The notes beneath the pieces are model-generated. The model did not search any database and had not been told where the DNA came from. It saw nothing but the letters and a program-made list of their open reading frames with translations. A stretch of DNA of 63,262 nt, from NCBI GenBank assembly GCA_035292605.1, contig DATDPT010000004.1:1-63262 (forward strand). Reading direction: 5' to 3'. Positions 1-63,262 of this stretch are shown here, one piece after another. The position numbers and the translations under genes are program-made. Numbering within the stretch: the stretch's first letter is position 1; each line of letters starts with the position of its first letter. Origin of the DNA: Acidimicrobiia bacterium. Lineage in GTDB: Bacteria; Actinomycetota; Acidimicrobiia; Spongiisociales; ZC4RG35.

Positions 1-785
1 GACTCCCGGTCGGGCATCTGCGGCGACCAGGCCAGCCATCCGATCCGTTGCCCCGGCGTCAACAGGATCTTGGCGTAGCTGTAGGAGATCAGTGTGTACG
101 GGTAATACCGGGCGGGGCTGGTGAACTTGGCGTTGCTGAAAACCAGCTTGGAGTAGGGCTCATCGGAGAGCAGGTAGATCGGTGCCCCAAACCGCTCCGA
201 CGCCTCGGTCAACACCGCGGCCAGACCTTCGAGCGTTGACGGCGGGTAGATGCGACCAGTCGGATTGTGAGGGGTGTTGACGATCATCACACGGGTCTTC
301 TGGGTGATCGCTCCGGCAAGCCGATCCAGGTCGAGGTCGTAGTCGTCTATCCGGACCGGGACGCTGACCGGGGTTGCCCCCGCCGCGAGGATCATCGCCT
401 TGTAGAAGAACCAGGGGGGATCCGAGTAGACCACCTCGTCCCCGACATCGACCAGGGTCCCAAGAGCGGCGGCGATGGCCCCGAAGGCTCCCGGGGTCAT
501 GGCGATGTCCTCTGCTTCGAACTGTTGACCCCGCCACTCGGTCAAATGGCTCGCCACCGTGGCTTGCGAGCCTTTCTCGGAGAACTTGTAGGCGTAATGG
601 TTCTTGTCCAGTGGGGTCGTAGCCGACGCCAGGGCGGGTGCGAATCCGCCTACCACCATCTCCTGAGGATTGCCGAAGGCAAAGTCTGCAACATCCGCCT
701 GGTGGCGATGTTCCTCCCAGATGGGGAGGAACGACAGCAGGGCCTCGTTGGCTGCCGTGATTTGGGCGATCCGCTCGGTCACCAT
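1..785 (-). CDS. PLP-dependent aminotransferase, class I/II fold (3' end runs off the left edge)
   Basis: Absent from the ORF track because it has no stop in the window. A reverse-strand ATG at 783-785 opens a frame that stays open to position 3. My translation is MVTERIAQITAANEALLSF...IVNTPHNPTGRIY...LLSDEPYSKLVF...SYSYAKILLTPGQRIGWL. It carries the NTPxNPTG motif and the S-x-x-K...G-x-R-x-G signatures of class I aminotransferases. The listed ORF 160..831(-) is a different, Arg/Gly-rich shadow frame. Confidence 0.8.
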   Translation of the reverse strand, partial: MVTERIAQITAANEALLSFLPIWEEHRHQADVADFAFGNPQEMVVGGFAPALASATTPLDKNHYAYKFSEKGSQATVASHLTEWRGQQFEAEDIAMTPGAFGAIAAALGTLVDVGDEVVYSDPPWFFYKAMILAAGATPVSVPVRIDDYDLDLDRLAGAITQKTRVMIVNTPHNPTGRIYPPSTLEGLAAVLTEASERFGAPIYLLSDEPYSKLVFSNAKFTSPARYYPYTLISYSYAKILLTPGQRIGWLAWSPQMPDRE

Positions 786-869
786 GGCTTCCGACGATAG
801 CCACCACCTCGAGACCGGAGGCGTGGCTCATTCACCCAACGCCTCTCCCGATCGAGTAAGCATTGGCCA

Positions 870-2348
870 GTGAGCACCTACGACGAGAAACGGGCCTTCG
901 AGAAAACCCCGGAACCACCCGGTGAGCACATCTCGGGTGACGTCGACCCGCTGACGGCTCCGGTCGGCGATCAGTTCGTGATCCAACAGCACCACGCCAC
1001 CCGGCTCCATCACGACGTCCGCCTGGAGATGCTGAACGACGAGGTCCCGGTACTGGTTTCCTGGGCGGTCCCCAAGGGCCTGCCCCGGCGCCGGGGTCTG
1101 CGCCACCTGGCAATCCGCACCGAGGACCACCCGATGGGATACGCCACCTTCACCGGGAGCATCCCTCAGGGGGAGTACGGCGGGGGAGAGGTGCGCATCT
1201 TCGACCACGGCCACTACGAGATGGTGGACCGGAACCAGGAGCGGCTCACCTTCCGCCTTCAGGGGGAGCGGCTGGCCGGGATCTGGCACCTGGTGCACAC
1301 CGGACCCAAGGACGGCAAGGACCAGTGGCTGGCCATCATGTCCCAGGACCTGCGACCACCGGGCGACGAGCCGCCGGCGCCCGAGCCGATGCTGGCCACC
1401 CCCACCGCGAAGGCTTTCGACGACCCGGAGTGGGGGTTCGAGCCGAAGTGGGACGGGATCCGGGCCATCGCGGTCTGTGGCGAGGACACCCGGCTCATCT
1501 CCCGCAACGACCACGACATCACCGTGGCCTACCCCGAGCTGCGTGCCCTCCATGACCAGGTGGTGGCTTTGGAGGCGATGCTCGACGGCGAGATCGTCGC
1601 CTTCGACGATGGGGTCCCCTCCTTCCAGCATCTCCAGCAGCGGATGCATCTCAGGGACCAGCGGCGGGTGGAGCAGATGGCGACCCGGATCCCGGTCGCC
1701 TACATGGTCTTCGACCTGCTCTGGATCGACGGTCGCGACCTGACCGGCCAACCGCTGGTGGAGCGGCGCCGGGTGCTGGAGGAGACGGTGGTCCCCTCGG
1801 AGCGAATCCAGATCTCACCGATGGTCGAGGGCGACGGAGTCGCTTTGTTCCAGGCCGCCGCCGAGCAGGGGCTGGAGGGGATCATGGCGAAACGGCTTTC
1901 CTCCCTCTACCAGCCGGGGGCCCGCTCCCGAGACTGGCTCAAGGTGAAGATCACCTTCGACGCCGACGTCGTGATCGTGGGATGGACCGAGGGCGAGGGG
2001 CGGCGGAAGGGGAGCCTGGGATCACTGGTGATGGCCGTCTACGACGGTGACGAGCTGCGATACGTCGGGAATGTTGGTACCGGATTCGACCGCGACACGC
2101 TCCAGTATCTCCTCGACCGGTTGCACGCCCTCGGGCAGTCGGAACGACCGTTCCCTCCCGACGTGCTGCGCTCCCGTCCCGAGCTGCGCCGGGCCCTTTG
2201 GGTCACTCCGTCCCTGGTGGCCAGGGTCGAGCATCGCCAGCTGACCTCGGCGGGGAGGCTCAGATCGCCGTCGTTCCTGGGTCTCCGAGAAGACAAAGAC
2301 CCCAAGGAGTGCACCTTCGACCAGCTCGTTGCCGAGGGGGGCCCGTAG
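870..2348 (+). CDS. ligD: ATP-dependent DNA ligase LigD, 3'-phosphoesterase + ligase domains (no polymerase domain)
   Basis: GTG start. The N-terminus FVIQQHHATRLHHDVRLEM...WAVPKGLP...HPMGY matches the LigD phosphoesterase module. EPKWDGIRA is the ligase KxDG adenylation motif, followed by an OB-fold-like C-terminus. Confidence 0.9.
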   Translation: MSTYDEKRAFEKTPEPPGEHISGDVDPLTAPVGDQFVIQQHHATRLHHDVRLEMLNDEVPVLVSWAVPKGLPRRRGLRHLAIRTEDHPMGYATFTGSIPQGEYGGGEVRIFDHGHYEMVDRNQERLTFRLQGERLAGIWHLVHTGPKDGKDQWLAIMSQDLRPPGDEPPAPEPMLATPTAKAFDDPEWGFEPKWDGIRAIAVCGEDTRLISRNDHDITVAYPELRALHDQVVALEAMLDGEIVAFDDGVPSFQHLQQRMHLRDQRRVEQMATRIPVAYMVFDLLWIDGRDLTGQPLVERRRVLEETVVPSERIQISPMVEGDGVALFQAAAEQGLEGIMAKRLSSLYQPGARSRDWLKVKITFDADVVIVGWTEGEGRRKGSLGSLVMAVYDGDELRYVGNVGTGFDRDTLQYLLDRLHALGQSERPFPPDVLRSRPELRRALWVTPSLVARVEHRQLTSAGRLRSPSFLGLREDKDPKECTFDQLVAEGGP

Positions 2349-2402
2349 TCCATCCTGTCCTCGCTGCAAGTTGATCCCGAGAACTGTGAGGAGACCCACA
2401 AA

Positions 2403-2433
2403 CAGAACATGACCCACCGCGGGTCATGTTCTG
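2403..2433. terminator. Perfect 13-bp stem / 5-nt loop hairpin between convergent genes
   Basis: cagaacatgaccc-accgc-gggtcatgttctg, read directly. It lies between the ligD stop (2348) and the stop of the minus-strand gene at 2451. Confidence 0.6.
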
Positions 2434-2450
2434 CGTCCACCTAAGGGGTC

Positions 2451-2726
2451 TTAGATGACTTCGACTTCTTCGTAGGTCTCGAAACGGGGCGCACCGATGA
2501 CCCCGGCCTGCTGCATCGCATCCTTGAGCCTGGAATCTCCAGCGAAGCTCTTGAGGGTGTCCAGCGAGTTGAAGCCTGCGACCACCGTGACCAAGTTGGG
2601 GTCATCGACGCCGCGATTGACACGTGCGAACGCAGCCCCGCCAATGGTCGTGGGCGGCATCGTGTCGTAGATCAACTTCCACTTGTCGTAGTCCGCTACG
2701 GAGTGGTTGATGGCGAGTACATACAT
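2451..2726 (-). CDS. Small hypothetical protein, possibly dimeric alpha/beta-barrel (ABM-like) fold
   Basis: 91-aa ORF with ordinary amino-acid composition and a GGAGG-type SD upstream (aaaggaggacctgt before the ATG on the minus strand). The fold suggestion is pattern recognition only. Confidence 0.5.
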   Translation of the reverse strand: MYVLAINHSVADYDKWKLIYDTMPPTTIGGAAFARVNRGVDDPNLVTVVAGFNSLDTLKSFAGDSRLKDAMQQAGVIGAPRFETYEEVEVI

Positions 2727-2896
2727 ACAGGTCCTCCTTTGGAGGGCGTCGGCTCAAACTGAGCCAATCAACCCACCCTACCCCTGGTGTCGCAGTAGGC
2801 GACTCTGACGCACAAGGCCTCGACCGGACTTCAGTCGGGGGCCCCCCGAATTGGATCGTTGGTAGCACTTGCACTCGGCGGGCTAGGGGCCTAACG

Positions 2897-2914
2897 TACA
2901 ACCAGATGGTTGTA
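2897..2914. promoter_or_regulatory. Inverted repeat tacaacc-agat-ggttgta overlapping the ArsR start codon (possible autoregulatory operator)
   Basis: Perfect 7-bp arms with a 4-bp spacer, and the ATG at 2906 lies inside it. There is no SD upstream and a TAACGT -10-like hexamer lies just 5', which suggests a leaderless transcript. Confidence 0.3.
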
Positions 2915-3256
2915 GGATCTCTGGAGCAGCAGCGGGCCGACCGGATCTTTCACGCTCTTTCCGATGTCACGAGGCGGGACATCGTGAGACGTGCGATGGA
3001 AGGCCCCCAGTCGGTGTCGGCGTTGGCCCGCCACTACCCGATGAGCTTCGCCGCCGTGCAGAAGCACGTCGCCGTGCTCGAACGCGCCGAGCTCGTGAAC
3101 AAACGACGACAGGGGCGCGAGCAGTTGGTTCAAAGCAACATCGACACCATTCGCCACGCGTTCCGCCTCCTCGACCAGCTCGAAGCAATCTGGCGCAGTC
3201 GAATCGACCGATTCGGCGAAGTCCTCGCCGAACAAAACGAAGGAGCAGCCAAATGA
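2906..3256 (+). CDS. ArsR/SmtB-family winged-helix transcriptional regulator
   Basis: ADRIFHALSDVTRRDIVRRAMEGPQSVSALARHYPMSFAAVQKHVAVLERAELV is the typical ArsR HTH. It overlaps the next gene by 4 nt (ATGA). Confidence 0.85.
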   Translation: MVVGSLEQQRADRIFHALSDVTRRDIVRRAMEGPQSVSALARHYPMSFAAVQKHVAVLERAELVNKRRQGREQLVQSNIDTIRHAFRLLDQLEAIWRSRIDRFGEVLAEQNEGAAK

Positions 3257-3756
3257 CGGTGAAAGATGTCCACAAGGACTCCGCGGCGATGACCATGACC
3301 ATCACCGCAGAGTTCGAGGCTCCAATCGGGCCGGTATGGCAGATGTGGGAGAACCCTCGCCAGCTCGAGCGATGGTGGGGGCCTCCGACCTACCCGGCAA
3401 CGGTCGTCACCCACGACCTCACACCGGGTGGCGCGGTCAACTACTTCATGACCGGGCCCGAAGGCGAACAGCCCCGCGGCTGGTGGCGTGTGATCGAGGT
3501 CGACGCTCCCCACCACCTCGAATTCGAGGACGGATTCGCAGACGAAGCCGGCAATCCCGATTCCACCATGCCGACGACGATCATCCGGGTGACGCTGGGC
3601 GAACAACCTGACGGCGGCACCCTCATGACCATCGAGACCACATTCCCCTCCCTGGGGGCAATGGAACAGATGCTGGCCATGGGGATGGAGGAAGGCATGT
3701 CTTTGGCGGTGGGTCAGATCGACGGACTGCTGCGAACCAATGTCACCGCGCTCTAG
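3253..3756 (+). CDS. SRPBCC-superfamily protein, AHSA1 (Aha1-like) domain
   Basis: The pattern FEAPIGPVWQMWENPRQLERWWGP...GG..NYFMTGPEG....GWWRV.EVD.P..L.F.DGFAD is characteristic of ArsR-linked AHSA1 proteins. It is translationally coupled to the ArsR gene. Confidence 0.85.
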   Translation: MTVKDVHKDSAAMTMTITAEFEAPIGPVWQMWENPRQLERWWGPPTYPATVVTHDLTPGGAVNYFMTGPEGEQPRGWWRVIEVDAPHHLEFEDGFADEAGNPDSTMPTTIIRVTLGEQPDGGTLMTIETTFPSLGAMEQMLAMGMEEGMSLAVGQIDGLLRTNVTAL

Positions 3757-3864
3757 GCGCCCCTGCCAACCGACTCGACAGGTCTGATCTCGCCGGGCAT
3801 GGGCCTTCGACCGGCCCGACCCGAGCATGGGGGACAACCGCCCTCCTTGTAGGCTCCGTATCCC

Positions 3865-4944
3865 ATGACGATCGACCTCGGTGAACCGGACCAGGGCTGC
3901 TTGCTCATGGCTGACATCACCGGTTACACCGAGTACATGGCCGGAACCGAGTTGATGCACGCCCAGGACGTGGTCGCCGATCTGCTGGAGACCATCGTCG
4001 CCAGCATCGAGCCGCCGTTCCGCCTCTCGAAACTGGAAGGCGACGCCGCTTTCGCCTATGCCAATCAGGACACGCTCAGCATGTCGATGATGATGGACAC
4101 CGTCGAGTCGGCCTACTTCGCTTTCCAGAAGCGGCTTCGGGACGTCGTCCATTCGACCACCTGTGAGTGCAACGCATGTCTGCGAATCCCCAGCCTGGAC
4201 CTGAAGTTCTTCGTGCACAACGGGGAGTACGTCGTGCGGAGAATCGCCCGCTCCGAGGAGCTGACTGGGTCCGACGTCATCCTCGTCCACCGACTGGCCA
4301 AGGGCACCTCGGGCGCCGTGATCGCCAAGCCGGCATACGCCGTCTACACCAAGGCGACGTTTGACGCGATGGCGATGGATCCTTCGATTCTCGGGTTCCG
4401 GGCTCACACCGAGACCTTCTCCGACATTGGTGACGTCGACGTCTACATACAGGACCTCGCAGCTCGATGGGCCGTCGAACAGGAACGGAATCGCGATTAC
4501 GTCACCAGCGCAGAGGCCGTCTACGAGGTCAGCTTCGAAACCCCCGCACCGGCTTGGATGATCTGGGACGCCATCACCGACCCGGCGAAAAGGCTGCTCT
4601 GGCAACAGGGCGTCACCGGGGTCGAGGCCATCACCGGGGGGCGCCAAGGTGTCGGCTCGGTCAACCATTGCATGCACGGCCCCGATGTGGTTGTCGAACA
4701 TGTGGCTGACTGGAGGCCTTTCTCCTACCTAACCCTGCGTTATGACCGTCCAGGGATGGAGCAATGGGCCTGGACCTACCAGTTGGATTCCCTCGCCGCA
4801 GGCACCCGGCTCTCGGTCCGAGTTTCGGATCCGGGCGGCGAAATGTGGAGCCAAATAGGTGACGACGTTTCCCACACCATCGACGAGGCAGCCGCCAAAC
4901 TCGAGGCCCTGCTCGGCGAGCTGGTCGCGATGGCTCACGTCTGA
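3865..4944 (+). CDS. DUF2652-like N-terminal domain fused to an SRPBCC (polyketide-cyclase/START-like) C-terminal domain
   Basis: The N-terminus LLMADITGYTEYM...ELMHAQDVVADLLE...LSKLEGDAAFAY resembles the DUF2652 family as I remember it. The C-terminal about 150 aa (WDAITDPAKRLLWQ...VEHVADWRPF) looks SRPBCC. Confidence 0.55.
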   Translation: MTIDLGEPDQGCLLMADITGYTEYMAGTELMHAQDVVADLLETIVASIEPPFRLSKLEGDAAFAYANQDTLSMSMMMDTVESAYFAFQKRLRDVVHSTTCECNACLRIPSLDLKFFVHNGEYVVRRIARSEELTGSDVILVHRLAKGTSGAVIAKPAYAVYTKATFDAMAMDPSILGFRAHTETFSDIGDVDVYIQDLAARWAVEQERNRDYVTSAEAVYEVSFETPAPAWMIWDAITDPAKRLLWQQGVTGVEAITGGRQGVGSVNHCMHGPDVVVEHVADWRPFSYLTLRYDRPGMEQWAWTYQLDSLAAGTRLSVRVSDPGGEMWSQIGDDVSHTIDEAAAKLEALLGELVAMAHV

Positions 4945-4980
4945 TTCAGCCTGGACGGTCGGGGGACCGCCCCTTAGCCT

Positions 4981-7374
4981 TTGGTCGTGAGCCGACGACT
5001 TCTGTGGAGCCTGTCAATCGCGCTGCTGGCTGCAGCCTGCGCCGGCTCTGCCGAAGAACCACCTTCCGAGCCGAACGAGGAATCGGGTGACACCGCTTGG
5101 GAGACCGTGATCTCGGGGATCACCGAGAACGGGGTTCCGCTTCAGGTCGCGCTCGACGCATTCAGTCTCGCCATTGGCCCCTTGCCGGGTGTCGAGACGC
5201 CTGAGGGGCCGACTCAGGAGATCCGATCGGGCTCCGGAGCCCTGCGTTGGACCCTGGGTCATTGGGACGAGCTGACGCTGGAGCAACAGACTGCGATCGA
5301 GAGCTACCTGGATGTGGGCGAGCCCACTGGAGCCGGACCCGTCCTGGCAATGACCGGTCAGGTGCAAGCCGCCGAGCCCGACGAGCAGGTCCTCGTGGAA
5401 TTGATCGCCCAGGTCGAGGGCGTGATCGCGCAGAACCTGGGACGCGACCTCGGCGTCCCCATCGAATTGCATGTGGCTTCCGGCATGGACGGTTCCAAAT
5501 TCTTGGCCCTGACCACCGGTACCGATGCCAATGGAAAGTGGTTCGGGCCGATGGTGAAGTGCGAGATCTTCCTCACCAACAGCGGGAGCGAGCTCGCATC
5601 GAAGGTCGAGGCCGGCGGGGTGCCGGCCGCCCAGCTGACCGCCCTCATGGCCCATGAGGTCTTCCACTGTTTCGAGAGAGCGCTCAGCATCAATCTGGCC
5701 GAGACCTACACCCGGCCCCCGTGGGTGCTCGAAGGGCTCGCCGAGTGGGTCGGCGAAACCGTGGCCGGCGGACCGCAGACCATTACCTGGTCACGGTGGT
5801 TGACCGAGCCAACGCAATCCCTCTATACGAGGGAGTACACGGCGATCGGCTTCTACGCCCATCTCCAGGAGAACGGAGCCGACGTCTGGTCAACCATCGA
5901 CCACATCATCGAGGGCAGCGACGGGGGAAACGAGCCTGCCTACCTGACCGCGATCGGCGCCGCCGGCCCCGGCGTCCTCACCACCTGGGGCCCGGGCGTC
6001 TACCGCGACCCGACCCGGTCCCCGGAATGGGACCAGGACGGGCCCGGGATCACGCCGGAGAAGTACCCGCCGCGGGCTGATTTCCCCGAGGTGGCCAACG
6101 GCTCACAGTACGTGGCGGCCGCCGGGTCCCTAGCCGCCGACATCTGGGACACCGAGCTCAATGCCGAAGTGGTCACCCTGGGCGGCACCGGTTTCGGGAT
6201 GATCCTGCTTCCCGACGGCGCAGAGCTGGTCCTCGACGGCACCCTGACCGAGGTGCTGTGCACCAACCCCGAGGGCTGTTCCTGCCCCGAAGGAAGCCCC
6301 GGCGCGGGCACGGTGTTCCGGATCACCACCCCGGGGCCGGCCCACATCGGCCTCACCGGGCATCTCGAGGGGAGCCGGCTGGCGATCGGCGGCTGGAGCC
6401 TCGACGCCTTCTGTCAGAACCAACCGGAGCTGGCGGCCTGTCTGATCGGGCAATGGATGAGCGTTTTCTATGAGGCGGACAGCCAGGTGATCCTCCCCGG
6501 AACCGGCACCGGAGTCATGCTCAACATCGATGACACCGGTCGGGGCTCGATCGACTTCGACTCCTCGGTCCCCATCATGTCCCAGGTCGAAGGCGCTGAA
6601 GACGTTCCAGTCCGCATCGTACAGACCGGCCAGGCGCTGTTCGAGGTCACGCCGACCCTGGAAGGGGGAGTGATCGATAGCGCCGTCGGAGTCGGGTACT
6701 CGATCCATGCCGAGGTGGATCTGGGAGCGGGTTTCATCGAGGCCGGAGAAGAAGTGTCCCTCTCAGGGCCGAGCACCGGTCCGGGGGTCACCTTGACCTG
6801 CGACGGGGACACCCTGACCTGGACCGGAGCCGGCGGCATCGCCTCGTATGAGTTCTCCCGGCAATCCTCCACGCCGGAACCGATCCCCGAACCGCCGCCG
6901 GATGCGGTCCCCCTCGGGCCGGACAACGGTGAGGGCGAAGGCGGGGGCGGGGGGCTCCCCGAGCCACCGCCGGACTGGGGGCTGGGACTAGATGCCTGCT
7001 TGCTGTTGAGTCTGGAAGACGTCCAGGCGTATTCCCCTTCGGCCACCCAGCCCGCCGGCGAGGACGAGATCTCGACTCAGCTCCTCCACCAGTGCACCTA
7101 CATCCCGGCCTTCTCGCTTCAGGTGACCCCGCCCCAGCCCCCGGAGTTCACCGGCGACGCTGCCGAGGGGATCGGTCTCGAAGTGGTGCCGATCGAGGGG
7201 ATCGGAGACTGGGCCCAAGCCTTCGTCTATCCCGACAGCCAAGCCGTGGCCCTGGTTTCGGCGGGGAACGACCAGGGCACCGTCTCGATCACCTCCTACG
7301 AGCAGGTTGGGATGGGCACCCCGGAGTACGAGGCGCTCCTCGGGATCCTGGAGAAGGCGCTGGCGGGACTGTGA
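4981..7374 (+). CDS. Large secreted lipoprotein with a gluzincin (Peptidase_MA_2-like) metalloprotease motif
   Basis: Lipobox-like signal LLWSLSIALLAAAC-AGS. HEVFH (HExxH) is followed about 25 aa later by WVLEGLAEWVGE, matching the W-x-x-EG-x-A-E third-ligand pattern. A Pro/Gly-rich linker PEPIPEPPPD...GEGEGGGGGLPEPPPD precedes a separate C-terminal domain of about 130 aa. Confidence 0.6.
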   Translation: MVVSRRLLWSLSIALLAAACAGSAEEPPSEPNEESGDTAWETVISGITENGVPLQVALDAFSLAIGPLPGVETPEGPTQEIRSGSGALRWTLGHWDELTLEQQTAIESYLDVGEPTGAGPVLAMTGQVQAAEPDEQVLVELIAQVEGVIAQNLGRDLGVPIELHVASGMDGSKFLALTTGTDANGKWFGPMVKCEIFLTNSGSELASKVEAGGVPAAQLTALMAHEVFHCFERALSINLAETYTRPPWVLEGLAEWVGETVAGGPQTITWSRWLTEPTQSLYTREYTAIGFYAHLQENGADVWSTIDHIIEGSDGGNEPAYLTAIGAAGPGVLTTWGPGVYRDPTRSPEWDQDGPGITPEKYPPRADFPEVANGSQYVAAAGSLAADIWDTELNAEVVTLGGTGFGMILLPDGAELVLDGTLTEVLCTNPEGCSCPEGSPGAGTVFRITTPGPAHIGLTGHLEGSRLAIGGWSLDAFCQNQPELAACLIGQWMSVFYEADSQVILPGTGTGVMLNIDDTGRGSIDFDSSVPIMSQVEGAEDVPVRIVQTGQALFEVTPTLEGGVIDSAVGVGYSIHAEVDLGAGFIEAGEEVSLSGPSTGPGVTLTCDGDTLTWTGAGGIASYEFSRQSSTPEPIPEPPPDAVPLGPDNGEGEGGGGGLPEPPPDWGLGLDACLLLSLEDVQAYSPSATQPAGEDEISTQLLHQCTYIPAFSLQVTPPQPPEFTGDAAEGIGLEVVPIEGIGDWAQAFVYPDSQAVALVSAGNDQGTVSITSYEQVGMGTPEYEALLGILEKALAGL

Positions 7375-7431
7375 GCGCTTCAGGGGCGTATGACGATGCT
7401 GTCGAGGATCTCCTGGAGTTGAGCAACCGCG

Positions 7432-7665
7432 TCAGTCGATGTGGTCGGAACCCAGCAATGACTCGACAACTTCCTCGAGGACGATGGCCTGGGTTGGGCA
7501 GGCCGCCGCCACCTCGCGCAACACGTCGTCATCCACCGTGTTCTGGTCGAGCAACTCGGGCTTGAGGAAGTCGCCCTTTCTCCATTGGAAGGCAGAAGGT
7601 GCCAGGACGATGCAGCTGCCTGCACCGATGCAACGTCTGCGGTCGATGACAACTCTCACTGCCAT
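7432..7665 (-). CDS. Small ferredoxin (single-cluster, actinobacterial 3Fe-4S/4Fe-4S type)
   Basis: VVIDRRRCIGAGSCIVLAPSAF...AAACPTQAI fits the C-x5-C...CP ferredoxin pattern. The start codon overlaps the stop of the upstream regulator gene (ATGGCAGTGA). Confidence 0.8.
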   Translation of the reverse strand: MAVRVVIDRRRCIGAGSCIVLAPSAFQWRKGDFLKPELLDQNTVDDDVLREVAAACPTQAIVLEEVVESLLGSDHID

Positions 7666-10600
7666 GTGACACCTGTCTTGATCGCGTACTCGATCGCTTC
7701 GGACTCGGAGGCGACACCCAACTTGGTGAGGAGCTGGCCCACTTCGTCGGAACCCGCAGCTGCCACGCCGCCTGACGCCTGGCGGGCAGTCACCGATCCG
7801 GACGCCAGATCGCCCAGCAATCCGAGCTCCTCGTCGCTCAACTCGATGCCTTCGATCTCATCGGGCTGCCAAGCCTGAGACGGGTCGAATCCGACTATTT
7901 CGGCCAATTCGCGATGGATCGGGACATCGAACCACTTCGCGTTGATGTCGGGATCGGTCATCGACATGTTGATGAAGGAGAGGCCACCCAGGATCTCCGC
8001 GCTGAGGCCCGCCGCTTCCGGTTCGCCGGGTGCGATCAGGGTGCGTGCCGCTGCCCACAGTATGGGCAGATACAGGGAGAAGTAGGTCTCCCCATCGATG
8101 TCGAGAGCCGCCCGGCCCTCGTCGGCGGCGGTGACGGGGTCTCCTTCTGCTTGCGCCACCACGGCCAGGGCGGCATGGGCCACCGCCTCCCAGGGCAGTT
8201 TCCCGTTCATGCGGCGAACCATGGCCAGAGTCTCGGCGGCGGCATCCTTGGCCTTCTTTAGGGTCGCCTCATCGGCGTCGCGGGCTCCGATGCGGGCGCA
8301 CTCGATGGCCAAAGTCGCATAGGCGTCGCAGCGTCCTCCGAGGTTCTTCTGCCCGGCCAGCTCGGCAGCCCTTTCGAAATGGCGAACCATGGCTTCGACG
8401 TCATCTCGGGAGGCTTCGTGAGCACCCCGCCACATCTCCAAACGACGTGCCATCGAGGTGCTGGCCACCGACATGGCGGCACTGGCGGCGCGATCCAGCC
8501 ATGCTCCGCAGTCCTCACTGGCACCAATCGTCAGGGAGGCCATCGCCATCCCCCCGGCGGCGAGGCACTCCAACCACCGGTCTCCGAGGGCTCGGGCGGC
8601 ATCAAAGGCCTCGCGCCCCCGCTCCAGAGCTAGCCCAGGTTGGAGGTTGTGCCTCGCATAGGTGTGAATGCTGAACAGCATCAAGGCGTCGTCGACCGCT
8701 CTCTGGCTCTCGGTCACTTCACCTTGCCGGTTGTGGTGCAGCGCCCTGATGTGCTCGATCCGACCGGCCATGCCATTGGCCGTCGGATCGGTGACGTGGG
8801 CATACGCCATCGAGATCAGCGCCGACATCGAGCCCCGCCGGTCGCCGATCTCCTCATAGATGTGGAACGCTTCCTCGGCGAGCTCCTTCGTCTTGGCGAA
8901 CAGTGCCGGTGCTCGTTGCAGGATCTCGAGACGCGACGACCCTTCTGCCACTGCGGCCAGGACTCTCTGCTTCACCCTCCCCGACTCGATCACGGCCAGC
9001 TCGCGCAGCGCGTCGGCTTCCTTCGATCGGGCGCCGATCTCACGAGCGATCGACAAAGCCCGCAGGTACGCTTCTTCGGCTGCGTCGAGGTCGACCTCGA
9101 CGAGAGGCCAGTAACCCTCTCCGATCGGGCATCTGGTGATGGCCTGCCCCAACTCGAGGCAGGCGCCGAGCTCCAGCTCCAGATCGCCGGAAGTCTCTGC
9201 AGAGCTGCGCACGGCCCGGGCCAGATCGGCAGCCAGGTCACAATCCTCGTTGGCCCGGGCTGCGGAGGCCCTTCTCAGCTTCACCTCGGCGTCGAGGGCA
9301 GGGGAGTTGACCGCTGCGGTCAGGGCGTTCATCTCGGCCAGATTGGCGGCGCGCTCCATTCCCCGGTCGAGCAACTCCAGAGCATCATCTTTGACCCGGA
9401 GCATGTCGATTCGGTCGGTGGGCTCGGAGGCGGCGGGAAGAGTGCCGTCGATGAGACGAACCGCCTCCTCGGGGGCAAAGACATCCATGGCAGCCCGGGC
9501 CGCTTTCAGAGCGCTCGACACCGCCATCGCCTGGTCTCCGGCCTGAAGGGCGTGGTAGGCCAGCATGGACAGATTCTCGGTCCCTCCCTCTTCCGCCAGG
9601 GCTTCGGCGATGGCCCCATGGATGGCCCGTACTCGCTGTCGGGAGCTGAAGCCAAGCAACGATGCCCGGATCTGGTCATGGGAGAACGAGAAGTCGTAGC
9701 GGGATCCTTGTGGCTCCTCTGCGATCAGGCCGAGGTCGATGGCGTTCTTGAGGTTCTCGCCGATCTGCCAATCGGGCTTCGCAGGCGCGTCCTCCACCCG
9801 GGCCAACACCCGGGAGAGGTCGGAGAGACGAAACCGTCGTCCCAGGACCCCGGCGTCGGCGAGCAGTGACCGACTGTCCTCTGACAGCTGGGCGAGTCTT
9901 CGCTCGACCAGGGACTGGATTGAGGACGGCACCGCCGGTCCGCTGAGGCGAGTCATGGTCCATGTCCCGTCGATCAGCTGCAGGGCTTCGGCCTCCCGGT
10001 AGGCACGTGCCAGTTCCTCTATGAAGAACGGCACCCCTTCGGAACGGGCGTGGAGGCTCTCCAGCGTGGCCTCATCCACTGGAGCGCCGAGCAGGTTCTC
10101 GAGCAGTTCCCCGGTTTGGAGCCGGGTCAACCTTTGCAGTCTCAGCACCTGGGTCACCCGCATCCGGTCGAGGTCGGCGATCAGCTTCGACGCACCGCCA
10201 GAGGAGGAGTCGGAGTAGGGGCGGAGACTGATCAGCAGAAAGATGGGGCCCGAAGCCACGGTCCTCACCAAGTACCGGATCAGCTGGATGCTGTCATCGT
10301 CGGCCCATTGCAGGTCGTCGAACATCAGGAGCAGCGGACGCTCTCGAGTCAGGGCGAGGATCGTGGTTGCGACCTCATCGAAGGTCCGTAGCATCTGCTC
10401 CTGTGGGGAGAACCCTTCCCCACGCGGGGTCCTCCCGGCGATGGCCTCCTGGGCCCGGCTCAGTTGCTCCAACGCCATCGCCTGCCTGGCGATCGACGAC
10501 ATGTGCGGTGAAGTCAGCAGGGATCGGAACAGGAGGAATGGTCCCCGCAACTCCTCGTCGGCGGTGACGTCGAGCACCCAGAAGGGGCTTTCCCGCTCCG

Positions 10601-11366
10601 AAGCCATGTCCGCCGTGGCATCGAGCATCTTCGTCTTGCCGATCCCTGCCTCCCCCTCGAGAACGACCGCCCTGAGACCGGTACTGGGTGTCGCCTCGAG
10701 CTGCTCTTCGATGACCTTGAGCTCTCGGGCCCTGCCTATGACCGGACCCAGCGCTCGCGGCGATTCGAGGTCGAACGCAGCTTCTGAGGCGGCACGGGTC
10801 TCTTTGGTGGTCCGCCCCTCCGCGCCTTCCTTGTCCCTCCACAGAACCTCGAACAGCCGCCATCTCTCGGGAAAGCCCTTGAGCCAGAACAACCCGCGGT
10901 CGACGATCTTGGTGTCCCCCAGAGTGCCGGCAAGATCCTGGACGACCTGGGAGACAAGGATCTGGCCACCCTGGGCCTTGTCGGCGACCCTCGATGCGGC
11001 GTGAACCGCGGTTCCATGGGCGTCTCCTGCCGACTGGGTGACATCCCCACTGTTGAGCCCCATTCGAACCGAGAGCTGCATGTCGAGGTTGGACTCGTTG
11101 TGCTCCTGGATCGCTCTCTGAATCGACGCCGCGGCCTCGATCGCCTGATTGGCCGAACTGAACAGAGCCATGAACCCGTCACCCAGTGATTTGGTCTCGA
11201 TGGCCCCGGCGATCTCCAACCGTGAGCGGACCAGCTCGTCATGGAGGCGAATCACCTCATTGGCGGTGGCGTCACCGACTCTGACGCGCAAGTCAGTGGA
11301 ACCCTCCAGGTCCGTGAAGAGGATGGTGAAGGTTCCCTGCAGGCTCGGTGTCGCAACCTCACTCAA
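7656..11366 (-). CDS. Adenylate/guanylate cyclase domain - AAA/STAND ATPase - TPR - degenerate LuxR-like HTH regulator (1236 aa)
   Basis: TTG start. FTILFTDLEGSTDL...GDGFMALF is a class III cyclase domain. VLEGEAGIGKTKM is a Walker A motif and LLMFDDLQWADDDS a Walker B-like motif. Long helical TPR-like repeats follow, and the C-terminus LSDEELGLL...LLTKLGVASESEAIEYAI is LuxR-like. Confidence 0.85.
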   Translation of the reverse strand: MSEVATPSLQGTFTILFTDLEGSTDLRVRVGDATANEVIRLHDELVRSRLEIAGAIETKSLGDGFMALFSSANQAIEAAASIQRAIQEHNESNLDMQLSVRMGLNSGDVTQSAGDAHGTAVHAASRVADKAQGGQILVSQVVQDLAGTLGDTKIVDRGLFWLKGFPERWRLFEVLWRDKEGAEGRTTKETRAASEAAFDLESPRALGPVIGRARELKVIEEQLEATPSTGLRAVVLEGEAGIGKTKMLDATADMASERESPFWVLDVTADEELRGPFLLFRSLLTSPHMSSIARQAMALEQLSRAQEAIAGRTPRGEGFSPQEQMLRTFDEVATTILALTRERPLLLMFDDLQWADDDSIQLIRYLVRTVASGPIFLLISLRPYSDSSSGGASKLIADLDRMRVTQVLRLQRLTRLQTGELLENLLGAPVDEATLESLHARSEGVPFFIEELARAYREAEALQLIDGTWTMTRLSGPAVPSSIQSLVERRLAQLSEDSRSLLADAGVLGRRFRLSDLSRVLARVEDAPAKPDWQIGENLKNAIDLGLIAEEPQGSRYDFSFSHDQIRASLLGFSSRQRVRAIHGAIAEALAEEGGTENLSMLAYHALQAGDQAMAVSSALKAARAAMDVFAPEEAVRLIDGTLPAASEPTDRIDMLRVKDDALELLDRGMERAANLAEMNALTAAVNSPALDAEVKLRRASAARANEDCDLAADLARAVRSSAETSGDLELELGACLELGQAITRCPIGEGYWPLVEVDLDAAEEAYLRALSIAREIGARSKEADALRELAVIESGRVKQRVLAAVAEGSSRLEILQRAPALFAKTKELAEEAFHIYEEIGDRRGSMSALISMAYAHVTDPTANGMAGRIEHIRALHHNRQGEVTESQRAVDDALMLFSIHTYARHNLQPGLALERGREAFDAARALGDRWLECLAAGGMAMASLTIGASEDCGAWLDRAASAAMSVASTSMARRLEMWRGAHEASRDDVEAMVRHFERAAELAGQKNLGGRCDAYATLAIECARIGARDADEATLKKAKDAAAETLAMVRRMNGKLPWEAVAHAALAVVAQAEGDPVTAADEGRAALDIDGETYFSLYLPILWAAARTLIAPGEPEAAGLSAEILGGLSFINMSMTDPDINAKWFDVPIHRELAEIVGFDPSQAWQPDEIEGIELSDEELGLLGDLASGSVTARQASGGVAAAGSDEVGQLLTKLGVASESEAIEYAIKTGVTWQ

Positions 11367-11482
11367 ACCGGTTCCCCATTCTCGTCACCCTACCTACGAC
11401 CGCCTGGGGTGCATCCCGCAAAGGCGGGTGAATCCGAAAGTTTGTCGACCCGGAGGAGGGGGGATCCGAACTAGGGGAGGAG

Positions 11483-11536
11483 ATGCTGCCAGGCGTCCTC
11501 TGGCGATCACTGTTCGCCGATGCAGCCGTAAGCTGA
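11483..11536 (+). CDS. Candidate 17-codon leader mini-ORF (MLPGVLWRSLFADAAVS) upstream of the P-type ATPase gene
   Basis: The ATG is preceded by ctaGGGGAGGAG. The stop lies 7 nt before the ATPase ATG, which has no SD of its own. There is no homology evidence. Confidence 0.25.
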   Translation: MLPGVLWRSLFADAAVS

Positions 11537-11543
11537 ATCCCGG

Positions 11544-14027
11544 ATGACGAACCTCGAGTTGGCCACGCCCGAAGAGGGGCTCACCCAGGACGAGGTGCGT
11601 CAACGCATCGAGGCCGGGCTGGTCAACCAGGTTGTCGAGAGACCGAGCAGGACTACCGGTGAGATTGTGCGGGCCAATGTGGTCACCCGATTCAACATCC
11701 TCCTCGGCGCCCTGCTCCTCGTAGTGCTGGTGGTCCTGCGCGAGCCCCGTGACGCCCTCTTCGGCATCGTGTTGGTGACCAACGCCGCCATCGGCATCGT
11801 CCAAGAGCTTCGGGCCAAGCGCACCTTGGACCGCTTGGAGTTGGTAGCGGCGCCCCGGGTGAGAGTGGTCAGGTCGGGAAAGGTCTCCGATGTGGCGGTG
11901 GACCGGGTCGTGGTCGACGACCTGATCGATCTCTGGCCGGGCGAACAGCTGGTTGTGGACGGGGTGGTGGTCAGCTCCCAAGGGCTGGAGATCGACGAGT
12001 CACTGCTCACCGGGGAGTCGGACCCGGTGCATAAGCGACCTGACGACGAGTGTCTCTCCGGGAGCTTCGTAGCGGCAGGCTCGGGGCGTTACCGGGCGAC
12101 GAGAGTGGGAGACGAGTCCTATGCCGCCGGGCTCGCCCACGCCGCCAAGCGGTTCACCCTGGTCCGTTCCGAGCTCCGTGATGGGATCAACTGGATCCTC
12201 GGGATAGTGAGCTGGGCGGTGGTGCCGATCGGGGCCCTCGTGGTGTGGAGCTCTCTGCGCGGTGGCGGGACCTTTCTCGAGGGCTTGGGTGGGGCGGTGG
12301 CAGCGGGTGTGGCCATGATCCCCCAGGGACTGGTGTTGTTGACGTCCATCGCCTTTGCCGTGGGAGTCATCAGACTGGGGAGAAGCAACGTCCTGGTTCA
12401 GGAGCTGCCCGCCATTGAAGGTCTGGCCCGAGTCGACACCGTCTGCTTCGACAAGACCGGAACCTTGACCGAGGGGCGGTTGGCGGTCGAGAAGCTCTTG
12501 CTTCTCTCTGAGCGGGATCCCCAACCCGCCTTGGCTGCCATCGCCGCCGCCGAACCTCACCCCAATGCCACCCTCGCTGCGATTGGCGCCGCTTTCCGCG
12601 ATAACCCCGGCTGGGGGGTGCAGACCGCCGTTCCCTTCTCATCTGTGCGGAAGTGGAGCGGTGTCACGTTCCGCGGCCACGGCACCTGGGTGCTCGGAGC
12701 CCCCGATGTGATCGCTCCCGGCGACAAGAGCATCACAGAAGCCGTTTCCGATGCCTCAGCCGACGGGAGACGCGTCTTGCTGGTGGGCGCGGGAATGGCA
12801 CCCCTGGCCGATGGTCGCATCCCTTCGGACGTGACGGCGGTCGCGATCGTCGTTCTCTCCGATCAGGTCCGGGTCGAGGCCGCGGACACCCTCCGCTACT
12901 TCGCCGACCAGGGGATTCGGATCAAGGTGATCTCCGGAGACCACCCCGAGACGGTGGCCTCAATCGCCAGACAGGTTGGGATCGACGGCGCAGACCAGGT
13001 CGTCGACGCTCGTCTTCTCCCTGAGAGCAACGACGAGTTGGCGGCGATCATGGAGCGGGCCACGGTTTTCGGTCGAGTGGGTCCCCAACAGAAGAGCGCC
13101 ATGGTCCGCGCCATGCAGTCGATGGGGCACGTGGTTGCGATGACCGGTGACGGGGTCAACGACGTGCTCGCCCTGAAAGACTCCGACATCGGGATCGCCA
13201 TCGGAGGCGGGGCACCCGCCTCACGTGCCGTGGCTCAGTTGGTGCTGATCGATGGTCGCTTCGCAAGCCTTCCCGGGATCGTGGGGGAGGGGCGAAGGGT
13301 CACCTCCAACATCGAGCGGGTGGCCAACCTCTTCATCACCAGCACGGTCTATGCCCTCGGCCTCTCCCTGGCCATCGTGGTCTCCACCCTGCCGTTTCCC
13401 TTCCTCCCCCGTCATCTCACCCTGGTCGGGAGTCTGACAGTCGGGATCCCGGCGTTCTTTCTCGCTCTGGCGCCATCACGTCGACGAAGCCGACCGGGAT
13501 TCATTCTGAGAGTGCTCAAGTTCGCGGTCCCCACCGGGTTGGTCGCCACCATTGCCACCTTCGCCGGATACTGGCTCGCCGACTCGGAGGGCGCGTCGAT
13601 CGGTCAGTCACGCACCACCGCCACTCTGATCCTCGCCGCTATCGGGCTTTTTGCCCTGGGGATCGTCGGCCGACCCCTCGTCCCCTGGAAGAAAGGCCTG
13701 ATTGCCACTATGGCCGCTCTGCTCGTGGTGGCGATGTCCAGCCCATCCCTACGCGAGTTTTTCGCTCTCGACCTTCCCCGCACCGTGGTGCTGCTTGCCG
13801 CGGTCGGGATCGTCGCCGTCACCGGTACGGTGATGGTCTTCGCCCTTCGGGCGGTGGGGTGGGCCAAGGTGGTTCCCGACCTTCTCCGTGAGAATCCCCC
13901 CACCGAGCGGGAGGCATGGCGACGGCTGAGCAGACGGGTCGTCGAGGGCTCGGGTTGGGAACAGTCGTTCCCCACCACCACCGAGATGCTCCCGGTCACC
14001 AAGCCGCCGCCCGACGAGGGCGGGTGA
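11544..14027 (+). CDS. Cation-translocating P-type ATPase (HAD-IC family, CtpE-like)
   Basis: FDKTGTLT is the phosphorylation site, MTGDGVNDVLALKDSDIGIA the hinge, and TGES the actuator motif. The N-terminus GLTQDEVRQRIEAGLVNQV...IVRANVVTRFN is typical of actinobacterial CtpE-type pumps. Confidence 0.9.
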   Translation: MTNLELATPEEGLTQDEVRQRIEAGLVNQVVERPSRTTGEIVRANVVTRFNILLGALLLVVLVVLREPRDALFGIVLVTNAAIGIVQELRAKRTLDRLELVAAPRVRVVRSGKVSDVAVDRVVVDDLIDLWPGEQLVVDGVVVSSQGLEIDESLLTGESDPVHKRPDDECLSGSFVAAGSGRYRATRVGDESYAAGLAHAAKRFTLVRSELRDGINWILGIVSWAVVPIGALVVWSSLRGGGTFLEGLGGAVAAGVAMIPQGLVLLTSIAFAVGVIRLGRSNVLVQELPAIEGLARVDTVCFDKTGTLTEGRLAVEKLLLLSERDPQPALAAIAAAEPHPNATLAAIGAAFRDNPGWGVQTAVPFSSVRKWSGVTFRGHGTWVLGAPDVIAPGDKSITEAVSDASADGRRVLLVGAGMAPLADGRIPSDVTAVAIVVLSDQVRVEAADTLRYFADQGIRIKVISGDHPETVASIARQVGIDGADQVVDARLLPESNDELAAIMERATVFGRVGPQQKSAMVRAMQSMGHVVAMTGDGVNDVLALKDSDIGIAIGGGAPASRAVAQLVLIDGRFASLPGIVGEGRRVTSNIERVANLFITSTVYALGLSLAIVVSTLPFPFLPRHLTLVGSLTVGIPAFFLALAPSRRRSRPGFILRVLKFAVPTGLVATIATFAGYWLADSEGASIGQSRTTATLILAAIGLFALGIVGRPLVPWKKGLIATMAALLVVAMSSPSLREFFALDLPRTVVLLAAVGIVAVTGTVMVFALRAVGWAKVVPDLLRENPPTEREAWRRLSRRVVEGSGWEQSFPTTTEMLPVTKPPPDEGG

Positions 14028-14135
14028 GCGGGGTCACTCGGTGAGGGCGAGTCTCATCAAGACCTGTCCGCCGTCACTCGACAACACGACGTATCCCTTG
14101 CTCTCATAGAGCCGGCGTGCCTCAACACAGCGAGA

Positions 14136-14165
14136 GGGCGGCAGAACCCGAAGGCTCCGCCGCCC
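14136..14165 (-). terminator. Hairpin downstream of the M28 peptidase gene
   Basis: Read on the minus strand: GGGCGGCGGAGCC-TTCG-GGTTCTGCCGCCC. That gives a 13-bp stem with two G-U pairs and a TTCG tetraloop. On the plus strand the same positions are A-C mismatches, so it fits the minus-strand transcript. Confidence 0.5.
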
Positions 14166-14187
14166 TTCTCTCGTCGAGGCGAATCGT

Positions 14188-15750
14188 CTATGAAGATCCG
14201 TCGATGTTGGCCATTTCCTGCTCCGGGTTTTGCAGCCTGAGGTTGTCCGTACTGATCAGGCCTGTCACCGATTCCGTGTTCATCGCGTAGGTGAGGATGG
14301 CGAACGCGGCGGCGTCCGACATCTGACCCAGGATCCGATTGCTGTTGTTGGCGAAGGTGTCGCATGCCTGGTGATAGCAAGGGTCGAGCGCTACCCCCGC
14401 CGTTCCACCATAGGTCGCGGCCTGATCAGCGGTCTTGAGCTCTTCGGCGCCGGTGAACAGACCACCGACAGGGATACCGAAGAGCACGAATCCGAAATGG
14501 TCGGAACGGGCCCCGATCTCGGTCGGTGCGGTGGGCAGGTGGCGGTTCCCGAAGTAGTCGACGAACAGCTGCTCGATCACCTCCGAGCCAGGCGGGTTGT
14601 CACCGGGAGTTCCGGTATCCGAATTGTCACCGTCGTATACGAATCGGACATAGTTGGGCGAACCGATCATGTCGAAGTTGAGGTAGAGGGCGACATTGTC
14701 CAGTTCACCTGAGTCGGCCTGGCGACTCACCCAGTCGAGGGAGCCGACGAGGCCGGCCTCCTCTGCGCCCCACCATGCGAAGCGCACCTTGTTGTTCGAC
14801 CTCACTTTCGCCATCTGTTCGGCGATCTCGAGGAGGGCAGCGCTGCCCGAACCGTTGTCGTTGATCCCGGGGCCCGCCGGCACCGAATCGAGATGCGCCC
14901 CGGCCATTACCACATTGGTGGGGTCACCTCTCCGTGATTCCGCCAGGACGTTGGCGGTGTGTCGCGTCTCCGAGAAGGTCAAGGTGAAGACTCTGGCCTG
15001 CGGGTCAACCGCGGTCGCGAGGTCGGCACCCACCTGATAGCTGGTCCCGATCACGGGAATGGTGACTCCGATCTCGCCCAAGGTGCCGAAGAGAAGGCCG
15101 GATCGGTCCGGCTCCTGCCCTTCGTTGAAGATGACGGCCGCGCTAGCGAGCGCAGTTTCGGCATTGGCGGCTTTGACCGCGAAGGGACATGTGCCCCGCT
15201 GCATGAGCGCGATGTTCCCGGGCGTAAACCCGGCGAAGTCTTCGGGCTCGCAGCCACTGGTCGAGGTGTTCGCCGGATTGTCCCCGATAGGCACAACGAC
15301 GTCCACCGGTGTCACCGCTGCGGTCACGTCAGCGGACCCCGAGTAGTCCATGATGAAGAAGTCGACGCCCTCCACGTACTGCACTGTCCCAGGAGAGGTC
15401 TGTTCGAATTCTGACGGGGCCAACTGTTCGAAGAAGTCGAAGGAGAACGGGTCCACGGTCACCAGATAACCGGCGGCTCTCATCTTCTTCACCACGTAGT
15501 CGACCGAAGCGTCATAGCCAGACGTCCCCGAAGCCCTGGTCCCATCGTTACGGTCGGCGATTCGTTGTAACGCCTTCTGGTGCTCACGGACACCTTGGAC
15601 CGTCACACACTCCAGCAACTTCTTGACGGTGTGGACCCGGTGATCACATGCCCGTGATCCAGTGGCCTGAGCGACCGGGGCCACTCCCGTGACGGTCGCC
15701 AACGTCATGGCAACCATCAACACCGTCAGGCGCTTCATGCGTCGCAGCAT
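14188..15750 (-). CDS. Secreted M28-family aminopeptidase with PA domain
   Basis: I prefer the internal start MLRRMKRLTVLMVAMTLATVTGVAPVAQA (signal peptide), because AGGAGG lies 6 nt upstream of the ATG at 15748-15750. The ORF-track start 15852 is probably an over-extension. M28 motifs seen: GAHLDS, DNGSGSAALLE, WWGAEEAGLVGS, FDMIGSPN. Confidence 0.85.
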   Translation of the reverse strand: MLRRMKRLTVLMVAMTLATVTGVAPVAQATGSRACDHRVHTVKKLLECVTVQGVREHQKALQRIADRNDGTRASGTSGYDASVDYVVKKMRAAGYLVTVDPFSFDFFEQLAPSEFEQTSPGTVQYVEGVDFFIMDYSGSADVTAAVTPVDVVVPIGDNPANTSTSGCEPEDFAGFTPGNIALMQRGTCPFAVKAANAETALASAAVIFNEGQEPDRSGLLFGTLGEIGVTIPVIGTSYQVGADLATAVDPQARVFTLTFSETRHTANVLAESRRGDPTNVVMAGAHLDSVPAGPGINDNGSGSAALLEIAEQMAKVRSNNKVRFAWWGAEEAGLVGSLDWVSRQADSGELDNVALYLNFDMIGSPNYVRFVYDGDNSDTGTPGDNPPGSEVIEQLFVDYFGNRHLPTAPTEIGARSDHFGFVLFGIPVGGLFTGAEELKTADQAATYGGTAGVALDPCYHQACDTFANNSNRILGQMSDAAAFAILTYAMNTESVTGLISTDNLRLQNPEQEMANIDGSS

Positions 15751-15933
15751 TGTTACCTCCTGCATTCTGAGCCCCCCTGATCCGAAGATCGACCGTCCCT
15801 CGGGTGGGGACCCTACCCCTCTTGGGCCGAGCCCATACCGACGGATCGCCACTCCACGGGCTAATGCCTGCCCGACGATGAGGCCCGAAGACCCCGGACG
15901 TCGTGCTCTATCGCGACGCTCAGCAGGTCGTCT

Positions 15934-17931
15934 TCATTCGGGCGAAGCGGCGATCATGTCGGCCTCGGCCACCGCACCCAGTCGCTCGAACTCCGCCAAT
16001 GCCGTCCTCAGCTCCATGTCCGCCAAGGTGCTCGCCCCGTCCTCGCGGTACGCACTGGCGAGATCGGCGTGGATCAGAGCCGCCTCGAAAGGCAGGCCGA
16101 GAGCATTGAACGTCTTCAACGCGTCTCTCAGGGCCTCCATCGCCTCAGCCGACTCTCCTCGCACCAAGGCAATCCTCCCGGCCCCGGCCCGCGCTTGGGC
16201 GGCGAACAGCTCCGACCGGGAAATCCGGCCGATCTCACGCAACTCCTCGACCCCGGTCTCTGCCTTGTCCAGCTCGCCGGCCTCGAGCGCAAGCTGGATG
16301 AGCGCAGGAAGGATCCGGGCCCGTGCCCAGGGGGTGAGACCGGGCGAACGCAGCGTCCGCTCGAGGAGATCGAGGCCGGAGGCGACATCACCGCGCCGTG
16401 CCAGGAGCACGGCGTATCCGGGCACCGGCTCACGGCCCCGGGTGAGTGCGTTCTGGAACGCCTCCTCGGCCTTGGTGTCGTCGCCGGCCCGCAGCCGCAT
16501 CTCCCCGTACTGATACCACGCCTCGCCGATCACGTCGGTGAGCATCCCCAGCTCGGTGGAGGCTCTCATCACCTCTGACTCGGCCTTGACCCACTCGCCC
16601 TTGTGCCACAGCAGCTCCGCCTTGAAGATGCGGCACACACCGGGGTAGGGGCCATGGTCGTTCTCAGCGCACCAGCGGTCGGCTGCCTCGCTCCACTGGC
16701 CGGCACGCCGGATGTCTCCGGTCTGATCGCACACCGCCAGCATGTTGCAGAAGCTGCGGCCGACCACCATCGGAGTCACATCACCGGCCATGGCGGCAAG
16801 CATGGCCTCGTCCATGAGAGCCATGCCCTCTTCCATCTCCCCCTTGGCCACCAGGATTCGCCCCTGATCCTGAAGGGCCAGGGCCTCGAGATTCCCATCG
16901 CCCTGGGCCCTGGCGATCTCCATCACCCGGCGCGACAGTCCGACGGCACGTTCGTAGTCATGGCCGCCATCGATCTCTCGCACCGTCTGCCAACGGAGCA
17001 GATGACCCCTGGCCACCGAGTCGGTGTCCGCATCATCCTCGAGCAGCCGTTCCGCCCTCCGCTCCCAGGCCCGGGACACGTCCGGCGCCAATGCGTGATT
17101 GTGAGCCTCGGAAAGCACCAGCGCCGCCATCGCCGCACTCTGTGGGTTCTCCTCGGTGAGGAATGTGTTGAACGCCGACTCGAAGCGGGCGGTCATCTCT
17201 TCGTGGCGCCCCAGCCACCAAAGGGCGTTGGCCAGCATGTCGTGCTGGGCGCCGGTGAGTGGCTGATCCTGTTCGATCCGGATCAGGAGATCCCGGGTCT
17301 CCTCCCATTTCTTGGCTTGAAAGGCGGCTCGGGCCTGGGCCGCCAACTGGGAGCTTTCCGGCTCGACCGTGCGGAGCGGGGAGAACTCCTCGGCGGTGTC
17401 GCCGACAACGACCTGGAAGATCTCTTCGGGGCGGTCGAGGTCCTTGAGGTGGTAGACACCGAGAGAACGCAGCCCGACACCATCGGGAAGGCTGTCGACC
17501 GACAGACGTTGGGTGGCCGACGAGACCAGGATCTGACCGCCATGCCCTGTCGCCATGAGTCGTGCCACCCGGTTCAGCGTGGGGCCCGAGTAGTCGCCGT
17601 CCTCGCTCCGGGCGGTCCCGGTGTGAATCCCGACCCGAACTCTGATTCCCGGATCGGTGGGCCAGGTTGCCTCGTTCAGAGCACGTTGGGCCTCTATCGC
17701 TGCCTCCAGCGCCGACACCGGGTCGGCGAAAGCGGCGTAGAAGGCATCGCCCACCGTCTTGAAGACAACCCCGCCGTGGGCAGCGAGGGCGTCACCGACG
17801 ATCTGGTTATGCACCGCCATTGCGGTCCGCATGGCTTCGGGTGTCTGTTCCCAATGCTGGGTCGAGCCTTCGATGTCGGTGAACAGGAAGGTGACCGCCC
17901 CATCGGGTAGGGGTCGACTCGGAGTGTTCAC
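15934..17931 (-). CDS. Adenylate/guanylate cyclase domain + TPR-repeat regulator (665 aa)
   Basis: GTG start. VTFLFTDIEGSTQHWE...FKTVGDAFYAAF...VRVGIHTG is a class III cyclase domain, followed by about 450 aa of TPR-like helical repeats. Confidence 0.85.
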   Translation of the reverse strand: MNTPSRPLPDGAVTFLFTDIEGSTQHWEQTPEAMRTAMAVHNQIVGDALAAHGGVVFKTVGDAFYAAFADPVSALEAAIEAQRALNEATWPTDPGIRVRVGIHTGTARSEDGDYSGPTLNRVARLMATGHGGQILVSSATQRLSVDSLPDGVGLRSLGVYHLKDLDRPEEIFQVVVGDTAEEFSPLRTVEPESSQLAAQARAAFQAKKWEETRDLLIRIEQDQPLTGAQHDMLANALWWLGRHEEMTARFESAFNTFLTEENPQSAAMAALVLSEAHNHALAPDVSRAWERRAERLLEDDADTDSVARGHLLRWQTVREIDGGHDYERAVGLSRRVMEIARAQGDGNLEALALQDQGRILVAKGEMEEGMALMDEAMLAAMAGDVTPMVVGRSFCNMLAVCDQTGDIRRAGQWSEAADRWCAENDHGPYPGVCRIFKAELLWHKGEWVKAESEVMRASTELGMLTDVIGEAWYQYGEMRLRAGDDTKAEEAFQNALTRGREPVPGYAVLLARRGDVASGLDLLERTLRSPGLTPWARARILPALIQLALEAGELDKAETGVEELREIGRISRSELFAAQARAGAGRIALVRGESAEAMEALRDALKTFNALGLPFEAALIHADLASAYREDGASTLADMELRTALAEFERLGAVAEADMIAASPE

Positions 17932-18273
17932 CCATGCGAATCTATACGGCTACCGCTGGTCAGAACGTCTGAGATGGCCGGGCTCGTCGAACACCCGTCT
18001 TGGCAGTGCTCGCCTCGACTCGGTGCCCACACGAGGACGAAGTCAGCGATCTGCTCCTAGCCGCGGATCCGGTGCGCCTGCCTCCACTGTATGGTGCAAC
18101 GGTTCTCCCCTGGTTACCTTCGGCGCGCTATGCCTTACGGGGAACAGGCCACTCGAAGAGGGCCGCCGGATGGTCAGTTCTGGCGGTACTCTCAGATCCT
18201 CAGTCCTCTTTCACCGACGACCCAATCTCGAAGAATTAGAGGTAAGCCTGAGAAGTACCACGGAGGTGGACGA

Positions 18274-18744
18274 ATGGCCAAAGGAAGCCCAAGCTATGCC
18301 GAGGCGCGGAACAGGCTCATAAGCGCCACCGCATCTCTACGGATCTACGGTGTCCCGCTTGACGGCGCCGAAGACGCCGACCGGTATCAAGTCTTTCGGT
18401 TATGCGGTTGGGGGATTGGTGTGGATGAGCGCCAGGAGGGTTCAGATCGGATCCTTCGCGTCAGGAAGGACCAAGTGACTGCCTCGGGCGAAGTTCCCGG
18501 CTTCGAACATCGCGGCCACCAAGTGCATTGGTATGAGGTTGATATGGGCGCTCATCTAGTGGAGGAGTTGTATGTGAGCATCCCGGCCTCGCAGATCGTA
18601 CCGATTCGGTTCGGCGGAGTGGTTGCTCAGATTCCTGTCACGATCGACCCAAATGGCCCGCGGCCGACCGAGACACCCCCTGGAACGATCGAGCCAAATG
18701 GGCCGCGGCCGACCGGGGCACCACCGGGCACTATTACCCCATAA
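18274..18744 (+). CDS. Hypothetical protein ending in a Pro/Thr-rich tandem repeat
   Basis: I prefer the ATG at 18274 (MAKGSPSYAE...), which is preceded by GGAGGTGGA, over the track start 18091. The C-terminus is DPNGPRPTETPPGT-IEPNGPRPTGAPPGT-ITP. I see no signal peptide. Confidence 0.5.
   Translation: MAKGSPSYAEARNRLISATASLRIYGVPLDGAEDADRYQVFRLCGWGIGVDERQEGSDRILRVRKDQVTASGEVPGFEHRGHQVHWYEVDMGAHLVEELYVSIPASQIVPIRFGGVVAQIPVTIDPNGPRPTETPPGTIEPNGPRPTGAPPGTITP
18643..18732 (+). repeat. 2 x 45-bp in-frame tandem repeat
   Basis: atcgacccaaatggcccgcggccgaccgagacaccccctggaacg / atcgagccaaatgggccgcggccgaccggggcaccaccgggcact, read directly. It encodes the PNGPRPT..PPGT units. Confidence 0.85.
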
Positions 18745-18828
18745 AGCCTCCGGTTGCCGCAGAATCAACCAGATCATTCGCGTGAGGGTCCTGACGCGTC
18801 GCCATCGAAGGTGCGTCTCTGAAATCGG

Positions 18829-19833
18829 ATGACTGATCAGCGTCTGAATCCCAGGGAACCTCCGCACCGATCTAGGTCAGCCGTGGCGACACTGTCGGAC
18901 TCATACTCAGAAGGAGTGATCGACCCTGATCCCTATGTCTTTGAGACCGTTGGAACGGTTAGCGTCGTCATCCCATCGATGAACGAGGGTGACAACCTCC
19001 TCGCGACCGTCTCTTCCATTGTGGACAACAGCTTCTATCCCGCATTCGAGGTGGTCGTTGTGGATGACGGCTCGACGGATGGCAGTGCCGACGAAGTAGA
19101 TCATGCCCACAGATCCGATCCCAGAGTCCGCGTACTTAAAACAGCGGGGATGGGTGTTGGTCGAGCGAGGAACTGGGGTGCTCTTCACGCCCGCGGAGAT
19201 GTGGTGATCTTCATCGATGCCCATTGCTACACCCCCCCTGGTTGGATGACGAGGCTCGTGGCTCCGCTGCAGAATCCGTCTGTGGGTCTTGTCGGCCCGG
19301 CCCTGGCCAGCGTCACCAATCCAGGCGGAAGCAAGGGGTACGGATTGACGTGGGATGACCCCAGTCTCTTGATGAGATGGCTTCCGGCCAGCCACGATGT
19401 TCCCTATCCAGTCCCCCTGTTGTGTGGCGCCTGTCAAGCGGTGAGGAGGTCCGACTTCATGCGAGTCGGGTCCTTTGACGCTGGGATGACGCGATGGGGC
19501 AGCGAAGACCATGAGCTCAGTCTTCGGTTCTGGCTCATGGGTTACGCAGTTCTGGTTCAACCCCAAGTCTCGGTCTACCACCTGTTTCGCGATCACCACC
19601 CGTATCACGTCGATTGGTACGGGGTGTTGTTCAACATTCTGAGAATGACCTTGCTACATCTGCGATTGGACCGCGCTCAAGCGGTTCTCGATCATTACCG
19701 CGAATTGACCGAGCTTCCTTCCAGCCTTCATGCCGTTCTTGGCAGTGATGTGCTGGTTCGTAGGGCGCAGCTGTCCCGTGCCCGTGTCCGGACCGACGAC
19801 TGGTGGTTCTCCGAATTCGGTGTCTGGACCTGA
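18829..19833 (+). CDS. GT-A glycosyltransferase (family 2/27-like) resembling the catalytic domain of polypeptide GalNAc-transferases
   Basis: VSVVIPSMNEG...EVVVVDDGSTDGS is the GT-A start. FIDAHC is a DxH motif. RWGSEDHELSLRFWLMGY compares with the Gal/GalNAc-T motif WGGENLEISFRVWQCGG, and VYHLFRDHHPY with VGHVFRKQHPY. No TM segment, signal peptide or lectin domain. Confidence 0.85.
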   Translation: MTDQRLNPREPPHRSRSAVATLSDSYSEGVIDPDPYVFETVGTVSVVIPSMNEGDNLLATVSSIVDNSFYPAFEVVVVDDGSTDGSADEVDHAHRSDPRVRVLKTAGMGVGRARNWGALHARGDVVIFIDAHCYTPPGWMTRLVAPLQNPSVGLVGPALASVTNPGGSKGYGLTWDDPSLLMRWLPASHDVPYPVPLLCGACQAVRRSDFMRVGSFDAGMTRWGSEDHELSLRFWLMGYAVLVQPQVSVYHLFRDHHPYHVDWYGVLFNILRMTLLHLRLDRAQAVLDHYRELTELPSSLHAVLGSDVLVRRAQLSRARVRTDDWWFSEFGVWT

Positions 19834-19966
19834 CGAACCACTCTGAAGCCCGGCGGTTCGCTCGGATTCGTGGCTGTCACCGGACGAGCTTGGTCGATGA
19901 CAGGCCTCGAACTTCGGCAGGTGACCGCACATCGTGGAGCAGATGCCGCCGTCGGAGCCGCGTCGC

Positions 19967-22285
19967 TCATGCATCGAGCCCGCTTCCCGACTCCCCCTCG
20001 GCCGGGGCTACCTCGCGGGTCGGGTCGTTGGCCAGGGCTTGCTCGGCGGCCCAGAATCCCAGTGCTCGATAGGCCTCGAACTGCTGGTGATCGAAGTTCT
20101 GGTTTATCGTCGAGTCGTTGGGGAAGCGGGCGTCGGCCTCCCAATGCGACCGAACCTGCCAGGGGGTGCTCGCGGTGACGCCGGTCTGGATGTAGCAGAT
20201 GTTGCCCTTCCGCTCCACGCCGTTTTCGTCCATGCGGTAGGTGAACTTGCCCCAGGCATAAGGCCGGCTGAGAAGCACCCCACCCCTGGCTTCGAGAGTG
20301 CGCCGGCGTCGCCAAGGCAGCATGAGCTGCGCCTCAACGTATCCCGCAGCGGCGTCGGCGTCGAGGGGCCGCATCTCGTGCAGGTTGATATCGAAGCGAA
20401 CCCCGAATTCGGCCATAGCGAGGGCCATCGCCTCTCCCAGCGTTGTAAAGACGCCGGGCTCAGCACCCGATCCATCGATGACGTAGATCGTCGTGCAACT
20501 CCTTCGCAAGAGCTCGACCAGGCCCAGGTTGTCGAAATGGCCCCCATCGGTGACGTACAGGAAACGATCCCGAATCGAGTGAATGGCGAAGATCTCCTTG
20601 AATAGGTATGACAGTCGGGGGCGCTCGAACCAGGGGTCATCGAGATCGGAGTCAACGAGGCTGCCCATCCATTGCGGGTTGGGCAGCCAAACTCCGAGTC
20701 GTACATTGGCGATCGCAAGGAACGAAGTGAGCCACCATCGGCTCCGCTTGCCCATGGCTGGAGACAGAGCGGCGCCAGAGATGGCGAGGGCTGCCGGAAC
20801 GGTGACATCGCGTCGCCTGACCTTGGAGTCCAGACGGTCGCGGTAGACCTTCGCGTCCATTTCCTTGATCTCGGGGTGGGGGCTTCCTATCCGGTCGCCG
20901 CTGAAGATGAATGGCGCTGCCCGCAGACTCGGTGCTGCCTTGGCTGTGTCGTAGATGTTGGCGGCGGCGCACGAGATGAAGCAAGGACCGGCGATTCCCC
21001 GCTGGTCGAGCTCCTCCCGGCCGAGAAAGTCAGTGACCTGGCCCCACGGGATCTCCCTGGCAGCCCTGTCTTCCACGCGTTCGACCGCGAACGCGTGGGC
21101 CAGCCGCCGTTTGTAGAAAGGATGCATCGACCAGGACCGCTGGTCGCTCACCAGCCATACGAGCGCGAGGACGACCGTCAAGGCCAGCCAGAGCGCTGGT
21201 TCAGGAAAGGTGATCATTCCCAACGGCGACGCATGGCCGGCGACGCCGTGCACGAGGGCGCCGTGGACGACCGCGGAAAGAGCCCATAAGAGCAAGAGAG
21301 GAACCACGAGGGCGGTCGCGATAACACCCCACCAGGTGGGTTCCACCGCGGCCAGCTGCTTCCGAACAGCCGTGGTGATGAAGGCGAATGCCCCACCCGC
21401 GGCAAAGAGCGCCAGCAGCCCTGTCGGCTCGTCCTGACCGACCCGATCAACCGTGAGAAATTCCGGGAGCAAGGCCGGGAGGCGGTCGTAGAAGAGCCAG
21501 ACCGAAAAGGGGAGAACAACAAGGACGACAAAGGCCGTGGTGGCCACCCACATCATGGCAGCCACGAAGAGCAGCCACTGCTCGTACCTGTTGTCGTCGT
21601 TCGTGATCATCGAAGTCAGCGACAGGAGTCCGCTTAAGAACGCGAGACCAAGGGGGAGAAGAATGGCGATCCAGTGGGCCGGTGACAGAGTGAAGTGGAT
21701 GCCTCCGTCGGTGACGAACCCCGGAGTCATCACCTCATATAGGAACCACCCAACCGGGCGGAGGATGACGAAGAGGCCGAGAAAGACGAGAGCCGCGTTG
21801 ACAGAGATGCCGAGGATCAGGCGGCCGAGAAGCCGCATCTTTTGCCTCATCGAGTACGAGAGGAAGGCGCTCCGCTTCCGGATCCACTCCTCCTCCGGAG
21901 TTCCGGCCGCCAGCGGTGGAGCTTGAGTGCCGGCGGTGCCGGGGGGGGAAGCGAACACGCCACGTGAGCGGGTCATCTCATAGGCCCCAGCCAGATATCC
22001 ACCCCCGGACACTGCGCTCAGGAACCGAGCGCCGCCGGGCGGACCAACGATGCCCCCCTCCTGAAGAGCCTGGAGGGCGCCCATGGCGACCGAGGCCGAC
22101 CGGATCCCTCCGCCCGAGAAGCAGACACCGATGCGCTCTTCGTCCACTTCCGGTGGGGCTTCCACCTGCGACTGGACGATCTGTTGCTCCCACCCACCGG
22201 ACTTGGCGAGGTCGATCCCAAGGAGCTTCGTCGAGGCCTTCGACGACTCGTCGGGCCGCACCTCATAGTCGCTCGACTCAGCCAT
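19967..22285 (-). CDS. cPLA2/patatin-like serine lipase with a polytopic membrane insertion inside the catalytic domain
   Basis: GVCFSGGGIRSA is a GGGxR oxyanion motif. FLSAVSGGGYLAG is the nucleophile-elbow region. About 240 aa of hydrophobic helices follow (LILGISVNAALVFLGLFVIL ... LWLALTVVLALVWLV). Then YVTDGGHFDNLGLVELLRR supplies the catalytic Asp motif. Confidence 0.8.
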   Translation of the reverse strand: MAESSDYEVRPDESSKASTKLLGIDLAKSGGWEQQIVQSQVEAPPEVDEERIGVCFSGGGIRSASVAMGALQALQEGGIVGPPGGARFLSAVSGGGYLAGAYEMTRSRGVFASPPGTAGTQAPPLAAGTPEEEWIRKRSAFLSYSMRQKMRLLGRLILGISVNAALVFLGLFVILRPVGWFLYEVMTPGFVTDGGIHFTLSPAHWIAILLPLGLAFLSGLLSLTSMITNDDNRYEQWLLFVAAMMWVATTAFVVLVVLPFSVWLFYDRLPALLPEFLTVDRVGQDEPTGLLALFAAGGAFAFITTAVRKQLAAVEPTWWGVIATALVVPLLLLWALSAVVHGALVHGVAGHASPLGMITFPEPALWLALTVVLALVWLVSDQRSWSMHPFYKRRLAHAFAVERVEDRAAREIPWGQVTDFLGREELDQRGIAGPCFISCAAANIYDTAKAAPSLRAAPFIFSGDRIGSPHPEIKEMDAKVYRDRLDSKVRRRDVTVPAALAISGAALSPAMGKRSRWWLTSFLAIANVRLGVWLPNPQWMGSLVDSDLDDPWFERPRLSYLFKEIFAIHSIRDRFLYVTDGGHFDNLGLVELLRRSCTTIYVIDGSGAEPGVFTTLGEAMALAMAEFGVRFDINLHEMRPLDADAAAGYVEAQLMLPWRRRRTLEARGGVLLSRPYAWGKFTYRMDENGVERKGNICYIQTGVTASTPWQVRSHWEADARFPNDSTINQNFDHQQFEAYRALGFWAAEQALANDPTREVAPAEGESGSGLDA

Positions 22286-22931
22286 CGCCGTCGTTCACTG
22301 ATTGTGCCGTCACCCGGGGTCGGGGGAGATCCTGGAGCTGGAGATTGCGGGGCAACACCCGGCGCATGATCGGGTGACGCCACAACAGCCACAGGAGGCC
22401 GGGTAGGGAGTAGAGGACAATCATCCCCAGCCCGACATACTTGGCAGCGGAGAAGCCGCTGATGGCAGAGACGACACCAGAGGAGACCTGGGCGGCGGTC
22501 GTGGGGAATGGCTCCTCGCTGAGGATCGTGAAAGTAAGGAGGTTCTCGACCTCGTCGAGGACCCCAACCAACAGCGCGACGAAGAGAAAACCGGCCCCCA
22601 TGCGCAGGCCTTGGGGGACGACATAAAAGCGTTGTTGTGCGATCTTCACCGAGGTATAGGCAAGCGCGGTGTAGAGGGGAACATAGAGAAGGAGATCGAT
22701 CATCAGGTCTCTGCGCATGTCGTCGGGAGCGGTGACTGACGCCAGTACCTGAGCGGCGCGCTCTGGGGTAACGGCAAACTGCAGGTCGAGTGCCGCGCCC
22801 CCATCCCCAATCCAGACACCGACCGACACGGTCGCGGCCGCCAACGCCCACCATGCGATGCTGAGTCGTCTGAACCGCTGCCGTTCACGCTTGGTCGTCG
22901 AGTGAGCTATGTCGGTCATCTCATTACCCAC
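22278..22931 (-). CDS. Hypothetical integral membrane protein (operon partner of the lipase)
   Basis: Several hydrophobic helices (LSIAWWALAAATVSVGVWI, MIDLLLYVPLYTALAY, GFLFVALLVGVL, GLGMIVLYSLPGLLWLLW). Its stop overlaps the lipase start by 8 nt. Confidence 0.6.
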   Translation of the reverse strand: MGNEMTDIAHSTTKRERQRFRRLSIAWWALAAATVSVGVWIGDGGAALDLQFAVTPERAAQVLASVTAPDDMRRDLMIDLLLYVPLYTALAYTSVKIAQQRFYVVPQGLRMGAGFLFVALLVGVLDEVENLLTFTILSEEPFPTTAAQVSSGVVSAISGFSAAKYVGLGMIVLYSLPGLLWLLWRHPIMRRVLPRNLQLQDLPRPRVTAQSVNDGDG

Positions 22932-23041
22932 TCGACCTACAACGCGCCTTGCTCATGCGACCGGAAGGCATGCATTCGGTTGTGGATCAATTCGCCCTCC
23001 ATCGGCGGAACGTCCGAAGCGACGGCATCCAAGTATCCGTC

Positions 23042-23803
23042 TCACCGGGGGCTCGCCGGCTCGGCCCACAATCCGCGATACGTCCATGTGTACTTCGCGC
23101 CAGAGGCAAAGACCGCCGAGTCGAACTCCATGCCTGCATCGGGCCACACTCCGTCGAGCCAGCTGAAGTCCACGGTCGCGTCCATCGGCTGGTAGGCGAT
23201 GTCCTCCTTATGAAGGTCCACGCGCGCGAGTGTGTCGGGGAGAACCGACGGCGTGTAGCTCGAGACGCCTCCTTTGATGAAGTCGGCGAAGTCATCAATA
23301 GACCCGAACACCTCGGAGCCCAACTGTTGAGTCGGAGACGTTTCCCCGGAGAACAGCGGCTGACCGTCCATGTAGCGCAGCTGAATCTTTGTCCCATGAG
23401 GCGTCTGCTCGATACTTGCCTTTAGGGCGGGAATAGCGTCTGCAAAAACAAGAGGCGCGGTACGAATAATGATCGGGAGGTCGGCATTGCGATCGGTTAT
23501 GTAGACCGACGGTTCGGGAACATCACCAGATAAGTCCATCACCCCGATGCGATATGCGCATGAGATGGTGGAGAAATTGAAAAGCGCCGGAAACGGCCAG
23601 ATAGTGATTCTCTCGAGTCTCAGTATGCAGAAGGAAAGAGCACTCCATCCGTTTATGATCTGCGGCGCGAGCCATTTCACGGGGAGATGGCGCGCAAGCG
23701 CGTCTGGGCGCACCCGAAAATTGAAAATGTATCGTTCGCGCATCTGGGCGACAACGGAACGCGGAATCGAAGGGCCTCGCTTCTGGGGCTTCATCGGGTG
23801 CAC
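23042..23803 (-). CDS. Hypothetical protein, DUF2071-like (tentative)
   Basis: YIFNFRVRPDALARHLP..WLAPQIINGWSALSFCILRLE resembles the N-terminal DUF2071 pattern (hW.Vdp..L...lP.gl.ld.f.G.awvsvv.F.m) as I remember it. Its 5' half lies in the most A/T-rich part of the window. Confidence 0.45.
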   Translation of the reverse strand: MHPMKPQKRGPSIPRSVVAQMRERYIFNFRVRPDALARHLPVKWLAPQIINGWSALSFCILRLERITIWPFPALFNFSTISCAYRIGVMDLSGDVPEPSVYITDRNADLPIIIRTAPLVFADAIPALKASIEQTPHGTKIQLRYMDGQPLFSGETSPTQQLGSEVFGSIDDFADFIKGGVSSYTPSVLPDTLARVDLHKEDIAYQPMDATVDFSWLDGVWPDAGMEFDSAVFASGAKYTWTYRGLWAEPASPR

Positions 23804-24111
23804 TCCATCTGGACTGAACTCTTTGTCCCGCGATCTGATCTTGGAACCGGCCGTGGCGTGCCTTCAACGACCTGTCGGAAAGTCATTCTGCTCCTCTTCG
23901 AGATTCATCGACAGAACTGCCTATCTGGGGCCGTACACGGCATTAGGTACCGTTCTACCGATAGTCCTAAGACACGTCAATCGCGCCCGTAGTTAATGGT
24001 CGGCCAATAAGTCACGCGTCCCGCCAGTCCCCTCAGGCAGAATACGGCCTATTCTTATAGATGGCGCGTCGCCCGTCGGGACAAACGGCGCGTTGGAGGA
24101 GTGTGCCAGTC

Positions 24112-24513
24112 ATGAGCGACCGGTCTGATGTCAAGGAGTCGATTGGGCGCGACGACGGTGACCCACCGTCCGACAGGTTTGCGATTCGGATTGAGGTCAC
24201 ACGCGAGTCGTTCAACAAACTCCTACGCGAATACGATCTCGACGTTGGCGATCGTCCTTTGGTGGAGCCAAAGGCGGAGGGAGCCGGCACACTCTTGGCG
24301 TTCGCGCCCGCGAGCCAGATCAAAGAACTCGAGGCTGCGGGATACCGAGTGGAGGTTGGAGAGAACATCTCTGAGATCGGCCGGCAGCGCCAAGCCGAAG
24401 TGGGTGAAGGCGACCGATTCGAAGGTGGCCGCGTTGCTCCGCTTGGCCTCGGAATGAAACCGGGACAGAAACGTGGCGGTACCGGACCGGGCACGGACGA
24501 GCCAGAACGATGA
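24112..24513 (+). CDS. Small protein resembling an M14 procarboxypeptidase activation segment (prodomain) encoded separately
   Basis: I prefer the ATG at 24112 (GGAGGAG lies 10 nt upstream) over 24061. FAIRIEVTRESFNKLLREYDLDVGD...TLLAFAPASQIKELEAAGYRVEVGENISE follows the beta-alpha-beta-beta-alpha-beta spacing pattern of M14A propeptides, judged by eye. Its stop overlaps the carboxypeptidase ATG (ATGA). Confidence 0.45.
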   Translation: MSDRSDVKESIGRDDGDPPSDRFAIRIEVTRESFNKLLREYDLDVGDRPLVEPKAEGAGTLLAFAPASQIKELEAAGYRVEVGENISEIGRQRQAEVGEGDRFEGGRVAPLGLGMKPGQKRGGTGPGTDEPER

Positions 24514-25778
24514 CCTTCCTCAATGTGGTCGAGATCGAGTCGGCCGTGATCGCACTTGCCTCTACCTATCCAACGCTCACCCAGCTGATCACGCTTCCAC
24601 ACAAAACGGTCGAGGGACGTACGAGTCATGCCCTTCGGATCGGAACCAGCTCCTGCAAATTGAGCGGAGTGCTGCTCGTGAGCGGCACCCACGCCAGGGA
24701 ATGGGGCGGTCCCGACATTCTCGTCAACCTCGCGACCGACCTGCTCGAGGCTTACATCGGGGGCTCGGGTCTCGTCTACGGCGGAACTTCGTTCTCCGAC
24801 ATTGACGTCGCAAAGATCGTTCAAAACGTCGATTTGATCGTCTTCCCCGATCTCAATCCCGATGGTCGACACTACAGCCAGACGGTCTTTGCCATGTGGC
24901 GCAAGAATCGCAACCCGGCCAGCAGCGGCGGCGTGGCGAGCAGGATCGGAGTGGATCTCAACCGCAACTATGACTTTTTGTGGGACTTTCCTACCGCATT
25001 CAAGCCTGCGGCGGTTACTTCCGGAACTCTTGCTTCGACAGACCCGGGCAGCGACTTGTTTCATGGAACGGCACCGTTTTCGGAGCCCGAGACCAAGAAT
25101 GTGAGGTGGCTGTTCGACAATTATTCGAAGCTCCGCCGATTCGTCGACCTTCACTCGTATAGCGGGACCATCCTTCACCCCTGGGGCGACGATGAGAACC
25201 AGACCACCACGCCCTCGATGAACTTCAAAAACCCGGCGTGGAATGGCCAGCGCGGCGTCGAAGGCGATGCCTATGCAGAGTTCATCGACAGCTCTGACCT
25301 CTCAGCGCTGCAATCCCTGGCTGATTCGACCAAGGCCGCCATTGCCGGTGTCCGCGGACAGTCATACACGGTGGCACAGTCGTTCCACCTGCCGGGCTGG
25401 GGGGCTCCCTACCCCACCTCGGGGGCCAGTGACGACTGGGCGTTCAGTCGTCACTATGGCGATCCTTCCAAGCCACTAGTTCTTGGCTACGTGATCGAGT
25501 TCAACAAGAACTGGGGGCAGTTCTTTCCGACTTGGGTGGAGATGGAGAAGATAATCCTCGATGTCGACGCCGGCCTGGTCAGATTCTGTCGGAATGCTGT
25601 CCCGACCTTCTATTGGTTTAGATGGTGCTGGTGGAAGGCCTGGTTGTGGGCCATTTGGAAGAAGGTCTTCCCGCCCGAGCTGTGGGGCCCGTATGGACCA
25701 TGGTCTCTGATCAAGAGAGTCCTCGATCGGGCCATAGCGCCTGTGATCAGGTTGATTAAGAAGGCTGGAGGACGGTAG
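24510..25778 (+). CDS. M14-family zinc carboxypeptidase with Trp-rich C-terminal tail
   Basis: SGTHAREWG is the HxxE zinc site, DLNRNYDF the NRN substrate-binding motif, VDLHSYSG the third His ligand, and GYVIEFN the catalytic Glu. No signal peptide. The tail is FYWFRWCWWKAWLWAIWKKVFPPELWGPYGPW. Confidence 0.85.
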   Translation: MTFLNVVEIESAVIALASTYPTLTQLITLPHKTVEGRTSHALRIGTSSCKLSGVLLVSGTHAREWGGPDILVNLATDLLEAYIGGSGLVYGGTSFSDIDVAKIVQNVDLIVFPDLNPDGRHYSQTVFAMWRKNRNPASSGGVASRIGVDLNRNYDFLWDFPTAFKPAAVTSGTLASTDPGSDLFHGTAPFSEPETKNVRWLFDNYSKLRRFVDLHSYSGTILHPWGDDENQTTTPSMNFKNPAWNGQRGVEGDAYAEFIDSSDLSALQSLADSTKAAIAGVRGQSYTVAQSFHLPGWGAPYPTSGASDDWAFSRHYGDPSKPLVLGYVIEFNKNWGQFFPTWVEMEKIILDVDAGLVRFCRNAVPTFYWFRWCWWKAWLWAIWKKVFPPELWGPYGPWSLIKRVLDRAIAPVIRLIKKAGGR

Positions 25779-25888
25779 GCGAGACCTTGGAGTGGCCCTG
25801 GGTCCGATGTCCTTTTCCGAGGCCGGTCCGCCCCAACCTGTTCGCCTTCTAAGCACGTGTCGCTCGCCGGGGCCGGTAGATTCGGTCG

Positions 25889-27181
25889 ATGCCCACTCTC
25901 GAGGGTGCAGTAGCCGAGGCGCGCCGGCGTTACATCGAGGCCAACCCAAATAGTCGGGGCCTGGCCGGCCTGGCTTCGGAGGTGATGCCTGGCGGCAACA
26001 CCCGATCGGTTCTCCATTTCGACCCCTTCCCGTTCCGTGTGGAGTCGGTTGATGGTCCCTACCTGGTCGATGTCGACGGACATCGTTATCTGGATCTGCT
26101 CGGCAACTTCTCGGCAGGCCTCCTCGGGCACAGCCCGGTAGAGGTCCGCCGGGCGGTCTCGGCGGCGCTGGAGGGCGGCTGGACTTCGGGGGCGATGCGA
26201 ACGGCCGAGATCGATTACGCCTCTCTGGTCTGTCAACGCTTCCCTTCGATCGAGACGGTGCGTTTCACCAACTCGGGCACCGAGGCCAATCTGATGGCGA
26301 TAGCAACGGCCAAGCACTTCACGGGTCGTGAGTCGGTGGTGGCCTTCCATGAGGCGTATCACGGTGGGGTGCTCTTCTTCGGCGCGAGTGGTCGGCCCCT
26401 GCTCACGCCACATACTTGGGTGGTCACCGACTACAACGACCTCGACCAGGTGCGGGCGGTGTTCTCGAGGCAAGCGGGCGAGATCTCCTGTGTCATCGTG
26501 GAGCCGATGCTGGCTGCGTCTGGGTGCATCCCGGGAACGGCGGATTTCTTGGAAGGACTTCGTGAGATCACCGAGGAAGCCGGCAGCCTGCTGATCTTCG
26601 ATGAGGTGATGACCTCGAGACTCTCGCCTTCCGGCGCTCAAGGCGCATTAGGCATCAAGCCTGACCTGACCACCTTGGGCAAGTACATCGCCGGCGGGCT
26701 GTCGGTGGGTGCCTTTGGCGGGAGACGGGATGTGATGTCGGTATTCGATCCTGGGCACGGCACACCCCTGACCCATGGGGGAACTTTCAACAACAACGAG
26801 CTCTCGGTCGCCGCCGGCGTCGCGGTGCTCCGTGATGTCTTGACCGACGAGGTCGTCGAGTCGGTCAATGAGCGAGGCGACCACCTCCGAGTCGAGCTCA
26901 ACGATGTCTTCGACAGAACCGGAGTCGAGATGACCGTCACCGGTTGGGGCTCGTTGCTCACCTTCCACGGCACCAAAGGACCGGTGAAATCGCCATCGGA
27001 CCTGAACCCCGCGAACAAAGAACTCGAGGAGCTGCTCTTCTTCGATCTCTTGGAGAAAGGCTATTACCTGGCTCGTCGAGGCTTCATCGCACTCTCGGTC
27101 GACATAACCGATGAGCACGTGAATGGTTTCGTCGACGATGTCGAAGAGTGGGCGCAGCGGATCCGTCACCTGACCTTGTGA
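25889..27181 (+). CDS. Class III PLP aminotransferase, glutamate-1-semialdehyde 2,1-aminomutase-like
   Basis: MPGGNTRSV...DVDGHRYLDLLGNFSAGLLGH...FTNSGTEANLMAI...YHGG...LLIFDEVMTSR...PDLTTLGKYIAGG (Lys) fits the GSA-AT family pattern. Confidence 0.85.
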   Translation: MPTLEGAVAEARRRYIEANPNSRGLAGLASEVMPGGNTRSVLHFDPFPFRVESVDGPYLVDVDGHRYLDLLGNFSAGLLGHSPVEVRRAVSAALEGGWTSGAMRTAEIDYASLVCQRFPSIETVRFTNSGTEANLMAIATAKHFTGRESVVAFHEAYHGGVLFFGASGRPLLTPHTWVVTDYNDLDQVRAVFSRQAGEISCVIVEPMLAASGCIPGTADFLEGLREITEEAGSLLIFDEVMTSRLSPSGAQGALGIKPDLTTLGKYIAGGLSVGAFGGRRDVMSVFDPGHGTPLTHGGTFNNNELSVAAGVAVLRDVLTDEVVESVNERGDHLRVELNDVFDRTGVEMTVTGWGSLLTFHGTKGPVKSPSDLNPANKELEELLFFDLLEKGYYLARRGFIALSVDITDEHVNGFVDDVEEWAQRIRHLTL

Positions 27182-27282
27182 GGCACGTCACTGATCGTTG
27201 ATGGGTAATTCCCCCCATAGCTGCGTGTGGTCCAGAGACGTAGGCTTCGAAGCAGCGCCAGGAGGAGGAGGTACAAGAAAAG

Positions 27283-27870
27283 GTGTGGAACCCGACGGCT
27301 CCTGAGGGGATCAGCAATCCCTTCGACCAGATGCCCCCCAAGGAGAGCGACCTCTACCTCACAGTTGACGAGATCGACGGCAACCGGGTCCGTCTGGTGG
27401 TCTCGTCTTGGCCTTCGGTGGATTCCGAGAACCGGTTGCTGTTTCCGCTGGCTGAATCGGAGAGCGAGGAGCTGCTCGATGACCCCACCGACTTCGAGCT
27501 GATTGTCGACGGCGGTGACCTTCACTCCAAGGTGACCCAACACAGAACCAGCCACCGACAGCCCGCTCCTGACCGGCCGCTTCGGGTCGGCGATTCCTTC
27601 TGGTTTCGCCCGGGTGACCTCGAAGCGGCAGCCCCAATAGAGGAACTGGCGGGCGACCTGGTCGACGTCACCTATGCGGCGCGTAGCGAGGCAAAAGCGG
27701 CCATGGCCTGGGCGGTCACTGGATCCTCAGATACCCCTGCCAGCCTGATCACAGCCGGTGCCGAACTCGACGAGGAAGAGGGGCAGGAAGGGCCCGAGAC
27801 ACCTCAGCAAGAGTCAGGGGAGCCGGGACGGCCATCGGTCCCGGGCTCAGTGGCCAGCCCCAGCGTCTGA
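27283..27870 (+). CDS. Acidic hypothetical protein (operon partner of the MBL protein)
   Basis: GTG start preceded by AGGAGGAGGAGG. It ends 3 nt before the next ATG. The N-terminal LTVDEIDGNRVRLVV...LLFPL weakly recalls DUF3006-type small domains. The C-terminus is Glu/Pro-rich and low-complexity. Confidence 0.5.
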   Translation: MWNPTAPEGISNPFDQMPPKESDLYLTVDEIDGNRVRLVVSSWPSVDSENRLLFPLAESESEELLDDPTDFELIVDGGDLHSKVTQHRTSHRQPAPDRPLRVGDSFWFRPGDLEAAAPIEELAGDLVDVTYAARSEAKAAMAWAVTGSSDTPASLITAGAELDEEEGQEGPETPQQESGEPGRPSVPGSVASPSV

Positions 27871-27873
27871 GCT

Positions 27874-28992
27874 ATGAGCGACATCCCCGCCAACCAACTG
27901 GCAGCCGACAACTTCGTCGCATCACTCGGGGCCGACTCCTGGGCCTACTTCTTGTGCAACGTCGGTGACGGCGACGCCCAACTGGTCCTGTTGCCCGAGG
28001 AGAACGGCAAGCGGCGCGTGATCGTGGTCGATGCCTACACCGACAAGGTGATCAGACTCATCTCGGAGTTGACCAACCAGGGTCTGCTCGATGGCCAAGG
28101 AGACATCGCGCTGGTGGTTGCCACCCATCCCCATCAGGACCACATCAGCAATATGCCGAATCTACTCCGCACCCACGGATCCCGAATCCTCGAGTTCTGG
28201 GACCCTGGCTACTACCACCCGATCTCGGCTTACACCACCCTGATGAAGGAACTGCAGGACCGACGGGCCACGATCATCTATGCCCAGCCCACCGCCGGTC
28301 TGCGGCGATGGATCAGCGGGACTCTGGTCACTGTCCTCTCGCCTGCGGTCGGCCTCCGCAACAGATTCGACTCCTACGGGACCGAGATCAACGATTCGTC
28401 GATCTCGTTGCGGATCGCCCATCCGGCGACCCGGGCGACAACCCGCGACAATCAGGGTCGTCTTCAGGAAGTCGGCGGGGGTTCTTCGAGCCTCATTCTC
28501 GGTGGCGACGCCCAGACCCTGTCCTGGTCATACGTGATGGTCGACTTCCCCTACCTTCCTTCATCGAATAGCGAAGCCGCCAAAGCGATCGCCGCGGCCA
28601 CAGGTACCAAGGATCTGCTCAACACGGACGTGGTCAAGGTCTCTCATCACGGCTCCAAGCGGGGGGTGAACCTCGAACTGATGGAGCGATTCTCGGCGTC
28701 GATCGTGTTGGTTTCGAGCAGACCCCGGGATGCGAGTACCCACGGCTTCCCCCACCTGCTCACCCAGGAAGTGATCCGAGAGGTCAAAGAGCCGGTCGCC
28801 ACCAGCCCGCAACCGGCTCAGCGTCGAAACGATTGGGAGCATCAGGTCTACTACACCCACGATCTCGACGATCAGGGCGCCATGTTGGGAACTATCGGGA
28901 TCGTGTTCCGGGGCGACCAACGTCAGCTGTGGCGTTTCGGAGACGACCGTCTGCAACCGATAGCGCTGGCCAACGCCCGCAGGAGGATCTGA
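27874..28992 (+). CDS. Stand-alone metallo-beta-lactamase-fold protein of the ComEC/Rec2 C-terminal (nuclease-like) type
   Basis: FLCNVGDGDAQLV, ATHPHQDHI (HxHxDH), LILGGDA and VVKVSHHGSK are the four signature blocks of the ComEC MBL domain. There are no TM competence-channel segments. Confidence 0.75.
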   Translation: MSDIPANQLAADNFVASLGADSWAYFLCNVGDGDAQLVLLPEENGKRRVIVVDAYTDKVIRLISELTNQGLLDGQGDIALVVATHPHQDHISNMPNLLRTHGSRILEFWDPGYYHPISAYTTLMKELQDRRATIIYAQPTAGLRRWISGTLVTVLSPAVGLRNRFDSYGTEINDSSISLRIAHPATRATTRDNQGRLQEVGGGSSSLILGGDAQTLSWSYVMVDFPYLPSSNSEAAKAIAAATGTKDLLNTDVVKVSHHGSKRGVNLELMERFSASIVLVSSRPRDASTHGFPHLLTQEVIREVKEPVATSPQPAQRRNDWEHQVYYTHDLDDQGAMLGTIGIVFRGDQRQLWRFGDDRLQPIALANARRRI

Positions 28993-29011
28993 TCCAGGCT
29001 TCTCTGGGTGG

Positions 29012-30403
29012 CTACCCGGCGGAGGGCGGCGGAGGGGGTGTCGGCTCGGGGTCTGAGCCGCCGGTGTCGAGCCGGAACGGCGGGTACTCGTCCCGCATCA
29101 AAGTGGCGTAGGCCAGCACCCGGTACACCCATCGGTTGAGACCCATGATCAGATCGAATAGCCCCTGGGGGTAGCGCCCGGTGAAGGTCAGCACCACGGC
29201 TGCGATCAGCACCAAGATCCCGATCAGCCCGCCGCCGATCTGGAGGACCCCATCTCCGGTCCCCTCGAGCTCGGTGTTCGACCAGACCAGGCCACTGGTG
29301 AACAGCCCGATGATCAGATAGTGGGGTATGGCCAGCAGCCACCACTTCACCAGAACCAGCCCACGGGAGAGCCGTTCGGGGTAGGCAACGTCGAAGCGAG
29401 CCGGGTAGTCGACGTCCGCCAGCGTGAACGGGGGATACTGATCGGTGCCGAGCGCGCTGTAGGAGTAGTAGGTCACTCTCCACGTCCAGCGCATCACCCC
29501 GACGTTGAAATCGAAGATGGCCCTCGGGTAGCGACCGGTGAACAAGATGGCGAACCACGCCACCACGGTGAGCAACGCAAACCCAATCCAGAGGAAACCG
29601 ACGATGAGGTAATGGGGGAGGGCCAGGGCCCACTTGATGAGCCACAGCCAACGGCTCAGTTCCGGGTCGAGCCGGCCCTCGAGACGGACCGGATACTGAC
29701 CGAAGCCCTCACCGGCGGGCGAGGCCATCGGTGCGTGCTCTCCACCGCCTGCGACCCCGACCACGATGAGCACGGCGGCGATCACGGTGAGGATCAACCC
29801 GCCGACGATCAGTGCTGTGGCGATCGGGACCAACAGGTCGGTCTTGGCGGCCGCGGATGCATTCACTGCCACACTCGACGAGGCGTCGGCGTTCATGACC
29901 ACCACCGCCCATCGGCCCTGCTCCAAGTCGAAGGTGAGAACCTGAGTGCCCGCTCCCTCGACCGAGGCTGCCCAGAATCCCTGGTCTCCCGGGGGAGTCG
30001 GTGTGTCCTCTCCGGGGACATCCCGGTAGGTGACGTCGTCAGGGTCGGATCTGAACCGGACCACCTCGGAGTGGGCGACGCCGTCGAGATAGTCGTCGAC
30101 TTCGGTCTCCGGGCCGATCCCGATGAAGACCGAGGTGTCGGGATCGCTCTCGACTTCCAACCTGATCTCGGCCAAGCGGCCGGAGGGAAACCAATCCCCG
30201 GGCTGGGAGCCCAAATCGATCTCATCCGAGGTCAGTGCGTAGGACTCGGTGAAGAGAGTCGCACGGCTGGTCTCGAAGAAGCCGTCGGCTGTTCTCTGGG
30301 TCTGATTGGCCCAGAGGAGGACGATCCCTCCGAATACGATCGCCAGCCCGACAAGACCCACCAGGATCCCGACGATCAGTGATGCGATCTTCCCCGTTCT
30401 CAT
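29012..30403 (-). CDS. Membrane protein with two DUF4389 repeats
   Basis: N-terminal TM helix plus an extracytoplasmic domain. Two copies of the DUF4389 signature follow: TGRYPRAIFDFNVGVMRWTWRVTYYSY...DQYPPFTL and TGRYPQGLFDLIMGLNRWVYRVLAYATLMRDEYPPFRL. Confidence 0.75.
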   Translation of the reverse strand: MRTGKIASLIVGILVGLVGLAIVFGGIVLLWANQTQRTADGFFETSRATLFTESYALTSDEIDLGSQPGDWFPSGRLAEIRLEVESDPDTSVFIGIGPETEVDDYLDGVAHSEVVRFRSDPDDVTYRDVPGEDTPTPPGDQGFWAASVEGAGTQVLTFDLEQGRWAVVVMNADASSSVAVNASAAAKTDLLVPIATALIVGGLILTVIAAVLIVVGVAGGGEHAPMASPAGEGFGQYPVRLEGRLDPELSRWLWLIKWALALPHYLIVGFLWIGFALLTVVAWFAILFTGRYPRAIFDFNVGVMRWTWRVTYYSYSALGTDQYPPFTLADVDYPARFDVAYPERLSRGLVLVKWWLLAIPHYLIIGLFTSGLVWSNTELEGTGDGVLQIGGGLIGILVLIAAVVLTFTGRYPQGLFDLIMGLNRWVYRVLAYATLMRDEYPPFRLDTGGSDPEPTPPPPPSAG

Positions 30404-30572
30404 ATCAGCCGATCCGGGCCTGCGAGGGTGTCCATCAGGGTGAACCTACCCGATCGTCCCGGATCAGTGCGGACCGTGGTTGCCGGTTCTTTCCACGGTG
30501 GAATGTCTGTCGGGGACTCCCGATAACGACCCTAGAACCTGAGTTCGGGCCCGTCGCTACCCTCAGTGTTGG

Positions 30573-31691
30573 ATGAGACGCCTCCTCGTCGCCGTCAGCC
30601 TCCTCCTCATGGCTGCCACGCCAAATCAGGTCGTGCTCGAATTGGAGACCAACGGCTACTACATCGAGCCCGGGTCGACTGCCAGTGAGCAGGTAGTCAG
30701 TGGTGCGGTGTTCGAGGCACGCTCGGACGGCGGTCGGCTCTATCTGGTGGTTCTCTCCGGGGAGCCTGGGGGCGGGGCCACCACTTTTTCCGACTCGGTA
30801 CTCGACCAACTGGGAACCGGTTACGTGGTGACGGTCGCCCCGGAGACAGTCGGCTTCGCCGGCGATGGCTCGTTCTGGAGCGAGGACGAGATGAACGCCG
30901 CCATCGACGCCTCACTGGACGGGGGGAGCGACGACCAGGTGGTCCAGTTGTTCATCGCCGAGCTGACCGGCACCAGCGTTGCCCCGTCGCCCGGCGAAGA
31001 GGAAGTTGGGGGAGGGGGATCGGGGTGGGTCTGGCTGCTGCTGCTCGGTGGTGGTGCCCTGCTGGTGATGGGGCTGATGAGGGGCAACTCCAAGAAGCGG
31101 GCCGAGCTGGCGACGGGCGGGCTGGAGAAGGTGAAGACGATGGCCAAGGAGAAGCTGGCCCACATCGCCAACGACATCATCGAGATGGAAGACGAGGTGG
31201 AGCTCTCGGACAATCCTGACGTCAAGGCTCACTATCAGAGGGCCTCTACCACCTACACCCAGGTCCTGGCCCGAACCGAGGCCACCCCGAGCGCACAGGA
31301 GATGATCGAGGTGATCCGGGACCTGGATTCGGCTATCTGGGAGCTCGATGCCGCCGAGGCACTGCTCGACGGCAAGCCCGTTCCCGAGAAGCCGAAGCCA
31401 CCCGAGCCCAAGCCGCCCCCGCTCAACGTGCCGGAGCCGGCGCCCCAACCGGACACCACCCCGGACGAGGGCTACGGAAGGAGATCGCAACGACAGAGCT
31501 CATACGCCGGCAACGATCTGATGACTGCCCTGTGGGCGGTCCTGGCGATGACAGGTCGGGGAGGGGGATGGGGCGGGACACCCGGAGGCTTCGGGGGCCC
31601 GATGAGAGGCGGAGGTTTGGGGCGGATGCTGGGCGGAGGGATGCGGGGCGGAGGCTTGGGGCGGATGCGGGGCGGCGGGCGCCGGCGCTGA
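30573..31691 (+). CDS. Bitopic membrane protein: TPM/YgcG-like N-domain (tentative), TM helix, helical region, Pro-rich linker, Gly/Arg-rich tail
   Basis: Signal/anchor MRRLLVAVSLLLMAA and a mid-protein TM helix WVWLLLLGGGALLVMGLM. PEKPKPPEPKPPPLNVPEPAPQP is the Pro-rich linker. The tail is GGWGGTPGGFGGPMRGGGLGRMLGGGMRGGGLGRMRGGGRRR. It lies 64 nt upstream of pspA. Confidence 0.5.
   Translation: MRRLLVAVSLLLMAATPNQVVLELETNGYYIEPGSTASEQVVSGAVFEARSDGGRLYLVVLSGEPGGGATTFSDSVLDQLGTGYVVTVAPETVGFAGDGSFWSEDEMNAAIDASLDGGSDDQVVQLFIAELTGTSVAPSPGEEEVGGGGSGWVWLLLLGGGALLVMGLMRGNSKKRAELATGGLEKVKTMAKEKLAHIANDIIEMEDEVELSDNPDVKAHYQRASTTYTQVLARTEATPSAQEMIEVIRDLDSAIWELDAAEALLDGKPVPEKPKPPEPKPPPLNVPEPAPQPDTTPDEGYGRRSQRQSSYAGNDLMTALWAVLAMTGRGGGWGGTPGGFGGPMRGGGLGRMLGGGMRGGGLGRMRGGGRRR
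31602..31667 (+). repeat. Imperfect 27-nt coding repeat (MRGGGLGRM units)
   Basis: atgagaggcggaggtttggggcggatg ... atgcggggcggaggcttggggcggatg, separated by 12 nt. It is in frame within the 30573..31691 ORF. Confidence 0.6.
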
Positions 31692-31755
31692 CCCCCGGCC
31701 GGTCCCGCTCACCGAGGCCTACACTCGCCCCACCGATTCCCAAAGGAGACTGAAG

Positions 31756-32466
31756 ATGTTCAAGCGCTTGTGGGCCTACATTCGGTCCTGGTTCAGAGCA
31801 ACGGCCGAGAGCGCCATGGACCCCGAGATCGAGATCCAGTCTGCGATCGATGAGGCGAGAAGACGCGACCAGGACCTGAGAAACCAGGCCGCCAAAGTGA
31901 TCGCCCACAAGACCCAACTCCAGAGTCAGATCGAACGAGCGGCGGGCGATGTTGGCGAAGGGCGCGAGATGGCGAAACAGGCGTTGCTCAAGTCGGATGA
32001 GGCCAAGAAGGCCGGGGATGAGGCCGCAGTCACCAAGTGGAACCAGACCGCCCAGTCGCTGGCGATGAAGCTGCAGGCTTCGGAGAACAACCTCGCCTCG
32101 CTGAAGCAGCAGTACGAGACCGCCGTCGGCCAGGCCGAGACCGCCAAGGAAGCTGTCCAGACCAATGCCATGAACCTCCAGGAGCTATCGGCGAAGCGGA
32201 TGGAGATGCTGGGCTCGCTGCAGCAGGCCAAGATGCAGGAGTCGGTCAACGCTGCCGTGGAGGCCATGTCCGGTGGCGTCACCGACGAGTTGCCCAGCCT
32301 CGATCAGGTGGAGTCGAAGATCGAGCAGCGAAAGGCGGAGGCCATGGCCAAAGCGGAGTTGCGAGAGGCGACCCCGGAGGGGGCGGAGGCCGAGCTTCGA
32401 AGGGCTATCAACACGACCGAAGCCGACGCCAAGCTCGACGAGCTCAGAGCGGAATTGGGTCTGTAG
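31756..32466 (+). CDS. pspA: PspA/IM30-family membrane-stress protein
   Basis: MFKRLWAYIRSWFRATAESAMDPEIEIQSAIDEARRRDQDLRNQAAKVIAHKTQLQ... is the canonical PspA/IM30 N-terminus followed by a long coiled coil. Confidence 0.9.
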   Translation: MFKRLWAYIRSWFRATAESAMDPEIEIQSAIDEARRRDQDLRNQAAKVIAHKTQLQSQIERAAGDVGEGREMAKQALLKSDEAKKAGDEAAVTKWNQTAQSLAMKLQASENNLASLKQQYETAVGQAETAKEAVQTNAMNLQELSAKRMEMLGSLQQAKMQESVNAAVEAMSGGVTDELPSLDQVESKIEQRKAEAMAKAELREATPEGAEAELRRAINTTEADAKLDELRAELGL

Positions 32467-32531
32467 GGCTGAGCGGGCTCTATCCCTAGCCGTGTCCCGG
32501 TTCTAAACAGTCGTGAGTGGTGCAGTTCGTA

Positions 32532-32565
32532 AGTGTATTGACTAACGTTCGTTATTGAATACACT
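32532..32565. promoter_or_regulatory. 34-bp near-perfect palindrome (16-bp arms, 2 mismatches, TT centre): likely operator of the XRE gene
   Basis: agtgtattgactaacg-tt-cgttattgaatacact, read directly. It sits in a locally A/T-rich patch and ends 7 nt before the GTG at 32573. TACACT could serve as a -10 element for a leaderless mRNA. Confidence 0.5.
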
Positions 32566-32572
32566 AACAACC

Positions 32573-32941
32573 GTGAGCTACTTCAACGGTGCCAGACTGC
32601 GACAGATCCGTCACCTGAAGCGACTGTCCTTGAGCGACGTCTCGATGCGGACCGGGGTCAGCAGATCCCAGATCTCATTGATCGAGAATGGCAAGGCGGA
32701 TCCGCGGATCTCGACTCTGGTGAAGATCCTCGCGTGCTATGACAGTCGCCTCGCCGATCTCGAGCCCAATCCGCTCGAAGTGGTCTCCGTCGCCGAGGTT
32801 ATGGCGGGAGCAGCGCGGGGAGCCCAACTACTCGAGGCCGTGGGGCTGGGGCCCTCCGACCCCCAAGCCAGGCTCGATTGGAAAGAGCAGCGCAGGATCG
32901 ACGTTGGCATCGAACGCGCTGCACTGGCGACCAGGAGTTGA
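32573..32941 (+). CDS. XRE-family helix-turn-helix protein
   Basis: LRQIRHLKRLSLSDVSMRTGVSRSQISLIENGKADPRISTLVKIL is a classic XRE HTH. I prefer the GTG at 32573, because the track's TTG at 32555 lies inside the palindrome. Confidence 0.8.
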   Translation: MSYFNGARLRQIRHLKRLSLSDVSMRTGVSRSQISLIENGKADPRISTLVKILACYDSRLADLEPNPLEVVSVAEVMAGAARGAQLLEAVGLGPSDPQARLDWKEQRRIDVGIERAALATRS

Positions 32942-32961
32942 AGCAGACCGAGAAAGCCCAG

Positions 32962-33531
32962 ATGGCGCTCGACCGGGCGCAAACGCCAGGAGAAGACGCC
33001 ATTCTCCGTAGCCTCTGGCTGGCGAAGGCGGCCGACTATGGGATCAAAGACCGGGCCGTCCTGGTGGGGGGAGCGGCGGTCAACCTGCACACCGGCTCGT
33101 ACCGACCTACTGATGTCGACATGTGCGCCTTCCTCGATGCCTCCGACCGTCAGGCGCTGGTCGAGTTCGGCTTCACCAACTCGCAGGGCGACCATTTCGA
33201 GTATCAATTCGAAGATGGAGAGCTCTGGTTGCTCGAGTTTCCGGACTCCCAAGTCGATGGCGACGTCTCCATGATCCAGCTCAGTGCCGAGGACACGCTG
33301 AGTGTGATCAGGCTTGAGTCTCTGATCGTCGACCGGCTGCTTCAAGCAACCGACGGGACAAGGATCACTTTTGAGGAGGCAGTCAGACTCTGTGTGGCGG
33401 CGCACGGGACAACAGACTGGGATTGGGTGGTTGCCGAGATCGGGAGACGAGACTCGCTCGAACCCGGGCTCGGCCTATCCGACGTACATGACCGGGTCCT
33501 ACACGAGGTGCGATCGTTGGTCGACCTCTAG
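32962..33531 (+). CDS. Minimal nucleotidyltransferase-fold protein (Pol-beta superfamily)
   Basis: I prefer the ATG at 32962, 20 nt after the XRE stop, because the track start 32878 would overlap the XRE gene. VLVGGAAVNLHTGSYRPTDVDMCAF fits the G-G/S...D-x-D nucleotidyltransferase motif. Confidence 0.55.
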   Translation: MALDRAQTPGEDAILRSLWLAKAADYGIKDRAVLVGGAAVNLHTGSYRPTDVDMCAFLDASDRQALVEFGFTNSQGDHFEYQFEDGELWLLEFPDSQVDGDVSMIQLSAEDTLSVIRLESLIVDRLLQATDGTRITFEEAVRLCVAAHGTTDWDWVVAEIGRRDSLEPGLGLSDVHDRVLHEVRSLVDL

Positions 33532-33579
33532 GAAACGCACTCCGGGTGCCAGAGCCTGACCTCGCCGGTCGAGTTCACG

Positions 33580-36500
33580 GTGTCCATGCTCACGTATTGT
33601 GCAATGGTGCCATCCACCCGAGGCTTGGGATTCGAGCCGATCGATGAGCCCATCCGGGCGGAGCTGTTCAGCGTCGAGCGGCTGGAACAGCACGCCCGAA
33701 GTCTGGCCGAAAGCCAGGAGCTGAGTAGGCGGCGAGGACGCCTTCGACTCATATCCCGGCGCCTGGCGGATAACGGTGAATTCCTGCTCGCCTCATACCG
33801 GGAGTTGTCGAAAGCTATTCGGGAGGAAGCGCTCCTCACCCCTGCGGCCGAATGGCTGGTGGACAACTTCCATCTCGTGGAAAGCCAGCTGCGCGAGATA
33901 CGAGAGAACCTCCCTCCCAGTTACTACCGCGAGCTGCCCAAGCTCGAGAGTGGTGCCCTGGCCGGTTACCCGCGGGTATATGGGATCGTCTGGGCATACG
34001 TCGCCCACCTCGACAGCCGCTTCGATCCCGAAGCGCTGCGCAGGTTCGTGGCTTCATACCAGAAGGTCGACCCCCTCACCATCGGTGAGCTCTGGGCCAT
34101 CCCCATCACTCTTCGCGTGATCCTGATGGAGAACCTGCGCCGGATGGCCGAGTCGATCGTATCGGCCAGGAGGCTTCGTCGAGAGGCCGAAGAAATCGCC
34201 GATGGGCTTCTCGGAATCGGGGGCGGCCGCCCCGACGAGACCCTGGCAGCCCTTGACCGCTATGGCCCATCTGAGCTGCCCCAGCCTTTTACCGTCCAGC
34301 TGCTGCAGCGTCTTCGCGACCAGGACCCGGAGACGACCCCCGGCCTCACCTGGCTGCTCGCTCGTCTCGCCACCGAGGGGACCGCAGCCGACGAGGTGGT
34401 CAACGAGACCCATCGCCGCCAAGCGGCCACCAACGTCACCGTCCGCAACATCGTGACCAGCCTCCGTCAGGTCAACTTCTTCGACTGGGCCGACTTCGTA
34501 GAGGGGGTCAGCCTGGTCGACCATGCCCTGACCGCGGAGAGCTCTTACAGCGAGATGAGCTTTGCTACCCGGGACCGCTACCGGCACGCCATAGAGGAGC
34601 TGTCGAAGGGATCCGGCACCTCAGAGCTGGACGTCGCCAAGATCACGCTCCGGCTGGCCAGCACCCAGCTCGCCGATCGTCGCCAGCGAGACCCCGGTTT
34701 CTACCTGCTTGGAGAGGGCAGGACCATGCTCGAGGATCGGATCGGATTTCGTCCCGGGGCCGGGCTCGTCCTTTCTCGATTCCTCAGAAGGCACGCGGCC
34801 GCCGTGTACCTGGGTTCGGTTGGCATGGTGACCGCTCTGGCCCTGGCCCTGCCCCTCCTCACCATCGAGCGCTGGTGGCCCTGGCGATTGCTCCTGGCCG
34901 GCCTGGCCCTGATCCCAGCTTCCGACATCGGGGTGGTCCTGGTCAACCGGGCGATCGCGGTCCTGACCCGCCCAGAGGAGCTGCCTTCTCTGGCGTTGCG
35001 TCACGGACCGACCGGAGAGCTGCGCACGCTGGTGGCAATCCCCGCCCTGTTGTCGCGACCCGACCAGGTCGAAGAACTGGTGGAACGGCTCGAAGTCCAC
35101 TACCTGGCCAACCCGGAGGGCGAGTTGCATTTCGCCCTGATCAGCGACTGGCGGGACGCCGAGGGACCCGAGCTCGCCGACGACGCCGAGCTGTTGGCTG
35201 CGGCAGTCCACGGCGTGGCCCGACTCAACGAGAGACATGGACCGGCCCCGGGAGGGGCGGCTCGGTTCCTGCTCTTCCATCGCCGGCGGGTGTTCAACCC
35301 CGGCGAGGACCGGCACATGGGCTGGGAGCGCAAGCGGGGCAAGCTGCACGAGCTCAACCGTCTCCTGCGTGGAGCGGTCGACACCACCTTCATTCCAACC
35401 GGTCACGTGCCCCCGGAACGGGTTCGTTATGTGATCGCCCTCGACGCCGACTCGCGGCTTCCGCCGGGGGCGGCCACCCGGCTGGTGGCGACGATTGCCC
35501 ATCCCCTCAACCGGGCCCGGGTCGATGACCCGTTGGGGCGGGTGGTGGAGGGCTATGGAGTCCTCCAGCCTCGAGTTACCGCGTTTCTGAGGGCAGGCGG
35601 TATCAGTTTCTTTCAGCGCGTTTTCTTCCCGCCCACGGGGATCGACCCCTATGCGGCTGCCGTCAGCGACCTGTACCAGGACTTGTTCGGCGAGGGGTCC
35701 TATGCCGGCAAGGGGATCTACGAGATCGATGCCTTCGAGGCAGCCTTGGAGGGTCGAATCCCGGAGAACGCCCTGCTCAGCCACGATCTCTTCGAAGGCA
35801 GCTTCGCCCGGGCGGGCCTGGTGAGCAACGTCGAAGTGTTCGAAGAGTTCCCGAACCACTACGAGGTGGCGCTCTCCCGCCAGCACCGCTGGGTCCGTGG
35901 CGACTGGCAGCTCCTCCCCTGGATCCTCGGCAGGCACGGACCGCTCCCTCCCGTCGCCCGTTTGAAGATGGTGGACAACCTCCGCCGCAGTCTCAGCGGA
36001 CCGGGTGCCCTCTTCACCTTGATCGCCTCATTCCTTCTGCCGGGGGTGCCGGTCTGGCCCTGGACTGTGTTCATTCTCCTGGCGTTGGGCCTCCCCGGGC
36101 TACTGCCTCTGCTGGAGCGGATCATTCCACGCCGGACCTCCACCCCCGGGGCGGTGCGGTTGAGGCGCTGGGGGATGGACGCATGGCGCACGCTGGGGCG
36201 GACTCTTCTCCAGGCCGCATTCCTCGCCCACCAGGCGCTGAGGATGACCGATGCCATAGTCGTGACTCTGTGGCGCCTGGCTTTTTCGCGTCGCGGGTTG
36301 CTCACCTGGGTGACGGCCGAAGAAGCGGAGCGACAGTTCGGCTTGGCCCGTGCGGGCTTCATCCAGCGAATGTCCCCGTCGATGGTGATCGGTTTGGCAG
36401 CTACCACCGCCGCCGCCTTTGTCAAACCGGAGGCATTGGTGGTAGGTCTGGCGTGGTCCGGGATGTGGGTGCTGGCTCCCTTGATCGCCCACCAGGTCAG

Positions 36501-39500
36501 CATCCCCCGCCCGATCAAGGTGGCGGACCCGCCCACACTCCAGGAACAGCAGGGTCTGCGGCTGACAGCTCGGCGCACCTGGCGCTACTTCGAGAGGTTC
36601 GTGACTGGCGACGAGAACTGGCTGCCACCGGACAACTTCCAGGAGGATCTGGCGCAGGTCGCGCACCGTACTTCTCCCACCAACGTCGGGCTCTATCTAC
36701 TCGCGGTGCTGTCGGCCCGGGAGTTCGGCTGGATTGGGATCGAACAGACAGTGACCAGGCTCGAAGCCACGGTCTCCACGCTCAACGGGCTCGAACGATT
36801 CCGGGGTCACTTCTTCAACTGGTACGACACCATGTCCTGTGAACCCCTGGTACCCAGATATGTGTCGACCGTGGACAGCGGCAACCTGGCCGGCCACTTG
36901 CTGGTGGTATCCCAGGGCTGCGAGCGCCTCCGCCAACTCGTACCGGGCCCTGAGGTGGCGGCCGGCATCAGGGACGGAGCACTGCTGATGCAGGAGGCGG
37001 CCGACCTCGTGGCAGTCAACTCCGACATCGAGGTGGTCTCTCCCCGCGAACTGGACCAGGCCTTGGTCGAGTTCCTCGCCTCGCTGCGCGGCGGGGAAGT
37101 CGCCGGGACACCACGTCTGGCCGAGCTCCTCGCCGAAGCCGAGACCGTGGTCGACATCGCCCGCACCCTGGCCACGAGGGAGGGTGCCGAGGAACTGTTG
37201 GTCTCGGCCGAAGCTTTGTTGGCGACGGTGCGAGGCCACGTTCACGACCTCCAGGTATTCGAGGAGGCGGCCAGCCGGGAGCATCTCTCCGACCGTCTTG
37301 CCGCCCTGACCGAGAGGACCGCCGTTCTGGCGGCGGAGATGGACTTCTCGTTTCTCATGGACCCCGACAACAAGCTGCTGTCAGTCGGCTATCGAGTCGC
37401 CGAGAACGCCCTCGACCAGAGCCACTACGACCTGCTCGCCTCGGAGGCCCGGCTCGCCAGCTTCGTGGGCATCGCCAAAGGTGACCTTCCCCCCAGCCAC
37501 TGGTTCCGCCTCGGTCGGTCGATGACTCCGATGGGCGTCGAGGCCGCCCTGATCTCATGGTCGGGCTCGATGTTCGAATACCTGATGCCATTGCTGGTGA
37601 TGCGCTCTCCACCCGAGAGCATCCTCGACACGACCTACCGGGCGGTGGTACGACGCCAGATCGAGTACGGGAACGAGCGCCAGATACCTTGGGGGATCTC
37701 CGAGGCAGCCTATGCGGCTCGAGACATCCACCTCGTTTATCAATACCGGGCCTTTGGCGTCCCGGGGCTCGGGTTCGAACGGGGTTTGAGCGAGGACCTG
37801 GTGGTGGCGCCATACGCAACCTTGCTGGCGACGATGGTCGAGCCGCGGGATGCGGTGTCGAACCTGATCCGACTCAACAGTCTGGGGGCGCTGGGCAGCT
37901 ATGGCTACTACGAGGCCCTCGACTTCACCCCGACCCGGTTGCCCGAGGACGGAGAGACCGTAGTGGTGCGAGCCTATATGGCCCACCACCAGGCGATGTC
38001 ACTGGTGTCTCTGGCCAACGTGATCTTCGCCGGGCTCTGCAGAGACCTGTTTCATTCCGACCCGTCGGTCCGGGCGGCCGAGTTGCTGTTGCATGAAAGG
38101 GTGCCCCGCGACGTGGAGGTGGCGCGTCCACGTGCCGAGGAAGTCGCCGAGTCGGCCCATCCCTTGGAAGAGGCGAAGGGTGTGGTCCGTCGCATCTGGT
38201 CGCCGCACGGGCCGGTCCCGGTCACTCACGCCCTATCCAACGGCCGTTTCAGCACTGTCATCAGCGCCGCGGGTTCCGGTTACAGCCAGTGGGAGGGGCT
38301 GGCGGTCAACCGCTGGCGGGAAGACGCCACTCGCGACAACTTCGGCAGCTACTTCTTCATCAGGGACGGGTCGGGGCGAACCTGGTCGGCCGGCTATCAA
38401 CCAACCCTGGCCGAGCCCGACTCCTATCAGGTGGCTTTCAGCGAGGACAAGGCAGAGATCTCGCGTCGTGACGGCAGCCTCTCCACGAGACTCACCGTGG
38501 TGGTGTCGGAAGAGGACGATGCCGAGGTCCGCCGGGTGACCGTCACCAATCTGGGCGCGGTGGCCAAAGAAGTGGAAGTCACCTCCTACGCCGAGCTGGT
38601 CCTGGCATCAGCCCGGGCCGACGCTGCTCACCCCGCCTTCTCCAATCTCTTCGTGCAGACCGAAGCGGTGGCCGGGCGTGACGCCCTACTTGCGAGCCGC
38701 CGACCACGCTCAGCCGAAGAGGAGACGGTGTGGGCGGGTCATGTCCTCGCGGTCACGGGGGATGTGGTGGGCGGGGTTCAATACGAGACGGACCGTGCCC
38801 GGTTCCTCGGCCGAGGAAACGAGATCCACCGCGCCGCCGCAGTCGATCGCCCCCTGTCGAACTCGGTGGGCCGGGTGCTCGATCCTGTTTTCAGCCTGCG
38901 GAGAAAGGTGCGGCTCCAGCCCGGCGCCATCGCCCACCTCGACTTCACGACCGTGGTGGCTCGCACCCGGACCGAGGCTCTCGATCTGGTCGACAAGTTC
39001 TCCGACCCGGCAGCTTTCGAGCGAAGCTTGACCCTGGCATGGACCCAGGCCCAGGTCCGTCTCCATCATCTCCATATCGATCCCGACCAGGCCCACGTGT
39101 TCCAACAGCTCGCCGGAATCCTGATTTACTCCGACCCGGTGCTGCGAACCCCGCCGGGGAAGAAGGCACTTTCCTCGGTCAGCCAAGAGGGTTTGTGGCG
39201 ACATTCCATCTCCGGGGACCTCCCGATCGTCGTGATCCGGATCGACGAGCCCGAAGAACGCGGACTGGTCCGGGACCTGCTCCGGGCTCAAGAGTACTGG
39301 CGGATGAAGGGGCTCGTCGCCGACCTGGTGATCATCAACGAGGAACCGGACTCGTATACCCAGGGTCTGCAGGAGGCCATCCAAGAGCTGATCAGGGAGA
39401 GTGGTCACATGGTGGGTCAGGAGCCCGACGGAGGAGTCTTCGTTCTCAATGGCCGACACCTCAGCGCCGAGGATCGGACGACACTCCAGTCGGCGGCGAG

Positions 39501-42042
39501 GGCGGTGCTGCTCAGTCACCACGGGACCCTCGCCGACCAGGTGGCCCGCCGGCCCACTGAGGAGGTAGCCTCGACCACCCGCGCCAAGCCGGTTGCTACC
39601 GACCAGACGGGCGTATCGCAGCCGAGGCCGGAGCGCGAGTTCCACAACGGTCTCGGCGGCTTCGCCGCCGACGGCAGCGAATACGTTGTGGTGTTGGGAG
39701 AGGATCAATGGACCCCGGCCCCATGGATCAACGTGGTCGCCAACTCCCGCTTCGGGTTCTGCGTGTCCGAGTCGGGATCCGGATACACCTGGTCGGAGAA
39801 CAGCCGGGAGAACCAGCTGACTCCCTGGTCCAACGATCCGGTCGCCGACCGTCCCGGCGAGGTGCTCTATGTCCGGGACGAGGAGAGCGGGGAGGTGTGG
39901 GGACCCACCGCCCTGCCGATCAGGGATGAAGCATCTGCCTACCTGGCCCGCCATGGTCCCGGTTACTCCGAGTTCGAACACACCTCGCGGGGGATTGCCC
40001 TCCACCTCCATCAGACCGTGCCGCTCGAGGATCCGGTCAAGATCTCCCGTTTGCGGCTTCGTAACCTGACCGGCCGCCGCCGCCGCCTCTCCGTCACCGC
40101 CTATTTGGAATGGGTGCTCGGAACCACCAGGTCCGTCTCGCCCATGCAGATCGTGACCGAACGCGACGAGGAGACCGGCGCCATGCTGGCCCGCAACCCC
40201 TGGAACGCCGACTTTGGGGAACGGGTGGCCTTCGCCGACCTCGGAGCCGGCGAAGTCACGGTTACCGGTGATCGGGCCGAGTTCCTGGGGAGGCACGGCA
40301 GCGTCGACGACCCGTCCGCACTGAAACTCACCCGGAAACTGTCGGGGGCGGTCGGAGTGGGGTTCGACCCCTGCTCAGCCATCCAACGCTCCCTGGTCCT
40401 GGCTCCGAACGAAGAAGTCGAGGTGGTCTTCCTGCTCGGCCAGGGCAAGGACGACGGCGAGGCCCGGACACTGGTCGAGCGCTATCGCCGGACCGACCCG
40501 GAGGCGGTCAAAGCCGAAGTGGCGACCCGGTGGAATGATATCCTCGGCACCGTCCGGGTGAAGACCCCCGACCGTTCCTTCGACTTGATGATCAACCAGT
40601 GGCTGCTCTACCAGACCCTCGCCTGCCGGGTGCTGGGCCGGACCGCGTTCTATCAGTCTGGAGGGGCCTTCGGTTTTCGCGATCAACTCCAAGACGTCAT
40701 GGCGCTGGTGACGCCGATGCGGGACATAACCAGAGAGCATCTGTTGCGAGCCGCCGGTCATCAGTTCGAAGAAGGCGATGTTCTCCATTGGTGGCACGCC
40801 TCCTCAGGGAAAGGGGTGCGAACCCGTATCTCCGATGACTACCTGTGGCTTCCCTACGCCGTGGCCCACTATGTGGAGGTGACCGGCGACCAGGACATGC
40901 TCCACCACGTGGTGCCCTATCTGCGTGGGATCGATCTTGCTCCGGGCCAGGACGAGATCTTCTTCACCCCCGAGCAGTCCTCCACGGAAGGAACGATGTT
41001 CGACCACTGCCGACGCGCCCTCAACCGGGCGCTCTCCAGGCTGGGAAGTCGGGGCCTGCCCCTGATGGGTACCGGTGATTGGAACGACGGCTTCAACCGG
41101 GTGGGGCGGGAGGGTCGAGGAGAGAGCGTGTGGCTCGGATGGTTCCTGGAGGCGAACCTGAGACGATTCGCCGACCTCGCCGAGGGAATGAAGGAAGAGG
41201 AGCTGGCCGCCGGCTGGCGGCAGGGGGCGCGTCGTCTCCGGGCGAGCCTCGAAGGCGAGGCATGGGACGGCGACTGGTACCGACGAGCCTTCTTCGATGA
41301 CGGGACGCCACTCGGATCATCGGTCAATCCCGAATGTCGAATCGACTCGATCGCACAATCCTGGTCGGTCATCCACGGGGGCGCACCAACCCAGCGGGCC
41401 CAGCGGGCGATGGACTCCGTGGAGGAATACCTGGTCCATCGAGGTGACGGTCTGGTGCTCCTCTTCACCCCGCCGTTCGACAATTGGGACGTCGACCCCG
41501 GATACATAAAGGGGTACCTGCCTGGGGTCCGCGAGAACGGCGGCCAGTACACCCACGCCGCCATCTGGTGCGTCATCGCCTTCGCCACGCTGGGCGACGG
41601 TGATCGGGCTGGCGAGCTGTTCGGTCTGCTCAACCCGATCAACCATGCCAGCACCAGAGCGGGGATCCACCGCTACCGGGTGGAGCCCTATGTGGCGGCA
41701 GCGGACGTGTATTCGGAGGCGCCCCACGTGGGCCGGGGAGGTTGGACCTGGTATACCGGCTCGGCGGGGTGGATGTACCGGGCCGGAGTGGAGTGGATCC
41801 TCGGCTTCCGCCTGCGGGGGGCCCGCCTTCTCATCGATCCATGTATTCCCCGCGCCTGGAGAGGCTTCGAGATCGACTTCCGCTATCACTCGTCCCAGTA
41901 TGAGATCCAGGTCAGCAATCCCAATGGGGTGACCAAGGGTGTCGTGGAGTTGGCCATGGACGGCACAACCCTGCCTTCCGGCTCGGAGCTGGAACTGGTC
42001 GATGACGGGTCCACCCACCAGGTGCAGGTGATCTTGGGCTGA
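33580..42042 (+). CDS. Cyclic beta-1,2-glucan synthase-like giant enzyme (GT84-like glycosyltransferase + GH94-like phosphorylase domains, 2820 aa)
   Basis: TM helices flank a GT domain with VIALDADSRLPPG (DxD), HDLFEG and RQHRWVRGDWQ. The C-terminal third carries the GH94 signatures FRDQLQD, GTGDWNDGFN and ENGGQYTHAA. Size and architecture match Cgs/NdvB/ChvB. Confidence 0.85.
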   Translation: MSMLTYCAMVPSTRGLGFEPIDEPIRAELFSVERLEQHARSLAESQELSRRRGRLRLISRRLADNGEFLLASYRELSKAIREEALLTPAAEWLVDNFHLVESQLREIRENLPPSYYRELPKLESGALAGYPRVYGIVWAYVAHLDSRFDPEALRRFVASYQKVDPLTIGELWAIPITLRVILMENLRRMAESIVSARRLRREAEEIADGLLGIGGGRPDETLAALDRYGPSELPQPFTVQLLQRLRDQDPETTPGLTWLLARLATEGTAADEVVNETHRRQAATNVTVRNIVTSLRQVNFFDWADFVEGVSLVDHALTAESSYSEMSFATRDRYRHAIEELSKGSGTSELDVAKITLRLASTQLADRRQRDPGFYLLGEGRTMLEDRIGFRPGAGLVLSRFLRRHAAAVYLGSVGMVTALALALPLLTIERWWPWRLLLAGLALIPASDIGVVLVNRAIAVLTRPEELPSLALRHGPTGELRTLVAIPALLSRPDQVEELVERLEVHYLANPEGELHFALISDWRDAEGPELADDAELLAAAVHGVARLNERHGPAPGGAARFLLFHRRRVFNPGEDRHMGWERKRGKLHELNRLLRGAVDTTFIPTGHVPPERVRYVIALDADSRLPPGAATRLVATIAHPLNRARVDDPLGRVVEGYGVLQPRVTAFLRAGGISFFQRVFFPPTGIDPYAAAVSDLYQDLFGEGSYAGKGIYEIDAFEAALEGRIPENALLSHDLFEGSFARAGLVSNVEVFEEFPNHYEVALSRQHRWVRGDWQLLPWILGRHGPLPPVARLKMVDNLRRSLSGPGALFTLIASFLLPGVPVWPWTVFILLALGLPGLLPLLERIIPRRTSTPGAVRLRRWGMDAWRTLGRTLLQAAFLAHQALRMTDAIVVTLWRLAFSRRGLLTWVTAEEAERQFGLARAGFIQRMSPSMVIGLAATTAAAFVKPEALVVGLAWSGMWVLAPLIAHQVSIPRPIKVADPPTLQEQQGLRLTARRTWRYFERFVTGDENWLPPDNFQEDLAQVAHRTSPTNVGLYLLAVLSAREFGWIGIEQTVTRLEATVSTLNGLERFRGHFFNWYDTMSCEPLVPRYVSTVDSGNLAGHLLVVSQGCERLRQLVPGPEVAAGIRDGALLMQEAADLVAVNSDIEVVSPRELDQALVEFLASLRGGEVAGTPRLAELLAEAETVVDIARTLATREGAEELLVSAEALLATVRGHVHDLQVFEEAASREHLSDRLAALTERTAVLAAEMDFSFLMDPDNKLLSVGYRVAENALDQSHYDLLASEARLASFVGIAKGDLPPSHWFRLGRSMTPMGVEAALISWSGSMFEYLMPLLVMRSPPESILDTTYRAVVRRQIEYGNERQIPWGISEAAYAARDIHLVYQYRAFGVPGLGFERGLSEDLVVAPYATLLATMVEPRDAVSNLIRLNSLGALGSYGYYEALDFTPTRLPEDGETVVVRAYMAHHQAMSLVSLANVIFAGLCRDLFHSDPSVRAAELLLHERVPRDVEVARPRAEEVAESAHPLEEAKGVVRRIWSPHGPVPVTHALSNGRFSTVISAAGSGYSQWEGLAVNRWREDATRDNFGSYFFIRDGSGRTWSAGYQPTLAEPDSYQVAFSEDKAEISRRDGSLSTRLTVVVSEEDDAEVRRVTVTNLGAVAKEVEVTSYAELVLASARADAAHPAFSNLFVQTEAVAGRDALLASRRPRSAEEETVWAGHVLAVTGDVVGGVQYETDRARFLGRGNEIHRAAAVDRPLSNSVGRVLDPVFSLRRKVRLQPGAIAHLDFTTVVARTRTEALDLVDKFSDPAAFERSLTLAWTQAQVRLHHLHIDPDQAHVFQQLAGILIYSDPVLRTPPGKKALSSVSQEGLWRHSISGDLPIVVIRIDEPEERGLVRDLLRAQEYWRMKGLVADLVIINEEPDSYTQGLQEAIQELIRESGHMVGQEPDGGVFVLNGRHLSAEDRTTLQSAARAVLLSHHGTLADQVARRPTEEVASTTRAKPVATDQTGVSQPRPEREFHNGLGGFAADGSEYVVVLGEDQWTPAPWINVVANSRFGFCVSESGSGYTWSENSRENQLTPWSNDPVADRPGEVLYVRDEESGEVWGPTALPIRDEASAYLARHGPGYSEFEHTSRGIALHLHQTVPLEDPVKISRLRLRNLTGRRRRLSVTAYLEWVLGTTRSVSPMQIVTERDEETGAMLARNPWNADFGERVAFADLGAGEVTVTGDRAEFLGRHGSVDDPSALKLTRKLSGAVGVGFDPCSAIQRSLVLAPNEEVEVVFLLGQGKDDGEARTLVERYRRTDPEAVKAEVATRWNDILGTVRVKTPDRSFDLMINQWLLYQTLACRVLGRTAFYQSGGAFGFRDQLQDVMALVTPMRDITREHLLRAAGHQFEEGDVLHWWHASSGKGVRTRISDDYLWLPYAVAHYVEVTGDQDMLHHVVPYLRGIDLAPGQDEIFFTPEQSSTEGTMFDHCRRALNRALSRLGSRGLPLMGTGDWNDGFNRVGREGRGESVWLGWFLEANLRRFADLAEGMKEEELAAGWRQGARRLRASLEGEAWDGDWYRRAFFDDGTPLGSSVNPECRIDSIAQSWSVIHGGAPTQRAQRAMDSVEEYLVHRGDGLVLLFTPPFDNWDVDPGYIKGYLPGVRENGGQYTHAAIWCVIAFATLGDGDRAGELFGLLNPINHASTRAGIHRYRVEPYVAAADVYSEAPHVGRGGWTWYTGSAGWMYRAGVEWILGFRLRGARLLIDPCIPRAWRGFEIDFRYHSSQYEIQVSNPNGVTKGVVELAMDGTTLPSGSELELVDDGSTHQVQVILG

Positions 42043-42056
42043 GCTCGCGGCCCGCG

Positions 42057-42734
42057 ATGCTTGACTGCTGGCATGGCAAGCGCGCTCCCATGACCAAGAC
42101 GACCGTCGCTTTCATGGGACTGGCCGGCATCAACGCCCTGGTCGACTGGTGGGCGGTGGCCGGGCGCCGTCGTCGGCTCGAATACGTCCTCAAACCGGGG
42201 GTCATGGTGTGGCTGACGGCTGCCGCTCTCAGCATCGATTCCGGGGCAACTACTTCCACCCATGTGCTCTTCGTGGCAGCGCTCGTCTTCAGCCTGGCCG
42301 GGGACGTCTTCCTCATGCTGGAGCGGGAGCGCTTCGTGGCCGGGCTCGCCTCCTTCCTGCTAGCCCACCTCTGCTATGCCGCCGGTCTTGCCGCGGCTCC
42401 GTCGTTCCGGGGAGCCTGGCTCGCCATCGGGTATGCGATCGTCGTCGGGCCCGCCGCGATCGTGGGGTGGCGCATCGCGGTCTCGGTACACCGCGATGAT
42501 CCCGGGTTGCTGGGGCCGGTGCTCGCGTACATCGGGGTCATCTCGACGATGGTGGCCTTCGCCATCGCCACCGGCCACGCTCTGGCAATCGCTGGAGCCG
42601 GGCTGTTCTACCTGAGCGATGCCCTGTTGGCGTGGAGCAGGTTCATCACTTCATTGCGGGGTGGCTCGGTCGCCGTGATCGTCACCTATCACCTCGGGCA
42701 GGGCTTGCTCGTCGTCTCGCTCGCCTCACTGTGA
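42057..42734 (+). CDS. YhhN-family lysoplasmalogenase-like membrane protein
   Basis: YVLKPGVMVWL..., FSLAGDVFLML and SFLLAHLCYAAGL, plus about 7 hydrophobic helices, fit the YhhN/TMEM86 pattern. The true start may be the internal MTKTT at 42090. Confidence 0.7.
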   Translation: MLDCWHGKRAPMTKTTVAFMGLAGINALVDWWAVAGRRRRLEYVLKPGVMVWLTAAALSIDSGATTSTHVLFVAALVFSLAGDVFLMLERERFVAGLASFLLAHLCYAAGLAAAPSFRGAWLAIGYAIVVGPAAIVGWRIAVSVHRDDPGLLGPVLAYIGVISTMVAFAIATGHALAIAGAGLFYLSDALLAWSRFITSLRGGSVAVIVTYHLGQGLLVVSLASL

Positions 42735-42864
42735 GCGGGGGAGTGGGCAGCGACGCTGCGACCGCGTTTCGTCGCGCAAGCCTGGCACAGGACCGGCAGC
42801 CGGGCTCCGTGCATGTTCGGCTGAATCGCCAAGCCCCTCGGCGCTCGTCCCGGTTCCGCTTACG

Positions 42865-44151
42865 ATGTCAGGGGTGATCATGGCTTCCGGCCCCTTCTTG
42901 GGACCCGACGGCAGCTACGAGGAGCGGCGGGTCCGAGAGCTGCGGCGTTGGAAGCGACGTGCCAACGGGTTCCTCTTCGGGGCGCTGGTCGTCTTCCTGA
43001 TCAGCCATTTCGTGGGTGACGAGAACGGTGTCAACGGTTGGATCAGAGCGGCTTCCGAAGCTGCGCTGATTGGCGGGATTGCCGATTGGTTCGCCGTTAC
43101 CGCCCTGTTTCGCCACCCACTGGGCATTCCCATTCCGCACACCGCCCTGATCCCCAAGGGCAAGGACGAGATCGGGCGGGGACTGGCCGAGTTCGTGCAA
43201 CAGAACTTCTTGGACCCGACCAATCTCCGTCAGTGGCTCACCAACGCCGAAATCACGGGGCGGGTGGCTGTCTGGCTCGACTCCTCGGATCACTCGGCCT
43301 TGGCCGCACGTCGCAGCATCGAGACCGCGGCCACCATCGCCGAGTCAATCGACGACGAACAGGTGGCTTCGGTGGTCACCCAGGCCACTCTCGACTGGAT
43401 GCGACAGACGCCGGTCACCCCTCTCATCTCCCTGGTCGTCGACGCCTGGTTGAAGGACGGCCGGACTCGAGAGTCGATCGAAGCCGCCCTGAGGGGAATC
43501 GAAGTCCTCCTGGTCGACAATCTTCCCTACTTCAGGGAGAGCTTTGCCCGGTCCGCACCCTGGTGGGTCCCGTCGTGGGCGGGAGGCCTCATCTTCGAGC
43601 GGATCATCGCCTCGTTCCGAATCCTGGTCGACGATATGGCATCCGACCCCAGGCATCTCATCCGTGCAGACATCGACCAGATGCTGGCGAAGTTCGCCGA
43701 CCGCCTACGCAACTCGGCCGATCTTGCCGAACGCATCGAGGAATCGAAGCTGCGAATCCTCGACTCCCCAGAGCTGGCGGCAGCGGTTCATTCGCAGTGG
43801 CAGCTTCTCCATGAGAGCCTCGAGCGCGCTGCGGGCAAACCCAGCTCCGAGCTCGAGCAGAGGCTGACGGAGCTGATCCAATGGTGGGCACGTCGGGCCC
43901 TCGAGGACGCCCCTCTCCGGAGGAGAATCGACGGCTGGATCGCTCAGTCCGCCGAGCGTCTCGCCCACCGGTGGGACGACGAGGTCATCGGGCTGATCGA
44001 GGCCACCGTGGCCGGATGGGACCCCACCGAGATCTCTCATCGTCTCGAACTGCAGCTGGGTCGCGATCTCCAATTCGTCCGGATCAACGGCACAGTGGTC
44101 GGAGGCCTGGTGGGCATCGCAATCCACGCCCTGCTTCTCCTGGTCGGCTGA
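42865..44151 (+). CDS. DUF445-family membrane-associated protein
   Basis: IGGIADWFAVTALFRHPLGIPIPHTALIPKGKDEIGRGLAEFVQQNFL is the DUF445 signature, and the C-terminus INGTVVGGLVGIAIH is a TM helix. Confidence 0.8.
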   Translation: MSGVIMASGPFLGPDGSYEERRVRELRRWKRRANGFLFGALVVFLISHFVGDENGVNGWIRAASEAALIGGIADWFAVTALFRHPLGIPIPHTALIPKGKDEIGRGLAEFVQQNFLDPTNLRQWLTNAEITGRVAVWLDSSDHSALAARRSIETAATIAESIDDEQVASVVTQATLDWMRQTPVTPLISLVVDAWLKDGRTRESIEAALRGIEVLLVDNLPYFRESFARSAPWWVPSWAGGLIFERIIASFRILVDDMASDPRHLIRADIDQMLAKFADRLRNSADLAERIEESKLRILDSPELAAAVHSQWQLLHESLERAAGKPSSELEQRLTELIQWWARRALEDAPLRRRIDGWIAQSAERLAHRWDDEVIGLIEATVAGWDPTEISHRLELQLGRDLQFVRINGTVVGGLVGIAIHALLLLVG

Positions 44152-44160
44152 GACCGGACG

Positions 44161-45381
44161 TCAGGCGGTTCGAGCCGCCGAGTGGTCGAGGGGAAGCGTC
44201 AACTCGAAGATGCTCTCACCGTTCTCGTAGCTGTAGGTGAGAGTTCCTCCCATGAGCTCGGCGAGGGTGCGCGATATGTGAAGCCCGAGGCCGAGCGATG
44301 GGGCAAGCCCAAGGGGTTGTTCTCCGCGGGTGTAGGCATCGAATACCCGGGGCCGGAGCTCCTCTGGGATTCCGGGGCCGTCGTCGACCACCATCAGGGA
44401 TCCGAGCCCGGGTTGGGCGTCGACGTTCACGTTGATCTGGGGTCCTCCGTAGCGGAGGGCGTTGGAGATCAGGTTGCGGACTATCTGGCGAACTCTCGCC
44501 GGGTCTCCGGCACAGCGCACGGTGTCGTTGGAGAGTCTGACCACCTTGCGTGACCCGGGGTCCAGACTCTCCAATGCCTGCGCTGCCTGGGCCCGCATGT
44601 CCACCGAGACGGTGGTGACCTGGAGTTGTCCCATGTCGGCTTTCGCGGCGACGAGGAGGTCGTCGACGATGTTGGTCAGGTCCGCACTCTGTTGCACCAG
44701 GAGGCCCATCATCTCGTGACGGTCGGCCTGAGTGAGCTCGGATGAGTCATAGAGAAGCCGGGCGAAACCCACGATGGAGGACAACGGCGTACGAATCTCG
44801 TGAGAGACCGAGGCAATCAGCTGATCCTTGGACGCGACTAGTTGTTCCTTGGCGTCGAGGATGCGCTCGAGGTCGTTTTGAGCCGATCGGAGATCGGTCA
44901 CATCGAGATCTACGATCACGATCCGGTCCCACAGGGGTTGGTCTGCGTCGATCAGCGCCTTCCAGTGGGAGCGAACGGTCACCTGACCCAACAGCGTCGG
45001 GGCGGTGTGCTCTCTGACTATCGAGGTGATGCCGTAGAAGGGGGCCGTGAATTGCTGGATCAGGGTCTCGCGCAAGGCCGGGTAGGTGATGCTCGAGAAA
45101 TGGCGATCCCTCAGGTCGGGGGCGTCAGGGGAGTGAGGCGAGCCGTAGAGCCGGATCCACTCCGGGCTGGCGGCGATGGCTCTGGGGAGAGTGAGACACT
45201 CCGTCAGCAGGGCATCATCGGCGAGCAACCGCTCGCGGACCAGGTCTCCGCCCATACCGGAGAAGCGCTCGATGATCGGTGTGTAATCCGCAACCAGCAC
45301 GGGGACCGGAAAAGCAGACACCATGAGGCCGACCTCGGATGAACCCGGGAGATGTGTTTGCATCAGTGTGAGTATCGACAA
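44161..45381 (-). CDS. Cytoplasmic sensor histidine kinase (PAS-like N-domain, HisKA, HATPase_c); no response regulator adjacent
   Basis: SHEIRTPLSSIVGF is the H-box, NLISNALRYG the N-box, DDGPGIP the G1 box and GLGLHISR the G2 box. No TM segments. Confidence 0.85.
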   Translation of the reverse strand: MSILTLMQTHLPGSSEVGLMVSAFPVPVLVADYTPIIERFSGMGGDLVRERLLADDALLTECLTLPRAIAASPEWIRLYGSPHSPDAPDLRDRHFSSITYPALRETLIQQFTAPFYGITSIVREHTAPTLLGQVTVRSHWKALIDADQPLWDRIVIVDLDVTDLRSAQNDLERILDAKEQLVASKDQLIASVSHEIRTPLSSIVGFARLLYDSSELTQADRHEMMGLLVQQSADLTNIVDDLLVAAKADMGQLQVTTVSVDMRAQAAQALESLDPGSRKVVRLSNDTVRCAGDPARVRQIVRNLISNALRYGGPQINVNVDAQPGLGSLMVVDDGPGIPEELRPRVFDAYTRGEQPLGLAPSLGLGLHISRTLAELMGGTLTYSYENGESIFELTLPLDHSAARTA

Positions 45382-45452
45382 CCGACCCCGACCGCTTTAC
45401 CTGGGCCATGACCGATGGTTGTCGCCAGGCCGGGGAGTGGGGCGGGAGTGAC

Positions 45453-45893
45453 CTATCCCAACACTTGTCTCGCCATGACCAGGTCGTACTCCTCGAAACC
45501 TTCGCTGAAGGTGGCGTATAGGGAGGCCAGCTCATCACTGCCATCGGGGGAGTGGCCAATCTGCCGACGCAGACCGACCAGTCTGGTCAAGGCTTGGAGC
45601 TCGATCAGGTGACGCCCTCCAGTGTTCGCCCCCCGGATCGCGGTCAGATAGGCCTCCTCGGCTCCGGCGAGGTCAGGCTGGGGAAGCATCCTGAGGAAGT
45701 CACCCTTGAGCACCCGGAATTCGGGTGAGACCTCCTCATGGGGCCCCCCGAGTCCGATGGCCTCCTCGATCAATACCAGGGCCTGCTCGGGCCGGCCGGC
45801 CAAGGCGTGGACCAGACCGCGAAAACTGAGGATCAGCGGCCAGGGCCTCGGCCGGCGACAGGTCCTTGACGGTTTGTGAGACCAGAACTTCAT
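45453..45893 (-). pseudogene. Probable 3' remnant of a cyclase/AAA/TPR-type regulator gene
   Basis: Only the last about 120 aa look real: GRPEQALVLIEEAI...AEEAYLTAIRGA...IELQALTRLVGL...LASLYATFSEGFEEYDLVMARQVL. This is the usual C-terminal ending of large STAND/TPR regulators. No upstream body of the gene is present, and the first about 25 codons are Arg/Pro-rich junk. Confidence 0.4.
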
Positions 45894-45995
45894 CCCCCGG
45901 TCAGATTCGGATAATCGGCGCGTTACCCGGGCCCCTTAGGTTCTCCTACATCGGGTATGACTGCACGAAACACAACGAGCGAAAGGAGGGCGCAG

Positions 45996-47654
45996 ATGGC
46001 CCTGCTCACCAAGTCACGGAGAAGGCACCTTCTCGGGGCACTCATCGTCGTGACAATGACGATTCCCATGCTCGCCGCCGAAGCGAGCCACCGCGGCTTC
46101 ACCACCGATTCCACGCCGATGATGGTGGGCGACTCGGTCAACACCAGCCAGGGCTGGAAGGTCTCACCACTCCTCACCGTCGGCGAGATCTCCGCGAGCG
46201 GACAGTCGGTGAACGCAAACCAGCTCGGCTACGAGATCCCGGGAGTCCTCGACGGCATCGGCGCCTTCAAACTCAACAAGCACACGGTCCGGGTGCTGAT
46301 CAATCACGAGCTCGGGGTGGGGAGTGGATCCGCCTTCCAACTCGCCAACGGGCTCTCCTTGAACGGATCCCGGATCAGCTACGTGGACATCGATCGCAAC
46401 ACCCGCAAGGTGCTGGGAGGCGGGCTCGCCTTCGACACCATCTACGGTCGTGACGGGACCATTGTCGACGAGCTGACCGACCTCGACTACGGAGGTCTCA
46501 ATCGTTTCTGTTCCGGTTCCTACTGGCCGGCCAACCTGTTCGGGCATGGTCGGGGATTCGCCGACCCGATCTACCTCACCAACGAGGAGCAATCGAGCGC
46601 GTTCGGAGGCCCCGGCGGAAGCTATTGGGCCCTCGATCCCGCCACCAACACCTTGTATGGATTGCCCGACCTGGGCCGGGGCTCGTGGGAGAACGCCACT
46701 CTGCTAGATACCGGACGCAGGGACACCATCGCCTTGCTTCTGGCGGACGATCATGGCGCCAGCTCGGACCCGGTGGCATTCGCCGCCAACCCGGCGCCTC
46801 CTCTCTACTTGTACGTCGGGAAGAAAGTAAGGGACGGAACCTTCCCCGAGCGCAATGGGCTGGTCGGCGGCCAGCTCTACGTGTGGAAGACGACGAGCGG
46901 CGCCACCAACCCCAGCGAGGGCTTCAACGGGAGCGGCGACGTCGAGACCGGCTATTGGGAACCGCTCAACATCAACATGGGTGCCGGCGACGGCTACACC
47001 GCCGACGGCTACGCCACCGACGCCACCTTGCGCAAGGGGGCAGTGGCCGTGGGCGCATTCCAGTTCTCACGTCCCGAAGACCTGGCCACCAATCCCAAGG
47101 ATGGGACCCAAGCAGTGATGGCCTCGACCGGGCGTGCCGGCATCCTCGGTAACTCCGATGTCTGGGGCAGCACTTATCTGATCGATGTCGACTTCGACTT
47201 CGACGAGGGTGTCTTCGACCCGGCTGGTAGCGGGACCGAACTCACCGTTCTCTACGACGGGGACGATCCGGACAAGATGCAAGCCGGGCTGCGCAGCCCC
47301 GACAACCTCGACTGGGCCGATGACCGCCGCATCTACGTCCAGGAGGACGACTCGGCCGGCTTCGCTGCCTTCGAGGCCTCGATGTGGCGGCTGAACCCGA
47401 GGAGCCCGGGGTCGGCAACCCGGATCCTGGAGATAGACCGGAGTGCCGTCCCGACCGGGCAAACCGACGGGAACCCAGGCGACGTCGGCAACTGGGAGTC
47501 GTCGGGCGTGCTCGACGTCACCTCGTTGTTCAGGACCAGGAGGGGTGAAACCCTGCTCATACTCGACGTTCAGGCCCACAGCCTCACCGACGGGCTCATC
47601 GCCAGTGCCGGCCTGGTCGAGGGTGGCCAACTGTTGTTTGCCTCGCATCGTTAG
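45996..47654 (+). CDS. Tat-exported PhoX-like (DUF839) phosphatase
   Basis: I prefer the ATG at 45996 (AAAGGAGGG lies 6 nt upstream). The signal MALLTKSRRRHLLGALIV contains a twin-arginine motif. NRFCSGS, FSRPEDLATNP and LRSPDNLDWADDRRIYVQEDD resemble PhoX beta-propeller blocks. Confidence 0.65.
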   Translation: MALLTKSRRRHLLGALIVVTMTIPMLAAEASHRGFTTDSTPMMVGDSVNTSQGWKVSPLLTVGEISASGQSVNANQLGYEIPGVLDGIGAFKLNKHTVRVLINHELGVGSGSAFQLANGLSLNGSRISYVDIDRNTRKVLGGGLAFDTIYGRDGTIVDELTDLDYGGLNRFCSGSYWPANLFGHGRGFADPIYLTNEEQSSAFGGPGGSYWALDPATNTLYGLPDLGRGSWENATLLDTGRRDTIALLLADDHGASSDPVAFAANPAPPLYLYVGKKVRDGTFPERNGLVGGQLYVWKTTSGATNPSEGFNGSGDVETGYWEPLNINMGAGDGYTADGYATDATLRKGAVAVGAFQFSRPEDLATNPKDGTQAVMASTGRAGILGNSDVWGSTYLIDVDFDFDEGVFDPAGSGTELTVLYDGDDPDKMQAGLRSPDNLDWADDRRIYVQEDDSAGFAAFEASMWRLNPRSPGSATRILEIDRSAVPTGQTDGNPGDVGNWESSGVLDVTSLFRTRRGETLLILDVQAHSLTDGLIASAGLVEGGQLLFASHR

Positions 47655-47679
47655 GGCCTCCTCCAGCGAGCAACCACCG

Positions 47680-47713
47680 AAAGGGCCCCGGCATCGCCAT
47701 GCCGGGGCCCTTT
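47680..47713. terminator. Perfect 15-bp stem / 4-nt loop hairpin between convergent genes
   Basis: aaagggccccggcat-cgcc-atgccggggcccttt, read directly. The A-run and T-run flanks make it usable in both directions (phoX-like gene and dinB). Confidence 0.7.
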
Positions 47714-47768
47714 GCGAGGACGGTGGGCTCGCCCTCCCGTCGTGCCAGAAGCCGACTCGAAGAGATCG

Positions 47769-48956
47769 TCAGTCCGGGAGCAGCGGCACTGTCAGGCCTT
47801 GGTCCCTGCCGAGCAACACCGCCCGGGTGACGGCGGCGGATCCGAATCGGGCGTGGACGTCGTCAAGGGCTTCATCGAGGGCATTGCCGGCTTCACGATC
47901 GAAAGGCAGCACCATCTGAACCGCGGCATCGTCGAGGTTGGCCAACGCGATCCCGATCAGGGTGAGACCTTGGTCCCTGATGATTGGCATTGCATCCGCC
48001 AGCAATCCGCGAAGGGCGGCAAGGATGCTCTGGGTGTGAGCGGTGGCTCGAGGGAACGTGTGCGACCGGGTCGCCCGAGAGAAGTCGGCGAAGCGCAGTC
48101 GGAGCACCACAGTCCTTCCGGTCCGACCCGCGGTGCGGAGGCGACGGGTCACTCGGTCTACCAATCCGATCAGGATGGCATCGAGGTCCTCTGGTGACCT
48201 CGGCGAGCGACCCAGCGCGCGTTGGGAACCGATCGAGCGCCGCCGGCGGCCCACATGAAGTGGTCGGGGATCACGGTTGTGGGCCAATGCATGAAGATGT
48301 CGGCCGGAGGCTGGGCCGAGCATGGCGACCAGGCTGGTCTCGGTCAGTTGTGCGATCTCACCGACGGTGGTGATTCCCCGGTCATGCAGCTTGGTGGCAG
48401 TCACCTTGCCCACCCCCCAGACCCGTTCCACCGGGAGCGGGTGGAGAAAGTCCAGCTCGCTCCCGGGCGGCACCACCAGGAGCCCATTGGGCTTGGCCAC
48501 TCCGCTCGCCACCTTGGCCAAGAACTTGGTGCGAGCCACCCCAATCGTGATCGGCAGGCCTACCTGCTCCAGCACCTGGCGCCGGAGCCGTCGGGCGATC
48601 TCGGTGGGGGAGCCCGAGACCCGCCTCAGCCCACCGACGTCGAGGAAGGCCTCGTCGATGGACACCCCTTCTACCAGCGGCGTCGTGTCATTGAACACCT
48701 CGAACACCGCCTTGCTTGCCTCGGAGTAGGCCGAGATCCTGGGCTCGACCACGATCGCCTGCGGGCAGAGCCGACGAGCGAGGGCACCGCCCATCGCAGT
48801 CCGAACGCCAGACGCCCTCGCCTCGTAACTGGCCGCCAGCACCACTCCCGACCCGACGATCACGGGGCGGGAGCGCAGTCGAGGATCATCACGCTGCTCC
48901 ACCGCCGCGTAGAAGGCGTCGAGATCGGCGTGCAGGATCGACGCATCATGTCGCAC
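47769..48956 (-). CDS. dinB: DNA polymerase IV (Y-family)
   Basis: ILHADLDAFYAAVEQRDDP...PVIVG, SIDEAFLDV and the little-finger region fit DinB. The track start 49076 would leave only 19 bp to the divergent SPFH gene, so I prefer the GTG at 48954-48956 (MRHDASILHADLDAFY). The exact start is uncertain. Confidence 0.85.
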   Translation of the reverse strand: MRHDASILHADLDAFYAAVEQRDDPRLRSRPVIVGSGVVLAASYEARASGVRTAMGGALARRLCPQAIVVEPRISAYSEASKAVFEVFNDTTPLVEGVSIDEAFLDVGGLRRVSGSPTEIARRLRRQVLEQVGLPITIGVARTKFLAKVASGVAKPNGLLVVPPGSELDFLHPLPVERVWGVGKVTATKLHDRGITTVGEIAQLTETSLVAMLGPASGRHLHALAHNRDPRPLHVGRRRRSIGSQRALGRSPRSPEDLDAILIGLVDRVTRRLRTAGRTGRTVVLRLRFADFSRATRSHTFPRATAHTQSILAALRGLLADAMPIIRDQGLTLIGIALANLDDAAVQMVLPFDREAGNALDEALDDVHARFGSAAVTRAVLLGRDQGLTVPLLPD

Positions 48957-49095
48957 CGAACGTATGTTCGCTCCGGCGAGGGCGGATGGCAAGCGTGGAG
49001 AGCATGATCGACCTAAGTTGGGGCCAGGGCGGGGCATTGGGCGCACCGCACAGATGGGTGGAATGTCGAGTGCCACCCGAGAGAAGGAGGTTCTG

Positions 49096-50013
49096 ATGAT
49101 CTATGCCGCCATCATCCTGGCCGTCGCAGGGCTGTTCCTCTGGATCAGGAGATGGCCTGATCCGGACATGGACAGACTCTTGAGAAGAATCGGAATGGTT
49201 GGGGTGGTCGTTGGCCCAATTCTGGTTTTGGCCTCGACGCTGACGATCGTCGCCCCCGGCGAAGTGGCCGTTCCGGTGCTCTTCGGTGCAGCCCAGCCAC
49301 CGCTGGAAGAGGGTTTTCACCTGCGAAATCCGTTCGCTTCGGTGCGGGCGCTCTCGGTTCGAACTCAGGAATCGACTTACTCGGACACTCTTGGTGAAGG
49401 AGAACAATCCGATAGAGCGGATGCGATCACCGCGGTGTCCCTGGAGAATGCGGCGGTAAGGGTCGAGATCACCATTCTGTGGCATCTCGTCGGATCGGAG
49501 GCATCAAAGGTCTACCGCGCTCTTGGCACCGGCTATCGGGATGTGATTGTGCGTCCAGTATCTCGATCAGCGGTCCGCGACTGCATCTCCCAATATCGAT
49601 TCGAGTTGGCTCGTACTTCGCAACGCCCTGACGTCGAGCGCTGCATCGAGGAGTCACTCACCGGAGAATTCGTGCCGCGTGGCCTTGCGGTCGATGGTAT
49701 CCAGTTGCGTGACATCGCCGCCACGCCAGAGCTGCAGGCATCAATCGAGGCGAAATTGCAGGCCGAGCAGGACGCCCAGCGAGCCCAGTTCCGCCAGGAT
49801 CAAGCACGGATCGATGCTGCAACCAGAGTCATCACGGCGGGGGCGGAGGCAGAGGCGAACCAACTGATCGCGGAGTCTCTGACGCCGGACCTCCTGCAGC
49901 TTCGGATCGTGGAGGCTCTGGGCGACAATGCGATCGTCTATCTGCTGGGCAGCGAGGGCCCGACACCGGTGATCCCCTTGCCCACCCCGGAGAATTCCGG
50001 CGCTCTTCCCTGA
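49096..50013 (+). CDS. SPFH/band-7 (prohibitin-like) membrane protein
   Basis: I prefer the ATG at 49096 (GAAGGAGG lies 5 nt upstream). It has an N-terminal TM helix MIYAAIILAVAGLFLWI, an SPFH core (VAPGEVAVPVLFG...GFHLRNPF...) and a coiled-coil C-terminus. Confidence 0.8.
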   Translation: MIYAAIILAVAGLFLWIRRWPDPDMDRLLRRIGMVGVVVGPILVLASTLTIVAPGEVAVPVLFGAAQPPLEEGFHLRNPFASVRALSVRTQESTYSDTLGEGEQSDRADAITAVSLENAAVRVEITILWHLVGSEASKVYRALGTGYRDVIVRPVSRSAVRDCISQYRFELARTSQRPDVERCIEESLTGEFVPRGLAVDGIQLRDIAATPELQASIEAKLQAEQDAQRAQFRQDQARIDAATRVITAGAEAEANQLIAESLTPDLLQLRIVEALGDNAIVYLLGSEGPTPVIPLPTPENSGALP

Positions 50014-50026
50014 GTGAACCCGATGA

Positions 50027-51034
50027 TCACCAGTGTGGTGAATACGACATCAGGGTTCGCATGTAGTTGGCTCGCTCGAAGGCCGATGGGTCGGCGACCG
50101 CAGCCTGGCTGACGGAGCCTTTGGCCTGCTCCAGGGACTGATAACCCTTGTCCGCGAGCCAGGTTTCCAGACCCTCCACCGTTTCACGCAATCGCTCCGG
50201 TCCGTGTCTGAGCAGGGACGAGGCCATCATCGTGACGTCGGCGCCCGCCAAGACCAGCTTGGCCGCCTCTTCGGCCCCGGCCACTCCGGTTGTCGCCGCC
50301 AACGAGCCCGCGATCCGTCCGTGGAGGATGGCGATCCAGCGGAGCACTAGACGAAGCTCGGCCGGAGTGGACAGGATCAGGTTGGGAACCACCTCCAATT
50401 GATTGAGGTCTATGTCCGGCTGGTAGAAGCGGTTGAAGATGACGAGACCGTCGGCCCCGGCGCTGATCAAGCGAGTGGCCATGTTCGCCATTGAAGAGAA
50501 GAAAGGCCCAACCTTCACCGCCAGGGGCACCTCGACTGTTCGCCTGACCAACTCGACCAAACTGAGATACTGATGTTCCACCTGGTCACCCGTGAGGGCT
50601 GGGTCGGCGGCGATCAGGTAGATGTTGAGCTCGAGAGCATCGATTCCCTCGTCGGCCAGGATCTTGGCGTAGAGGGCCCAGCCGCCAGTTGTGGTGCCGT
50701 TGAGACTGGCTATCACCGGCACCTTCAGTTCGTTCTTGGCTGCCCGGATCAGCTCGAGGTACCGGGTGGGTCCGGTGTTGTAGTCGTCCAAATCGGGGAG
50801 ATACCCGTCGGCTGCTTCCGCAAAGGAGTCCTTGGCCCACTCCAAGCCCATGTGCACCGCCATCGCCTCATGCTCGACCTGCTCTTCGAAAAGCGACGGC
50901 AGCACGACCGCCGATGCTCCTGCCTCCTCCAGGCGAAGGAGATGATCGATGTCGGCGGTTACCGGCGACGCCGAGGGCACTATGGGATGGGCGAGGGTCA
51001 TGCCCAGGTAGTTGGTACGCAGGTCGACAGTCAT
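50027..51034 (-). CDS. Dihydroorotate-dehydrogenase-like TIM-barrel flavoprotein (PFOR-associated type)
   Basis: LRTNYLGMTLAHPIVPSASP..., ALELNIY and the C-terminal GADVTMMAS fit the DHOD class 1 fold. Its start overlaps the PFOR stop (ATGA). Confidence 0.75.
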   Translation of the reverse strand: MTVDLRTNYLGMTLAHPIVPSASPVTADIDHLLRLEEAGASAVVLPSLFEEQVEHEAMAVHMGLEWAKDSFAEAADGYLPDLDDYNTGPTRYLELIRAAKNELKVPVIASLNGTTTGGWALYAKILADEGIDALELNIYLIAADPALTGDQVEHQYLSLVELVRRTVEVPLAVKVGPFFSSMANMATRLISAGADGLVIFNRFYQPDIDLNQLEVVPNLILSTPAELRLVLRWIAILHGRIAGSLAATTGVAGAEEAAKLVLAGADVTMMASSLLRHGPERLRETVEGLETWLADKGYQSLEQAKGSVSQAAVADPSAFERANYMRTLMSYSPHW

Positions 51035-54000
51035 CGATCCTCCAGCTCGGTGTATTCGGCGGTGCGATGGACCTCGACCAGTTGCTCGTACAGGTTCCAG
51101 CGATCATCGATGTCCTTTTGCGCGCTCGCCATCAGCTCGCTCGACCGCTCAGGGTTGGCTCGGGCCAACATGGCGAAGCGCCCCTCCTTTTCGGCGAAGT
51201 CCTTGAAACGAATCGTCGGTTTGCGGCTGTCGAGTCGCAAACCGGGCTGACCCTGGGCCTCGAAGGCCGGGTCATAGCGGAACAGCGGCCAATAACCGGA
51301 GGCTGCCGCCTCCTTCTGGTGGCTCATCTGAGTCGACATCTCGATTCCATGGGCGATACAGGGGCTATAGGCGAGTATCAGGGACACCCCACGATGAGCC
51401 TCGGCCTCGGCGAAGGCCTTGACGGTTTGGGTCATGTTGGCCCCCATGGCCACCTGTGCCACGTACACGTTTCCGTAGGCCATGGCGATCTGGCCGAGAT
51501 CCTTCTTGGCGGTGCTCTTGCCACCCGAGGCGAACTTCGCCACTGCCGCCCGCGGGGTGGCCTTGGAGGCTTGGCCTCCGGTGTTGGAGTACACCTCGGT
51601 ATCGAGGACCAAGATGTTGATGTCGCGGCCCGAGGCGAGCACATGGTCGAGGCCCCCAAACCCGATGTCGTAGGCCCACCCGTCTCCACCGACGATCCAT
51701 ACCGAGGTGCGAACCAGGGCATCGGCGACTCCTTCGAGGCGCCGAGCGAGGAGCCCCTCGATACCGGCCAGCTGCTTGCGCAGACTCTCGACCCGGCGGC
51801 GCTGGTCGGCGATCCCGAGCTCTTCTGTCTGATCAGCCTCGAGAATCTCCACCCCCACCTGTCCGAGCTCGGGGAGGAGGGCGGTTACCAGAAGGCGGGC
51901 GTCGGCTTCCATGGCCTCGAGGCCGAGACGCATGCCCAGCCCGAACTCGGCGTTGTCCTCGAACAGCGAGTTGGCCCACGCCGGCCCCCGCCCGGTCTCA
52001 TCGACGGTCCAAGGCGTGGTTGGGAGGTTGCCGCCGTAGATCGATGAGCAGCCGGTGGCGTTGGCGACGATCACCCGGTCGCCGAACTGCTGGGAGAGAA
52101 GCTTGAGGTAGGGCGTCTCACCACAGCCGGCGCAGGCCCCTGAGAATTCGAACAACGGCTCGATCATCTGCGACCCCTTCACCGTATCGAGCCTCACCTC
52201 ATGACGTGGTGGGTCGGGGATGGTGAGAAAGAAGTCGAAGTTGGCACGCTCTCGCTCGAGATGTTCGTCCTTGGCCACCATGTCAATCGCCTTGTGCCGG
52301 ATCTCCTCCTTGGACCGGGCCGGGCACACGTCCACGCACACCCCGCAACCGGTGCAGTCGTCAGGGGCAACTTGCACCGTGAGGAACTTGCCCAGGAACT
52401 CAGTCCCGCTCGCTTCCTTGGAGACGAACCCATCGGGGGCGCCCTGCAGAGCCTCCGGATCGAACACCTTGAACCGGATCGCGGCATGGGGGCACACCAG
52501 GGCGCAACGCGCACAGTCGATGCAGATAGATGGATCCCAGAATGGGATCTCGGTCCCGATCGAGCGCTTTTCCCACTGTGCGGTTCCGGTGGGGAAGGTG
52601 CCGTCGACCGGCATCGCCGAAACCGGAAGCAGGTTGCCTTTCCCAGCCAGCATCATCCCGGTCACTCGTTGAACGAAGTCGGGGGCTAGCGCCAGGCGGG
52701 ATTCGAGGAAGTCGCCAGGACCGCTGACTCCGACGACTGTCGCGGCGGGAATGGTCACTTGTTGCAGCCCGTCGAGAGTCGAGTTGATCGCCTCGAGGTT
52801 GCGGCGCACAACCACGTCTCCCCTCTTGCCGTATGCCCTTTGCACCTCCTCGGTGATGGCTGCCAGAGCCTCGTCACGCGGCATGATCTTCGAAAGGGCG
52901 AAGAAGCAGGTCTGGAGAACGGTGTTGATCCGCCCGCCCAGACCCGCTTCGGCGGCGATACGGGTGGCGTCTACCACCCAGAAATCGAGGTCCTTGTCGA
53001 CGATTCCCCGCTGTATCCAGGTGGGGAGGTGCTCCCAGGCCTCGGTGGAGTCATAGGGGCTGTTGAGCAGGAACGTGGCCCCAGGGGAGGCGAGCTCCAG
53101 CACATCGACGTCGTTGAGCAGGTGGAATTGATGACAGGCGACGAAGGTCGCCTGGCCCGGGCCGATCAGGTAGGTCGAGGTGATCGGCTGCGGTCCGAAT
53201 CGGAGGTGGGAGATGGTCCGCGACCCGGACTTCTTCGAGTCAAAGACGAAGTAGCCCTGGGCGTGGAGGTCGGTACGGTCGCCGATGATCTTGACCGATG
53301 CCCTGTTGGCCCCAACCGTGCCGTCGCTGCCCAATCCGAAAAAGACCGCCCGGATCATTCCTTCCGGTTCGTCCCAGCCGTCGGAGCTGTAACCCAGGCT
53401 GGCGTGAGTGACGTCATCGGTGATCCCAACCGTGAAATGACGCTTGGGGCTCTCCCGATCAAGCTCGGCGAGGACCGCCGACGCCATGGCCGGCGTGAAC
53501 TCCTTCGAGGCCAGTCCGTACCGACCACCAATGACGAGTGGGCTGGGGCGATCTCCTTCGAACAGAGCCGCGACCACATCGAGGTACAGGGGCTCCCCGA
53601 CCGCTCCCGGCTCTTTGGTCCGGTCGAGGACTGCCACGGCTCGTGTGGTTGCCGGGAGAATCGCTCGGAAGGCGTCGCTGTCAAACGGCCGGTAGAGGCG
53701 GACGATCACCATGCCGACCCGCTCTCCCTTGGCAACCAGTCGCTCCACTGCCTCCGAGGCGGCGCCCACCCCGGAGCCCATCAGCACCACGACCCGTTCT
53801 GCCTCCGGATGGCCGACGTAATCGAAGAGGTGGTAGCTCCGGCCGGTGAGCCGAGCGTATTGGTCCATCTCGCCCTGCACGATGGACGGTACGGCGGAGT
53901 AATAGGGGTTGATTGCTTCCCGGGCCTGGAAGAAGACGTCGGGATCCTGGGCCGAGCCGCGCAGCACCGGGCGATGCGGACTGAGGGCACGCAGCCGGTG

Positions 54001-54657
54001 TTGGGCGATCAGGTCCTCATCGATCATCGCCTTGAGGACGTCATCTCCAATCGCTGTGATCTTCGCAACCTCATGTGAGGTCCGGAATCCATCAAAGAAA
54101 TGGAGGAAAGGAATGCGCGATCGCAGGGTGGCGGCGTGCGCCACCAGGGCCAGATCCTGAGCCTCCTGCACCGAGGCGGAGGCCAGCATGGCGAAACCCG
54201 TCTGTCGGGCAGCCATCACGTCGGAGTGGTCACCGAAGATCGACAGGGCATGTGCGGCCAGAGTCCTGGCCGCGATGTGAAACACGGTCGAGGTCAGCTC
54301 GCCGGCGATCTTGTACATGTTCGGCAACATGAGAAGCAGGCCTTGCGAGGAGGTGAAGGTGGTAGTGAGCGCTCCTACCTGAAGCGATCCGTGCACTGCA
54401 CCGGCCGCTCCGGCTTCGCTCTGCATCTCCACAACGTCGGGGACGACTCCCCAGAGATTGGTGCGGCCTAGGTGCGACCACGCGTCGGAGTGCTCACCCA
54501 TCGGTGAAGCGGGAGTGATCGGGTAGATGGCGATTACCTCGCTCAGGGCGTGAGCCACCCGGGCCGCGGCCTCGTTGCCGTCGACCGTGGCGAAGAGATT
54601 CGTCATGGTGTTCAACCTATGGGGTGCGCGGCCTTCCACGCGAGGGCCGAACGTCAC
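51031..54657 (-). CDS. nifJ: Pyruvate:ferredoxin (flavodoxin) oxidoreductase, single-polypeptide type
   Basis: TVDGNEAAARVAHALSEVIAIYPITPASPM is the PFOR N-terminus. The two ferredoxin-like Cys clusters are CIDCARCALVCPHAAI and CTGCGVCVDVCP. The TPP motif is GGDGWAYDIGFGGLDHV. The GTG at 54657 has GGAGG 5 nt upstream; an alternative ATG lies at 54606. Confidence 0.9.
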   Translation of the reverse strand: MTFGPRVEGRAPHRLNTMTNLFATVDGNEAAARVAHALSEVIAIYPITPASPMGEHSDAWSHLGRTNLWGVVPDVVEMQSEAGAAGAVHGSLQVGALTTTFTSSQGLLLMLPNMYKIAGELTSTVFHIAARTLAAHALSIFGDHSDVMAARQTGFAMLASASVQEAQDLALVAHAATLRSRIPFLHFFDGFRTSHEVAKITAIGDDVLKAMIDEDLIAQHRLRALSPHRPVLRGSAQDPDVFFQAREAINPYYSAVPSIVQGEMDQYARLTGRSYHLFDYVGHPEAERVVVLMGSGVGAASEAVERLVAKGERVGMVIVRLYRPFDSDAFRAILPATTRAVAVLDRTKEPGAVGEPLYLDVVAALFEGDRPSPLVIGGRYGLASKEFTPAMASAVLAELDRESPKRHFTVGITDDVTHASLGYSSDGWDEPEGMIRAVFFGLGSDGTVGANRASVKIIGDRTDLHAQGYFVFDSKKSGSRTISHLRFGPQPITSTYLIGPGQATFVACHQFHLLNDVDVLELASPGATFLLNSPYDSTEAWEHLPTWIQRGIVDKDLDFWVVDATRIAAEAGLGGRINTVLQTCFFALSKIMPRDEALAAITEEVQRAYGKRGDVVVRRNLEAINSTLDGLQQVTIPAATVVGVSGPGDFLESRLALAPDFVQRVTGMMLAGKGNLLPVSAMPVDGTFPTGTAQWEKRSIGTEIPFWDPSICIDCARCALVCPHAAIRFKVFDPEALQGAPDGFVSKEASGTEFLGKFLTVQVAPDDCTGCGVCVDVCPARSKEEIRHKAIDMVAKDEHLERERANFDFFLTIPDPPRHEVRLDTVKGSQMIEPLFEFSGACAGCGETPYLKLLSQQFGDRVIVANATGCSSIYGGNLPTTPWTVDETGRGPAWANSLFEDNAEFGLGMRLGLEAMEADARLLVTALLPELGQVGVEILEADQTEELGIADQRRRVESLRKQLAGIEGLLARRLEGVADALVRTSVWIVGGDGWAYDIGFGGLDHVLASGRDINILVLDTEVYSNTGGQASKATPRAAVAKFASGGKSTAKKDLGQIAMAYGNVYVAQVAMGANMTQTVKAFAEAEAHRGVSLILAYSPCIAHGIEMSTQMSHQKEAAASGYWPLFRYDPAFEAQGQPGLRLDSRKPTIRFKDFAEKEGRFAMLARANPERSSELMASAQKDIDDRWNLYEQLVEVHRTAEYTELEDR

Positions 54658-54717
54658 GACAACCTCCGCCGAAGCGCCCTAGTCATGACGATCGATCTCA
54701 ACTCCTTGGCGGGGCCG

Positions 54718-55695
54718 CTACCCGATGATTGCGGTGGCGATGGCGAAGTAGACGAGGATCGAGACCAGATCCTGGATTACGGTGGCCAGTGGTCCGCTGC
54801 CGTAGGCGGGATCCTTCCCCAGACGGTTCAAGAGGTAAGGAAGGGCCATCGCCACCACCGTGGCGGTGCTGCAGGCAGCCAGCAGCGCCAGTGCCGCGGT
54901 GACTGCGACCTCGAAGTCGCCCCACCTCCACAATGCCAGAGGATAGAAGGCAGCGGCCACAGTCACCCCGACCAAGACACCGGTGACCAGCTCGCGCTTG
55001 ACCACCTGGCGGACCTTCACTCCTACCGAGAGGCCGCGGATGATCAAAGTCTCGGTCTGGGTCCCTACCGCATCGGCCATGTAGACGATGCCTGGGATGA
55101 AGAACGCCAGCAAGACATTGGCCTCCAGCTCCTGCTCGTAGGCGCCTATCAGACCGGCGGAGATCAGCGCTCCAGCCAGCCCGACCAGCAGCCACGGCAA
55201 ACGATGCCAGTAGCGGCGGGTGACCGGCTCCTGGCTTGCCTGTCGCGCCGCCTCGGCGTCATGGACGAAGCCCCCGAGTCGGGCCATGTCTTCGTCGTGC
55301 TCCCAGAGCAGCACCTGCAACATCCGCGACGGCGGGATGAAGCCAAGGAACACACGGCCTTCATCGACGACCGCGAGAGTGGCCTCGCCATCCTGGACCG
55401 CTTGCCACGCCGCCCGCTCCTGGTGCACTCCCGGACCAACCACCGGTGGGTTGGGATCCATGGCGTCGGCGGCTGATGCCTCCTCGGAGGCTGCCAGCAG
55501 GTCCTCGATCCTGAGCAATCCGACCAGCCGGCCTTGGTCGCACACCGCCACCGCCGCCGCGGTCTCGAACCGGCGGCCTTCCAGGCCGCGCCGGATGGAG
55601 CCGACGGTGTCCGTTGGTGCGGCCACCGGCACCGCTCGAGCCACATGCTCACCGGCCGTTTCGAAAATCACCTGGTCTTCTGTTGACGTCACCAT
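54718..55695 (-). CDS. mgtE: MgtE-type Mg2+ transporter (CBS pair + MgtE TM domain, no N-domain)
   Basis: A CBS-like region (VAVCDQGRLVGLLRIEDLL ... LAVVDEGRVFLGFI) is followed by RRYWHRLPWLLVGL...FIPGIVYMADAVGTQTETLIIRGL...GSGPLATVIQDLVSILVYF. AGGAGG precedes the ATG. Confidence 0.75.
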   Translation of the reverse strand: MVTSTEDQVIFETAGEHVARAVPVAAPTDTVGSIRRGLEGRRFETAAAVAVCDQGRLVGLLRIEDLLAASEEASAADAMDPNPPVVGPGVHQERAAWQAVQDGEATLAVVDEGRVFLGFIPPSRMLQVLLWEHDEDMARLGGFVHDAEAARQASQEPVTRRYWHRLPWLLVGLAGALISAGLIGAYEQELEANVLLAFFIPGIVYMADAVGTQTETLIIRGLSVGVKVRQVVKRELVTGVLVGVTVAAAFYPLALWRWGDFEVAVTAALALLAACSTATVVAMALPYLLNRLGKDPAYGSGPLATVIQDLVSILVYFAIATAIIG

Positions 55696-55721
55696 CAGCT
55701 ACCTCCTGCAATCGGCCGTCA

Positions 55722-55745
55722 GAGCTTCGCGCACTCTCGAAGCTC
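55722..55745. terminator. 8-bp stem hairpin between the sigma-factor stop and the mgtE start (weak terminator or attenuator candidate)
   Basis: gagcttcg-cgcactct-cgaagctc, read directly. There is no U-tract. Confidence 0.25.
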
Positions 55746-55792
55746 GCGCCGAGTTGGCGGGATCACCGACTCGGATGGGCTCTGCCCAAGGA

Positions 55793-56851
55793 CTACGCCT
55801 CGGATGCGATGGCCATGGGGAAACCGCACCGCACTGCGATGTCTGGATCCCGAAACGAGGTAATGGCGGTGATTGTGTCGGAATCGCGGTCGACGTCGAG
55901 TACTTGGAGACCGCTGGCGATCATGGTGTTCTCGGGCCCCGGTTCATAGATGGCGAGAGCGGGTTGGCCGTTGGCGCCCCCCAACCGCACTGTCACGCCG
56001 TGAGGTCGAGCCGGTCCGAAGATGGCGGTTTCGACGAAGGAAGCCACGTTCGCCGACCCCTGGTACCAGGTGGCCAGTGGCGGCATCGACAAGCGCACGT
56101 CGGCGCTGACCGTGGCCAAGAACTCGGAGATGTCGGCGCGTTGCCATGCCTCGACGTATCTGCCAAGCAGTGCCTTGATCGCTGGGTCATTGGGGTCGGC
56201 CGGTACCGGGGTGGGAGAGGCGCTCATCGTTTCCCGGGCCCGGTAGAGGAGGCTGTTGACCGCCGATGGGGAGCTGTCGAGGACCTCTGCCACTTCATCA
56301 TGCGAGAAGTCGAGAACGTCGTGAAGCAGCAAAGCCGCCCGTTGCCGGGCCGACAAACGCTGGAGAGCGGCGACGAAGGCGAGGCTGATTCGCTCGCGTT
56401 GCTCTGCGGAGTGTGCCGGGTCTTGGCTGAGCCCGATGCTGTGATCGGCGATGGGCTCGATCCATTCGATCGACGTGTCGGCGGTCTCGAGGAATGATCC
56501 GGGAGCCGACGCCGGCCCGTGGCTCACCGGATGGCTTCTCCCTCGACGGCCCCGAAGACGGTCGATGCAGAGGTTGGTGGCGATGCGATACATCCATCCC
56601 TGGAACGAGCCCCGGGCCTCGAAGGTGTCAAGACGCTGCCACGCTCGAAGCAGTGTGTCCTGCAGCGCTTCTTCGGCATCAGGCCCGGATCCCAACATGC
56701 GATAACAATGGCGAAGCAGCCCCACCCGATGTCCGTCCACCAGTGACGCAAATGCGACAGTGTCGCCGGACCGCGCCCGGGCCAGGGCCTGACCATCGTC
56801 AAGGGCTTGGTTCGTCACGTTGTTGGCTCCGCGATCGCTTGGACCAGCCAT
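55793..56851 (-). CDS. ECF sigma-70 factor with C-terminal SnoaL/NTF2-like domain (TIGR02960-like)
   Basis: Region 2 is FASLVDGHRVGLLRHCYRMLGS...DTLLRAW...GWMYRIATNLCIDRLR. Region 4 is LSARQRAALLLHDVLDFSHDEVAEVL...AVNSLLYRARE. The tail RYVEAWQRADISEFLATVSADVRL is SnoaL-like. I prefer the internal start MAGPSD at 56851 because the track start 57010 overlaps the divergent gene. Confidence 0.8.
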   Translation of the reverse strand: MAGPSDRGANNVTNQALDDGQALARARSGDTVAFASLVDGHRVGLLRHCYRMLGSGPDAEEALQDTLLRAWQRLDTFEARGSFQGWMYRIATNLCIDRLRGRRGRSHPVSHGPASAPGSFLETADTSIEWIEPIADHSIGLSQDPAHSAEQRERISLAFVAALQRLSARQRAALLLHDVLDFSHDEVAEVLDSSPSAVNSLLYRARETMSASPTPVPADPNDPAIKALLGRYVEAWQRADISEFLATVSADVRLSMPPLATWYQGSANVASFVETAIFGPARPHGVTVRLGGANGQPALAIYEPGPENTMIASGLQVLDVDRDSDTITAITSFRDPDIAVRCGFPMAIASEA

Positions 56852-56989
56852 ACACAGTATGACGAGAGCTGGCTGGCACATCTTGCGGTCCCGAAGACAC
56901 TGTTCGCGCCGCGAGCTAAGAGCGCATGGTCTCGTCTTGAAGGGTGAGGCACCGCCACCGGCGGTGTTCGAACACTTCCAAAAGGAGAG

Positions 56990-57670
56990 ATGATGTCTGC
57001 GCTCAGCCAACCATCGGTCTTGCTGTCAGTGAGGGGTAAGACGGTCCCTACCGTCCGTGATGCCGCACGGAACCTGCACAACCAAACCGCCGGATCTCCC
57101 CAAGGCATCGCCGGCGCACGGGCGCTCGGTGACCTCAGCCACAGCGTGTTCACACCACTGCCTGGCGTCCCCGGGGCCGATGAGAACGAACTTCTCTTCC
57201 TCGATGTCTGGAAGGACGTCGCGGGGATCGGCACGTTCTTCTCGGACGAGGTGGTGCAGCAGGGAGCGGCCCTGCTGTTCTCCGAGCGCGAGGCCGTGAT
57301 CTGGATGCCTGCCGAAGGTGCTTTCGGGTTCGAACTACCGGCACCGATGCATCTCACCGGGCGATACCTGGGTATCGCCCGCGGCCTGATCGATGACCCC
57401 GAACACGCCATCGACGTCTTCCGGAAGACGCACGAATCGAGCATCTCGGACGCTCGCCGTCTCGGACAGCTCTCCCACCAGCTGTTCATCCGTGTGCCCA
57501 TGCCAGGACAGCCGACCGAGCTCGAAGCGATCGGTCTCGACCTGTGGGCAGACTCCGGAGGGATGGGCGAGTACTACTCAGCGCTCTCGGGCTTCGAAGC
57601 GGCCTTCAGCGGAGAGACCCAGACCTCGGTCTGGGAACAGGCAACAGGGGGGATCTGGACCGAGTGGTAG
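56990..57670 (+). CDS. Hypothetical protein made of two homologous halves of about 110 aa each
   Basis: Half 1 is ARALGDLSHSVF...LLFLDVWKDVAGIGTFFSDE...VIW. Half 2 is ARRLGQLSHQLF...AIGLDLWADSGGMGEYYSAL...SVW. GGAGAG precedes the ATG. Confidence 0.5.
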   Translation: MMSALSQPSVLLSVRGKTVPTVRDAARNLHNQTAGSPQGIAGARALGDLSHSVFTPLPGVPGADENELLFLDVWKDVAGIGTFFSDEVVQQGAALLFSEREAVIWMPAEGAFGFELPAPMHLTGRYLGIARGLIDDPEHAIDVFRKTHESSISDARRLGQLSHQLFIRVPMPGQPTELEAIGLDLWADSGGMGEYYSALSGFEAAFSGETQTSVWEQATGGIWTEW

Positions 57671-57746
57671 GAAGGGATCGACCTCCCCGATCTTGCGGCA
57701 CCGGCAGTAGGCTCCACTGACCTGGGGGACGAGCAGCCAGGAAGGG

Positions 57747-58106
57747 TTGAAGGCGATGCCTGACGAGATCGAAGTGGGACCCGCGTCCGAGCTGACTCCT
57801 GGAACCGTGACAGGAGCAGGCAGGTATGCCGTCGGCAACGCCGATGGTGAGCTGTTCGCGGTTACCCGACATTGTCGCCATCTCTACGCCGACCTTGCCA
57901 ACGGCAGCATCGACGCCGACGGGTGCCTGGTGTGCCCGTGGCACGGGTCGAAGTACGACGTCCGGACGGGGAGAATGGTGCGCGGGCCTCAGGGTGTCTT
58001 TGCCAAGATCCCAGGGCTCGGCACCGTCTTCAAGGCAATCACCTTGGTGCTGCCGCTGGGGCGGGGCCGGGTCGTTGAGCGCGACGACACGATCTACGTC
58101 GACTAA
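57747..58106 (+). CDS. Rieske [2Fe-2S] domain protein
   Basis: CRHLYADL...CLVCPWHGSKYDVRTG is the CxH...CxxH Rieske motif. The start is the TTG at 57747 or the ATG at 57756. Confidence 0.8.
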   Translation: MKAMPDEIEVGPASELTPGTVTGAGRYAVGNADGELFAVTRHCRHLYADLANGSIDADGCLVCPWHGSKYDVRTGRMVRGPQGVFAKIPGLGTVFKAITLVLPLGRGRVVERDDTIYVD

Positions 58107-58116
58107 GCCCCCAGGC

Positions 58117-59361
58117 TCACCCGGCCGCGGCTGTCACCGTCGACGTGGTGAGCCAGGCCATCACCTGGTCCAGCACCTCGTCGTCATGAAGCAAGTCGAA
58201 GTGCCGTCGGCCGCCGAGCACCCGGATCTCCGTTGCCTCGATGTGACGAAACCTTCCCCTGCCGGTTCCGCTCGCCGCACGGACCATCAGATCTCCGAAG
58301 AGGGCGCCCACCGGATGGGCCGGGTCTGAGGTGATCACTGCGGCCACGAAATGGTGGTCGGCCCCTTCCAACAGGGGCACCTTGCCCACAGTGTTGTGTA
58401 ACAGGGCGTCAGGATCGGCGCCCAGCCAATCCTCCTCCACGATGGCACCGAAGCGGAGGTCCTTGATCCCGACGCTGCGGGCATCCAGGAAATCAGCGAG
58501 CGGACGGCTTTCAGGTATGACCCGGAGACCCCACGAGACGACGTTCGCTGTCTTCTCGAGCGGGGCGCCGAGGTGAGGGGTACCCACTGTGACGACCTTG
58601 TCCACGGTATCGACCCAGTCGTGTTGGGCGGCCTGGCCCAGATGGCAGGCACTACGGATCACGAGCCCACCCATTGAATGACCCACGAGCGCCATCGATT
58701 CGATTGGCGTGGGCCAGGATCGCCACATCTCTTCGAGCAGGCGGGCCAACTCGACTCCGTTCTCCGAGATATGCCTCCCGGAGTTGTAACGGACCATGAC
58801 CGGGGTGATGGATGGGTCGGCTGCGAGCCGTTCCCAGAGGCCAACGGGCCCACCGCTGCCCTTCTCCCGCCAACAACTCTCCGTTCTTCCCAGCCCATGG
58901 ACCAGCACGACCACCCGAGGTGTGGCCGATCCAAAGCTCGTCGCCAGATCGGTGGCAGTCAGCTGCACGATGCTCCCATCGGAGTTCCGAAGCCTCATCT
59001 CGATTCGCAGATCGTTGCTGCGGTCCTCTAGCTCATCGCCCCAGGCGGCGTTGATGGCCGCCTGAACCCGACTGCCCAGGGGCGACCGTGAGAACAGATC
59101 GCGACTCCCTCGGACAATCCCTCCCAGTCCGACCGTGGTTCCCAGTGCAGAGCCGGTCAAACGGATCGCGTCGTAGAAACCGGCGATGGTGGTGTCGAAC
59201 AGGCGACGAGCTGGTGCCCCGGCCGATCCAGTCCACTGCAACGTCCGATCGGCAAGGGCGCGATGCGCACCCTCGATCGGCGCCGAGACCCGCTCGACGG
59301 TCAGGGTCAGGAGATCACCAAACCCTCGCACCTCATTGCCGTCGTGGGTTGAAGCGTTCAT
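58117..59361 (-). CDS. Alpha/beta-hydrolase (lipase/esterase, PGAP1/DUF676-like)
   Basis: VVLVHGLGRTE..., the nucleophile elbow LVGHSMGG and a late His region GADHHF. I prefer the ATG at 59361 (MNASTHDG) because the track start 59400 lies 11 bp from the divergent gene. Confidence 0.7.
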   Translation of the reverse strand: MNASTHDGNEVRGFGDLLTLTVERVSAPIEGAHRALADRTLQWTGSAGAPARRLFDTTIAGFYDAIRLTGSALGTTVGLGGIVRGSRDLFSRSPLGSRVQAAINAAWGDELEDRSNDLRIEMRLRNSDGSIVQLTATDLATSFGSATPRVVVLVHGLGRTESCWREKGSGGPVGLWERLAADPSITPVMVRYNSGRHISENGVELARLLEEMWRSWPTPIESMALVGHSMGGLVIRSACHLGQAAQHDWVDTVDKVVTVGTPHLGAPLEKTANVVSWGLRVIPESRPLADFLDARSVGIKDLRFGAIVEEDWLGADPDALLHNTVGKVPLLEGADHHFVAAVITSDPAHPVGALFGDLMVRAASGTGRGRFRHIEATEIRVLGGRRHFDLLHDDEVLDQVMAWLTTSTVTAAAG

Positions 59362-59411
59362 GTTTCGAGACCAGGGTCCTCTAAATCCACACCTATCCAT
59401 AACCTGACGGC

Positions 59412-60317
59412 ATGGAGATCACCAACTCCGACCGCATGGTCTTTCCCGAAGACGGGATCACCAAAGGCGACGTCGTGGCCTATTACGAGCTGGTTGGTGA
59501 CCGGATGCTCCCTTTCATCGAGGGTCGCGCCCTCACCGTGGAGAGGTTTCCGCAGGGGATCGCCGCTAAGGGCTTCATGCAGAAGAACGCCCCGGATCAT
59601 TATCCGGAGGACCTCATCAGCCGCCACGAGGTGCCCAAGGAGGATGGAGGAACCACCGTGTATCCGGTGGTCGATTCGGTCGAGGGCATCACTTACTTCG
59701 CCAACTTCGGGGTGATCACGTTCCATGCTCCCCCGGTCAGGATCGCCGATGAGCTCCATGCCGACTGGGCGATCTGGGACCTCGACCCCCCGCCGGGTCG
59801 GGTCGACCTGGTCCGCGAGGCGGCGGCCGCGCTGCGATCGATTCTCGACGATCACGCCATCCCCACCCTGCCCCTTGCCTCGGGCTCAAAGGGCTATCAC
59901 CTGCGGGCCCGGTTGCAGGGAGACCTCACTGTCGACGGCGTCGCCCGGATCGCCAGGGGCACCGCCGCCCTGGCCGCTGCGGCTCATGAAGACCTGATGA
60001 CGTTGGCTTTCCGCAAGGCCGACCGTGGTGACCGAGTGTTCGTCGACTGGCTGAGGAACACGCCTCGCTCCACTTCAGTGGCTCCCTGGTCGCTGCGTCC
60101 CAGCTCTGGCGCCCCGGTGGCTGCCCCGCTCACTTGGGAGGAGCTCGGGTCGGTAGAGCCCGACGGCGTGCGGCTTCAGACGATCGAAACTCGGTTCGGC
60201 CTCGACCCCTGGGTCAACCTGAAGCCGATCGACCTGAGCCCGGCGGTGGAGACCGTGGAGCGATCTCTCGAGCAGGCCGGCATCGAACTGGAGCCATTCG
60301 ACCGCTTCCGCTCCTGA
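59412..60317 (+). CDS. Stand-alone LigD-type NHEJ polymerase/primase domain (PolDom)
   Basis: ITNSDRMVFPEDGITKGDVVAYYELV...FIEGRALTVERFPQG...FMQKN...WDLDP...SGSKGYHL...DRVFVDWLRN are archaeo-eukaryotic primase (AEP) motifs of LigD PolDom. Confidence 0.9.
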   Translation: MEITNSDRMVFPEDGITKGDVVAYYELVGDRMLPFIEGRALTVERFPQGIAAKGFMQKNAPDHYPEDLISRHEVPKEDGGTTVYPVVDSVEGITYFANFGVITFHAPPVRIADELHADWAIWDLDPPPGRVDLVREAAAALRSILDDHAIPTLPLASGSKGYHLRARLQGDLTVDGVARIARGTAALAAAAHEDLMTLAFRKADRGDRVFVDWLRNTPRSTSVAPWSLRPSSGAPVAAPLTWEELGSVEPDGVRLQTIETRFGLDPWVNLKPIDLSPAVETVERSLEQAGIELEPFDRFRS

Positions 60318-60370
60318 CCTTCGTACTTGGCGATATGCGCGCACTGGTACTACACGGGCCATCCGGGTCG

Positions 60371-60754
60371 TCAATGTCTTGCTTGTTTCCTCCGCTCGAG
60401 CAGGTTCCGCCTGTGCAGATACAGAATCAGAGTGATCAGCGGAGCATGGAGAAGAGGGAGGTTCCGGGCAAGCCACCCGGGAAGATAAATGTCGGTGACG
60501 CCTCCGCTCTCGGCGCCGAGAGACTCGGCGAGATCGGTGAGCGGGCAGCGCGCCCCGTTGACCAGGAAGACGGCGGTTTCACCGGCGACCATCAACCCGG
60601 CAAAAGCCACACCCTTGTCGGAGCGTCGGGTCACTCCGGCGTAGACCAGGTAGACCACTCCTGCCTCGACACCGAGCCAAATGAGGGTGTGCGCGGCTTT
60701 GACTGCTGTCAGCATCCACTTTCTGCCCGGCCTGGTGCCAAGGGGCTGGCGCAT
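60371..60754 (-). CDS. Small hypothetical membrane protein
   Basis: Hydrophobic helices (MLTAVKAAHTLIWLGVEAGVVYLVYAGV, VAFAGLMVAGETAVFLV, LLHAPLITLILYL). I prefer the internal start MRQPLG at 60754. No recognisable family. Confidence 0.4.
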   Translation of the reverse strand: MRQPLGTRPGRKWMLTAVKAAHTLIWLGVEAGVVYLVYAGVTRRSDKGVAFAGLMVAGETAVFLVNGARCPLTDLAESLGAESGGVTDIYLPGWLARNLPLLHAPLITLILYLHRRNLLERRKQARH

Positions 60755-60912
60755 GTGTCCCTCAGGGTACGGCGCCGTCACGGTGAAACCCTGATCATGG
60801 ACCGGTGGCGTCCCGTCCCCGGAGGGACATCGTTCACGTTCGGCGACACGGGAAGGTAGCGTCGACAGGCCTGCGACCAACGAGCCACACCAACCGCTCA
60901 GAGGAGGTCACC

Positions 60913-60981
60913 ATGGCTCGGCCGGGACAGGTGCGCACCCTGGCTCAGAATCTATCGACATCACAACTCGGGTCACGATGA
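60913..60981 (+). CDS. Candidate 22-codon leader mini-ORF (MARPGQVRTLAQNLSTSQLGSR) coupled to the P-type ATPase gene
   Basis: GAGGAGG lies 5 nt upstream of the ATG at 60913. Its TGA overlaps the ATPase ATG (cgATGAcc). The ATPase ATG has no SD and no in-frame upstream start codon. There is no homology evidence. Confidence 0.3.
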   Translation: MARPGQVRTLAQNLSTSQLGSR

Positions 60982-63262
60982 CCGGGCTCGAGTCGTCGAC
61001 GCGAACTGGGCTGACCACCGAGGAAGCCGCCCGGCGATTGGAACTGCATGGTCCCAACCGGCTCCCGCCGTCCCCCCGACCGGGAGTCTGGCGTCATCTG
61101 GTCGGCCAGTTCTTCCATTTCTTCGCCTTGATGCTGTGGGGGGCGGGAATCCTGGCGACCGTGGCCGGCTTGCCGGAGCTTGGGATCGCCATCCTCGCCG
61201 TGATCGTCTTCAACGGGTTATTCGCCTTCGTCCAGGAGTACCGAGCTGAACGCGCCGGGGAGCGGCTACGCGAGATCGTGCCCCGCCTGGCCACCGTGAT
61301 CCGGGCTGGGCAGCCCCGAGAGATCGACGCCGCGGAGCTGGTGCCTGGCGATGTGGTTGTGCTGATCGGAGGCAACCGGGTGAGTGCCGATCTGAAGGTG
61401 GTGGAAGCCCATTCGGTCAAGGTGGACGAGTCGATCCTGACCGGAGAAAGCGCCACTGTGGACAAGGGCTCGGATGACGATCTCTTCTCGGGCACCTTCG
61501 TGGTCGAGGGGGAAGGTTTGGCGGTAGCCGTGGCCACCGGAGGCCAGACGCGGCTGGCGTCGGTCGCGGTTCTCACCACCGAGGTGCAGAGGCCGATTAC
61601 TCCACTCGCCTTGCAGCTTCCGCAATTGGTGCGCACGATCGCCTTCATCACCGCCGGAGTCGGGCTGGCGTTTTTCGCGATCAGCCTGAGCTTGGGTGTC
61701 CCCGCCCGGTCGGGGTTCATCTTCGGGGTGGGGGTGATGGTGGCCCTGGTGCCCGAAGCGCTTCTGCCGACCGTGACCTTGTCGCTTGCGATCGGGGCTC
61801 AGAGGATGGCCCGACACCACGCCCTGGTCCGCCGTCTGGAGGCCGTTGAAACCCTGGGCTCCACCACATTCATCTGCACCGACAAGACCGGAACGATCAC
61901 CCAAAACCGGATGGCGGTGGTCGAGGTTTGGACCCCGGTCGGAAGTGTCACCATCGATGGGGTCGGCTACGAGCCGCACGGCGAAGTGGAGAGCCCTTCT
62001 CCTCAAGTGTTGGACAAGGTCAGGGAGATCGCGCGAGCAGCTCGCCGCTGCTCGACCGGGCGAGCCGTGTTGCAGGACTCGGCGTGGGTGGCTGTCGGGG
62101 ATCCGATGGAGGCGGCTCTCGACGTTCTCGCCTGGAGAGTCGGGTTGGGGGTCGACGAGGAGGAGGCTGCCGATCCCGAGCGTGGCCGCTATCCGTTCGA
62201 TGCACGACGTCGGCGCATGTCGGTGCTGACCACCCGCTATCTGTATGTGAAGGGTGCTCCCGACGCCGTCTTCCCGGTCTGTTCCAACGCCACTCAGGAG
62301 GCCTACGAGGCACTCCAGAAACTCACGCGCCAGGGTCTGCGGGTCCTGGCGGTGGCGGCCCGCCCTGCCGGCGACGACGTCCCGGCGGAGATCGAATCAG
62401 CGGAACGGGGCCTGGAGCTGTGGGGGCTGATCGGTCTCCAGGACCCGCCGCGCCCGGGGGCGGCGGACTCGATCGCGGCCTGCCGGAAGGCTGGGCTCAG
62501 TATCGCCTTGGTCACCGGGGACCACCCCGACACCGCCAAGGCGATCGCCGACGAGGTCGGATTGTCCCTGCCAGGGGCTCCCACCCTCACCGGGCGTCAG
62601 CTTCCCTCAAACGAAGCGCTTCTGGCCGCACTGGTGGATCACGACGGGGCGGTGATCAGCCGAGTGACTCCCGAGGACAAGCAACGCATCGCCCGTGCCC
62701 TGCAGAGCCACGGACACGTGGTCGCCATGACTGGAGACGGCGTCAACGACGGGCCCGCGCTGCGAGAGGCCGACATCGGTGTGGCGATGGGGCGGACCGG
62801 TACCGACGTCGCCCGCGAGGCTGCCGACCTGGTCCTCCTCGACGACGACCTGGCCACCATTGTCGCCGCCATCAGGCAGGGGAGAGCCACGTTCGCCAAC
62901 GCTCGCCGCTTTCTCACCTATCACCTGACCGACAACGTCGCCGAGCTCACCCCCTTCTTGATATGGGCTCTGACAGCGAACCACATCCCTCTTGCACTGG
63001 GAATCCTCCAGATCCTCGCCCTCGACATCGGTACCGACACCTTTTCCGCAACTGCTTTGGGAGCCGAGCCCGCCCACCGGCGGATTTCCGAGGACCTGCC
63101 CAACACCGGCCGACTGCTCGACCGCAAGGTCGCGTTCCGTGCCTTCGGCCTGCTCGGTCCCGCCGAGGCTCTTGCAGAAATGGCGGCCTTCTTCGCGGTG
63201 TTCCTCGCCGCGGGGTGGCGACCCGGTGAGACTTTTCCCAGCAGCGTCATCCCTGCGGCTTC
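60978..63262 (+). CDS. P-type ATPase, P2A/CtpF-like cation pump (3' end runs off the right edge)
   Basis: Absent from the ORF track because it has no stop in the window. My translation is MTGLESSTRTGLTTEEAARRLELHGPNRLPP...FFHFFALMLW. It contains TGES, FICTDKTGTITQNRM, MTGDGVNDGPALREADIGVAMG and LTYHLTDNVAEL. Confidence 0.9.
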   Translation, partial: MTGLESSTRTGLTTEEAARRLELHGPNRLPPSPRPGVWRHLVGQFFHFFALMLWGAGILATVAGLPELGIAILAVIVFNGLFAFVQEYRAERAGERLREIVPRLATVIRAGQPREIDAAELVPGDVVVLIGGNRVSADLKVVEAHSVKVDESILTGESATVDKGSDDDLFSGTFVVEGEGLAVAVATGGQTRLASVAVLTTEVQRPITPLALQLPQLVRTIAFITAGVGLAFFAISLSLGVPARSGFIFGVGVMVALVPEALLPTVTLSLAIGAQRMARHHALVRRLEAVETLGSTTFICTDKTGTITQNRMAVVEVWTPVGSVTIDGVGYEPHGEVESPSPQVLDKVREIARAARRCSTGRAVLQDSAWVAVGDPMEAALDVLAWRVGLGVDEEEAADPERGRYPFDARRRRMSVLTTRYLYVKGAPDAVFPVCSNATQEAYEALQKLTRQGLRVLAVAARPAGDDVPAEIESAERGLELWGLIGLQDPPRPGAADSIAACRKAGLSIALVTGDHPDTAKAIADEVGLSLPGAPTLTGRQLPSNEALLAALVDHDGAVISRVTPEDKQRIARALQSHGHVVAMTGDGVNDGPALREADIGVAMGRTGTDVAREAADLVLLDDDLATIVAAIRQGRATFANARRFLTYHLTDNVAELTPFLIWALTANHIPLALGILQILALDIGTDTFSATALGAEPAHRRISEDLPNTGRLLDRKVAFRAFGLLGPAEALAEMAAFFAVFLAAGWRPGETFPSSVIPAA

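Follow-up and report, generated by a model that had tools for sequence, protein, structure and literature searches.

Bacterial pairs of a transferase and its repeat-bearing substrate are represented by the serine-rich repeat proteins with GtfA/B, the autotransporter heptosyltransferases and the glycocins, the last being RiPP precursors that each have their own GT2 S/O-glycosyltransferase. In animals, polypeptide GalNAc-transferases (ppGalNAc-Ts, family GT27) act at the sequon T/S-P-x-P. Gnt1, of family GT60, is soluble and cytoplasmic, has no lectin domain and acts on a single dedicated protein, Skp1. Within the GT27 sequon it is Pro at +3 that is conserved, and residues F280, W282 and F361 of GalNAc-T2 are assigned to the +1 pocket (bioRxiv 10.1101/2020.06.25.171371). 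In mouse T1, Mn2+ is bound by Asp209, His211 and His344 (PMC4202792). GT60 has the DxH motif in common with GT27 and belongs to the same GT-A clade (PMC7185993).

The locus described here lies in a 63,262-nucleotide stretch of DNA from an Acidimicrobiia bacterium (contig DATDPT010000004.1), hereafter the window, and comprises the gene of a small protein, SP (P0121), followed by a glycosyltransferase gene (Table 1). A first-pass annotation, made from the letters of the DNA, had read the enzyme as ppGalNAc-T-like and SP as its dedicated, mucin-like acceptor. Comparative genomics supports the putative pairing of enzyme and substrate, and we consider it rather probable that SP and the transferase would form a self-contained cassette for the cytoplasmic production of a glycosylated protein.

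Results

Gene organization

The SP open reading frame (ORF) ends 84 nt before position 18829 on the same strand and is equipped with GGAGG at 18262-18266, as the first-pass annotation had noted. A scan of 17800-20100 yielded no promoter-like site, and the sole terminator-like site falls within the transferase coding sequence; since the spacer between the two genes holds neither, SP and the transferase are probably carried on one transcript. The pair is flanked by unrelated genes of the opposite strand, one for a 772-aa protein of unknown function and one for a cyclase-TPR regulator. No flippase, polymerase, sugar-nucleotide or other polysaccharide-cluster gene was found near the pair in the window, and the genes beside it include none of mycofactocin type, such as radical-SAM or peptidase genes; nor does a protease, exporter or secretion signal accompany it in the window. 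Among the SP-type loci, an ABC transporter is nearby at L091 only.

Table 1 Features of the SP-transferase locus, numbered by position in the window
Feature	Position	Strand	Basis and remarks
Shine-Dalgarno-like GGAGG	18262..18266	+	7 nt before the SP ATG; read from sequence
SP (P0121) gene, 156 aa, candidate acceptor/precursor	18274..18744	+	Homologues each beside a family transferase
SP folded N-terminal domain, residues 1 to ~108, leader-like or recognition domain (predicted)	18274..18597	+	AlphaFold, profile search
Tandem repeat of two 45-nt units (translations PVTIDPNGPRPTETP, PGTIEPNGPRPTGAP)	18634..18723	+	Direct-repeat search; disordered tail
Partial third repeat unit, PGTITP	18724-18741	+	After the two full units
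Thr123 codon (T-I-D-P), candidate O-glycosylation site 1	18640..18642	+	Invariant in 5/5 homologues; Pro at +3
Thr138 codon (T-I-E-P), candidate O-glycosylation site 2	18685..18687	+	Invariant in 5/5 homologues; Pro at +3
Thr153 codon (T-I-T-P), candidate O-glycosylation site 3	18730..18732	+	Invariant in 3/3 homologues with second unit; Pro at +3
Spacer between SP and transferase genes, 84 nt	18745..18828	+	Without promoter-like or terminator-like site
Soluble GT-A glycosyltransferase gene (predicted)	18829..19833	+	Longest ORF 334 aa; Pfam, 1713 homologues, AlphaFold model, Foldseek
DxH metal-binding motif, D130-A-H132	19216..19224	+	Aligned to DSH/DAH of GalNAc-T10 and T1
Gal/GalNAc-T-like motif, W223-GSEDHELSLRF-W235	19495..19533	+	Aligned to WGGENLEISFRIW of T1; inside the Glyco_transf_7C match
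His251 in YHLFR, candidate third metal ligand (C-His)	19579..19581	+	Aligned to His of GHVFR in T1 and T10

The transferase resembles GT27 enzymes

The database gene call for the transferase is 316 aa long and begins at GTG 18883. Residues 1 to ~40 of the longest ORF are unconserved in homologues and have low pLDDT, the conserved part setting in near residue 41, so that the true start may be downstream of the longest-ORF start. The ORF contains VSVVIPSMNEG, EVVVVDDGSTDGS, RVRVLKT..G.GRARN, FIDAHC, RWGSEDHELSLRFWLMGY and VSVYHLFRDHHPY, the motifs from which a ppGalNAc-T-like catalytic domain had been proposed, and in the phmmer matches to PDB chains the catalytic motifs are aligned. FIDAHC stands opposite FLDSHC/FLDAHC of the ppGalNAc-Ts, in agreement with its assignment as the DxH site, trWGsEdhELSlRfWlmGy opposite iWGGENLEISFRIWQCGG, and vyHlFRdhhPY opposite vGHVFRKATPY; RWGSEDHELSLRFW aligns with the GT27 Gal/GalNAc-T motif WGGENxExSxRxW. 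A place in an ordinary polysaccharide-type GT2 clade, with the quoted motifs not aligned, was one outcome that the first-pass annotation had named as speaking against its reading; they do align with GT27, and so this objection does not arise. Among 29 aligned family members, all about 296-300 aa long, D130, H132, the motif residues G224, E226, E229 and R233, as well as H251 and F253, are invariant.

The first nine phmmer matches among all PDB chains are ppGalNAc-Ts (T10, 3e-22; T1, 2e-21; then T4, T12, TgT3, PGANT9 and T7), and no SunS-type chain occurs among the PDB sequence matches. A profile of the transferase family matches TgGalNAc-T3 with 150 bits (5.5e-43, profile positions 7-292 of 298); GT27 chains top the list, the sole non-GT27 entry among them being chondroitin synthase, whose best matched stretch is the N-terminal half only. 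When the predicted fold (AlphaFold, pLDDT 89.8) was compared with the PDB, as had been proposed, the top 50 Foldseek matches were all ppGalNAc-Ts (TM 0.70-0.78 over ~315 columns, E down to 3.5e-22), and the GT27 catalytic-domain fold is matched with its C-terminal helical part included. Whether compared by sequence, by profile or by fold, the transferase has only GT27 polypeptide GalNAc-transferases as its nearest solved relatives.

The strongest Pfam match is the broad family Glycos_transf_2 (1e-33), and residues 190-244 match Glyco_transf_7C (7.8e-8; 32.3 bits versus a cut-off of 23). The earlier observation that the enzyme has neither lectin domain nor membrane anchor holds: Pfam identifies no ricin-type lectin domain, the chain stopping after the catalytic domain, and hydropathy predicts no membrane-spanning segment, the Kyte-Doolittle average over 19 residues peaking at 1.08. 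Of the GT27 features, the DxH motif, the C-terminal His, the Gal/GalNAc-T motif and the catalytic fold are thus present in this bacterial gene product, and the lectin domain and the type II membrane anchor or secretory-pathway location are absent. The transferase is classed as a predicted soluble GT-A enzyme of the ppGalNAc-T-like type.

The best NCBIfam match is MftF (TIGR03965, 4e-31, residues 17-256), at 108 bits versus a cut-off of 280. An MftF-like role was set aside on account of this score and of the lack of mft genes (mftA-E) near the transferase in the window, and a role in a polysaccharide cluster on account of the lack of such a cluster nearby.

In total, 1713 transferase homologues were found, and the neighbourhoods of a few dozen loci were looked at. 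The homologues' source names are generic cell-wall or GT2 labels. A scan of genome contigs was dominated by the generic VVDDGSTD pattern and gave only distant GT2 genes (best 34% identity); exact look-up gave two neighbourhoods of named species, Desulfobacter hydrogenophilus and Rhodovulum sp. P5.

SP is a constrained gene with a Thr-bearing repeat tail

SP has no Pfam or NCBIfam match, and its homologues include P0122 (69% identity), P0123 (54%) and L001:4547-4984. The overall dN/dS is ~0.08, and constraint on the tail equals that on the folded domain (0.07 versus 0.09, the latter against L003). On account of these identities and the low dN/dS, the SP ORF is more than a chance occurrence; it is a real gene under strong constraint.

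The AlphaFold model of the N-terminal domain consists of one helix and a seven-stranded sheet, with pLDDT >90 for residues 20-100, and a search of the PDB for the fold of the SP model gave no match (best E 0.23). The tail is predicted to be disordered (pLDDT 50-60); it is free of Cys and rich in Pro, which is its most abundant and best conserved residue. The two 45-bp units that the first-pass annotation had placed at the end of SP were recovered by a direct-repeat search as copies 18634-18678 and 18679-18723, 84% identical. Tandem Repeats Finder, run on 18000-20000, did not report them, which is unsurprising for just two, diverged copies. Repeat number, which had been proposed as a check, does vary among SP relatives, with 1, 2 or 3-5 units. 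P0123 has Pro in place of the "RPT" Thr emphasized by the first-pass annotation; the residues that do not vary are T123, T138 and T153, in the context T-I/V-x-P.

The SP domain occurs in predicted graspetide-type precursors

A search with the SP-domain profile identified 56 representative proteins that have the domain in common and carry varied tails, and a further protein search with the SP profile added just four new members. In the family alignment the domain is conserved and the tails are wholly different (Pro/Thr repeats, Cys-rich, YDP..D). Three members with YDP..D tails (P0142, P0151 and P0181) have an ATP-grasp peptide maturase directly after them (TIGR04187, 2.7e-20; Pfam ATPgraspMvdD), one of these loci being from D. 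hydrogenophilus. One member is fused to a GT4 glycosyltransferase, another, whose tail is Cys-rich, lacks a transferase in its neighbourhood, and some relatives, on a short contig, carry Pro-rich PIIIPLDPP repeats without Thr or Ser.

The SP N-terminal domain is common to predicted graspetide-type (ATP-grasp) RiPP precursors, which points to a RiPP-like precursor. Three RiPP features are found, i.e., an adjacent small gene, a conserved N-terminal with a hypervariable C-terminal part, and membership in a leader family of RiPP maturase precursors; a leader protease or exporter adjacent in the window is lacking. The idea of a mucin-like acceptor is not upheld, as a cytoplasmic protein of 156 aa with three conserved Thr is not of mucin scale, and the pair looks like a cassette of precursor and tailoring enzyme rather than a mucin.

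Thr-repeat partners are found across the enzyme family

The small gene adjoins the transferase in the window, in L001-L005 and in L091. The SP homologues P0122, P0123 and L001/L002 are directly upstream of the closest transferases, and P0135, with five PTISPEGPI units, immediately follows a transferase of another lineage. All close SP homologues found adjoin a family transferase, with the gene order reversed at one locus, and the pair is kept in five distinct loci, which answers in the affirmative the earlier question of whether the two genes are linked.

The neighbours bearing Thr in tandem repeats fall into three unrelated architectures. In the main clade, every locus with at least 150 nt of upstream sequence has an upstream ORF that ends at the transferase start and encodes P/T repeats (Pfam PT repeat in several) with a C-terminal helix-hairpin-helix domain, the sole exception being a locus with a frame-broken remnant of this domain. 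In a third enzyme clade, the downstream gene encodes a BNR/sortilin-like protein beginning with GTNRPR, GTDRPH or GTPRP repeats. Besides the SP type, the Thr-repeat pairing is near-universal in at least 30 loci. The idea of a common N-terminal domain for SP and the helix-hairpin-helix partners was dropped, because hhalign of the SP domain with the small partners' N-domains gave a probability of 0.5%.

Pro is found at +3 of the repeat Thr in 171 of 238 cases (72%) from 24 partners, counted in repeat regions picked by eye, in which units from the same protein are not mutually independent. Averaged per protein, the fraction is 0.73, versus 0.29 +/- 0.04 in shuffles (maximum 0.42 among 1000), and the pattern holds for repeat periods of 4, 5, 6, 9 and 15; the constant element over periods 4 to 15 is one Thr per unit. 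Pro at +1 is not enriched (0.20 versus 0.29 expected), and some partners, L010, L110 and L113 with their PTLFT units, depart from T-x-x-P. Adjacent Thr repeats with +3 Pro throughout the family are what a dedicated acceptor would predict. The earlier proposal of a dedicated acceptor thus stands with respect to conserved linkage and these repeats, while sugar addition and the identity of the sugar as GalNAc are not borne out.

Discussion

In the proposed cassette, SP would be made ribosomally, its folded N-terminal domain most likely being a recognition or leader-like module, and its disordered Pro-rich tail would offer T123, T138 and T153 in T-I-x-P as acceptors. The transferase, as a putative metal-dependent GT-A enzyme with a GT27-type active site (DxH, C-terminal His and the Gal/GalNAc-T-like motif), would bind a UDP-sugar, for which hexosamine or hexose is the most plausible choice, and move the sugar onto the hydroxyl groups of these Thr, reading the +3 Pro much as animal ppGalNAc-transferases read T/S-P-x-P. 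The tail may later be cleaved or exported in RiPP-like fashion, or the whole protein may be the product. Counting against this reading are the top NCBIfam match to MftF, an enzyme of small-molecule glycosylation, the Thr-less PIIIPLDPP tails and the lack of +1 Pro enrichment.

A wider generalization is offered tentatively: a widespread cytoplasmic O-glycosylation in bacteria, in which a lectin-less relative of GT27, possibly its forerunner, is tied to a neighbouring T-x-x-P protein; in the branch of the window, the acceptor would be a novel type of RiPP-like precursor with graspetide-type leader, giving a glycosylated Pro-rich peptide product. More speculatively, by analogy, the long (PTxx)n partners that go with main-clade enzymes might serve as the cores of heavily glycosylated fibrils like the TLP-4 glycofibril, an environmental fibril with a PT/Sxx tetrapeptide core and without known gene or enzyme (PMC11725842).

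The transferase might instead act on a small molecule, a lipid, a glycan or, in the manner of MftF of the mycofactocin pathway, a processed fragment, with SP as an adaptor, chaperone or regulator. This has something in its favour, in that MftF is the top NCBIfam match, though below cut-off, some SP relatives have tails without Thr, and the well-folded SP domain occurs with several enzyme types (ATP-grasp, GT4 fusion), which could fit a generic adaptor. We nevertheless regard it as unlikely: the nearest solved relatives are protein O-glycosyltransferases, mycofactocin-type genes are lacking beside the pair, the SP domain is unlike the N-domains of the small helix-hairpin-helix partners, and what is constant across the three partner architectures is a Thr repeat with +3 Pro and not a folded domain. 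Improbable, to a greater degree, is that SP is the substrate but is modified elsewhere than at Thr, either at (hydroxy)proline, as by Gnt1 on Skp1, or on the folded domain, the tail being a linker. One Thr per unit is retained whatever the period, T123, T138 and T153 are invariant, and no prolyl hydroxylase gene, the product of which Gnt1 requires as a partner, is found beside any inspected pair; on the other side are the cytoplasmic location that the transferase has in common with Gnt1, the prominence of Pro in the tail, and the PIIIPLDPP repeats, which carry Pro and no Thr. The DxH motif of GT60 and its grouping with GT27 (PMC7185993) would also fit a Pro-directed enzyme.

Already disfavoured, and very improbable, is an ordinary GT2 enzyme of polysaccharide or cell-wall type beside a chance small ORF. 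Homologues are indeed annotated as 'glycosyltransferase involved in cell wall biosynthesis' or as generic GT2, and the strongest Pfam family is a broad one; however, the adjacency is kept in five SP-type loci with both gene orders, Thr-repeat pairing extends through the other loci, flippase, polymerase and sugar-nucleotide genes are lacking nearby, and the motifs align with GT27. The cassette of SP and a putative Thr-directed transferase is the reading we retain. If confirmed, it would be a bacterial counterpart to the enzymes initiating mucin-type glycosylation in animals and apicomplexans, with a Pro-guided Thr acceptor logic, and would bear on the origin of GT27; it would provide a compact two-gene system, a soluble enzyme and an encoded acceptor tag, usable for protein glycosylation in the bacterial cytoplasm; and a new folded domain of leader type would be recognized as common to glycosylated and ATP-grasp-modified ribosomal products.

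Compared with GT27 (human GalNAc-T1/T2/T10/T12, Drosophila PGANT9 and Toxoplasma GalNAc-T3), the transferase has the GT-A domain, DxH with C-terminal His and the Gal/GalNAc-T motif in common, and the +3 Pro of the GT27 acceptors, which are Thr in Pro-rich tandem repeats, recurs in the candidate partners. It differs in showing just 22-27% identity, in being bacterial and cytoplasmic without lectin domain, anchor or secretory location, in the candidate acceptor being encoded next door, and in the lack of +1 Pro enrichment in the candidate partners. With GT60 (the Skp1 hydroxyproline GlcNAc-transferase Gnt1 of Dictyostelium and Toxoplasma, and the polypeptide alpha-GlcNAc-transferases of Trypanosoma and Dictyostelium) it shares DxH, as the literature describes that motif for GT60. 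MftF is a GT2-type enzyme within a RiPP-derived pathway and, unlike the activity proposed here, acts on a small molecule and not on polypeptide Thr.

Graspetide (ATP-grasp, microviridin-type) precursors share the SP domain at three loci with MvdD/TIGR04187-type maturases, these loci themselves being predicted; where they have a Thr/Ser/Asp/Glu-rich core, SP carries a tail of Pro/Thr repeats, and it has a glycosyltransferase for a neighbour instead of an ATP-grasp enzyme. Glycocins (SunA/SunS, ThuA/ThuS, GccF/GccA) resemble the proposed pair in that the precursor gene adjoins that of a soluble GT-A enzyme which glycosylates the precursor in the cytoplasm, and in that the precursors have conserved N-terminal and variable C-terminal parts, as in the SP family. 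However, their leaders are short, their cores Cys-rich and helical, and their clusters include exporter/protease and thiol-disulfide genes, whereas SP has a folded 'leader' of ~110 aa, a Cys-free Pro-rich core and no adjacent exporter.

The GtfA/GtfB adhesins, the AIDA-I/TibA heptosyltransferases and HMW1/HMW1C likewise consist of a cytoplasmic transferase encoded beside a repeat-rich substrate. The first-pass annotation knew of no described prokaryotic pair of enzyme and cognate mucin-like substrate; dedicated pairs of transferase and repeat substrate are already known, and what may survive of the claim concerns the enzyme family and acceptor type. In the literature searched, coverage of which is incomplete, the pairing is not described under bacterial GT27-like enzymes, glycosylated RiPPs of this kind or PT-repeat glycosylation. 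The adhesin systems belong to families GT4, GT9-like and GT41, use other acceptor residues and motifs than the pair described here, and act on large secreted adhesins with export machinery, unlike SP; relative to the known pairs, the enzyme family and the acceptor type may be new.

The SP/transferase locus

The gene for a small protein (SP, P0121) and that for a soluble GT-A glycosyltransferase (hereafter the transferase) lie on the same strand, and are flanked on both sides by unrelated opposite-strand genes. No sugar-nucleotide, flippase, polymerase, protease or transporter genes adjoin the pair, and scans found no promoter-like site around it and no terminator-like site between the two genes. 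The G+C fraction is 0.598 in the 2-kb bin that holds the pair (18001–20000), compared with 0.63–0.66 on either side, and in two other loci rve (integrase/transposase) genes or fragments stand beside the homologous pair; the cassette may therefore be mobile. The downstream 772-aa ORF has no Pfam match even at E 0.1; by eye, it carries patatin-like motifs (GGGIRS, DGGHFDNLG) and several hydrophobic stretches. The two large cyclase-domain regulators of the window bear no relation to the SP/transferase finding.

Features of the window and of related loci (L-numbers)
Feature	Locus	Position	Strand	Remarks
Regulator gene	Window	7656–11366	minus	N-terminal adenylate/guanylate cyclase, then AAA_16 or TPR
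Adenylate-cyclase/TPR regulator gene	Window	15934–17931	minus	Upstream flank of pair; N-terminal adenylate/guanylate cyclase domain, then AAA_16 or TPR
SP gene	Window	18274–18744	plus	156 aa; GGAGG 7 nt 5' of ATG
Transferase ORF	Window	18829–19833	plus	334 aa; begins 84 nt past SP stop
772-aa protein gene	Window	19967–22285	minus	Downstream flank of pair
rve gene or fragment	L001	3334–4368
rve gene or fragment	L003	114–287
Gene past SP/transferase pair	L004	1876–2904		Weak BNR_2 match
Protein-L-isoaspartate O-methyltransferase-like gene	L091	5912–6382		Short; beside reversed pair
ABC transporter	L091	1161–2884		Beside reversed pair
Tandem transferase paralogues	L006	8001–9831		After one HhH partner
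Tandem transferase paralogues	L008	3776–5646		After one HhH partner
Tandem transferase paralogues	L096	1065–2927		After one HhH partner
Transferase and HhH/PT-repeat partner with neighbours	L010 (Rhodovulum sp. P5, CP015039)	1591–12458
Predicted graspetide-type locus	L128 (Desulfobacter hydrogenophilus)	6001–7840

SP is a genuine gene with conserved tail threonines

Pfam and NCBIfam searches with SP were both empty. SP is a genuine gene, as its homologues at 69% and 54% identity and dN/dS values of 0.09 (residues 1–118) and 0.07 (tail) against the copy in L003, with synonymous sites near saturation, demonstrate. The model has one helix and a seven-stranded sheet (residues 8–108, pLDDT >90) followed by a disordered tail, and a structure search returned no PDB match to the fold. 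The tail consists of two 15-residue units, encoded by 45-nt units that are 84% identical, and a partial third; the upstream ORF with an SD sequence and a 2 x 45-bp repeat described in the first-pass annotation is thus borne out. Invariant tail positions among five homologues are P121, V122, T123, I124, P126, G128, R130, P131, P135, P136, T138 and P141. The first-pass annotation had likened threonines embedded in proline to classical mucin-type acceptor sites. T123, T138 and T153 each precede I/V-x-P, and the threonine of "RPT" is replaced by proline in the homologue P0123. This leaves T123, T138 and T153 as the conserved candidate sites.

The transferase resembles polypeptide GalNAc-transferases

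In Pfam, the transferase matches Glycos_transf_2 (1e-33) and Glyco_transf_7C (7.8e-8, above the cut-off), and every NCBIfam score falls short of its cut-off, the highest being that for the mycofactocin glycosyltransferase MftF (108 bits versus 280). The family comprises 1713 matches from metagenomes and genomes, usually of 296–298 aa, with relatives in genomes labelled Methylomirabilis, Phycisphaerae, Oscillochloris, Rhodovulum and Thalassococcus; source names, where given, are generic (GT2 or cell-wall enzyme). In the longest ORF, the first ~40 residues lack conservation and model poorly, and the true start is therefore probably downstream.

Against all PDB sequences, the nine top matches are all polypeptide GalNAc-transferases (ppGalNAc-Ts, family GT27; GalNAc-T10, 3e-22; GalNAc-T1, 2e-21). 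In these alignments, the blocks singled out in the first-pass annotation pair exactly: FIDAHC aligns to FLDSHC/FLDAHC, RWGSEDHELSLRFWLMGY to the WGGENLEISFRIWQCGG motif and YHLFRDHHPY to GHVFRKATPY. With a profile built from 29 family members, PDB chains are matched over nearly the full length (best 150 bits, 5.5e-43); GT27 chains dominate the top, the sole interloper is chondroitin synthase, matched mainly in the N-terminal half, and the next unrelated enzyme follows at 82 bits. The suggested structural comparison with GalNAc-transferases gave the same picture, the top 50 Foldseek hits of the AlphaFold model (pLDDT 89.8, pTM 0.88) being exclusively ppGalNAc-Ts (TM 0.70–0.78, ~315 columns). 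D130, H132 and H251, invariant across the family, align to the Mn2+ ligands of mouse GalNAc-T1, Asp209, His211 and His344 (PMC4202792). As had been noted, the lectin domain (Pfam) and a hydrophobic anchor are absent.

Repeat-bearing partners in the wider enzyme family

Every close SP homologue is encoded directly upstream of a closest transferase (63–67% identity; L003, L001/L002, L004/L005), in agreement with the co-occurrence on which the proposed pairing would depend. In L091, the gene for P0135, a more distant SP relative with five PTISPEGPI units, immediately follows that for a transferase from another lineage, and the linkage thus outlasts a change of gene order and enzyme lineage. Repeat number, which the first-pass annotation had proposed to compare, also varies, with one tail unit in L001, two in the window and, in P0126 and P0135, three to five. 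The gene past the pair in L004 recalls the BNR/sortilin-like partners described below, and the methyltransferase-like gene type of L091 is also seen in ATP-grasp RiPP systems.

Partners were surveyed in 33 metagenomic loci gathered by C-terminal enzyme alignment, plus exact look-up loci, all ORFs being scanned with enzyme, SP-domain and helix-hairpin-helix (HhH) domain HMMs. In the main clade, wherever 150 nt or more of upstream sequence is available, an ORF ends at or overlaps the transferase start; only L100 departs from this, with a frame-broken remnant of the HhH domain. These partners (Pfam PT repeat and HHH_5) combine a variable N-terminal part (IPT/TIG, PA14 or Big_1 domains, a small uncharacterized domain, or a phage-tail-cluster-type N-terminus), P/T tandem repeats and a C-terminal HhH domain; the repeats include ~25 PTIR/PTVR units in L102, APTQAPTS in L104, GPTF in L112 and PPTL/VPTI in L092. 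In a third clade (L114–L119, L122/123), a downstream gene encodes a BNR/sortilin-like protein that begins with GTNRPR x5, GTDRPH x6 or GTPRP repeats. The enzyme tree clusters by partner type, with one departure: SP-type partners are spread over two lineages.

The Rhodovulum pair lies amid genes for a P2-gpI-like/NHL tail protein, a collagen-repeat/beta-propeller protein and an AAA ATPase, and this neighborhood resembles the distal part of a phage-tail-like (contractile injection system) cluster. The N-terminus of the Rhodovulum partner (..FFDRQ.L...DLN..) recurs in several others (L109/L110, L113, L120, L092, L112). Tandem transferase paralogues, two after one HhH partner, are also present in L099 and L107; those in L006 and L008 are met by a convergent large Ser/Thr kinase-WD40 gene.

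The feature common to the partners is proline at +3 of the repeat threonine (T-x-x-P), found for 171 of 238 threonines (72%) in 24 non-redundant partners, a count for which repeat stretches were chosen by eye and units within one protein are non-independent. The per-protein mean is 0.73, versus 0.29 ± 0.04 in composition-preserving shuffles (maximum 0.42, n = 1000), and at least half of the threonines conform in 19 of the 24; the PTLFT-type partners (L010, L110, L113) depart from the pattern. Its presence at repeat periods of 4, 5, 6, 9 and 15 argues against an origin in any single repeat type. Proline at +1 is not enriched in these 24 partners. In the GT27 sequon T/S-P-x-P, the +3 proline is conserved and recognized by a conserved pocket (bioRxiv 10.1101/2020.06.25.171371).

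A leader-like domain

A profile search of 1.8 billion representatives placed the SP N-terminal domain in 56 proteins with unrelated tails: Pro/Thr repeats, Pro-rich PIIIPLDPPP-type repeats (PIIIPLDPP) without Thr or Ser (P0129, P0130 in L125, P0139), Cys-rich tails, and ..W.Q.Y..TRYDP...D..GADCD endings. All three YDP..D-tailed members inspected directly precede an ATP-grasp ribosomal-peptide maturase (P0142 in L127; P0151 in L130; P0181 in D. hydrogenophilus, CP036313); a Cys-rich member has no transferase neighbor. Being common to proteins with varied tails and different neighboring enzymes, the domain behaves as a recognition module or large leader would. Several RiPP classes likewise share NHLP and Nif11 leaders. 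The pair in the window would then consist of a precursor and a tailoring glycosyltransferase; no protease or exporter lies near it. A second, independent link to glycosyltransferases is provided by P0145 (520 aa), which fuses the domain (residues 47–137) to Glycos_transf_1 (GT4; Pfam 2.7e-12) at its C-terminus.

In the predicted graspetide-type loci L127, L128 and L130, the precursor joins the same folded ~110-aa domain to a W.Q.Y..TRYDP...D..GADCD core, and no NCBIfam or Pfam model covers it. P0141 (1830 aa) has 13 HCBP_related repeats and has six matches to SP profile positions 73–129; this repeat may be a relative of part of the SP domain.

In the mechanism we propose, the enzyme would take a UDP-sugar and a divalent metal via D130, H132 and H251, as these aligned, invariant residues suggest, and would, within the cytoplasm, move the sugar onto SP residues Thr123, Thr138 and Thr153, a step consistent with the linkage, with the T-x-x-P partners across the family and with the lack of signal peptides. 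The SP N-terminal domain, given its leader-like distribution, may dock the substrate.

Comparison with known systems

The SP/transferase pair is confirmed as observed. The first-pass annotation had regarded it as a candidate mucin-type O-glycosylation pair of a GalNAc-transferase-like enzyme and its dedicated acceptor, an interpretation that is supported in part; the pairing is well supported, but our data do not support "mucin-type", GalNAc or the site details. The catalytic domain and its predicted working resemble GT27, however, the lectin domain and membrane anchor that define that family are missing and identity is only 22–27%, and the transferase is therefore not placed in GT27. The DxH form of the DxD motif is typical of both GT27 and GT60 (PMC7185993), and GT60, to which the cytoplasmic Skp1 GlcNAc-transferase belongs, is just as plausible a relative.

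No description of the transferase family, of its T-x-x-P partners in three architectures or of the folded leader-like domain was found in the papers searched, Pfam or NCBIfam. Environmental glycofibrils have PT/Sxx tetrapeptide cores whose genes and enzymes are unknown (PMC11725842), and their similarity to the main-clade (PTxx)n partners is formal only. Dedicated transferase–substrate pairs and glycosylated RiPPs (glycocins) are already known kinds of system; the SP/transferase system is coherent, widespread and apparently undescribed, and two small genes would suffice to test it.
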